From Psilocybe cubensis (taxonomy: Eukaryota), in assembly GCA_017499595.2 (NCBI GenBank), contig CM039003.1:2728001-2792000 (forward strand): a stretch of 64,000 bases of DNA. Reading direction: 5' to 3'. Positions within the stretch are counted from its first letter, which is position 1; each line of letters begins with the position of its first letter. Of the stretch, positions 1 through 64,000 are shown one piece after another. The position numbers and the translations under genes are program-made. Below the pieces are notes generated by a model. The model had not been told where the DNA came from and did no database searches. It saw nothing but the letters and a program-made list of their open reading frames with translations.

Positions 1-217
1 TCTACTTGTGGAAATTCGGTGCTCTAGGTTATCTGTGATACCTTCGATGTACATACTAGTAATATGGATAATCGGAAATAATTTTCGATTGAAAGTATTG
101 TTCAAGAATTCTAAGTAACGAACGACTAGACAGGTAAGTATATAGTCTCTGAAGTCCGAGCTACGTGTATGTCCAGAGATTAATAAATAAATGTTCGCCA
201 TATAATGATGTCACTGC

Positions 218-6798
<6,581 letters not shown>

Positions 6799-6961
6799 GA
6801 AAGTCTGTAAAATTGTTATCCCATCATATATACTCAACACGCCCTCGTCGGGCAGGAGCCACCGTGTGTAAGCATGATAAGTACTCGGCGATCAGAGCGT
6901 TGTAATTGAGGCAAAAATAGCATGCCATGGAAGTACATTTATGCTTACTCTGTTCTTCCTA

Positions 6962-7553
6962 AGATTGGGCTCATCAGAAACCAGCACCCTTACGTAATCA
7001 ATGGGCTTGGCGCCAAGAGCGGCCAAAATCCAGCTCGAAAAAAAAATCAAAAGTTATGTTGACGGAAAATGGTTTCAGACAAAAAGTTTAAAAAAAAAAA
7101 ATTCATAAATGTGCATATACAATCCTTACTACTAGCCTTTATGCCCACAATAATAGAATTACACCTCAGAGGTCAAATTGTAGTCTCTGGAAGTCCATAA
7201 TGAGTCTGAGAGGTATTACTTAGGCGTGACTTATTGTCACGTGTGGTCACGTGTACCATTATATAAGCGGCCAAAAGAACATTGTCAAATTTTCGAAAAT
7301 CTCCCAAACTCGAGAAAACACCATTTCTGACGTGTTAGACTAAAAAAAAAGGAAAAAAATTAAAATCTTTATAACTTCTTGAGATCAAAATTTTTTTGAA
7401 AAAAAAAACCACAGATGTGTTCAAAGAAGCATAACCTACATATCTGTGGTTCAAAAATGTAGAATAGTGTGAGTGCAGAAGGGTTGAAAAGGTTCGGAGG
7501 TAAGCCAACTTTTGCTTACCTAAGGGGGTGCTGGTTCCTGATGAGCCCAATCT
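6962..7553. mobile_element. Non-autonomous TIR element (MITE), ~590 bp, TA flanks
   Basis: Left end AGATTGGGCTCATCAGAAACCAGCACCC-TTACGTAATCAA matches the reverse complement of the right end (…TTGCTTACCTAAGGGGGTGCTGGTTCCTGATGAGCCCAATCT). TA on both sides (6960-6961, 7554-7555). Interior is AT-rich with A-tracts and no credible ORF. Confidence 0.85.
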
Positions 7554-7901
7554 TATTGGATTGTTGAAAGCGAGATGCATATGTGTCCACGACATGATGT
7601 TCATTTCAGCGTGATACGGAGAAAAGTCGGGAGAGAAGCGACGAAAGAAATAGTGGAACGATGATTGGTGGATGCAGACGCGAAGGAGCTTGCCCTTAAG
7701 TTTGCACATGATCCAAAATGAATAAACAGACCGTCGCGACTCGCGAGTCCATCGGCGCGACAGACTGGTCAGACGCCAAATGCTGTCATTGAATCTGATC
7801 AAGCTATGTCAAAGGAATCATAAATCAGCTACACATTCTAATAATTCAGTCAAATTTCGGGGACTACACGTGTATCCAACTCCCGATCATATCAGGCTAC
7901 A

Positions 7902-10900
7902 TCAAAGCTTGTGACTTGTGAGCTCGTTTAGGAGAATCTTGTCCTTGCTTTCATCCACCAAAGCACGTAGAATACCTTGGGGGTATTGTAGCAGAGCACT
8001 CGGGGTGTCAAATTCGACCTATGTGTAGTGTAAATATATCAAGAGACTGGTATAAATCGAAGCAAAACGCACAATCTTGCCACTTTCAAGCACCATCTGT
8101 ATGCCAATCAGTATATTTAGGGGTGCACACATAAATTAGAACCTACAATTTTATCGGCATCCATAATGGTCTGTAATCGATGAGCAACAGTTATAACGGT
8201 GACATCCGCCCCGAGCTTGCTTCGAAGAGTGCTCTGAATCACCGCATCAGTTTTATAATCTACACTCAACACGACCGTCAGTATTATCATTATTGCAGTG
8301 TACTTTAAATACATACCAATCGCAGACGTGGCTGTCAGTAAGCGTGGTAAACATGATGGATGCATCTCGAGTAATAAAGAAACAGCACAAACCTTCATCC
8401 AGAATCAATAATTTACTACCACGAACCATGGCCCTGGCGAGTGCAATAATCTGCCTTTGACCAACAGAGAGGTTGTTACCGCCTCCTGCGATCTTACTAT
8501 CCAACGTGAGCCTCACTTCACCTGCTTCTTCTTGCAGCGAAAATAGGCCAGCAGCACGGAGCGCATCGTTCAAGGTGGCATCGTCGTTTTGACCAAATGG
8601 ATCTAAATTCTGACGAAGAGTGCCTTTAAAGTATGACTCAGCTCACAATACTTTCGATTAACAGAACCTTCGTACCACTAAGAAGTTCAGGCTATAGAGG
8701 TTAATGAGCCAACACACTGTCGAAATATACAAATTTTTGTGCTCACTGTTTGAGGAATAATGGTGATGTTGGACCTTAAGACATCGAGATTGAGGGTACC
8801 CGTAGCAATTCCATCGAAGAACACCGTGCCTTCTGTCAAAATACATCTCAAAAGAGCAAGAGTGAGAGAGCTCTGTGGGATAAGCTGTCAGCCACAAATG
8901 ATTACGTAATATCGAATAGGAGCTACCTTTCCGCTGCCCGTCCGACCGACTGTAATACGCGCTAAGAAAGTCTATTATAAAGAAAAACAATGGAACGTAC
9001 CAACGCCAATTCGCTGACCCGATGAAATATGGAAAGATAAATTGTGTAGCACTCTAGGCCCCGTCTGAAGCAATAAAGGTATGAAGTGTTAACCTGAGTC
9101 GAAGCCCGAGCATAGGGCAAGGTTCCTTACCTGAGAATATTGAGCAGATAGACCCTCTACGCGGATGTCTCCGCTTGTAGGCCAAGATGCAGGAGGAAGA
9201 CCAGATGATGTTGGCTTCGGCTCTTGATCGATATCGATATATCCTTGGATACGCTCTAAGCTACAGTCAATCCGTCAATCTCCGCTTACCATAAATCGGC
9301 AGTCAAACGTAACACAGCACACCTATTCGACTCCACCTCAAGGTCGTTGACAACCCTGATCAGCCAAAATATATACAGCGTGAAGCCAAAGCCTAGTGTA
9401 AGGGAGAATCCAGTATTCGAGGCACTGATGTTTGAGCCGTAAACCAGGTATAAGGCAAGTGCAGAGGTGAAAAGGGCACCAAGTGCATCAATACGGAACC
9501 CAATCCACCTATTAATCGTCCAGGAGGTCCTCGCCGTTCGAGAATAATGATCGATCCGATCAAAGGACACCTCTCGAAACGCCTTTTGCATCCCATAGGC
9601 CCGAATCGACACTGGTAACAGAACAACTGAATGTTGTACTACATTGTCAATACACATGCAGTAACCCACCCAGGCCCTGAATCGTTGCACCAAAATGTGC
9701 AAGAAGAGGCGCACGAGCATTGCTTTGTTACGAAATCAATCAATACCAAATTTCATTAACCTCCAAAACCAGACATCCACTCACCTCATCTCTCTCTTAA
9801 TCGACAACTGAGCGCGCATATACAGATTTCCCACATATATCCCTAACACAGCAACAGCAACACCCGGAAACACAAACACCGGACTGAACAGAACGATCCC
9901 TCCCAATGTTCCTAGCATACCAATGAATTGGCTGCCGACCCACATGAGCGAGTGAGGGATGGGCTCGTCGACTGTTTGGATGTCTTGTGTAAACCTGGTG
10001 ATGATGCGTGCGGTTGGAGTTTCATCTAGCCATCTGAACGGGTAGGATATCATCAGTGGGGGGATTTGCAACTGGAGATGCAGGAATGCATACCGTAATG
10101 TACTCCTGAAGACAGCATCAGCGAGTTTGTAATGTATCACTTTGGACGCTTCGATTGAACGCGAGCTGAAGTAATAGTTGACTCCCGCATAAATTAGAAC
10201 CCCTGCTCCAAGTATAGATGAGAACACCGAAAGATAGCTACACATCCCAATACATCAATATCCCAAGAAATCCTCTCATACGTTATAAAAATGAAAAACT
10301 CACAACCAAAGCCTAACTTCTGATGCAGGATACTTTTCATACTGGGCACCCCAGACGCCTAAAAACCACGGCTGCATCATAAAGGTAGCCTCGCACAACA
10401 CCAGGCCTCCAATCCACAGCACTCCGAACAGTGTAGGGTGTCTTCCACCTAGCGCTGACAGGAGCAGCTTCATAGAACGCCATGTTATGTGACCCTCGAC
10501 GATTTCCTCGGCCATGACGAGCTTCCCAGCGGGGTTGGTAGAGGATGAAGGAACGAGTGCGTCAGTGGGCTTTTCTGGAGGTGGCAATGTCATGTACTGT
10601 GTCCCCTTCACCGTTTCGGGGTGTGCCGTATCGGAATTATTTATCGCCCTGCTGTGGCTTGAGATACTTCCATCTGATCCCAACGTAACAACCATTTCAG
10701 CAATAGGGGACACAAGCGCAACATTATGGGTCTAGAGGGGACTTCAACTACAATGAAAAAATCATCTGGCATCACACTCACTACTAGAAGAACAGTCCTT
10801 CCTTTCACCAAATCCCCACAGAAGCACTTATTCACAATCCAAACCGCTCTAAATTGCTTATAAGAATGTCAACAAACATGAGGAGGCGTGAGAAATCTTA

Positions 10901-13900
10901 CGTATGCACGTCCAAAGCAGCCAGAACATCGTCTAAAAGGATAATTTCCGCAGAAGAATAAATGGCTCTCGCAAGAGTAACTCGTGCCTGCAAAATTTAT
11001 CAGTAACTTGCTTGGTACTACCATCGCAATCGGCACAAGTACCTTTTGACCACCGCTAAAATAATTTGATGTTACCGGCGCTTAGACAAATATAACCGTG
11101 GGAAAGATCACGCACCTGAGTGTCAAGCCCCTTTCACCAACCTCCGTCTCATCACCCGCATCGAACAGCTCCAAATCGCGTTCCAGCGCGCATTGATTTA
11201 ACACTTTAAATCGGCTTTAGCAAAGACAACTGATGTATAGAATTACACACCTTTTTTGTACCTCTTTTCGTCAAACGCATATCCAAACACGATATTCTCA
11301 CGAATGGTCGCATTTTGTACCCACGTTTCTTGCGAAGCGTACGCAACGCCGCCCTGTCTCGGTAAGTTATACCAAGATCCAGAATTTCCTGGGATATAGT
11401 GCATCTCGCCTACCAATATTTCAATAGTTTAATCATGCCAAAAGACAAGGAGATAAAAATAAGAGACGTACCAAGAAGCGCCATGAGCATCGAAGTTTTC
11501 CCTGATCCACTGAAGCATACCCGGTAGACAACTATTATTTATATATGAAAACTTGTTGAAGGACTTACGTAGGACCGACGATGAGATTGATACAGTTTCG
11601 TTTGAACACCAGTTCTCCATCGATGCGAAGTTTGTACGACCTCTGGCTGTCACGATCTGACGACGAGAGGCGGTCCTCTGAATCAGCCGACCAAGTGAAT
11701 ACGGCGTCTTTGAATCCAATAGTGCCCTCGTTTCCATTTTCACGACAAATATCCTCTGCGGACGAGTTTGTCGATGACTGTAGGTCACTTTCACCCTCGT
11801 GCAAATATCGATCTAGCAATTCGCTTTCCTGCAAAAACGAGTTCGCACGATCAAGCGACACCTTCGCTACACAGACAAACATTCAAGAAGAAAATATCAG
11901 AACCCCACACATCCACACACATCAAACATAATAGAAACCATAGGCTAACTCACTAACCTTCAATAACAAGGGTATACTGGCCCGCAACTCTCGCTACCTG
12001 CTCCCGCACCACTAATTCAACAGCCATACTAGAAAATATCTTCGAGGCTGTTATGCATGTCCAAATTACATGAGCATTCGACTATATTCACCAACACGAG
12101 CCGAGCCGAGTGATTGTTTAGACGTACGAACCTGTTAACTCCTGACCCATAATAATCGTGTACGTCCCGTACGTCATGAGCATTGACAACGTTGGCGCCA
12201 GAATACTGAAATATGCATTATCAAAATCAGGAGAATACGTGAATACATTGGAGTTATAAAGACTCACCTCGCACAGTCGTTCGCAAGTGCAAGTTTCTTT
12301 TACACAAAGCATACAAAAATTAAAGAGATGGGCACAGTCACACGCTATACAGTAGGAAGCACGCACACACCTTCATAGCCCACAACCAACCCAATTCTTC
12401 ATCCCGCTTCCTCTCAAGTGGTTCAGTCATCTGTCGCTCCCACCCGAAAAGTTTGATCATCCTTAGAATTCCAACAGCTAATAAAATAAAAACAATACCC
12501 CAAACGCTAAATCAATTTCACAAGAAAAGAGATGTTCGACTTGGATTGAACGAACCTTCAGAGATGGACTGTACTCTCGCATCTGTCTATCGCAACCAAT
12601 CAGTACTCCGATACAAGATGATGGAAGAGAAGGCGTACGAGTTTCATCTTAGTAACCTGCACATCCTGAATTTTCTTCCCAATAAATCCAACGACGGGCG
12701 TAAGCGCTAACGTAGTGAAAAGTCCAGCAAACGCCCTATACAAAAAAAAATCAACACCAGATTCTTCAATAACACAAAAGCGGAGGAATGGAAGAAGGAG
12801 ACTGACGCCCATCCAAGAATATTATACAAAAACACAATCGAAAGCGCGATCTGCAGCGTCACGACGATAACTTTGTAAGAGACAGGGGTTAGTTTGGTTC
12901 GTGACATTGTCCGCGAGAAGATATTACGTACGGAAAGAAGGAAAATCACAGCCTTCAGCAATACTCTGCAAATCACTCGTGACGAGGTTATTTATCCTCC
13001 CTACAAAATGTTCTCCCCCGCTCACGCTCCCTGAATCTACAGGCGACGTTGTCCTCTCCCCCTCCCTCCCCGTCTCGGACCCAGCCTCCATCTCAGCACC
13101 AGCATCAGCCTTCACCCTAACACACAACCCCCGCTCAAAAAAAGCCTGCATCATTACCGCCTGCACTCTCACTCTCACCTTTGTCTGCACATACGAGTTC
13201 CACTGCTTCACGGCAGACTCCCCTACAGGTCCGATGAGCATTAGAAGGGGCCACACCCACGGTTTGATTTGGGATGCGGTTGTGGTGTGATTGTCACGAT
13301 TCTCGAGATATCTGGTTGGGTTCATCCGGTTAGCATTGTTTTGAAGGATCTTGGATGGATATATGATGTGGAACTTTACCTTAATGTCCTGTTTATCCCG
13401 ATTGGCGCGACGAACGTCGCTAGAGCATGTATGACGCTTCCGACAAAGATGATCACGAGTTCGTATCCTACGTACAACCAACTCATCAACCCCCATCAAA
13501 TGAATGTTAGGATTAGGCTTACGGAAGAATGCTACTAGGCCAAAGAATATATGACGACGACGCCTCGCTCCGGGAAAAGGGTCAACAAACTGCAACAAAA
13601 AATTTCAGATCCATCCATCCATCCAGGGAAAGGGGAAGTGATAAAGACCCTTGAAGCACGACCTGAGAGGTACCGTGCACAGTCATAGTCTGCCAACGGA
13701 GGTAGCTGGTCATGTTTCAAGTGCCGGACCTTGTTGGCCAATTTGATCAATGGATCCATGTATGTATATGTCAGAGCTGAGAACCAAGAAGCCGTTTGCT
13801 CCGGATTCGGGGTGGGGGATGGGTTCTAAAGGAATACCAGAAGTTAGCATATGAGTCATCAGGGTTGAGAGTGGAAGCGCACTTTGTGGTCCAGTGGGAC

Positions 13901-14701
13901 ATATGGATGGGGTATAAAAAGCGGTATGACGATTGCCAATAGAGAAAGCAAGGCGATTTTGACCCAGAGAATGGCTCCTTCAGCGTTGTCGGCCGGTTCC
14001 GTGCCATACTGAGCTAATGGCCAAACGTTTCGATACGCGTAGACGCCCAGAAGTGATAGGAGGACGGAGACGTGGAATCTGACTGGAGAGGGAAAGATAG
14101 ATGAAGGCCAGAATGACAATATTGATAGCAAGGCAGCGTATGCCTAGGTTTACACAATCAACCCGAAATCAGAAATTGAAATGGAACTGCAGTTCACACT
14201 CACAATAGCCAGGGTCAGAGCCTCCTGAGTGCATATTGAGCGATGAAGCGATGATGTTCCATGAAGGGTGGTGGTGTTGTAGCCTTCAATATTGGTGCGG
14301 GAGAAAAGATACAGCAGCAGCAGTGTGCACAGCAGTCGCGCTACCATAAAGCCAAAAATGACAGAACCGCCTCTTTTTTGGATTCCGCGCTTCCACCCGT
14401 GAAATATGACTTGAGAACGCGAGCCATCATCCCCTTGGGACGCGTCTGAACCACTGGGCAGAGTATCATTTTGGTTGTTTCTCAACCAGCGTCGGTAGAG
14501 TATTAGAGCTGCATGGCTTAGCTGGAGGGCCATGAGTATCGAAGAGAGGAGTAGCGGGATGAGTCGCAGATCTATCGGAACACTGAAAGTTATAAGTAAT
14601 AACAAAAGTCGAGTCGATAGCATAAGAACTCACGCGTTCTCATTGGCGAACATCATTACCGTCTGTCTGTCTTCAAGTTGGTGCATAAACACGATTATCA
14701 T
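7902..14701 (-). CDS. ABCC/MRP-type full-length ABC transporter, multi-exon (gene 2, tandem paralog of gene 1)
   Basis: Same motif set as gene 1: [102 protein letters not shown]. Stop TGA at 7902-7904. Start at 14701 (MIIVFMHQ) was chosen by homology to the first exon of the paralogs. Confidence 0.9.
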
Positions 14702-15636
14702 TTGCTATACAAATAGGTAAGATTTGCTGAGAGAATAAAGCGAGAAAGGCCCTCAGTCCTCTGTAAAGAGAAAATTCGACCGTAAATATAAGTCCTCACG
14801 GGCACAGGGTCCGACATGGGTACAGGGTGCAGATGAGGTCAATGTGCTCAGAGCATATGGAAGATGTGGATCAAAAGACGGTACCGCATCCAAAAATAGG
14901 GCACGAAAAGTAACAAGTCATTTCGTCACTGATTCACCCGGCCCTAAATTGCTCGGCGCATCGCTCTTTTGGAATGCAATGATCGCCACAAACAACGCAA
15001 GATACACGTTTACAAAACTTGTGCAACGGAACCATGAGCATGTTGAACGAGTGGTCGTTTCGATGGCTCTGACTCGCCGAAGGAGGTCGCGATGACGCAG
15101 GTCAGTCCCTGAGCGGATAAGTAAAACGTTAAACTCCGGAATGCCCGTCCTTAGCTGAGTGAGCGAACAAAACGCGCATATATACCGTTATGTCCGTTGT
15201 AAAGACATATATGCGCGAGGCTTGATGTGTATGAAAATTTGCGGGTGCCCTCCTTAAAGGATAGTGTCCACAAATGAATGAACCTGTCCTTCTTATTGCG
15301 ATTGACTCCAGTCTTCTGTTTTCTACCGAAAGCTGAGCCCACGAAGAGAACATGAACTAGTAAGGATACGAAGCGCGCTTGCAGTCCAAAAGTTCATGTT
15401 GAAGTATATATTTGTGTAGAACGGAGCTTGAGCATGAACGCGGCATTGATGGTGGGAGGAAGAGTTAGGAGGGCGAAAATCCAATCTTATCGCACCCGTG
15501 CACATGACTGACAAAAGCCGAATGCTGCCGACGGCCATCCTGTCTTTCCAGTATTGCGTCGTGCGATGGACGTTCCCTGGGGCTTATTCATCCTCATCCT
15601 CCCTTCACAGGCAATTTCAACCCACAAAGACCCCTC

Positions 15637-17152
15637 ATGCTCCTCACAGACCTCCCGCCCGAGCTTATCGAGGAAGTGCTCACCTACTGCGACCCTCTCG
15701 ATGTCTCCAAGCTAGCCCAGATGTGCAGCACACTGCGAAAGCTCGTCTATGGCGCCGAAGATTCCAAACTATGGCGCGAGCTCTACCTCATGCAGCCGTT
15801 CGACGACCCCCGGCACTGTATTGCGCAGGACGGCAACCCCGTTCCCCAGCCGATCGCATGGCGGGACGAGCTGCAGCGTCTCATGCGCGTGCGAACCATC
15901 CTTACCTCATCCAACGCCTTTGCGATCCTCAAACCAGGCGAACTCAAAGTAATCCTCAAATTCATCCTCAAATTCATCAGCAACGTCCCCCCGATCTCGC
16001 CCTTTGGTGATGTAGCCATGAACCACGTCTGGGCTGTCGCGATGCTTCAAGGCGGGTTCATAGATCTACTAGAGAACAAAGAGGGGAAGGACGACGAGGA
16101 GAGGCAGCTCACCTCGAAGCTGCACACATACTACGGGATCACCGTCGCAGACAAACAGGCGCGCAAAAGGGTTCTCTCGCGCGCCTTCGTCTATTCTCTG
16201 CGCAACTACCGCCCCGAGACGGAGTACGGCCCGTTCTTCTCCTCGGGCGCGGTCAACTGGGAGCACATGCAGGCTATCCACCACGTCGTGTCCATGCACC
16301 TCGTCGATCTGCAGGAGGAGGCGGATTATAAGTTTCCGATTTTCCCACTGAGTTTGCCGTTTACGCAGTCGGCGATCCCGCCTGAGTTGGCGCTGGACGA
16401 GCCGGAGAGTGATTGGGCGGGGGTTGCGGGCACATGGAATGTGTCGTTTTGCTTTTGCGACCATCGGGACTTATTGAGTGCGTTCTTATGCGATATATGG
16501 GTGCTTTTGCTAACACGTTTATCAGGGTTTAATGAAGCTAATGTATGCGCCTCTCTCCTACCTCACCGAGCCTTTTAACAATCCACAGGAATCACGGGTA
16601 GACTACTCGATGTTTGAAGACCCCGAGTTCCGCGAGGAGTTCCGCTCTTTAGGTGTCACCCTGCACATCACACGCACAAAGCCTGACCCGCAGCATCCGA
16701 CGAGACCAGAAATTCATTTCTTCGGCGAGATGATGGCCCCATCGAATTCGACGATGATTGGGCATGTTAAGATGACGAATGAGAATCAGATTCAGTGGCA
16801 TTTTGTACGTGTGTTCCGGTTAAGGGTAGTTTTTTGGGTTTGTTGTTGATGGTGTGCTAGGTATCGGGAGACCAAGGGAATGGCATCTGGAGGTATGGTT
16901 GCATTTGATTGCACTCTTTTATGTTCTCATGATTTGTACAGCTCGGAAGGCATACAGGTGGGCGGTATACGATCCAGCTACGGGGTGCTCGGATCATGGA
17001 CAACTGTATTCCACGACTTCGACGACCCCGTCGGTACGTTTTCATATTCTCTTAACCGACATCCTTCGTTTATAATCGCATCGCTCTCAGGTCCTTTCTG
17101 GATGATGAGAAGAAATGCGTCAAGCGGAGAGCCTTTCCCACAGATATACTAA
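15637..17152 (+). CDS. F-box domain protein (multi-exon)
   Basis: N-terminus MLLTDLPPELIEEVLTYCDPLDVSKLAQMCSTLRKLV fits the F-box consensus (LP.E....I...L....L......C). Downstream exons encode W/SSEGIQVGGIRSSYGVLGSWTTVFHDFDDPV/GPFWM. Stop TAA at 17150-17152. Confidence 0.85.
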
Positions 17153-17663
17153 GGCGCTATATCACACCCCCTTGACTTGGAGTAAGCATTAAATGTATAT
17201 GTAAATGTAGGCTTTTATTCGACACTGCTCATTGTATTATGTTGTGTAAGCTAGGAAATATTATTTATTTGATGTGCGTCTCCTAGATCTACTCCTGATA
17301 ACCAACGGATTCGCTTTCACCCTCAAGCTCAATCTCGCGTTACGGAGGATCCTTCGTCGATTCGAACCTGTGTTAGTTTTCTGGGCCTTTGGGCCTTTGG
17401 AAGCCGTATGCCCGGGCTAAGGCAAAAAACGCCTACCCTGAAGTTATACTTCGATCACGAGATCATTATTACCCAGGGTTCGAACTTGAACGCTTGGCGT
17501 TGAAGTTCAGTTTGAAAAAGAACGCGTTGATTGACGCGTTATTATCCCTCTATTCTCCATCATTAGTCGCTGAATCTTCGGTACACAGAAGCTGTCTCAA
17601 GGCTTGCATCGATCCAGACGTCAAACAGCAAATTTCTGCTCGAAACGAGGACGCCGGGTAGTA

Positions 17664-19936
17664 ATGGGTGCTGCAGGTGTTGAGGGCCAATTTGTAGGCC
17701 CTATGCCTATCGAAAATATGCTGGAGCTGCTGCCGGTCATGGATCTAAAGCAAAAGATGGAAGTTATGCCACACTTTACGAAGAATTATTTCTTTGGACT
17801 GGACGAACAAGACGAGAAGAAGGAGATGTGTAATTCATTCGTAAGTCCCTCTGTCTATCTCCTTCATTCTCCTTCATTCTGATTGCTTTACTTTTGCTTT
17901 GATATATAAAGATTCAACGTGTTGGAGCGAGTCAAGCTATTTCAGGGTTCCAGCTGGTTAACTCGTCGGCATATTCCTATGCAGATTCAGAGGCTTTGGT
18001 GCCTGATGTGGTGGCGTATAAACAGAGCGTAGCAGTCCCGCAAAACAGCATCGACTACATGGAGCTGGAGTTGATTTTCGAGTTTAGAACCCAGCAAGAC
18101 AAAGCGGACCCTTTTGATCATAGAGCCACCAAGGATAGCATTGACTCGGAAAGCCAGTTGGATTCAACCGAATCACAACATCCTTTCGAGGCTAGAGGCG
18201 ACGCGAACAAGGTGTGCCCAAGGCGGATATACAACTATGCGAAAATGTGGCTCGGAGCTCAACACCGCACGCATTGCTACATCGTGGATATTGGGGACCC
18301 CTACGCACGAATTATTCGGTTTGATCGTGCGGGTGCGCTCGTCTCCGAACAGATTAATTATCGGATTGATGGACATTTACTTCTGGAATTTCTCTGGCGA
18401 CACTCTCAAACCACTGACGAAGCCCGTGGGCACGATACAACGGTCAGAATGGTGCCTCTAGACGACGAGAAAGTCAAGCTGGCACAGAGCAAGCTATGCC
18501 AATGGAGACCACAAGATCACAACGCCAAAGTTCTCGAAATGGATATTCCACCAAGTGCTGGTGGGGTGGCACATACAGTTTATGTTTGGGGGGCTTTATC
18601 TGAACCACACTCACTGATTGGAAGGGCGACGCGAGGGTACCCGGCGTGGGACCCCAGTCGTCCGGAGGGGGAGGACATTGTCTTTTTGAAGGATTCCTGG
18701 AGATCGTGTGCGCCAGGTATGGAAAAGGAAACCGATATACTTCAGACTCTGAACAAACATGGTGTCCGAAATGTACCACAATACCTCTACGGCGACGACA
18801 TACCTGGCCATAGGACAATCACCCAGGATTATACCGAAGCAGAATGGAATGCAGGTGGAGTCGCAAAGGACGTTATAAAGAGAGTGCACATTAGATTCGT
18901 TGAAGACGTTGTCGGTCTTCCTCTCTGGGAGTTCGAGAACCCAAGGCAGTTGGTCGTGGCTATACATGATGCTATAATTGGTAAGCATTGAGTGATTTTC
19001 GTGATTCAATGCTCATTCAATTATCCTGCGGCAGCTCACCAAGATGCGTATCAGCTCTGCGGGATTCTACACAGAGACGTGAGCTTAGGAAATATCCTAC
19101 GGAGGAGAGATGGTAAAGGCGGAGTGCTGAATGACTGGGACCTGGCAGCACGCTACAACATTGAAACACATACTCCTCTCAAGCAGCAATCTCGGTCGGT
19201 GAGTGACTTGATTTGCTCGGGTGATGACTTGCGGCTAACAATGTACTATTACCAGGGAACGTGGCAGTTCATGTCAATAGGACTTCTCGAGGACCCGTCA
19301 AAGGTTCACCACTGCATCGACGACGCCGAGTCTTTTATTTGGGCCCTTCTTTACTGCACTATGCGTTACATGAAGACCAGCATTGTGCCTATAAGGTTGC
19401 AATCAGTAATGGAGAGGATATTTGATCAAGTTGACCGAGATGTCCCAGGCGAATTAAACACAGGCGGGGCTGGCAAACAATCTTTCGTCACCGGCAATCG
19501 TTTTAGCTTCGGAGGCTTCGTTGTTAGCGACAATGAACCACTGACAAGCCTGATAGCTAAACTCTTCAAAAGTATTATTTTAGAGTTTCGCATTCGTCTT
19601 GCAGGGTCTCCCATCCACATCGACAAACTTATGATAGACCACCAATTTACTCGTGAACAGGCTCAAGAAACATTTGACCGCGAAACCAACGAGCTAGGAG
19701 TGCAGCTTTATCTACTTATGGAATCAACTTTAAAGGAGTCCCTCAACAAGGATTGGCCAAGCAGTGATTTCGGTTGGCACGACTACCTCGAACTGTTAAA
19801 GACCGCAAATGCTAAAAAGCATCCCGTTGACTCCGCGTTTAGTTCTGTTTTGGATGGGTCTCCCTTGCACCAACCAAGGAAGAGACAGAAGCATTCCAAT
19901 GATACACCATACCTTTCTTCCGGGTCTTTATCTTAG
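17664..19936 (+). CDS. Fungal-type protein kinase (FunK1/Pkinase_fungal-like), copy A, 4 exons
   Basis: Motifs FVGPMP, ARIIRFDRAG, GRATRGY, VFLKDSW, HRDVSLGNIL, LNDWDLA, RS/GTWQFMS, HHCIDDAESF; three GT-AG introns. Confidence 0.88.
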
Positions 19937-20643
19937 GTGTCCCAGATCAGACCCAACATATTCTAATACGCAATAATGGACCAAGTAGGAATCAGTATAT
20001 AATCCTAAAGACGCTACTCGATCTTCAAGTACATAGCATGCATTTTCCCTTTGTCATCTTGGATTTTGCAATTTTCATTCATCAGCTTTCAAGTACTATC
20101 ATACTAATAATTTGCTTTGAACTTAATGCTTGATATTTAATTCTGTTTTGAAAAACCTTTGTCAGATTGGAGGTTTAAATTCAAACCCAAAGCTTGAGGC
20201 TCGGATGATCATTTGCGGAAGTTTAAGAGGATTATTGGAGAATACTCGAGAGAAACTCGAGGTGAGAAAAATAAGAGAATTCTTTACTATCCAATTTGAT
20301 ACTGTTGAAATTTTCTTTGAAGTCTGATTTCCAACTTGTTTCCAACATCTCGAGGCTTGAACTGTCGTCGATGAGTACCGCTGTGACTCGGAACTTGAAG
20401 TGACTCAAAATAGTCCAACTCAAAAACGCCTGCCCTAAGGTCAGATCACGAGGTCAGTCTTCGAAGTACGGAGCGCGCGCCGCATGCATAGAGTTGGTTC
20501 GTGGAAATAACTAATTTAACACGATATATTTGCGATATCTCAAACCATTCCTTGCCAATAGACCTTAGGTGGACGGACAACATAGTTTGCAGCGAACCAA
20601 ACATCAAGCAGTACCGTATTCTGGGCGGAACACTGTGGGATTC

Positions 20644-22780
20644 ATGGGTGCGGTCGATCTTCAAGGCCGATTTGTGGGCCCTATGCCTATTGAGGATATG
20701 CTGGAGTTGTTGCCAGTAGCGGAGCTAAGGACCAAAACCATGCTGAATTTCGCGCATAATTACTTCACTGCGTTGGATGTACAGGGCGAGAAGAAAGAGA
20801 TGTCTGATTCATTAGTAAGTCCATCTATTCTATCTATGTATTTCTGATTACTCTAGCTTTGCTTTGGAATGTTTGAAGATTCAACGTGTTATAGCGAGTC
20901 AGGCTATTCCTGGGTTCCAGCTGATCAACTTGTCGAAATATTCTTACGGAGATTCAGAGGCTTTGGTGCCGGATGTGGTGGTGTACAAACAGAGCGTAAC
21001 AGTTCCTCAAAACAACATTGACTACACGGAGCTGGAGTTGGCTTTTGACATTAGAAACACACGAGAAAGAGCCGACCCTTTTGATTGTAGAGCCGTCAAG
21101 ACCATTGGCTCAGAAGGCCAGTCGGAATCTGAGTCTCAATATCCTTTCGAGGCCAGAGGCGACGCGAACAAGGTGTGTCGAAGGCGGATATGCAATTATG
21201 CGAAAAAGTGGCTCTCAGCTCAACACCGCGTGCATTGCTACGTCGTGTATGTTGGTGATCCCTACGCGCGGATTATTCGTTTTGACCGTGCGGGTGCGCT
21301 CGTCTCTGAACAGATTAATTATCGGATTGATGGACATTTACTTCTGGAATTTCTCTGGCGACACTCTCAAACCACTGACGAAGCCCGTGGGCATGATACA
21401 ACGGTCAGAATGGTGCCTCTAGACGACGAGAAAGTCAAGCTGGCACAGAGTAAGCTATACCAATGGAGACCACAAAATGATAACGTGAAGGTTCTCGAAA
21501 TGGATATTCCAACAAATGCTGGTGGGGTGGCACATACAGTTTATGTTTGGGGAGCCTTATCAGAACCCTACTTGGTGACTGGAAGAGCGACTCGAGGATA
21601 CCCGGCGTGGGACCCCAATCGTCCCGAGGGGGAGGACATTGTCTTTTTGAAGGATTCCTGGAGATCATGTGCGCAAGGCACGGAAAAGGAAACCGACATA
21701 CTTCAGATTTTGAACAAACATGGCGTTCGAAATGTACCACAATACCTCTACGGCGACGACATTGCTGGCCACATGACAATCACCCAGGATTATGCCGCAG
21801 CGGAATGGAATGCAGGTGGAGTTACGAAGGATATTATAAAGAGAGTGCACATTCGGTTTGTCGAAGACATCGTTGGTCTTCCTCTTTGGGAATTCGAGAA
21901 CCCAAAGCAGTTGGTTGAGGCTGTCCATGACGCTGTAATCGGTAAGCATGCAATTATGTTCATGATTGATGCTCACCTATCTCGCAACAGCCCACCAGGA
22001 TGCATACCAGCTCTGTGGGATTCTACACCGAGATGTGAGCATAGGAAATATCCTACGGAGGAGAGATGGTGCAGGCGGGGTTCTGAACGACTGGGACCTC
22101 GCGGCGCGCTACAATATTGAAACACATACTCCTCTCACGGACAAGAAGCATCAATCTCGGGCGGTACGTACTTTGCATTGATGTAGTATTAATTCCTGGA
22201 TGATACTATCTCTGTTGAATCTTTTCTAGGGAACTTGGCAGTTCATGTCAATAGGACTTCTCCGGGACCCGTCAAAGGTTCACTATTGCATCGACGATGC
22301 TGAGTCTTTTATTTGGGCCCTTCTTTACTGCACAATGCGGTATATTAAGACCAGCATTGTGCCTATAAGGCTGCAAAATACCATGGAAGATCTATTTGAC
22401 CAAGTTACCGAGGCGTACCAGGCGAATTAAACACAGGCGGGGCAGGCAAACAATCTTTCGTCACCGGCGATCATTCCAGCTTCATAGACTTCGTTGTTAG
22501 CGACAATGAACCACTGAGAAGCCTCATAGCTGAACTCTTCAAAAGTATTATTTTCGAGTTTCGCATTCGTCTTGCAGAGTCTTACATCCACATCGACGAA
22601 CTTATAGAAGACCACCAATTTACTCGTGAGCAGGCTCAAGAAACCTTTATCCGCGAAACCAATGAGCTAGGAGTGCAGCTTTATTTACTTATGGAGTCAA
22701 CTTTGAAGGATTCCCTCAGCAAGGACTGGCCCAAAAGTAATCCAGGTTGGCATGATCACCTCCGTCACCAAAATTCGTAA
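20644..22780 (+). pseudogene. FunK1-type kinase copy B with a 1-bp frameshift in the last exon
   Basis: Same kinase motifs as copy A. At ~22405 the sequence reads CAAGTTACCGAGGC where copies D and F have CAAGTTAACCGAGGC, giving an early TAA at 22428-22430. The homologous frame continues to a TAA at 22778-22780. Could also be an assembly error. Confidence 0.7.
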
Positions 22781-23714
22781 GAGGTCGCAACAGAGTCCCA
22801 GGCTGCCTGACTTGAATAAAGGTCTATACAACGTCCGGTGTCGCGCTCTATGGGCCCGCAGATATGCTATCTTATTATAGAAGAACAATATAATAAAGGT
22901 TCATAAATCTACCAGATTTTTAGCGACTGAAACGTGCTCCTTGAGTACGTCACAGCCTGCCTTTGGAAAATGTTGGAAAATGTTCATCCACAACTAAGTC
23001 GAACTTGAGCTTTGTTGAACCGGAAATTGTAAATGTCGCAAATTTTCTATATCACGTGAATTGGTTGTTGAGTCTTAAGTTGAAGCGCGTCGACTTTTCT
23101 CTTCTAAGACTCGTACCAGCAGCCCAGGAATACTCAAGCCTGGGAATACACTGGTGTTGCTGGTATAAGCTACCTTCAAATTTTTCTTACTTTTCTGAAA
23201 ATCGTGCTGCAGCGGTGGATTGAAGCAAGGATTTACTTCGGTTGGGTGCGGTGAGCATTCATTCGATGAAACCTTTTCACCAACCCTACTCCAAATTGCC
23301 TTCCTTTTGTTCGTTATACTGGCGGCCTAGAAATTTTCGGGCACGGAAATACGCCAGCGCTGTCAGTACATTTGAACATGCTTACAATCTTTCCTTACTT
23401 TTTAACGAAACTAACTGTCTAATCTATTCTCCGTACTTGCTTGACTTTGAGACACTTTGGAAAAGCGGTCGGGTCGTGTATGTTGAATACCGAATGAATC
23501 TTGACCGTTTCTTCAATTCTTATTCTTGACCAAAGCTACAGCACCCTTGTTGATTGTTTTACAAGGTGCTGGGTGGAGATTAAAAGCGGTACCGTCTCCA
23601 ACAATGATACCATGTTAGAACGACGTCGCTTCTGGTTTACTAACATTATCTAGTAATTTCAACAGATTAACCAAAGAGTTTTGATGACAAAAGACAAACA
23701 TGCAGCAACCAGCC

Positions 23715-24585
23715 GTGCTTCACATACCTCCCGCCCAAGGCCGTCGAACAGGTGTACACCTACTGCAACTTTTTTGACAACTCCAAGCTAGCCCAGGTGT
23801 GCGCCGCCCTGCGAAAGCTTGTCTAATGTGCCAAAGAAACGAAAGCCCTGGCAGAAGCTCTACCTCATATAGCCCTTCGACAACCCCAGTCTGCGCGCTG
23901 CACAGGACAGCACCCCCGTGCGTCAGCCGATTACATGGCGGGGCGAGTTGCAGCATCTCATGCGCATGCCAATTATCCTCACCTCCCCCAACGTTTTCGC
24001 AACTCTTAAACCTGACGAACTTTGCTTCAAGGCGGACTCACAGATCTATTAGAGCACAAGTAGGAGGAATGAGGTGGACAGACAGACTCCGTGCAGCTGC
24101 ATACACTCTAAGGGATCACCGTGGAGGAAGGCACGCAAACTGGTGCTCTCGCGCGCCTTTGTCTACTTTCTGGGCAACTACAATCCCTTGACGGAGTACG
24201 ACCTGTTCATTGCCTCGCGATTGGTCAACTGGGAGCACGGTAGGCTATACACCGCGTCATATCTATGCGCCTCGTCAATCTGTAAGAAGAGGCGTTTTAC
24301 AAGCTTCCGAATTCCCCCCTTAGCTTACCGTTTACGCAGTTAGTGATCCCGCGTGAGCTGGCGTTGGGTGAGTCGGAAAGCGATTGGGTGTGTGTTGCGG
24401 GTCCGTGGAATGTCTCGTTTTGCTTTTTGCAACCAACGTGATTTATTGAGTGCGTCGTTATGCGGCGATACTGTCACTCGTGTTGCTAACATCTTATCAG
24501 AGTTTCTTCTACGTTACCGAGCCTTTTAATAATCCACCGGAATCACCAGTAAACTACTCGATGTTTGAAGATGCAGAGTTCCGTT
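23715..24585 (+). pseudogene. Degenerate, 3'-truncated copy of the F-box gene at 15637
   Basis: Colinear nucleotide similarity to 15637-16640 (e.g. CTCCAAGCTAGCCCAG, GTCAACTGGGAGCAC, TGGAATGTCTCGTTTTGCTTTT, ACTACTCGATGTTTGAAGA). Starts with GTG and carries in-frame stops, frameshifts and deletions. Confidence 0.85.
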
Positions 24586-25852
24586 TTATAATTTGTTTAT
24601 TGTTCCATGGCAGTGTGTTTCGATCGTTTTTGATTTTGGCCGTTGTTGAATTAGATTGCTAACCAAGCTTCTAACTTTACGGCCGATCGGAACTGCTATG
24701 TGAATATTTCTGAAGACCGTTGTCAGTAGAATGCTGTACGCCTCGTACATCCTCTGCCGAAATGACAATCGTCTATAGCATCTATTGTGCTTGCTATTCC
24801 CTTTGGGGTGTAAGGCTGCCACGTACGTAGAAAAACCACATGCACAGCAATATTAGTCCAATAAGACCCGAAACTTTGGGGTTGGCAAAAAATGCACCTT
24901 GGAACTTTTGCAAAGGAAGACATTGGGGAGGTTGTGAGAATATACTACGCATCAATATGGATCATTGAGTATGCGATGATAATCTACGTTGATGACTGGT
25001 CCCGAAATGACAACGTTCGAGGGTACATCATCATGCGAGAAGATATGGCCTTGATTTGGTCTGATACATTTTTTAGGGAAGCACGATTCACGGTGAAAGT
25101 AACATATTTGGAAAATATCCAGTGATGTCCTGCGATAATCAAAAGCAGGCAAAGATCTGGTAAGCTTTCCTTCGGCCCGGGACGCCGATGTGCAGTGATT
25201 ACTGAGAAGAAGCTTCTACTGTGCCCGGTATGTTTCACTCAGGGATAGAAGAATCACAAACAGCTATCATAGAAGCTATAATAAAAACATATACTTGAAA
25301 ACAATACGAATGTTGCACCCTGAGATAGAGCGGTCCAAAAGACAAATGCAACTCAAAGGATACCAAGAGGATACACCAAAAAGCCTGCCCTAATAAAGTC
25401 ACATGACGACAGTGTTCAATCGCCAACATGGAATTCTGAGGTGGCATTGGTGATCACATCATCGCCAATCTATGCTAAGTGGTCGGCCTCCGAAGTCTTA
25501 GGTATGGAAATATAGCCTCCACTGCATACAGAGTTTCATTGATTCTAACACGGATTGTTACCTCGAGGTTGTGACTTGTCAGCGAACTATTGGCAACGGA
25601 ACCTTCGAGGCTCAAATTGTTCACACCACTTTTTCAGCTCGGATTGGCTTATCATTGTCTACTTCAGCCGTTTATCGTTTATCTTCGATCTTTCTACTTT
25701 TGTAAGTCTTCTAAAAAGTTCTTCGGTCCGATTATATGGAAATAATCATTGTTATTCAGTCAAACGTGCACAGAACGTGAGGATCTGAAGTACCTCGTTC
25801 GTATCATATTTAAATACCTGCGCTCCGTAGGTCAGTGAGTCATTCTTAACCC

Positions 25853-28463
25853 ATGTCGTCGCCGTCGTCGAGCCCCTCCCCTAACAATGATTCCCCACTG
25901 CCTCTTTCAGATCTCGTTGCCCCAGACTCCAAGTCTGCTTGGACCACTGAAAGTAGTGGTTCGGCAGTCGCCCCAACTCCAACTCCATTACAGTCTGAAT
26001 CTTCGGCTGCCCAAAATTCCACAGTAGCTGCCTTTAAGTCAACCCCTATAAAAAATACATACTCGGGCTCAGGACGTTTCGCCTCTGAAATTGTACCCAG
26101 TGCCAGTCAGGTGAAGAAAAAAATGGTCGAGAACATCCGAGATCACTTTGTGGGGCCTATGCCATTCAATGAACTATTCGAGCTTCTGCCCGTCACCAAA
26201 GAAAGCCTTAAAATCAAACCTAACTTTTCTATGGATTACTTCTCAGGCTTTGTGGTCGACGAAAAAGAGAATACCATGTATGACCCATTTGTACGTCATT
26301 CTTATAGCTTATTTCTTTCATGTTATTAACTCCTTGACTACCGCTCAGATTGAGAAGATCGCCAAGATTAACGCTATGCCTGGGTTCAAATTGGTCAACA
26401 CGTCAAATTATGCAGATCGAGCGATCGTTAAGGATATGAAGAGCAAACCCGATCTGGCGGCATACAAGGATACAGTTAACTTAGACAACGTAACCATCTA
26501 CCGTGAGATGGAGCTTGTCTTCGAGTTCAAGCCACAACAAAATACTGTCGACCCATTCGATTCTAAAGCTACCAAGGTCTCAGGTGTTGTAGGGCAAGTC
26601 TCTGAGCGTCCTTTTGAGGCTACTCCTAATGGGCGCTCTCAATGCCGGGGGCAGATCACTAACTATGCCCGAATCATGATGCACCGCCAACACCGTACTC
26701 ACTGCTATGTGGTCTACATTGGGGGGTGCTATGCCCGCATCATTCGCTTTGATCGCTCAGGAGGACTAGTATCAGAAAGGATTAACTTCAAAAAGCGCGG
26801 TGATTTGCTCCTGGACTTCCTGTGGTACTATTCCCAAACAACTGACGAGGCCCGTGGGCTTGATACGACTGTACGTGTCTTGCCAATCGATGACGTGAAA
26901 GCTATGATGGCACGAAAAAAGCTGAGCGCCTGGCAACCTGCGAGTGGCAGCAAACGTGTCTATGCAATGGATGTTCCGGAACAATTTGTGCCAGCAAAGG
27001 TCCCTGCGCCCACAATGCCAACGCCGACTGTTGCTGATCCAGTCAAAAAATTGCACACAGTGTATGTGTGGGGGTCCCTTTCAGAACCCAATACCGTTAT
27101 TGGACGAGCAACGCGAGGATACCCGGCTTGGGACCCTAGCCGTCCCGAGGGGGAAGACATTGTTTTTCTGAAGGATTCCTGGAGATTGTGTGGGGAAGGT
27201 ATGGAAAAGGAAACCGACATACTTCAGACTTTGAACAGACATGGTGTCCGAAATGTACCCAAATACCTCTACGGCGATGACATACCTGGCCATAGGACAA
27301 TCACCCAGGATTATACCGAAGCGAAATGGAATGCAGGTGGAGTCGCAAAGGATGTTATGAAGAGAGTGCACATTAGATTCATTGAAGACGTTGTCGGTCT
27401 TCCTCTCTGGGAATTCGAGAACCCAAGGCAGTTGGTCGTGGCTATACATGATGCTATAATTGGTAAGCATTGAGTGATTTTCGTGATTCAATGCTCATTC
27501 AATTATCCTGCGGCAGCTCACCAAGATGCGTATCAGCTCTGCGGGATTCTACACAGAGACGTGAGCTTAGGAAATATCCTACGGAGGAGAGATGGTAAAG
27601 GCGGAGTGCTGAATGACTGGGACCTGGCAGCACGCTACAACATTGAAACACATACTCCTCTCAAGGACAAGAGGCAGCAATCTCGGTCGGTGAGTGACTT
27701 GATTTGCTTTGGTGATGACTTGCAGCTAAAAATGTACTATAACCAGGGAACGTGGCAGTTCATGTCAATAGGACTTCTCCGGGACCCGTCAAAGGTTCAC
27801 CACTGCATCGACGACGCCGAGTCTTTTATTTGGGCCCTTCTTTACTGCACTATGCGGTATATGAAGACCAGCATTGTGCCTATAAGGTTACAACCAGTAA
27901 TGGAGAGGATATTTGATCAAGTTGACCGAGATGTCCCAGGCGAATTAAACAAAGGCGGGGCTGGCAAACAATCTTTTGTCACCGACGATCATTCCAGCTT
28001 CATAGACTTCGTTGTTAGCGACAATGAACCACTGACAAGCCTGATAGCTAAACTCTTCAAAAGTATTATTTTAGAGTTTCGCATTCGTCTTGCAGGGTCT
28101 CCCATCCACATCGACAAACTTATGATAGACCACCAATTTACTCGTGAACAGGCTCAAGAAACATTTGACCGCGAAACCAACAAACTAGGAGTACAGCTTT
28201 ATCAACTTTTGGAATCTACTTCAAAGGAGTTTCTCAACAAGGATTGGCCAATTAATGCTCCCGGTTGGCACGACTACCTCAATCCGCCAAAGGCCGGAAA
28301 GGGTGAAAAGCATCCCAGATCTCCAGCAGCCCATATTGAGCCCGATAATCCTGTTGACTCCGCGTATAATTCTAGTTTGGACGGATCTCCCTCGCGCCAA
28401 CCAAGGAAGAAACAGAAGCATTCCGATAATGCGCCATACCGTCCTTCCGGCTCCGCACCTTAG
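25853..28463 (+). CDS. FunK1-type kinase copy C (longest, with Ser/Pro-rich N-terminal extension)
   Basis: ORFs 25853-26329, 26148-27473 and 27474-28463 join by GT-AG introns. Motifs FVGPMP, KPDLAAY, RGQITNYA, HRTHCY, GRATRGY, FLKDSW, HRDVSLGNIL, DWDLA, GTWQFMS. Confidence 0.9.
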
Positions 28464-28909
28464 CTATCCCATGGATCAGAGTCAATGCATCCTGATATGC
28501 GATTGCAGACCAAGTAGTCAGTATACCCGCCTAAAGACCTACTCGATCTTCCATTTTTCTTTTGTTGTCTTTAAATTTTGCAAAAAAACTTTTCATCATT
28601 TTTGTTACCTTTGTCTTAATCAATTGCTTTAAACTTCATGTCTTAGATTTACCTCTGTTTTTCATACCCCTTTGTCATTTTGAAAGTCTCAAAATCTAAG
28701 CTTCGAGCCAATAAAGCTTCGAGCCAATAATTCTCTTAGGGTAGTACCCTTCTGCCGACACTCGCTCTACTCGTCGTTTTACACTGAGTCACAGGTAATT
28801 GTTTTGACATGTTTGTCTCATGACCCCTGCCAGAATTTTCCAGGTCTTTCCTGCCTTCGACCACTGTTTTAACATTTGCGACAGTAGGGAAAAACACAAT
28901 TACGCTTAC

Positions 28910-29622
28910 ATGTCTAGGTCTGCAAGCTCTGACGGAACTACAGGCTCACCAGCCCCCAGTGCGAGTTCCGGTGGTGGAGTGGCGTCAACGGACTATATTC
29001 CAAAGCCAAAACCCAAAGGGGCGAAACCCCCTAATGTGTTCTCCAATGATGGTTCGTTTCTGGACAGGATACGACGGTCTATGAAGGTTTGTGAAAATAT
29101 TAGCATTTATATATAACTTACTCACTTTGGGAACTACAGGAAGAAGAGGATAAAAAGAAAGAAAAAGAAGCCCTCGAAAGGTCGGTGTAACAGACGTCGA
29201 GCGGTGTAGTCCTCCTTTTTTACTCTCTGTCATTCATATTGACGGTGATATAGGAAGAAACATTTTGCAGATCGCTTCGTCAGTTCTATATCGTCCTTCA
29301 ATTGTTTTGATCAAGTGGACTCACCCATATCGTACCCAGAAAACCAGAGGAAAGCGACCACCTCCTACATCCATCCAATCCGCCGCATCAGACACAACCA
29401 CGCCTGAAACTGACGAGTCTCCAACAAAGAAACTAAAGCTCGATGGGGAGTTGGGCATGGACAAGGGGGGCAGAGAGGAGGCTGCACAAGGTCCGTCCGT
29501 CTCTTCCCATTTACGTACAACCTCTCAATTGTTCTCCTCTAGCTGAATATCACAAAGCCATGGAATCCTACCCAGGGAGCCTCAAGGACGGTGGAACTGG
29601 TGTAAGACCTCTGATTAAGTGA
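28910..29622 (+). CDS. Small multi-exon protein resembling the TRIR/C19orf43 family
   Basis: Exon 1 has PNVFSNDGSFLDRIRRSMK, followed by a charged EEEDKKKEKEALE micro-exon, and the protein ends GVRPLIK-stop. The NxFxNDGSFL motif and the RPL(V/I)K end recall TRIR-like proteins (from memory, not searched). Confidence 0.55.
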
Positions 29623-29875
29623 CTGATGATGTTTCTCTCTTTTCCTTCAAGGCCTCAAGATCTTCGTAAGGCGTTTTTTCACTTTTTTTCACTCTTTTTC
29701 TACAAGTAAACTGATGATCCAGAACAAGTCCAGATTTCTATCTGTGGACACCTTTTGTTTTCTTTTTCTTCTTTGGGGGTTTTTGGGCGTTGTACTTTAT
29801 GATACCCATGCATGTCAAATAGTATTACAGAGAGAGGTACAATTGAAAACATAAATCCAAGAATAGGAATATCGA

Positions 29876-32800
29876 CTATGCATCGAGAACACGATAAACC
29901 TAAAATCTGTCAGAATTGTGGAAAAAGCGAGAATAAAAAGGACAAACCTTGACAAGTCCGCTCTTGAGGTCTTCCAAACGGTAACTGACAGACTCGACTG
30001 TCTAGGAAATATTCAGAATGCAAATGATACAAATTGCAAAGAGCGCTGCATACCTGCTGTCCAACGTGCTGATTTGCCTGGAACACCCTGATTTTCGACT
30101 TTTTCGCTTCGAATTCGCCCACAACGCCCACCAACGTCTCACCCGCCGCACCCACGGACTGATGATACGTCTGCAGCCCCTTGTGCCCCTTGAGCTTTGC
30201 ATCCTGAATCTCCACCAAATCGCCCGGCATAATATCGCTGACGCGTTTCACCACCGCCGGCCCGTTCTGCACGTATATTGTATAACCGTACGGCTCTCCA
30301 GCAGCTGTGGGCGCGGGTGCGGCGTTGGGCACCGCTGCAAGCACCTCGCGCACGAATCCGGCGTAGGACCCGTCCCCGATGAGCGTCTTGCGCGATTTCT
30401 CGAAGAGCGACGTAGCGACCTCGCAAACCTGCACGCCAACGCGACCCCACAACGCGATCAGCTCGTCGGCGGACAATTGTCGATCGTTAGCTAGAGGAGC
30501 AGGTGGTTTGGTTGGCGGTGGAGGGGCGGGTGGAGAAGATGGTTGTGCCGCCACTACAGGAGAGGTTGGTTCGGCGCCAGCATCTGTCCACGACATTGTC
30601 AAATCCGAGGCACCACTGAAATCGAGACTGGAATTAGGGATTGACGGGAGCTCCCATTGCGAGGATATGCTATCTCCCAGGTCGGGACGCTGGTGCATAG
30701 GTGGTGGTTGTGGTGCCTGAGGAGCAGACCGTGATGGAGGAGGGCGAGCGGCAGGCCTGGCTGGAGGCGGTGGAGGAGCCTCTTGACTTTCCGGTTCTTC
30801 AACCATAACATATTCAGTGTGAGGCATTTGCGGCGTCCTATGGGGAGGACTCGACGCCCCATCTCCACCTGATACATTTCTCATAGAGGTGGAGCTCTGC
30901 AATGTGCTAGATCGCCTCATCGGCAAGGCGGTCGGTACGGATGGCCTGGAAGGTGGAGAAGAAGGTCCTGTAGATTGTCTGTTGATAGACGGGCGAGCAG
31001 CTCGTGACGGTACTGGAGGAGGAGCCTCTTCGACATGTTCGTATCCAGATTCCTCGGCCTCACTTTCACCAGCCTCAACCTTGACACCTTCTTCAGAAGC
31101 AGCTACGCTTCCATACTCAGAGTCTGTATCTTGGGCAGCTGGAGGCGGAGGGGGCCGTGAGGGAGGTACAGCGCGAGTGGGTGGAGCGGGTGGGACAGCA
31201 GGTGCTGGCGCGGAAGCTCTGTCAACATTCTCCTCTCTCACCATATGCGATCTCGGGGGCGGAGGAGGCAATCCACCAGCACCCATCATCATCCCAATCC
31301 TCATTCCACCCATCGTAGCCAATTTGGCTGCGATCCGTTCCTTCCGCGCTCGCTCCTCTTCTTCTTCAGAAAGTGGCGCTGCAGGTTCTTCGTTTACTGC
31401 AGCTGAACTTTCACCCTCTTTTTGATCTTCTTCCTCAGACTGTCGAGGTGGTGGTCGACTGATGGGGGTAGGGATAGGTGCAGCGCCGAATCGAATACCA
31501 CCCAATTTGGCCATGCGCTCAGCGATTGTCTTGCGGCGTAATTGTTCTGCATCCTCTTCGGCATTATCATCATCATGAGGAGCAGCAGATGGAGGTGCAG
31601 CTGGAGGTGCAACAACAGGCGAATGTACCAGGGATGATCGGCCAATTGACGGTGAAATAGGAGATTGGGCGTCGATTTCCTCTTGCGCTTGAGAAATACT
31701 ACGGAGGTTTACAAATGAGGTTTGCCTGCTTGGGCTATGGAATGCCGGGTCTATGGGGTCTGTAAGACGAAAGGAAGTTGAGTAATTAGGATAGTTGTGC
31801 TCGTGAAAATTGAATAATCACGTACCGCCTTCCTCTTCGTCAAGTATCTCTTCCGAACCCGAGACCGACAGAGAAGGCGTACTTTGCCCAGGAGGAGATA
31901 TGGTTTGAGAAGGCTGCTGCTGCTGCCCACCTTCCTCCTGCGAAGAACTAAACGGTGGGGGGGCGATACGAGGCACTACTGGACGCCTAGGTGGGATAGG
32001 TAGCGCCTGTCCATCATGATCAGAATCCGTCTCCGAATCCTCGTCGTGAGCTGGCACAGGCGGTTTTGCAGGTACACCCTCCACCGAAACGCGATGTGGT
32101 ACAGGCAACGCAGGACTATCGTTCTCCGACCCGTCTCCATCCTCCTCTTCGCCTTGAACCAGTCCGCCGCGTGGTTGGATCGCGATTGGCCCGCGACCGG
32201 AAGGAGGAGGAACGAACAGTTGCGAGGTGGCTAGGCGCTCATCGGCTTCCTCATCTGTCTCTTCATCTTCTTCCACCTCTTCATCGTTCAAGTGTTCAGG
32301 CGCCTGGGGTATGATACGACGAGGTGGTTGGGCAGGCCTGTTGGGGTGGGGCGGGGGCGGCGCCTCGCTCAAATGTTGGGATGAAGCCGGAACCGCTGCT
32401 ACTGCATCTGATGGTTGTGGAGGGTTACTGGGTCGACTCGGAGGAGATGCAACAGCAACCGGCTTTTCATCCACGGAGTCAACATCTCCGTAATCAGATT
32501 CCTCATCTTCACCTTCGCCATCGTCTTTGTCTTGAACTACATACTGCTGAACCTGGACTGTAGGACGTGTGCTGGTCGGAATAGGGGGTGGCGCTGGCAG
32601 TGAGGATGCGATGTCTAATCCTGGATGAGGCTCGGCCACAGTGTTCGGTTTCTCAACTTGCTCATGGGTAGCTGACGCTGATGGAGACCATTGTTTATCG
32701 CGAACTTCACTATCACCTTCGTCTTCTATATATGCGAAGAAAAGAGATGGGAAGAAGGAACGATCAACATAATGTTACACTTCTTTATTGTTCGAGATAC

Positions 32801-34848
32801 GGATTAAATAGAGAAAAATTTAATATTTACCATCGGAAGAAGAATCCTGCTCATATTTGGATCCCACGTCAGTTTCCTTCGGCGGAGAGGGTGTTTGTGT
32901 ATGATCTAAAGAAGGATCTGCTTTATGTTCTGGTTCAGCAGAAGCGGCAGGAACGACAACAGGGGTAGCTGAGTCAGAGGGGACGAAAGTAGCCGTAGCG
33001 AGAGGCGGCGAGCGGGGTTCCTCGGCGGGTGGACTGACTGGAGCAACGGGGCGAGGAGCGAAAGGGTTGATGCCCCCCATCTTCGCAATGCGATCTGCAA
33101 CACGTTTCTTTCGTGCTTCTTCTTCCTCAGGATCCTCATTCCCCTCGACATCTTCGTGAGGCGTCTTATCCAGTTCGTCTACGTGGAGCGCATGCGGCGC
33201 GGAGTGCAATACAGGGACGGGGGGAGAGTCTATAACGATTGGTGAAGTTAATACGTCTGCTTCAGGAATAACCTCCTGCGCAGACGACAAAGAGGAAGGA
33301 GGGGGAGAGCGGACGCCATTGGTTTCTTCGACCAATGTGGAAGGAGCTAAAGGAGATTGGAGATAAATCGACGACGCAGACTCTGGCACCTCTTCTTCAA
33401 TATTAGAGATAGGTTCGGATTCTGGCTCATCTTCGAGTATCTTAGGATCTTGGTGTTCAATTATCTTAACAGCCTCTTCGATAAGAGCAGATTGCTCAGG
33501 TAATTTAGCTGTAGCTTCATCCAAGGATGTATTATTGTCCAGTTCAGCAACGGTGTCCGTGGTCTTCTGTGAAACAGCAGCGTCGACAGAAGCTTCAGGT
33601 TTGTTCTCTGCAGCAGGCTCGACAGGTGGTTCAATAGTTTCTTCGGGTTTTTCTTCAGTAACGTCGGATGGAGGAAGAGTCGGTGCCTTGGCAGGTTTCT
33701 TTCGAGGAGGCCCAGCTCGTCGTGGGACGCTTGGGACAGGCATTGATGTCGGGTTGCGGGAGGACTGAGAATCTGTGGTGTCAGACGACTTAATTGATGC
33801 TGCCTCTGAATTCTTTCTCGTTGGAGGGACGTCTGGTCAAACGGTGTTAAGACAAGCGACAAATGATGCGATGGAAAGAATCACTACCTGGAGATATGGT
33901 TTGCTCTTGTTGAACGGGGGCATCAGAGGGCGGTGAACCTACGACGTCTGAAAGCAATCAACATATATTTAAAATGATGGCATGGAGTGTTTGCTCACCG
34001 CTGGCACGAGAAGGACCTTCCACAGGCTTGGGAACTACATTTCCAACGATATCGGCTTGCACTGGCTCTTCAGAAGGCTTTGATTCCTCCTTTGGTGGAA
34101 CGGGCGCTTCCTCCTGGGTTGGCCTTCGTACTGGGGGCTTTTTCCCAATAGTAGGAGGAGCCATACCGACTCTAGCTCCTCCTAATCGAGCCATGCGGGC
34201 CGCGATGGCAGCACGGCGCTGTCTCTCCTCTTCTTCAGGATCCACAACTGTCTGTTCACCCTCCTGTCCACCCTCCTCAACTGGAACACTAGGCGCAGCA
34301 GAATCATCTCCAACTTCAGGTGTCGATACAATTTCAGCGCTCTCACTAGATTTCAACGAGACAGGTGGCGATAGCGTTCTTTCGACTGCTGCAGCGATAG
34401 CAGCAGTGGCGTGTTCACCCGTCTGATCGTCGTCATCAGCAGGGGCCTGCACTACCGGTGGGGGTTTCCATTTTGGTCTCTCAACAGCAGGTTTGGGCGC
34501 TGTCGGTGGCACGGGTGCTCCAAATGCTCCTTTTCCTTGTAACGCAGCCATGCGATCCTTCAGACTGCCTCCCTTAGTGATGCTCTCCTTAGCATCAGAC
34601 GCAGACATGGTTCCCACTTTCGAAGCGCCTACAGATGTGTGTTCCGTGCTCGATGTCGCCGATGCAGATGGCGAAGAAGGGGGGGAGGGGGCCTTAGGTT
34701 TCCATGATGCAAATCCCGCTGGCTTTGGTCGGGGTGCCGGTGCTGCTGCTGGTGCTGGTGCCGCATTCGCGGTCTTCTCGAAGGCGGCGATCCTATCACG
34801 CAAAGAGCCGGGTTTTGGCTTTGGTGGTTGCGAGGGCTGGTCAGACAT
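29876..34848 (-). CDS. Large Pro/Glu-rich protein with Bbc1/Aim3-like C-terminal domain (probable actin-patch adaptor)
   Basis: Long Pro-rich exons (ORFs 33958-34866, 32820-33743, 31818-32639, 29910-31514). Folded C-terminus DIMPGDLVEIQDAKLKGHKGLQTYHQSVG…VVGEFEAKKSKIRVFQANQH…VESVSYRLEDLKSGLVKVYRV. Stop TAG at 29876-29878. Confidence 0.7.
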
Positions 34849-35501
34849 CGAGCAGCCGATATTCAATGTGTATCGCTGGTAGTGGTAGTAGTAGGGGTTT
34901 CAACTCTGGAGCACGACCGCTCGATCTGAGACGGTCGCAATTCATATTCGACCACGCGTTGAGAATTTCCCACGCTCATGCCCCTAAATAGCACGGCAAC
35001 AAAGTAACCAGGGCGGCAAATTCAAGGGACATACGTACAAGGAGGTATAAGGCAGGCCCAAGAAATTATCTACCCATTGAACTAATACAAACCCCCACAT
35101 GTATGGCTCTCAAAGGTAAATGCTTTCTCTTCATATCTTTGGGAGGTGCTTCAAAACTTCGGTGTGCCTTTAGTATCTAGTATCCGTTTCGTCGTTGAAT
35201 TAATTATCCTATCCAAGTACAGTACCACCCCTGTCTGCCTCCACGTACATTTTAATTTGATTCCGTTATTGCTTTAACCAAATGATGTCATCTACAAGTC
35301 TGGCGAACAGGGTTTGTGACTTTAGGAAGGTTGCGAACTGGATTCCAAAAACAGGGGACGGGACTCAAAGAAAGAGAATTGTATAGTCCGGGTACCTGAT
35401 AGTAGTGTTTTTGGTGGGTATACTAATAAATACTTACAGCCTACAATTTGCCTACCAGGTCCATCAGAAATGACACATCAGGGGGAAGATACGTCGCCTG
35501 A

Positions 35502-37772
35502 TTATGCAACTTCTTTCTTGCGTGGTGCAAGTAAGGGAGAACCATCCAAATCATTACTAAAGGCAATCTTAACAGCCTTGTTTGGCTGGATGTTGCTTTC
35601 AGGCGATCTGGGATGCTTTACAGCTTTTTCATGCTTCGGCTGTGGACTGACGAAATCGTGCCAACCGGGAGCATTCTTGGGCCAATCCTTGCCGAGGGAA
35701 TCCTTCAAAGTTGATTCCATAAGTAGATAAAGCTGCACTCCGAGCTCATTGGTTTCGCGGATAAAGGTTTCTTGAGCCTGTTCACGAGTAAATCGGTGTT
35801 CTTCTATAAGTTCGTCGATGTGGATGTGAGACCCTGCAAGACGAATGCGAAACTCGAAAATAATACTTTTGAAGAGTTTAGCTATCAGGCTTGTCAGTGG
35901 TTCATTTTCGTTAACAACGAAGTCTATGAAGCTAGAGTGATTGCTGGTGACGAAACGTAGTTTGCCTGCCCCGCCAGTGTTTAATTCGCCTGGTAAGCCT
36001 CGGTTAACTTGGTCAAATAGATCTTCCATGGTATTTTGCAACCTTATAGGCACAATGTTGGTCTTCATGTAACGCATAGTGCAGTAAAGAAGGGCCCAAA
36101 TAAAAGACTCGGCGTCGTCGATGCGGTGGTGAACCTTTGACGGGTCCTCGAGAAGTCCTATTGACATGAACTGCCAAGTTCCCTAGAAAAAATTCAACAG
36201 AGATAGTATCATCCGGAAATTAATACTACATCAATGCAAAGTACGTACCGCCCGAGATTGATGCTTCTTGTCCGTGAGAGGAGTATGTGTTTCAATATTG
36301 TAGTGCGCCGCGAGGTCCCAGTCGTTCAGAACCCCGCCTGCACCATCTCTCCTCCGTAGGATATTTCCTATGCTCACATCTCGGTGTAGAATCCCACAGA
36401 GCTGGTATGCATCCTGGTGGGCTGTTGCGAGATAGGTGAGCATCAATCATGAACATAATTGCATGCTTACCGATTACAGCGTCATGGACAGCCTCAACCA
36501 ACTGCTTTGGGTTCTCGAATTCCCAAAGAGGAAGACCAACGATGTCTTCGACAAACCGAATGTGCACTCTCTTTATAATATCCTTCGTAACTCCACCTGC
36601 ATTCCATTCCGCTGCGGCATAATCCTGGGTGATTGTCATGTGGCCAGCAATGTCATCGCCGTAGAGGTATTGTGGTACATTTCGAACGCCATGTTTGTTC
36701 AAAATCTGAAGTATGTCGGTTTCCTTTTCCGTGCCTTGCGCACACGATCTCCAGGAATCCTTCAAAAAGAGAATGTCCTCCCCCTCGGGACGATTGGGGT
36801 CCCATGCCGGGTATCCTCGAGTCGCTCTTCCAGTCACCAAGTAGGGTTCTGATAAGGCTCCCCAAACATAAACTGTATGTGCCACCCCACCAGCATTTGT
36901 TGGAATATCCATTTCGAGAACCTTGACGTTATCATTTTGTGGTCGCCATTGGTTCAGCTTACTCTGTGCCAGCTTAACTTTCTCATCGTCCAGAGGCACT
37001 ATTCTGACCGTTGTATCGTGCCCACGAGCTTCGTCAGTGGTTTGAGAGTGTCGCCAGAGAAATTCCAAAAGTAAATGTCCATCAATCCGATAATTAATCT
37101 GTTCGGAGACGAGCGCACCCGCACGATCAAACCGAATAATCCGTGCGTAGGGGTCCCCAATATCCACGATGTAGCAATGCGTGCGGTGTTGAGCTGTAAG
37201 CCACATTTTTGCATAGTTGTATATCTGCCTTGGGCACACCTTGTTCGCGTCGCCTCTAGCCTCGAAAGGATGTTGTGATTCGGTTGAATCCGACTGGCTT
37301 TCCGAGTCAATGCTATCCTTGGTGGCTCTATGATCAAAAGGGTCCGCTTTGTCTTGCTGGGTTGTGAACTCGAAAATCAACTCCACCTCCATGTAGTCGA
37401 TGCTGTTTTTCGGGACTGCTACGCTCTGTTTATACGCCACCACAGCAGGCACCAAAGGCTTTGAATCTGCATAGGAATATGTCGACGAGTTAACCAGCTG
37501 GAACCCTGAAATAGCTTGACTCTCTTCAAGACGTTGAATCTTCATATATTTCAAGCAAAAGTAAAGCAATCAAAATGAAGGAGATAAACAGAGCGACTTA
37601 CGAATGAATCACGCGTCTCCTTCTCCTCGTTCTGTGTATCCAACGCAGAGAAGAAATCATGCTCGAAACTCGGTACGGATTTGGTCTTCATGTCTACCAC
37701 TGGCAACAACTTCAGCATATCTTCGATAGGCATAGGGCCTATAAATCGGCCTTCCATATGAGCAGCACCCAT
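35502..37772 (-). CDS. FunK1-type kinase copy D
   Basis: Same 4-exon structure and kinase motifs (HRDVSIGNIL, DWDLA, GTWQFMS, HHRIDDAESF); ATG GGT GCT at 37772. Confidence 0.87.
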
Positions 37773-38313
37773 CCTGCAGTGTTTTCGGCCCACTGGAATA
37801 TGGGTCAGATTTACTGTATGATGTTTGGATCGCAGCAAGCTGTGTTTTTCAGCCACCAAAGGTCTACTAACAGGGAATGGCTTGAGATATTGCAAGTATG
37901 TCAGGATAAAACGGTTATTGACGAATAAAAGCGCGCCTACGCACCAACTCTGAACGCGTTCCTTACTTCGAACACTGATCTCGTGTCGTAACTTTAGGGC
38001 AGGCGTTTGTGCGTCGGACTTTACCTCGAGTTTCTCTCCATTCTGCAATCCTCTTAAACTTCAACAAATTTTCATCTGGGCAGCAAGCTCGAGGTTTGGA
38101 TTCAAACCTCCAATCTGACAAAGGGTCATGAAAACAGAATTAAATATCAAACATTAAGTTCAAAGCAAATTATTAATATGATAGTACTTGAAAGCGGATG
38201 AATAACAATTGCAAAATCCAAGATGACAAAGGGAAAATGCATGCTATGTACTTGAAGATCGAGTAGCGTCTTTAGGATTATATACTGATTCCTACTTGAT
38301 CCATTATTGCGTA

Positions 38314-40610
38314 TTAGAATATGTTGGGTCTGATCTGGGACACCAAAGATGAAGACCCGGAAGAAAGGTATGGCGTATCATTGGAATGCTTCTGTCTCTT
38401 CCTTGGTTGGCGCGAGGGAGACCCATCCAAAACAGAACTAAATGCGGAGTGAACGGGATGCTTTTTAGCATTTGCGGTCTTTAACAGTTCGAGGTAGTCG
38501 TGCCAACCGAGATCACTGTTTGGCCAATCCTTGTTGAGGGACTCCTTTAAAGTTGATTCCAAAAGTTGATAAAGCTGTACTCCTAACTCGCTGGTTTTGC
38601 GGTCAAAGATTTCGTGAGCCTGTTCGGAAGTATATTGTTGGTTTACCATAAGCTGTTTGACGCATTTGCGCAACTCCAAAAGATGGCAACGGTATGTATA
38701 AACAATGTCTTCAAAAAGGGTATCTATGAGATCCGTTAGTGGTTCATTTTCGTTAACAACGAAGTCTCTGAAGCTAGAATGATCGGCGGTGACGAAAGAT
38801 TGTTTGCCTGCCCCGCCTGTGTTTAATTCGCCTGGTACGCCTGGGTTAACTTGGTCAAATAGATCTCCCATGGTATTTTGTAACCTTATAGGCACAATGC
38901 TGGTCTTCATGTAACGCATAGTGCAGTAAAGAAGGGCCCAAATAAACGACTCAGCATCGTCGATGCAGTAGTGAACCTTAGACGGGTCCCGGAGAAGTCC
39001 TATTGACATGAACTGCCAAGTTCCCTAGAAAAAATTCAACAGAGATAGTATCATCCGAAAATTAATACTACATCAATGCAAAGTACGTACCGCCCGAGAT
39101 TGATGCTTCTTGTCCGTGAGAGGAGTATGTGTTTCAATATTGTAGCGCGCCGCGAGGTCCCAGTCGTTCAGAACCCCGCCTGCACCATCTCTCCTCCGTA
39201 GGATATTTCCTATGCTCACATCTCGGTGTAGAATCCCACAGAGCTGGTATGCATCCTGGTGGGCTGTTGCGAGATAGGTGAGCATCAATCATGAACATAA
39301 TTGCATGCTTACCGATTACAGCGTCATGGACAGCCTCAACCAACTGCTTTGGGTTCTCGAATTCCCAAAGAGGAAGACCAACGATGTCTTCGACAAACCG
39401 AATGTGCACTCTCTTTATAATATCCTTCGTAACTCCACCTGCATTCCATTCCGCTGCGGCATAATCCTGGGTGATTGTCATGTGGCCAGCAATGTCGTCG
39501 CCGTAGAGGTATTGTGGTACATTTCGAACGCCATGTTTGTTCAAAATCTGAAGTATGTCGGTTTCCTTTTCCGTGCCTTGCGCACACGATCTCCAGGAAT
39601 CCTTCAAAAAGACAATGTCCTCCCCCTCGGGACGATTGGGGTCCCACGCCGGGTATCCTCGAGTCGCTCTTCCAGTCACCAAGTAGGGTTCTGATAAGGC
39701 TCCCCAAACATAAACTGTATGTGCCACCCCACCAGCATTTGTTGGAATATCCATTTCGAGAACCTTGACGTTATCATTTTGTGGTCGCCATTGGTTCAGC
39801 TTACTCTGTGCCAGCTTAACTTTCTCATCGTCCAGAGGCACTATTCTGACCGTTGTATCGTGCCCACGAGCTTCGTCAGTGGTTTGAGAGTGTCGCCAGA
39901 GAAATTCCAGAAGTAAATGTCCATCAATCCGATAATTAATCTGTTCAGAGACGAGCGCACCCGCACGGTCAAAACGAATAATCCGCGTGTAGGGATCACC
40001 AACATACACGACGTAGCAATGCACGCGGTGTTGAGCTGAGAGCCACTTTTTCGCATAATTGCATATCCGCCTTCGACACACCTTGTTCGCGTCGCCTCTA
40101 GCCTCGAAAGGATATTGAGACTCAGATTCCGACTGGCCTTCTGAGTCAATGGTCTTGACGGCTCTACAATCAAAAGGGTCGGCTCTTTCACGTGTGTTTC
40201 TAATGTCAAAAGCCAACTCCAGCTCCGTGTAGTCAATGTTGTTTTGAGGAACTGTTACGCTCTGTTTGTACACCACCACATCCGGCACCAAAGCCTCTGA
40301 ATCTCCGTAAGAATATTTCGACAAGTTGATCAGCTGGAACCCAGGAATAGCCTGACTCGCTATAACACGTTGAATCTTCAAACATTCCAAAGCAAAGCTA
40401 GAGTAATCAGAAATACATAGATAGAATAGATGGACTTACTAATGAATCAGACATCTCTTTCTTCTCGCCCTGTACATCCAACGCAGTGAAGTAATTATGC
40501 GCGAAATTCAGCATGGTTTTGGTCCTTAGCTCCGCTACTGGCAACAACTCCAGCATATCCTCAATAGGCATAGGGCCCACAAATCGGCCTTGAAGATCGA
40601 CCGCACCCAT
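38314..40610 (-). CDS. FunK1-type kinase copy E
   Basis: Near-identical to copy B over exons 1-3, with an intact last exon; kinase motifs present. Confidence 0.87.
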
Positions 40611-41317
40611 GAATCCCACAGTGTTCCGCCCAGAATACGGTACTGCTTGATGTTTGGTTCGCTGCAAACTGTGTTGTCCGTCCACCTAAAGTCTATTGGC
40701 AAGGAATGGTTTGAGATATCGCAAATATATCGTGTTAAATTAGTTATTTCCACGAACCAACTCTATGCATGCGGCGCACACTCCGTACTTCGAAGACTGA
40801 CCTCGTGATCTGACCTTAGGGCAGGCGTTTTGGAGTTGTACTATTGTGAGTCACTTCAAGTTCCGAGTCACAGCGGTACTCATCGACGACAGTTCAAGCC
40901 TCGAGATGTTGGAAACAAGTTGGAAATCAGACTTCAAAGAAAATTTCAACAGTATCAAACTTGATAGTAAAGAATTCTCTTATTTTTCTCACCTCGAGTT
41001 TCTCTCGAGTATTCTCCAATAATCCTCTTAAACTTCCACAAATGTTCATCCGAGCTTCAAGCTTTGGGTTTGAATTTAAACCTCCAATCTGACAAAGGTT
41101 GTTCAAAACAGAATTAAATATCAAGCATTAAGTTCAAAGCAAATTATTAGTATGATAGTACTTGAAAGCTGATGAATAAAAATTGCAAAATCCAAGATGA
41201 CAAAGGGAAAATGCATGCTATGTACTTGAAGATCGAGTAGCGTCTTTAGGATTATATACTGATTCCTACTTGGTCCATTATTGCGTATTAGAATATGTTG
41301 GCTCTGATCTGGGACAC

Positions 41318-43584
41318 CTAAGATAAAGACCCGGAAGAAAGGTATGGTGTATCATTGGAATGCTTCTGTCTCTTCCTTGGTTGGTGCAAGGGAGACCCAT
41401 CCAAAACAGAACTAAACGCGGAGTCGACGGGATGCTTTTTAGCATTTGCGGTCTTTAACAGTTCGAGGTAATCGTGCCAACCGAGATCACTGTTTGGCCA
41501 ATCCTTGTTGAGGGACTCCTTTAAAGTTGATTCCAAAAGTTGATAAAGCTGTACTCCTAACTCGCTGGTTTTGCGGTCAAAGATTTCGTGAGCCTGTTCG
41601 GAAGTATATTGTTGGTTTACCATAAGCTGTTTGACGCATTTGCGCAACTCCATAAGATGGCAACGATATGTATAAACAATGTCGTCAAAAAGGGTATCTA
41701 TGAGATCCGTTAGTGGTTCATTTTCGTTAACAACGAAGCCTTTGAAGCTAAAATGATTGCTGATGACGAAAGATAGTTTGCCTGCCCCGCCAGTGTTTAA
41801 TTCGCCTGGTAAGCCTCGGTTAACTTGGTCAAATAGATCTCCCATGGTATTTTGTAACCTTATAGGCACAATGCTGGTCTTCATGTAACGCATTGTGCAG
41901 TAAAGAAGGGCCCAAATAAAAGACTCGGCGTCGTCGATGCAGTGGTGAACCTTTGACGGGTCCTTGAGAAGTCCTATTGACATGAACTGCCACGTTCCCT
42001 GGTAATAGTACATTGTTAGCCGCAAGTCATCACCCGAGCAAATCAAGTCACTCACCGACCGAGATTGCTGCTTGAGAGGAGTATGTGTTTCAATGTTGTA
42101 GCGTGCTGCTAGGTCCCAGTCATTCAGCACTCCACCTTTACCATCTCTCCTCCGTAGGATATTTCCTAGGCTCACGTCTCTGTGTAGAATTCCGCAGAGC
42201 TGATACGCATCTTGGTGAGCTGCCGCAGGATATTTGAATGAGCATTGAATCACGAAAATTCACTCCATGCTTACCAATTATAGCATCATGTATAGCCACG
42301 ACCAACTGCCTTGGGTTCTCGAACTCCCAGAGAGGAAGACCGACAACGTCTTCAACGAATCTAATGTGCACTCTCTTTATAACGTCCTTCGCGACTCCAC
42401 CTGCATTCCATTCCGCTGCGGCATAATCCTGGGTGATTGTCATGTGGCCAGGTATGTCGTCGCCGTAGAGGTATTGTGGTACGTTTCGGACACCATGTTT
42501 GTTCAGAGTCTGAAGTATGTCGGTTTCCTTTTCCATACCTGGCGCACAAGATCTCCAGGAATCCTTCAAAAAGACAATGTCCTCCCCCTCGGGACGATTG
42601 GGGTCCCATGCCGGGTATCCTCGAGTCGCTCTTCCAGTCACCAAGTAGGGTTCTGATAAGGCTCCCCAAACATAAACTGTATGTGCCACCCCACCAGCAT
42701 TTGTTGGAATATCCATTTCGAGAACCTTCACGTTATCATTTTGTGGTCGCCATTGGTATAGCTTACTCTGTGCCAGCTTGAATTTCTCGTCGTCTAGAGG
42801 CACTATTCTGACCGTTGTATCGTGCCCACGAGCTTCGTCAGTGGTTTGAGAGTGTCGCCAGAGAAATTCCAGAAGTAAATGTCCATCAATCCGATAATTA
42901 ATCTGTTCAGAGACGAGCGCACCCGCACGGTCAAAACGAATAATCCGCGTGTAGGGATCACCAACATACACGACGTAGCAATGCACGCGGTGTTGAGCTG
43001 AGAGCCACTTTTTTGCATAATTGCATATCCGCCTTCGACACACCTTGTTCGCGTTGCCTCTGGCCTCGAAAGGATATTGAGACTCGGATTCCGACTGGCT
43101 TTCTAAGCCAGTACTATCCTTGGTGGCTCTATGATCGAAAGGGTCGGCTCTATCTCGTGTGGTTCTAATGTCAAAAGCCAACTCCAGCTCCATGTAGTCG
43201 ATGCCGTTTTGCGGGACTGCTACACTCTGTCTGTACGCCACCACATCCGCCAACAAAGCCTCTGAATCTGCATAGGAATATGTCGACGAGTTGACGAGCT
43301 GAAACCCGGGAATAACTTCACTCGATATAACACATTGAATCTTCAAACCGTCCAAAGCACAGGTAGAGTAATCAGAAAGTTGTCAGAAAGACAAAGATAG
43401 TACAGGGACTTACGAATGAATCACACATCTCCTTCTTCTCTTCCTGTACATCCAACGCAGAGAAGCAATCATGCGCAAAGTCCGGTATGAATTTCGCCTT
43501 CAGATCCGTAACTGGTAACAACTTCAGCATATTTTTGATAGGCATAGGGCCTACAAATCGGCCTTCTACATCAGCAGCACCCAT
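41318..43584 (-). CDS. FunK1-type kinase copy F
   Basis: Kinase motifs HRDVSLGNIL, DWDLA, GTWQFMS; 4 exons; ATG GGT GCT GCT GAT at 43584. Confidence 0.87.
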
Positions 43585-43915
43585 TACCCGGAGTCCTCGT
43601 TTCGAGCAGAAATAGTACGAGTTAGGTTTGCTGTTTGACGCCTGGATCAATGCAAGCCTTGAAAGCGCCTCTGCCTGCCGAAGTCTTCGCAACTATTAAG
43701 GGAGAATAAGCAGGCTAATAATGCGTCGTTCTTTTTCAAACTTCCACGCATTGACCTCGTGATCGAAGTACAACTTCAGGGCAGGCTTTTTTGCCTGACA
43801 CTTGGGCGCTGAGCGCTAAACCTCAAATTTACTCCCCCGGGAGATCCTCTCCACATATCAGTCAAGTACTATGTTGCGCTTGCACTTGAGAAAATCTCAT
43901 TCGACTCCCGCGCCC

Positions 43916-43990
43916 GATAGGCATAGGGCCCCCAAATAGATTTTCAACATTGGCATTACCCATCCTGCAGTGTTTGACCCACTGGAATAT
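43916..43990 (-). pseudogene. Relict of a further FunK1 exon 1 / 5' end
   Basis: Reverse strand reads ATG GGT AAT GCC AAT GTT GAA AAT CTA TTT GGG GGC CCT ATG CCT ATC (MGNANVENLFGGPMPI). Its upstream DNA (CCCATCCTGCAGTGTTT…CCCACTGGAATAT) matches 37768-37801. Confidence 0.7.
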
Positions 43991-44138
43991 CTATCACAAA
44001 GAATTGGGGAGACCGAATGGATTACTGTGTCCGCGCGTCCGCCGGACATCCGCCGGACAGACTCACGTGACTACCTCGTCACGTCGCGTCTCAATGTACA
44101 TTGCGCGCGCTCTCGCGCGCTTTGTATATATACTCAAC

Positions 44139-44279
44139 AACCCTAAAAACTAATCCCTAACCCCTAATCCCTAACCCATAATCCCTAACCCCTAATCCCT
44201 AACCCCTACACCCAACCCTAAACTACCTAATCCCACCCCTAAACTACCTAATCTAATTAATTAATTAATCCAACCCTAA
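44139..44279 (+). repeat. Interstitial telomere-like repeat (CCCTAA variants)
   Basis: Four tandem 14-mers TAATCCCTAACCCC (44151-44206; one has a C>A change) flanked by degenerate AACCCTAA/CTACCTAA units. Confidence 0.85.
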
Positions 44280-44307
44280 GAAATAAAACAAACTGCTAAA
44301 ATATGTC

Positions 44308-44757
44308 AAGCACTGGAGTGGTGAGATTGAAACTAATAATTCCACCACTGCAGTGGTATAAGTTATGTAGACAATTTCACCACTTCAGTGGTACAAATCA
44401 TGTGCACTGTTCTAGCACTTGAGTGATATAAGATACATTCTAAATGTTACCACTCCAGTGGTGTAGAAATTATAAAAGTAGCAATAATTACTATTCTTAG
44501 CATTGTATTTATTCTATCTGACACACAACTATGACTACTGCAGTGGTGGAATACAACAAGTCAATTTCAGCACTGAAGTGGCAAACTCCAACATATTAAT
44601 TTCACCACTTCAGTGCTGATATTAACTTGCTACATTCCACCACTGAAGTGGTCATACTTACATGCTGTTCTTGATCACTGGAGTGATCAAATTTACATGT
44701 CGGATTTGACCACTTCAGTGGTGAAACTAACATGTCAATTTCACCACCGCGGTGGTC
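44308..44757. repeat. Array of 12 palindromic repeats (CACCACTnnAGTGGTG consensus) at 35-bp period with variable AT-rich spacers
   Basis: CACTnnAGTG-type cores start at 44311, 44346, 44381, 44416, 44451, then after an 85-bp step at 44536, 44571, 44606, 44641, 44676, 44711 and 44745. Confidence 0.92.
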
Positions 44758-46340
44758 ACGTGGGTCACGTGCTTTCCGCCGGACACTCCGTCCGGCGGAA
44801 ATTATGATTATATTAATCCATTCTATCTGAAGAATTGTTTGAGATGCTACAAATGTATCAGGTTAAAATAAGTCTTGGCAGATAAGAGCGCGCCTCAAGA
44901 TTGTTCTAAACTAACCCTGAACGTGTACCTTGCTTTGTAGACTAACCTCAGGTGTTATTGCATTTGACTGTTGACATAGGGCATCCACAGTAGCACTCAT
45001 CGATGTCGGATAAGATATATATCATATTCAAGCCAAATCTAACCATATATAGATCTGATAATAAATGATTCTCTTGTTTACCTTACTCCCAAATCCTTAT
45101 CTGCCAAAGCCAATAACTTACCCATGGCTTTATGCCAGTTTCCAGTTTTCACCGAACGCGTCGCGTTGCGTCAATTTAGTGGAGTACCAAAAAAGAATAC
45201 AATCAAGCAGGCTTAGCTGTTTAAACTACCAAAAACTTGATCAAGCTGAATAATTTGCATTGTATGTTATACGCATTTACGAATAACAAATCCATTGTCT
45301 ACCCGAGTTAGGTTATATACAGATGAGGGCCGTCAAGTTACAATTAGTAACTGCACTGCTGAAAATGGCGGACTTTGTGCAAATTGTCTTCAATGACTGA
45401 CTCAAGGAGCCAAAATTTCTGCTACTGCTGTAGCTGGCAACGTCAGCTTTACTAAAGCTGTAGTGTTTGGGGACAGCAAATATTTAATGAATATTCACAT
45501 AGCAGCTGCCAATCTGCTGTATTCACTCGTGAAGCTCAGCTGAAAACGCTCAACGAAAAGTGCAACGACATCAATCCCCAGTCAGTCCGAGTTTATATTG
45601 TTACGAAAACTATGGAACTCGATTTTATTAATCGACACCAGATTTGCCCTACCAGTTAAAGTAACCCCAAAATCGCGACCAAGTTGCATTTTGAAGTACC
45701 GCTATTCGGAAGCCGGCAAAGCTAGCCCCCACGCAGGGTTCACTAATACACGGCTTCGTCGGTCGCCTTGCAATCTTTGGGTTTGATCTTTCCGCTCAGG
45801 GGCATTATCCGCCGCTTAAACTGACTTTACACGCTGTTTTCACACCACAAGTTGCAATTGCCATACAGTTCCGGAACCGCTGCCTGACTATGATATTTTC
45901 CTCCGCCCAGACCCCGCTCACCACCTTTGATAGTCAACGTTTAGTTGAAAATGAGCACTGAGTTGTACAATTTCACTACTTTTCAATGGGTACAATGTTA
46001 CTTACCAAGATCTCAGATATAAATTTTTTCAAGATGGAACTTACATCTTTGGTGTTTGCAGCGATTCCGTGCCAGAAGGGGTGTCACGGGGTCCTTCTCC
46101 CAGGAAAATTTGATCCACGATTCCATGTGCTCACACTGCCAACAACAATGGAGATCAAGTTGCAGCATTGGACCATCTTATATTTGTACCCTCTCCGCTC
46201 CATGAAAGTTTGTGGGAAGGGGAACATTCGGACGCGGCTTTGACTCATCCCTTTACGCGTCAAAAGCAGACGGAAATTCAAACTTTTCACTAATCTTCAA
46301 GCAATCGACAACCAGAATTCTCGTATATCCGACTGCAATC

Positions 46341-47587
46341 ATGATCTCGATCTTTGTCAACCAGGCCGGAGACGGTGTTGGGGGTACACAACTTCAATTT
46401 TACGAGGCTGGCGACGCGTGAGTGTAGCAGATACTCTGTACGTATTGATAGAGTCTTTAACATTCTCTAGCTTTTGGAAGGACCTACGATATATACCCTT
46501 GCTTCTAACCGGAATTTTCTCCTTCTCCCAGTTGACGCACGCTGTGTGCAGCCGTTTCAAGTACGGAAGGAGACCAAACGAGGCAGCCGCGTCAACGGAG
46601 GAGCGTAGGGGATTTCTTGCAAGGTGGCGCTGGCACATTCATTTACATGGAGGATATGTAATCTATGCGTATATGGTTGCTCGTTTGGTGGGTTCGGTCG
46701 GGTTGCTGTATATTTTCTTTACTACCGCCATTGGCGACTGCGAGAAGGCAACTGGGAACAATGGGTGGACGTTTTCTCCGTTATGTGTTCAGACAGCTCT
46801 GACCATTGCACATGTAAGTCGTTAACAAGATCATCTCTCACTCCACGTTTTCTTATCCTGTCGTAGGCCTACGCGACCTTATTAGCCGTAACGACCTTCT
46901 CCCTGAATTTCAGGCCATTAGCTCCAGCTAGATTCCATGTCACCATTCTCTGTTCCATTCTTGCAATATACGCTTACCGCGATATCTGGCCCCTGGCAAA
47001 CTATGGCTCAGTTCCAAAAGATCAAGCGGAAGGGAATATCCTCTGGGTTAAGATTGCGCTTCTTGTCGTCACAGGAGTGATCATTCCTTTGTTCATACCC
47101 CATCCATATGTTCCAGTGGACCCTAAGGTACGTTCCCATCAGATTTTGGCGCGTCAAGGTTCAAACTTCTTTTTAGAATCCTTCTCCTGTTCCCAACCCC
47201 GAGCAAACTGCTTCATGGATCTCAGCATTAACATATACATACGCGGACCCTATTATCATTTTGGCAAACAAGGTCGCTCATCTTCGACACGACCAGTTGC
47301 CACCGCTATCCGATTACGACTTTGCTCAGTATCTTTCGGAAAGCGCTGCCAAGGTACATTTGAACCCACATATTAGTTATGAATATGGCATAGTATGTCG
47401 ACCCTTTCGCTGGAGCAAAACGTCGCCATTTGTTTTTTGGCTTGTTAAGCTTTTTCCGTGAGTTTGAGGCAAATTTCTCCAAAACCTTTCAGTGAACTCT
47501 TATGCACGAATGTGAATAGGAAGAGAATATATAATTATATCTCTCAGTATTGTATTTCACGGGTTAATGAGTTTTGTTGCCCCTCAA
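46341..47587 (+). pseudogene. 5'-only fragment of an ABCC transporter (paralog of gene 2), copy 1
   Basis: Exons MISIFVNQ…, DLRYIPLLL…YMVARLVGS, YRDIWPLANYG…[46 protein letters not shown] and RRHLFFGL. Homology stops after FVAP; no NBD follows. Confidence 0.85.
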
Positions 47588-47809
47588 GTAAGCGTTAAAA
47601 GTTTGATTGTTTTCATCGCTCTCATTATCTGGAAACCCGTCAATTCGGTACCAATTCTTCTGGGTCTTATGTTGTCCACGAGCGCTTGTCTCGCTTGCTA
47701 GTTTTTCTGGCGAGTTTTGACTCGGTAGAGCGTGTTTAGATGATGAAATCTAATTATATCTCAAAAAAACAGCGTAGTCCATACAACACAACACCTTTCT
47801 TTTATCGTA

Positions 47810-50800
47810 CAAGCAGAGGTTAGCCCCGCCCGAAGGCCAAGCAGGGGCATAACCGGTCTATCTACTGATACAAAGACTTACCTCCAGGCTGTCATTCGTG
47901 ATATCCTGTAACAAAATGTGAATCAACGCGCATGAACAAGGTAAAACACTCACAAGGTGGTGGGTGCTTCGTGGGAATGGGCTCGCGGTCTGCGCAGATG
48001 TTGGGGAAGTGGTCGGGTATTCCGTGCACGGGCCATGGACGCGTCGACACGTATGCACAAGTCCTGGCCGTCAGCCCAGGCAATATCTGCGAGGCAACAC
48101 CATGAGACCGTAAGCACGGCGGGTTGACACAAAGACGGGGGCTTCCCTTGTGTCGTCAACAAGTTCCACGTACTTTGCGTCATTGCGCAAAGTGGACTAC
48201 GTGGGGTGCACCCTCTTCTCCATCAACAAGGCTTCTCTTCTCGGAATGCCGTTGCAGCAGAGTGCACGGGCCGTCGACTTGCACTACGTATCATCTGAAA
48301 CTGCTGTTAGCATCCACTACATTTAATGTAAGAATATAATACGTACTTTTTAGACAAATTCTCTGCCACCGGACGGCGATCTCTCAAACAACCTGCCCAT
48401 GCCGCCGGATTTCCATATGTTGTGTCGTCGTCCTGGCGTCGAGTTCCCTGTGTCTAACGCCTAACCCTTGGATCGACAGTGGTATGGAGTCCGTACAAGG
48501 GACGTTCATTCGGGCGACACAACTTCGTGATGTGGGCGGCTCCTGAACTGGGTGATGACACAGAGCGACCACAGGACTTTGACAAGTCGCGTCGATACGT
48601 GTTCGCTGGTCGGGGGACGTCGATACATAGCGTCAGGCCGACGCATGAGTCCTGCTTGCCATCGAGTGACACTCTTCATCCCATCAAGGCGCCGACGTGT
48701 CAGGGCAAGGGTATCACGTCACAACACAAACGCGTATGCAGCTCGATGGATGTCGATAACGAGCACAGATTCCGGCCGCCGGATTTTGATACGTTGCGTC
48801 AGAGCCAAATGGGACGCGTGCGCGGGTCGGGGGACGTCGATACATAGCGTCAGGCCGACGCATGAGTCCTGCTTGCCATGGGATCGTGGATTGACATTCT
48901 TCATCCCATTACAGCAGCGACAGAGACCCCAGCCGCCAGATTTCGACACATTGCGTCAGGGAAAGACGAGGGGGTATGGTGTCACGGAAACAACGCGCAT
49001 GCAGCTCGATGGATGTCGATAACGTGCACAAATCCCGGACGCCGGATTTCGATACGTTGCGTCAGAGCAAAATGGGAAACGTGCGCGGGTCGGGTCGGCG
49101 GACGTCGATATATCGTGTCAGGACAGGTATGGCGGGGAATATGAGGTAATTCCACTAGGAAGCAGATTTCGATATGGTGTGTTGGGGCAAAATGAGACGC
49201 GTGCACGGAACGGGGGACGTTGATACATGGTGTCAGACCAACGGATGAGTCGCGACGTGTAGGTGAGTTGCTTTGAGGCGATCATGCAGTACCCTGGTCG
49301 GCGGACGTTGATATATCGTGTCAGGGGTATCCGAGGTGATTCTACTAGATAACATCAAATAAAGTACGGTCAGGGGTGTTAGGGAAATTTTAAAAAAGAC
49401 TTGTAACATACCTGAGGTGTATAGAGTCAATCTTCAAGGTATTATGACCGATGTCTGTGAAAAAAGCTACAATAAAGTCAAGATATAATTGAGTAACACA
49501 TAGACAAGGACATACCAGAGACTTATTAGACTCTGCGGAAGCGCAAAAACACGCTCTCGGCCTTAATCCCAATCGCAGATCTCGAAATGACACGAGGGGA
49601 GCCTATGGAGAAGTCAGGAATGTTGGAGAAGAGAGGGAGGGAGGGCTTACAGAGGCGGGATGAGTTCGAATGAAAGGCAAAAGCATGGAGATGGTCGATT
49701 CCTGGATTCGTTTTTCAGTTCTTTGTTTGGCAGGGTCACGATGTGCAAACATACCAAACAGGACACAAGTTGTCGTCGTCGGACTTGCAGCTTGCGGATG
49801 GCCACAAAGACGCCCAGCATAACGGGCATTATCTGAAAAAAGGTATGTTCCTTTACTCCTCCTTATATACCTTTTCTCTGCCAAGTAATTACATGATTTG
49901 TCGCGTTTCATTCAACAATCTTTGTTGATTCAAGGTACACATTCGGTGGTTATGGAGGTATGTTGTATTCTACTCCGGCTGAGCAGTATACGTCCGTGAC
50001 GTTATCGGTTTCTCTGCAGCCTAACCCGTTCGCCAAGTCTACGCCGGCATATCCTCCCTGAATCGTTTGGAGTGAACATCCGTGTTTCCTGGACGTTTCA
50101 CAACCTTCGCTCTCGCATTCCAGATCCCAATCTCATGTCTTTGACCCTCCTGCATCTACACATGCAGAAATACACTCGGAGGTAAGACTCCATTTTTTTT
50201 TCATTAGCTCCGGTGGAGGAAACCAGTACCTCAATCCAATTGATCGACTGACGACTTCCTCACAATAGATTTCTCAACAGGTCTGTACTTTTACCTCTAT
50301 TCGAGTCTTTTGGTGCGCTCAAACAATGTTGCATTTACAGTTAAATTCTCTTTCTATGGGTACTCATAGCTTGCCGTCCCATTGCACCCCATTCCACTGA
50401 ATACCGACAAGAATTAAACCAGTGAGCGGCGTCAATAAATCAGGCCCATTACATACTTACATTCAACTAATTTTTTGATAGGTTTGCCGATTCCCCGAGC
50501 ATACCAAATCATGTTCTGCTCGTCCCTGAACTCCGCTTTTTTCACCCACTGCCACGTCTCTCCTTCTTCCCTCACCATTGTTTAGGCCGCCTACTCCCCC
50601 TCTTCAAGATACACTAGGTGAGCTCGCGTGTTCAATACGATTGAAAGATACTCATGAATCTTGTGCTCATTACAGTCACGGAGACTTGTTCTTGTCGTCC
50701 AGCAGAGGCTCGTCGCCGTTGACGTGACTGTGCACGTATTTCTCGTGTGCCCTCGCCCATGCAGACTCAATCTAACACGCACAGGGATATAACTACACTG

Positions 50801-53138
50801 AGGTCATATTTCCAAGGTCTGTGTACGCTCTCTCTTCATCACTTGCTAAATTAATCACCATCTTTGTTAGGACGCCATCCCCCAGGAGCTTGAGCTGCAA
50901 TAACGCGATATTTGGTGAGCATTGTCACCTTTTCATTTAGACTTCGTTAACATGACACACTTTGTATATTTTAGTGAATACATTACATCCAGAGATCGAC
51001 AATATACCCGCGTTTATTGTTATTTAGGTGGTTGTGGGAACAAGAGGGGGCGATGAGATCGACTTGTGGAGGTGAGTATTTGTTCCGTTACTTCCGAATC
51101 CAATATTGATATCCTCGCGAAGGGAGTGCTGTTTAACCGTGTAGGTAAGTCTGTCATTCTCAGAGTGATGTAATGATTTTTAACCACCGTGCCAACATCT
51201 CTAGATCTCAGTTCCACATTCCTTCGTCCCCCACGTAATCCGCTATCTCCCACTTTGAATGCTTATTACATCTCCTCGCCTATCTAATCGTGTGGATAAG
51301 TCTGCATTTTCAGAGTGATGTAACAATTTCTACTGCCCGCGCCAAAATCTCCAGATCTCCGGGCCAGTGTTTCTACATGCCTCCGTCCCCTCGTAATCCT
51401 CTACATCCATTTTAAATGTTCTCAGCAACTCGGCACTGTGGAGATACGACAGGTGTAATGCGAGTGAGGTCAGAAATTCAGCTAGCATTGATTCAAGGAT
51501 ACAAACTTGCAATTTAACATAGAATACTCGCTCGTATACTTGTCGTTCTTGCCTTGATTAAGCTGGACTTTTCCTGAGTCTGGGGAAGCAGCTTTTGAGT
51601 TGAATCAGCAGCTTCAAAACAATCTGTGGCCATGTTATGTTGAAAAACATCCATGTTACCCGCCAATATTGTACTTTATTCCGCATTATTGTAGTCAAAA
51701 CCTATCGTACATCGATGTATAAACTAGCTACTAGTATGATAGACACATATACATAGAAATCACGTGCAGACATCGATAAAAGTCCAAAAATTCTAATTTA
51801 ACCAAGTTCTCCTCGAGTCCCAATGTATTCATTCACTAGTGTGTTCGCAAGAAGAGCATATAAGATTAGCCACGGAGACCCTGTAACAGAGTTATACCGT
51901 AGTTTCAAACGCACCTAAACATGATACTTCGCTCCAATAATGCTGTGAGCCGAAATAAAAGTAGGCACCACGTACATCTCCTCCTCCCCCAAATCACGAA
52001 ATTACACGATTGCAAACGGTTTGCTCGCATCTACCTGGCATTCAAGCATTGCATAACGGCACCGGGTACCTCCGAAGGCAAGATGTAGAGAAGATCGATG
52101 CAAGTCAATCGAAGTTGAACATGTATCAAAACATTACATTCCATTTAGACGCACCTGATCACAAAACGAGAAAATCCGGGTCTTCCATGAAGATCCTGAA
52201 TAAAATGAAATTATACATTGGAGGAGGTTATGTGAGATAAGATAAAAAGGGATTTCACACGGCATCCAGATGAAAATTGGGACTGTCATTTGTTAAGCGC
52301 CCAAAACGACTCCAAGACGGTACTCTCATATATTTAACACATAGCGTCCTCTATTTCCCCACCAATCAGTGACAAAGCAGTACATTAGGAGTGGACTATG
52401 GATACACACACGATATACAGAGCTACAAGTCAGCTCCATGAAGATTGCGAAGGGAATGACGAGAATTCACGGATGTATGTCATCCGGTCTACTCCTCCAG
52501 CTCCAATTCCGCGTTTCTAGCGTAAAAACACGGTTTCCTCGCATCTCGGGAGAACATCACGTCATGCTGTCATCAATAGACACATGCCGTGAACGTTTGT
52601 ACGAGATTGACGGAGACATTTTGAATGCGAGAATTTGTTGAATTGAAGATACGAAGGGTTACATACCTTTCATTTCGCCTCGATTTTGAGCCTGAACGGC
52701 AAATAGACGTTGGATTGAGTGTCCAGGACGCCTTCCAAGTCCAATGTAACAAAGAGAATGAGTCTAGTACAAGAATTCAAAATTTTTTGAATACTCGCCA
52801 TAATGATTTTCATTGTCCTCCAACTCGTATTTTTCCAAATTCACTGTAATTGCGCATGCATGTGAGCTTAGTATAGCACATGGTAGTAATACTTACCCAT
52901 TCTATCACGATTACAGCCCACAGACAAACGTTGGACTCGACAACGTACTCAAAATGCCAAGTAACCCAGGCTTCTCCTCCTGCCCCATTTCGCCGTTTCA
53001 CGACATTCCAAACGCCGTCTCTTCTGGAACACATGTGAGTATCTCTACATCTCACCATATGCATCCGGATGACGTGAGTTGGAATGCTAGGTAGATGGTT
53101 AATTAGTAGACTCGAGATTGAAGGGGAATGAAGGCACA
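47810..53138 (-). mobile_element. Putative non-autonomous Helitron-like element, 3' end at 47810 (5' end not located)
   Basis: Minus strand reads …GGTTATGCCCC TGCTTG GCC TTCG GGC GGGGCTAACC TCTG CTTG|T: a GC-rich hairpin a few nt before a CTTG end followed by T. The interior has minisatellites and spliced-looking fragments but no long ORF. Confidence 0.4.
48400..49330. repeat. Complex GC-rich minisatellite built on GA(C/T)(G/T)TCGATACRTNGCGTCAG motifs
   Basis: GGTCGGGGGACGTCGATACATAGCGTCAGGCCGACGCATGAGTCCTGCTTGCCAT at 48608 and 48825; GCTCGATGGATGTCGATAACG at 48741 and 49004; further degenerate copies. Confidence 0.8.
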
Positions 53139-54613
53139 TACATGTTATCCGCGTTGTCTGGACTTTATGCCGTGTCTGCGAGCGATGTATGTGCACTAGA
53201 AGAAATAGATCTAAGGTAAAGGTGTTAAATATTACCTGCACATGTTTTGAACAAGACCAGAAATCGAGTGGTGAAGAATGAAGGTGATACGTACATTGAT
53301 ATTACAGTTGCATTCACCAAGTATTACCGGCATTGTACGTGGTGTGCCATTGAAATACATGGTCGTATATCTGCTCTATAGTGTAGTCGAGTATACGAAG
53401 CACCACCAAAGTTGATCTCCGACTCACCAAACGTGTGTTTGTATAATCTCGATTCTAACATTTCTCCATCCCCCATTCGCCCTAGCACTCGTTTCCAAAC
53501 GTTTGCTTCGTTTCCGGGTGTCTAATATATTCCCATCAGACCTAAACATTGTTACGACACCTGTCAGTAGAGATGTAACTGAGAACCAACGAAAAAACAA
53601 ACGAAATTTGTTTGAATGCGAGGGGGACCTGGACAGCGGATCTACATGGAGAACGGCGCTTGTCGTCGTAATTCAGGTGTGGTGTGCATTTGAAACATTC
53701 GAGCGTTACGATACCTTGAACATTATCGTTCATGGGAGACGCTGGAGCCGAGTGAAGTCGAAATTGGATCGACACTTGTATTCGAAGTATAATGCACAAT
53801 AGACAAATCGTAGAATACACGCAATTGGAATTATCCAGGTAATTGGGTGGACCAGGAACAATTATCGCCACCTAGTATACCATAGCAAAGACGGTTTGTT
53901 ATTCCAGAATATCAACCCAACCTCAAATCATCAACATACCTGTGCAAATACGACATGCTCCTCCTCCCCCAATCCATCCATTTTCCGCGCTCAAAACGCT
54001 TGTTCCTCACGCGGACCTGAGTTCCTTGCATCACGGAGTTACATATGGACGCATCACAGCATGCTGGAATGAAAAGTAGACTGTTGAATATCGAAGACGT
54101 ACCACAATTGCAGGTGCCGTATGGTGCGATTAGGATGATCGCCCCGGGTTGTCTATGTTTCCAGGGCAAATATCGGCACGTAAGGTGTTTAGTTTGATGT
54201 GAGAATGCCCAGAGATACTCTGAGCGAGCGATGGAGTGGATAACATAGACCGGCAGAGACAGAGATTGACAGTTTAAAGCTCATGTAGCCATTAATCCGA
54301 GTTCCATAGCAGCAAAACATATGATTTTCAAGGCAAATCCACAAAGCAGCAGCAGCAGCACAGAACAGATAGATCCCATAGAGCTAGCCATCCATAGAAA
54401 GCAATTCAAATCTCGAATCTCGAAATCTAACAAACAGGGGACGGGGAGATGCAAGTCGAATGAAAGACGAACCACACATGTTGCGCAACCTCTCGCTTAG
54501 CGCCCGCTTGTCTCGTTCGCGTCTTTCCCCTTTCAAACATGGGCGTCACGTTTGCGTTTTCAACATACACACGAATGCGGATATACATGCCAGCAGAGAG
54601 AGGTACGGAATTG

Positions 54614-54792
54614 TATAAAAGGAGGGGTGAGAGCTGACCGGATTTCCTCATCCCCCTCTCCCATTCGCACTCTGCCTCCAGCTCCCTTGTCCGCTCTCTT
54701 CTCTCGACGCTTTTGGTGAGTTTGTACACCATTTCCCGTTGTTCAGGACTGACGCAGTCGTACAGGGAAGGCTATGAGGTACCAAGGTAAGT
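54614..54792 (+). promoter_or_regulatory. Orphan Pol II promoter-like module: TATA box, CT-rich leader, 5' intron and ATG micro-exon
   Basis: TATAAAA at 54614, then a pyrimidine-rich tract, intron GTGAGT…CTGAC…TACAG (54716-54765), 21-nt exon with ATG at 54774, and donor GTAAGT at 54787. Confidence 0.4.
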
Positions 54793-57167
54793 ACCTTGTC
54801 ACTGGTGTACACACTATCACTCACCTAGGCCGATCAACGCGTCCAGAGCGTTCTCCCAGCAATAGCCCATCCGACTTGAAGGCACGGTAAGCGGATTGCA
54901 TCCTGTTTGTTCAGAATTCCAGTGCTGACCTCTTTACTCCTGCGTCGTGATTGGATCCCCGTAGCCCCTCGAGAGTGGTCTTGCCGGGTGAGGTACTCGC
55001 AGGCTTGCGCAGTATACCAGCAGCTCCTAAAACGCGCCGTCGCTGCGATTTGACCGCCCAACAATGCCCCCGCGTTCCTTCATGCTGCCCCGCCTTGAAA
55101 CACAAGCATGTCAAAGGCCATACAAAGTGTTAGTGTGCTCGACAACCCCATTTTGATGCTGTACTCACCAATGTCATCCATGCCCATAAAGTCACGCTAA
55201 ACACATGTTGCCGACGCGTCCTGTAACCATCTCTGCGCATCCGCCAGTGTCCTGTCCCTGCCGTGGTTCCAGCCTCAAAATACGGCGCGCTGTTCCATGT
55301 TGAAGGGCTTAGAGAGTGTGAGTAGCGCTGACAACCTTCTCTTGATGCCGTACTCACCGATGTGACCAGTGCACCCAGCATAATGCTGTAAACACCTGGC
55401 CGACGATCGATGGAGCGTGTGCAAGATCACACTCAACTGACGCTGAAAAAAGTGATTGGCCGTGACCTGGTTAGTGATTTTTAGCACATTTTGATAAGAT
55501 ACTCACCGACCGCGGTTGCCTATATGCACAGAAAGTCGCTTTGTAGGATCCATGGCTGCACTTTTGCGTGCCGCCTTGAAGAGAACGTGCTCATTTCACG
55601 TTGAAAGGGCTGAAGAAGGTTAGTGATAGGTTACCCTGATTGTGATGCGATACTTACCAGAACATGGAAGATTGCACGATGGCGGAGCTGTTGTGGGTGG
55701 TCAAGGTGGGATTGGGATGGTGAGCAAGGACAGCGGCTGACGTGGGGTGGGATGAGGGTCAAGGACAGCTGCTGGAAGACGTGTCTCGTTGATGGCATTG
55801 ACGGCGGTGTGGGGTTCTGATACTCACATTGTAGGATCGACGTTGTGACGAATGCAAGGTCTACAGTGAGCAAAAAAAGCACAACTAGAAAACATGGTAC
55901 TGACGCACCTTGTCAGCACATCCACCTTGTGACCCCCACAAGAACCGCCAACCCCTCTCAATGTCGACAGCCACCTTGCTCCCCGAGCACAATCTTGATG
56001 CGGCATTGTCGTGTTGGGCAGCATCCAATGTACGTGCACCAGCAGATTACATAGCAGTAGCGTGCAACTGATACTATGCAAGTGTCGACACTGTTCTGGA
56101 TGACCGGCATGTTGGATGATGCAGACCGAGAGGCGAGAGATAGGTCACTGTTCTTGATGACCGGCCAATGACACGATGGAGGGTGCAGACGGAGATGCGG
56201 GAGGGACAGGTATGTGAGTGAATTGTGATGACCATGCGCATGTTGCTTACCCTGTGCAGAACATTCCCCTCGAGTCATGGTTCTGGACAGTAACAACGAC
56301 CTTGCGAGAGTGCCGTCAGAACCCGTGCTCGAGTGGCGGCCCTTCAATCAATCCGACAGAATTTGTGGTGTATCTAGCAGTGACAACAGACCTCCAGAGT
56401 GTCGTCAGAACCCGCGCTCGAGTGTTGACCATCTTGTCAGCCCGAAAGGTGTGTGGTGGTGAGTGACCTCAACGACACGGTAAGCAGACCAAGCCCATAT
56501 ATGCGATCAATGTGACTAACGTACCTGTCCTCTTGTCAACAGTTGTGCTGATAGAATGTGGCAAGATATATGTGAGTTTGACGGGATTGTGGCGGACGCA
56601 GAATGGCAAAGCGAAGACGGATGGAATGAGGACAGAGAGCGGGAGTATGAGAAAGGCACGAGTGAGTGGAGGGATACGTGCCAGCGAGGATGACTGTTGT
56701 GCACGGCGCGATGGGAGGGACAAGCAAGACAAAGGGATGGGAGTATCAGTAGTTCACTAATACACGGCTTCGTCGGTCGCCTTGCAATCTTTGAGTTTGA
56801 TGGGCATTATCCGCCGCCTAAACTGACTTTGCATGCTGTTTTCACACCACAAGTTGCAAGAACCGCTGCCTGACTAGGGCTCACCACCTTTGATAGTGCC
56901 AGAAGGGTGTCACGGGGTCCTTCTCCCAGGAAAATTTGATCCACGATTCCATGTGCTCACACTGCCAACAACAATGGAGATCAAGTTGCAACATTGGACC
57001 ATCTTATATTTGTACCTTCTCCGCTCCATGAAAGTTTGTGGGAAGGGGAACATTCGGACGCGCTTTGACTCATCCCTTTACGCGTCAAAAGCAGACGGAA
57101 ATTCAACAACTTTTCACTAATCTTCAAGCAATCGACAACCAGAATTCTCGTATATCCGACTGCAATC

Positions 57168-58400
57168 ATGACCTTGATCTTTGTCAACCAGGCCGGAGAC
57201 GGTGGTGGGGGTACACAACTTCAATTTTACGAGGCTGGCGACGCGTGAGTGTAGCAGATACTCTGTACGTATTGATAGAGTCTTTAACATTCTCTAGCTT
57301 TTGGAAGGACCTACGATATATACCCTTGCTTCTAACCGGAATTTTCTCCTTCTCCCAGTTGACGCACGCTGTGTGCAGCCGTTTCAAGTACGGAAGGAGA
57401 CCAAATGAGGCAGCCGCGTCAACGGAGGAACTTGGGGGATTTCTTGCAAGGTGGCGCTGGCACATTCATTTACATGGAGGATATGTAATCTATGCGTATA
57501 TGGTTGCTCGTTTGGTGGGTTCGGTCGCGTTACTGTATATTTTCTTTACTACCCGCCATTGCCGACTGCGAGAAGGCCGCTGGGAACAATGGGTGGACGT
57601 TTTTTCCGTTATGTGTTCAGACAGCTCTGACCATTGCACATGTAAGTCGTTAACAAGATCATCTCTCACTCCACGTTTTCTTATCCTATCGTAGGCCTAC
57701 GCGACCTTATTAGCCGTAACAACCTTCTCCCTGAATTTCAGGCCATTAGCTCCAGCCAGATTCCATGTCACCATTCTCTGTTCCATTCTTGCAATATACG
57801 CTTACCGCGATATCTGGCCCCTGGCAAACTATGGCTCAGTTCCAAAAGATCAAGCGGAAGGGAATATCCTCTGGGTTAAGATTGCGCTTCTTGTCGTCAC
57901 AGGAGTGATCATTCCTTTGTTCATACCCCATCCATATGTTCCAGTGGACCCTAAGGTACGTTCCCATCAGATTTTGGCGCGTCAAGGTTCAAACTTCTTT
58001 TTAGAATCCTTCTCCTGTTCCCAACCCCGAGCAAACTGCTTCATGGATCTCAGCATTAACATATACATACGCGGACCCTATTATCATTTTGGCAAACAAG
58101 GTCGCTCATCTTCGACACGACCAGTTGCCACCGCTATCCGATTACGACTTTGCTCAGTATCTTTCGGAAAGCGCTGCCAAGGTATGGTCTTACCATTTGA
58201 ACCCACATATTAGTTATGAATATGGCATAGTATGTCGACCCTTTCGCTGGAGCAAAACGTCGCCATTTGTTTTTTGGCTTGTTAAGCTTTTTCCGTGAGT
58301 TTGAGGCAAATCCTTTCAGTGAACTCTTATAGGAAGAGAATATATAATTATATCTCTCAGTATTGTATTTCACGGGTTAATGAGTTTTGTTGCCCCTCAA
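57168..58400 (+). pseudogene. 5'-only ABCC transporter fragment, copy 2, frameshifted
   Basis: Near-identical to 46341-47587. An extra C at ~57553 (ACTACCCGCC vs ACTACCGCC) shifts the frame, and one intron is shortened to ~38 nt. Confidence 0.85.
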
Positions 58401-58622
58401 GTAAGCGTTAAAAGTTTGATTGTTTTCATCGCTCTCATTATCTGGAAACCCGTCAATTCGGTACCAATTCTTCTGGGTCTTATGTTGTCCACGAGCGCTT
58501 GTCTCGCTTGCTAGTTTTTCTGGCGAGTTTTGACTCGGTAGAGCGTGTTTAGATGATGAAATCTAATTATATCTCAAAAAAACAGCGTAGTCCATACAAC
58601 ACAACACCTTTCATTTATCGTA

Positions 58623-61600
58623 CAAGCAGAGGTTAGCCCCGCCCGAAGGCCAAGCAGGGGCGTAACCGGTCTATCTACTGGTACAAAGACTTACCTCCAG
58701 GCTGTCATTCAGCGACGTGAGTGATATCCTGTAACAAAATGTGAATCAACGCGCATGAACAAGGTAAAACACTCACAAGGTAGTGGGTGCTTCGTGGGAA
58801 CGGGCTCGCGGTCTGCGCAGATGTTGGGGAAGTGGTCGGGTATGCCGTGCACGGGCCATGGACGCGTCGACACGTATGCACAAGTCCTGGCCGTCAGCCC
58901 AGGCAATATCTGCGAGCAACACCATGAGACCGTAAGCACGGCGGGTTGACACAAAGACGGGGGCTTCTCTTGTGTCGCCAACAAGTTCCACGTACTTTGC
59001 GTCATTGCAAAGTGGACTACGTGTCACCTACAATTCCTGTGAGCATATAGAACATAATGTAACAATGAGATACGTACCTTTTAGACACACACTCTTCCAG
59101 CAGACGGCAATACGTCGTGTTGGGGTGCACCCTCTTCTCCATCAACAAGGCTTCTCTTCTCGGAATGCCGTTGCAGCAGAGTGCACGGGCCGTCGACTTG
59201 AACTACATGTCATCTGAAACTGCTGTCAGCATACAGCACACTGAATGTAAGAATATAATACCTACTTTTTAGACATGCATCGTGTCTGGGTGTACCCTGC
59301 CCCACTCTACTCCACCCATTGCGCCGGATTCCCATGTGTGGCGCCCTTGCGTCGGGTTCTGTGTATTTGCGTGTTGAATCCAACACCTAACCCTTGGATC
59401 GACATTCCGACGACACAACTTTGTGACGTGGGACAAGGTGAGCAACTCCTGGACTAGGTGGCGGCGTAGAGCGACTGCCGGATTTTGACAAGTCGCGTCG
59501 AGACACATGCGCAGGTCGGGGGACGTCGATACATAGCGTCAGGCCAATGGATGAGTACTGCTCCATGGGATTGTGGAGTGACACTCTTCATCCCATCCGA
59601 CCACGTAGACCCCAGCCACCGGATTTCGATACATTGTGTCAGGGAAAAATGAGGGGGTATGGCGTCACAGCACAAACGCGTATGCAGCTTGATGGATGTC
59701 GATAACGAGCACAGATTCCGGCCGCCGGATTTCGATACGTTGCGTCAGAGCCAAATGGGACGCGTGCGCGGGTCGGGGGACGCCAATACATAGTGTCACC
59801 TATGAATCCCGACGTATATGTGAGTTTGAGCAGGTCGGGGGACGTCGATACATAGCGTCAGCGACATATGTGTGAGTAGTTGGGAGGCGATAGGCCAGTC
59901 CAATGGTTTTCCTTGTTCAAGAACGCGGAACCCTGGTCGGCGGACGTCGATATGTTGCGTCAGGACATGTATCGCGGGGAATACGAGGTAATTCCACTAG
60001 AAAGCATCAAATAGCATACGGTCAGGGGTGTTAGGTGAAAAAAAGACTTGAAGCATACCTGAGGTTCATAGAGTCAATCTTCAACATATTATGACCGATT
60101 TTTGTGCAAGAAACTATGATAAAGTCAGGATATAATTGAGCAACAGGTAGACATAAACGTACCAGAGACTTATTAGACTCTGCGGAAGCGCAAAAATGCG
60201 CGCTCGGCCTTAATCCCAGTCGCAGAACTTGGAATGACATGAGGAGAGTCTGTGGATAGGTCAGGAAGGTGGGAGAAAAGCGAGAGGGAGGACTTACAGA
60301 GGCGGGATGAGTTCGAATGAAAGGCAAAAGCATGGAGATGGTCGAGTCCTGGATTAGTTTTTCAGTTCTTTGTTTGGCAGGGTCACAGTGTGCAAACATA
60401 CCAAACAGGACACAAGTTGTCATCGTCGGACTTGCAGCTTGCGGATGGCCACAAAGACGCCCAGCATAACGGGCATTATCTGAACAAAGGTATGTTCCTT
60501 TACTCCTCCTTATATACCTTTTTTCTGCCAAGTAATTACATGATTTGTTAGCTTTTGTTGACGCGTCGAGCTCGCGCGTTTCATTCAACAATCTTTGTTG
60601 ATTCAAGGTACACATTCGGTGGTTATGGAGGTATGTTGTATTCTACTCCGGCTGAGCAGTATATCTCCGTGACGTTATCGGATACAGTGCAGCCTATGCT
60701 ATTCGCAGAGTTTACTCCGAAAATCCACAGCTTGAATCATTCACCGCGAGCATCTTTTCTTCCTGACGTTTCAGTTCAAATCTCAAATCCCAGATCCCAA
60801 TATCGACTCCAAAGCATTCTCCCTGCAGTAGAAATACTCTTGGAGGTATGTATATATATTTTTTCATTAGCTCCGGGAGCAACATCAAGGCAACCATTAC
60901 CGCAATTGCAATTGCTCGACTGACGACTTGCTCACAACAGGTCTCTTAACAGGTCTGTCCTTTTTCCTCTACTCAGGCCACTATGTACGCTCAGTAAATA
61001 CTGCAATCAAAGGTCAATCTTCTCTCCATATGTGGTAGAACACCGTCCCATTGCATCTCAATACTTGAAAAACCAGTTTGAACCGGTGAGCAGCGCCAAT
61101 GAATCAGGGCCGTTACATACATTCATTCTAATTTCTGATAGGTTTGCCGATTCCCCGAGCTTCCGAGATCATCACCCTGACCCCAGCTTTTTTTCATCCA
61201 CTGCCACGTCTCTGCCTCTCCCCAATACCCCTACCCATTCTACTACCAGGTCAGATCCTGTGATTTCGACGATTGAAAGCTACTAATCCACTTTTCTCAT
61301 TACAGCCGCAAGAGCATGGTCGTGTCGTCCAAGAGTGGCTCGTTACCGTTTAGATGATTGGCCACATATTTCTTGTCAAGTGAGTGTTCCATCATGCAAG
61401 CAGACCCAAAGGTTCATGCCGACGCGTAGCGATACTCCAGATTCAAAACACCGCTTTGTCTGTCCACTAGAAAGCCGTCGACGCATACCAGCTTTAAACA
61501 ACAGGAATACGCGCAGGAGTATACAATTTCCAACTCCAACAACTTGCTCGCTGATTCCAAGGTCCGTGAGCTGCCTCTTTTTGTGATTTTCCAACTTGAT

Positions 61601-63757
61601 ATCTATCTTTGATAGAACGTCACCCCCCTGAAATTTAGAATTTGATGACGCAATACCAGTTGAGTGTGTTCTCCACCGCTGTTATGGTACAGTCGCTGTA
61701 ATTGTTCCATTTCAGTGAAATCATTACATCTTGGGATCGACCGTCTTTAGGTGGCTGTGGGAACAACATGGACATTGAACGCGAGGAGAAGCCGATGAGA
61801 TTGACCCGCACAAAGTGAGTATTGTTGCGTTACTGGAAAATCCGCATCAGTTTACTTGTCATATCTCTTCGTTTAAGCGGTGCTACTACTTAGGCCGCCA
61901 TTATTACCCGTGTGAGTAAGTCCCCCGCTCTCAGAGTGATGTAACCGCTCCAAATGCCACTCAAATCTCAAGATCTCCGTGCCAGCGTTTACTCGTGCCT
62001 CAATCACTCCGTAACTCGCCATCTCCCGTTCTGAATGCTTGATTTGTCGTCTCGGCAACTCGTCACTGTGGGGACACGTCAAACATAATGACAGTGAGCT
62101 CAGAAATCAAGTTAGCATCGATTCGAGGATATAAACCTACGGTTCAACATAGAATTATTAGCCTTTCATTTTTGACTGTAGCCTTGACGTATGATACCGT
62201 ACTTGACTACAAGAACTCGTACAGTAGTTCTGAGTCGAATTTTTTGACACAACTTGCGGCTATGCGCACTCGAGTAACAAACATATTATTACCTCATTAT
62301 TGTACAATATCCTGGGTTTGCGCTCAAAAAACATAGTAAAACCTAGATACCAATGTAATACACATATGGAATCCTCCAAACAGTCCAACAGATATCGATG
62401 AAAATGTGAATTCTCTAAAAATGGACATGTTTGCCTCAAGTCCCGCCTGACCCATTCGCTAGTTTATTCGCAAAAAAGCATTTCAGATAGACTCCGAGGA
62501 CCCTATAGAGGTAATATATTGTTGGTTCAAACGCACCTGACAATAATACAGCGCCCCATTCATGCTGTGAGCCGAGATAAAAGTGGCACCACATACATCT
62601 CCTCCTCCCCCAAATCACAAAATTACATGACTGCAAACGTTTGCTGCATCTACCCAGCATTCAAACGTTACATAAAGGTACCCGGGACATCCGAAGTCAA
62701 GATGTAAAGAAGCTTGATGAACGTTAATTGAAGTTGAACATGTATCAAAGTGATACATCTGTTTTAGACGTACCTGGGCACTAAACGAACAAATCCGGGT
62801 CCGCGTTGGAGATTCTGGATAAAATCAAGTTACAGTTTGGAAGGATATATGCAAGATAAGATAAATAAACTACTCACACAACATCCAAATGAAAATTGAG
62901 ACTGACATTCGTTAAGCGCCCAAACCGTCTCCGAGACGGTAATCTCGTATATTTCATTCATAGCGACTCTATTTCCTATGAATTCAGTCAGAAAACGATA
63001 CATTGTGAAGGGGTACAGGCTATAGACATGATCTGCAGAGCTACAGCCTTGCTCCATGAATTTTGCAAAGAGGATGACGAGAACAAGGGGATGCCATGTC
63101 ATCCAGCCTTGTCCTCCAGCTCCAAATCCGCGTTTCTAGCGTAAAAAAACGACTTCCTTGCATCTCGGGCGAGCATCACGTCATGCTGTCATCGGTAGAC
63201 ACATGCCGTGAACGTTTGTACGAGATTGGCGGAGACATTTTGAATGCGAGAATTTGTTGAATTGAAGATACGAAGGGTTACATACCTTTCATTTCGCCTC
63301 GATTTTGAGCCTGAACGGCAAATAGACGTTGGATTGAGTGTTCAGGACGCCTTCCAAGTCCAATGTAGCAAAGAGAATGAGTCTAGTACAAGAATTCAAA
63401 ATTTTTTGAATACTCGCCATAATGATTTTCATTGTCCTCCAACTCGTATTTTTCCAAATTCACTGTAATTGCGCATGCATGTGAGCTTAGTATAGCACAT
63501 GGTAGTAATACTTACCCATTCTATCACGATTACAGCCCACAGACAAACGTTGGACTCGACAACGTACTCGAAATGCCAAGTAACCCAGGCTTCTCCTCCT
63601 GCCCCATTTCGCCGTTTCACGACATTCCAAACGCCGTCTCTTCTGGAACACATGTGAGTATCTCTACATCTCACCATATGCATCCGGATGACGTGAGTTG
63701 GAATGCTAGGTAGATGGTTAATTAGTAGACTCGAGATTGAAGGGGAATGAAGGCACA
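58623..63757 (-). mobile_element. Putative Helitron-like element, second copy, 3' end at 58623
   Basis: Same hairpin + CTTG|T end as at 47810 (plus strand TACAAGCAGAGGTTAGCCCCGCCCGAAGGCCAAGCAGGGGCGTAACC). Confidence 0.4.
59320..59990. repeat. Second copy of the GACGTCGATAC minisatellite, with different unit order and number
   Basis: GGTCGGGGGACGTCGATACATAGCGTCAG at ~59514 and ~59833; CCGGATTTCGATACGTTGCGTCAG at ~59725; others degenerate. Confidence 0.78.
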
Positions 63758-64000
63758 CATCAGCAATACCGGGGCCAAGTAGGTAATGATCCGTAGTGAT
63801 ACGTAATTCTGTAGTGCCCATAGTAACGGTCCCATTTGGGTAACACACACTGATGTACCTGTAGCTTGGTACCAACGCTGTCATGGTATCTGTATTGTAA
63901 CGCGAGTGCTGTGTAGCGGCGTGTAGCATGCTTACCATCCATACCCCTCTGTATACAACTGACATACAAATTGTAGCATACTACCACAGATTTGTAGCAT

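Follow-up and report, generated by a model that had tools for sequence, protein, structure and literature searches.

A one-sided row of phased palindromes in a TIR transposon insertion of a fungal genome

We analysed a stretch of 64,000 nucleotides (the window), and all positions given here are those of this stretch. Around the element described below, 11 ORF pieces matched the Pkinase_fungal domain, nine of them above the cut-off, and F-box and AIM3/BBC1 domains were also present among the ORFs of the window. The best match of the AIM3/BBC1 ORF was a Psilocybe cubensis protein with 92% identity, and the next matches had 55–63%. The fungal host assumed in the original prediction was borne out by these kinase domains and this protein match, judged by which the DNA is that of a Psilocybe-like agaric. 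No cas-like or transposase domains were found in the 30 ORF translations of the window that were scanned.

The fungal-kinase (FunK1) paralogs formed a 5.3-kb inverted segmental duplication (17509–22762 and 38491–43742) with 91.5% identity, and further FunK1 copies of 2–2.6 kb, with identities of 83–89%, flanked the AIM3/BBC1 gene on both sides. The transposon described below lies ~270 bp outside the right arm of this inverted duplication. To its right, a direct segmental duplication (45738–53138 and 56752–63757) was arranged in blocks, with 96% identity over 2.1 kb and 77–81% elsewhere, and its left border at 45738 coincided with loose contig ends.

The transposon lies between genes; the closest kinase ORF ends at 43382, ~630 bp away. 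Contigs of four public runs (X1, X4, X8, and X10) were compared with positions 43000–46000 of the window. The element, its target duplication, and the parts outside the palindrome array are given below, each with its evidence in brackets.

44009..44829, plus strand: the whole element of ~821 bp, very probably a non-autonomous TIR element (depth step, loose contig ends, empty allele, no ORF or Pfam match)
43999..44006, no strand: left 8-bp target-site duplication AAGAATTG (sequence; single copy in an X8 contig)
44830..44837, no strand: right copy of the 8-bp target-site duplication AAGAATTG (sequence and contigs)
44009..44024, plus strand: left terminal inverted repeat, a 16-mer ending in GAATGGATTA (inverted-repeat search, exact 10-mer search, end alignment)
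44814..44829, minus strand: right terminal inverted repeat (inverted-repeat search, exact 10-mer search, end alignment)
44038..44059, plus strand: subterminal motif TCCGCCGGACA in two tandem copies (repeat searches)
44773..44801, no strand: inverted pair of TCCGSCGGA with a 12-bp stem, the right-end counterpart of 44038–44059 (sequence, motif search, end alignment)
44064..44075, minus strand: subterminal GTCACGTG box with a half-site-like TACC (mirror image of the right-end box and of the outer arm in array unit 12)
44754..44771, plus strand: GGTCACGTG box, twice in tandem and sharing bases with the outer arm of array unit 12 (repeat and motif searches)
44094..44129, no strand: G+C-rich palindrome (16-nt arms, 81% complementary)
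44135..44270, plus strand: degenerate telomere-like repeats (CCCTAA type, units of 7, 14, and 21 bp) with a TAAT run after them (repeat searches)

Two G at 44007–44008 stand between the left target duplication and 44009, and the exact left terminus as well as the length of the target duplication (8 bp, perhaps 7) rest on one insertion. Exact matches to GAATGGATTA were found only at 44015 (plus strand) and 44814 (minus strand), in opposite orientations. The two ends mirrored each other over ~80 bp, sharing the terminal 16-mer, TCCGSCGGA twice, and GTCACGTG, whose boxes stand at 44064–44071 and 44754–44771. When the left 82 nt were globally aligned with the reverse complement of the right 82 nt, the score was 61, compared to 20.4 ± 4.7 in 300 shuffles (maximum 38.5). 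The outer half-site of array unit 12, at the right end, matched 44066–44075 at the left end at 9 of 10 positions, and this outer arm belongs to the end homology. Between the ends, the telomere-like part (44135–44251) varied in length among copies, with joints that skipped 59, 69, and 37 nt. The longest ATG ORF within 44009–44829 had 50 aa, and the two longest stop-to-stop frames gave no Pfam match.

Outside any copy of the element, a tandem GTCACGTG pair was observed at 7236–7253, just before a TATA-like sequence. This pair may be a host promoter motif that is shared or mimicked by the element.

The contigs of the public runs showed that the element is present in many places. Summed contig depth, which is no copy number and was taken only as "multi-copy", was 155–326 (X1), 210–1650 (X4), and 163–559 (X8) within 44010–44817, and 16.5–23.3, 51.6–121.3, and 14–19.1, respectively, in the adjacent flanks. 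Depth inside the element was 4–40 times that of the flanks, changed in steps at the borders, and dropped back after 44829. Loose contig ends accumulated at 44009 on the left (3, 2, and 1 contigs in X1, X4, and X10) and at 44829 on the right (4, 4, 4, and 1 contigs in X1, X4, X8, and X10), and the agreement of their consensus was 0.53–0.72, indicating that the flanks differ. Both junctions of the copy in the window were crossed by X1 and X4 contigs with 0 differences, and the insertion is therefore present in organisms A and B. In X10 (a small share), pieces of the element were 98–100% identical, and there was no depth over most of the flanks.

In organism C, a 5373-nt X8 contig covered 43162–43995 and 44831–46000 with 5 and 8 differences, respectively, and lacked the element. 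This empty allele had 15 other letters in place of the element, the last of which, joined to the bases after them, form AAGAATTG once, with one substitution; we interpret this as one copy of the target with an indel of 11 nt next to it. We conclude that a TIR transposon has inserted here, duplicating 8 bp of its target, and that a close relative lacks this insertion. Since it is multi-copy with unlike flanks and its site is empty in the relative, the element moves or moved recently, in a cut-and-paste manner. As a non-coding mobile element, it depends on a transposase encoded elsewhere; no autonomous partner was found within the window, where the element had no other match.

Compared to 43996–44008, the empty allele had an additional ~11 letters within a few bases of the target site, which could be a separate indel or the footprint of an earlier event. 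Among the differences between the window and the contigs over 43000–46000, C>T and G>A dominated in X1, X4, X8, and X10; in X1, for example, C>T (46) and G>A (36) stood against T>C (22) and A>G (15) among 172 places. This excess could reflect a deamination-type bias in repeated DNA, namely the kinase paralogs and the element copies.

More than half of the ~821-bp element is occupied by a palindrome array, which had been predicted as 12 dyads with a 35-bp period. Direct reading agreed with the prediction in its layout: 12 short dyads with the consensus ACCACTnnAGTGGT lie at 44308–44757 in blocks of five and seven, separated by one 85-bp step. The array has three parts.

44308..44463, no strand: array block 1, units 1–5 (direct reading, repeat search, chance test)
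44464..44532, no strand: interruption of the array, the 85-bp step (gap-free in a 90%-identical copy)
44533..44759, no strand: array block 2, units 6–12 (direct reading, repeat search, chance test)

By direct reading and register alignment, the dyad cores start at 44310, 44345, 44380, 44415, and 44450 in block 1 and at 44535, 44570, 44605, 44640, 44675, 44710, and 44744 in block 2. The interval between cores is exactly 35 bp in 9 of 11 cases, one interval is the 85-bp step, and the last is 34 bp. Judged by eye, the interruption may contain one decayed unit. With up to one mismatch allowed, CCACTNNAGTGG matched the 64-kb window at 10 places, of which nine fell within the array and the tenth at 12410; shuffled sequence gave 1.74 ± 1.38, and none of 100 shuffles reached 10. 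Units 4, 10, and 12 differ from CCACTNNAGTGG at two positions each and are therefore outside the nine array matches. Tandem Repeats Finder did not report the array, because its whole units are too diverged.

When the units were placed in register, their consensus was AATTTcACCACTgcAGTGGTgAAAtT, and the spacer after it had a centre resembling ACATGT. Each 35-bp unit thus has two dyad centres ~17.5 bp apart, ACCACTnnAGTGGT and the ACATGT-like one, and as a consequence long imperfect inverted repeats also exist between units. Read as 7+2+7 dyads, the units had 4–7 of 7 positions paired, and the six innermost symmetric positions were paired in 12, 12, 12, 11, 8, and 11 of the 12 units. Overall, 72.7% of cells were paired, compared to 31–53% when the partner was slid by one to three columns, and the dyad symmetry is real. 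The central dinucleotides of units 1–12 varied, being GG, GC, TC, TG, CC, GC, GA, TC, GA, GG, TC, and GC.

The prediction had also taken symmetric changes on both arms of units 10 and 12 as compensatory. These changes are present, but a covariation test on the aligned units did not exceed chance: 433 of 500 shuffles paired as well or better, and four cells were changed on both arms, compared to 3.9 ± 1.6 in shuffles. We therefore regard the symmetric changes of units 10 and 12 as anecdotes and not as evidence of base pairing.

The core was far more constant than the remainder of the unit, as had been proposed. Its 12 columns matched the consensus at 133 of 144 places (92%), and the other 23 columns at 155 of 276 (56%; Fisher p = 7e-16). 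The spacers, too, were related to each other. For 10 of the 11 spacers, the one running into the 85-bp step being left out, the sum of column maxima was 128 of 210, compared to 97.7 ± 3.9 in shuffled spacers, and 0 of 2000 shuffles were as high. The spacers thus descend from one ancestral unit, as predicted, and the array is a diverged tandem repeat, indicating that the spacers were not acquired. Against the rest of the window, the spacers gave only chance matches of 8–11 nt (best E 0.14).

The divergence between units is older than the transposon family, because copies 90–93% identical to that in the window share the same units and the 85-bp interruption with 0–2 gaps. One X1 contig with 90% identity spanned 44348–44691, including the 85-bp step, with 34 other letters and 0 gaps, and contigs with 90–93% identity carried the same units over 44319–44578 with 2 gaps. 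A private change of the window copy at 44536 breaks the dyad of unit 6; in the other copies, the base that restores the dyad accounted for 250 of 269, 1055 of 1133, and 564 of 575 depth units. The number of units differed between copies, with joints that skipped 69 nt (~two units) at 44655>44725 and at 44726>44796, and 43 nt at 44565>44609.

Taken together, the array is very probably the internal tandem-repeat region of a ~821-bp non-coding class II (TIR) transposon of the MITE type. The longer element with the same ends that the original prediction had suggested looking for was found, but it had no coding capacity. Beyond that prediction, the array proved to be only a part of the 821-bp element, which also carries telomere-like repeats and mirrored end motifs. 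Because the array lies within a multi-copy, insertion-polymorphic TIR transposon, the predicted link of the array to a transposase is plausible.

Four features by which non-autonomous TIR transposons are recognised were observed, namely inverted ends, a target duplication, same-bordered copies at different loci, and the lack of a transposase gene. We are highly confident that the element is a mobile, insertion-polymorphic, non-autonomous TIR transposon, which can be called MITE-like. Similar to MITEs and other non-autonomous TIR elements, it is short and non-coding, has inverted ends and a target duplication, and is multi-copy and insertion-polymorphic, although its 821 bp are at or above the usual MITE size and make the name borderline. 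Known subterminal motifs are usually 6–12 bp long, irregularly spaced, and found at both ends. The element resembles MITEs and hAT elements in that short motifs are reiterated inside the ends and that the two ends are asymmetric; unlike them, it has a phased 450-bp row of 12 palindromic units on one side only, which makes up more than half of its length. Emigrant/Lemi1 is an example of a MITE-type system with repeated subterminal motifs (PMC1636448), and the transposases of hAT elements such as Herves, Ac, Tol2, and Tag1 are described as binding short repeated subterminal motifs that are often asymmetric between the ends (PMC3143072).

By the length of the target duplication alone, an assignment to the hAT superfamily or to KDZ/Zisupton-like elements is plausible, and both are plausible in mushrooms. 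Many hAT ends start with CAG, and the hAT terminal consensus is YARNG. The right end of the element (CAGAT) and its left end (GAGAC, or GGGAG with the extra G) fit YARNG in part, and unlike in hAT elements, the homology between the ends extends, with interruptions, over ~80 bp. An 8-bp target duplication is given as usual for hAT elements (PMC12730594), but here the 8-bp repeat was observed at one insertion with two extra G at the left, and Zisupton fits the same length. The same source attributes 8-bp target duplications and TIRs to Zisupton (PMC12730594), and KDZ elements are known from mushrooms, e.g., Coprinopsis and Laccaria (PMC11343200). The element agrees with KDZ/Zisupton in the length of its target duplication, but known KDZ elements are large and coding.

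Other classes were considered and rejected. Helitrons have no TIRs and no target duplication, start with 5'-TC, end with CTRR-3', and insert between A and T; the present element has TIRs and a duplication, with the ends GAGA... and ...TCTG. In Foldback elements, sub-repeats build both long inverted ends. The element is similar to Foldback and satellite-bearing transposons in that tandem sub-repeats form much of its length and that it folds back strongly as a single strand, but its array motif is on one side, and the other side is an unrelated telomere-like repeat. A position-weight scan for the core half-site in the left 290 bp yielded a best score of 5.5 bits, which ranked 262nd in the window. 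A Mutator-like target duplication of 9–10 bp was dismissed, since the insertion is young and in other respects unchanged, yet a duplication of that length would require two mismatches.

Searches for relatives of the element covered metagenomes, viral contigs, Rfam, and the literature. A scan of metagenomes with a three-unit pattern gave 31 loci, all of them unrelated and, with the exception of L020, near-perfect 35-bp tandem repeats. A blastn comparison of the element with these 31 loci yielded only 45 nt at 73% identity in L004, at two positions, both with E 0.35. At 4074–4153 of L020, a CACTAGAGTG motif recurred with a 35-bp period and differing spacers, with no similarity to the element. 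In viral contigs, the end pattern had 0 matches, and the two-dyad pattern had one (L032), which was an unrelated, perfect 34-bp triple repeat in a phage-like contig. A literature search found no description of the element, although the family may already be catalogued, for example in Repbase or Dfam.

As for the role of the array, our tentative preference is that repeated copies of the innermost end motif make up the cores and are retained because the transposase that mobilises the element, or an accessory protein, binds there. The 12-bp core appears to have remained 92% constant as the other positions of the unit decayed to 56%, and its outermost half-site would be a part of the end homology of both ends; the core is therefore probably the reiterated innermost end motif. 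By analogy with the subterminal repeats of hAT, CACTA, and pogo-type elements, the core would bind the transposase or an accessory protein in dimeric form. In a selfish non-coding element, mobilisability would be the only trait that selection can hold while the spacers decayed. Moreover, the core is G+C-richer than the spacers, and with C>T and G>A dominating, mutation bias should erode it faster. Three points speak against such a role. Reiteration of the core motif is confined to one side; TCCGSCGGA and GTCACGTG, which are mirrored at both ends, are at least equally good candidates for transposase sites; and 35 bp correspond to 3.3 helical turns, so that neighbouring sites would not lie on one face of the DNA.

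The main rival to the binding-site reading is that the array is passive cargo, i.e., a decaying minisatellite that goes back to the tandem duplication, inside the transposon, of a 35-bp unit with a palindrome and has no role in transposition, and we consider this a real possibility. The similarity among the cores would then result, without selection, from palindrome-seeded conversion or slippage or from hairpin-templated repair. Many non-autonomous elements are described as holding internal micro- or minisatellites (e.g., PMC8449440), and the element itself contains a second, unrelated tract, the telomere-like one, whose length varies between copies. The variable number of units (the joints of 69, 69, and 43 nt), the one-sided position of the array, and a covariation not beyond that of shuffles also agree with passive cargo. 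However, neutral decay predicts even divergence, and the observed divergence was 8% in the core and 44% elsewhere, with the G+C-richer core expected to erode faster under the C>T and G>A bias. A period of exactly 35 bp in 9 of 11 intervals and the retention of the array in divergent copies with 0–2 gaps likewise argue against it.

A bolder form of the binding-site reading, which we find doubtful, sees the 12 palindromes as a loading platform acting in cis, in which dimer sites that stem from the innermost end motif are lined up on one side at a strict spacing of 35 bp. If this were true, a large oligomer of the family transposase or of a host protein would be assembled on one end of the element, and the row would be more extreme and more regular than the subterminal repeats of any characterised eukaryotic transposon. 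Such a platform could account for the way in which an element without coding capacity competes for transposase.

It is improbable that the array is maintained as a nucleic-acid structure, that is, as serial or long hairpins formed either by a transcript (a precursor of small RNAs that silence the family) or by DNA that is single-stranded while the element transposes or replicates. A 470-nt stretch had a predicted DNA folding energy of -96.1 kcal/mol, compared to -49.1 ± 5.0 kcal/mol for shuffled sequences (z -9.35), and a predicted RNA folding energy of -178.9, compared to -109.0 ± 6.3 (z -11.1). But any palindrome array folds well, and the predicted minimum consisted of long-range pairing between units and not of serial hairpins. 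No Rfam family reached its threshold, and the only matches were sub-threshold ones to miRNA hairpins or precursors, the best being mir-6012 with 38 bits against a gathering score of 59; matches of this sort would be expected of any array of palindromes. The changes on both arms of units 10 and 12 would suit a structure, but covariation stayed within the range of shuffles.

Still less probable is a use by the host, in which host factors would bind to the dyads, to the paired GTCACGTG boxes, or to the telomere-like repeats, and the insertions would act as portable regulatory modules in promoters. The intergenic position near the kinase ORF ending at 43382 and the similar tandem GTCACGTG pair before the TATA-like box at 7236–7253 point in this direction. 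However, the site is empty in a relative whose flanks are 99.3–99.4% identical, indicating that the copy is not needed at this locus, and the dyad core was not enriched elsewhere in the window, where its best matches outside the array were scattered single half-sites.

CRISPR arrays have near-identical repeats of ~23–55 bp and unrelated, acquired spacers. The likeness to them noted in the original prediction is superficial, consisting of a short palindromic repeat that alternates with a differing spacer at a fixed period, and we give practically no credence to an adaptive array of the CRISPR kind or to any other new locus standing on its own, since the array differs in its host (a eukaryotic genome with a fungal kinase family and a best protein match in Psilocybe cubensis), in repeat length (a core of 12–16 bp), in the origin of its spacers (19–21 bp and mutually homologous), in copy number (the whole array, "spacers" included, is copied at many loci), and in its neighbours (no cas-like domain among the ORF translations).

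An apparent CRISPR-like system in a fungus is thereby explained away as a mobile element of a fairly ordinary sort, in which the row of palindromes is unusually regular. A row so long, strictly phased, and one-sided is unusual, yet it is no new kind of system. For annotation, this means that such arrays should be masked as transposon sequence. The analysis defines, with its borders and target duplication, a recently mobile family of DNA transposons in what its sequence suggests is a Psilocybe-like agaric, and the polymorphism between filled and empty sites is usable as a marker. The family is a natural test case for how repeated motifs are kept up in non-autonomous elements.
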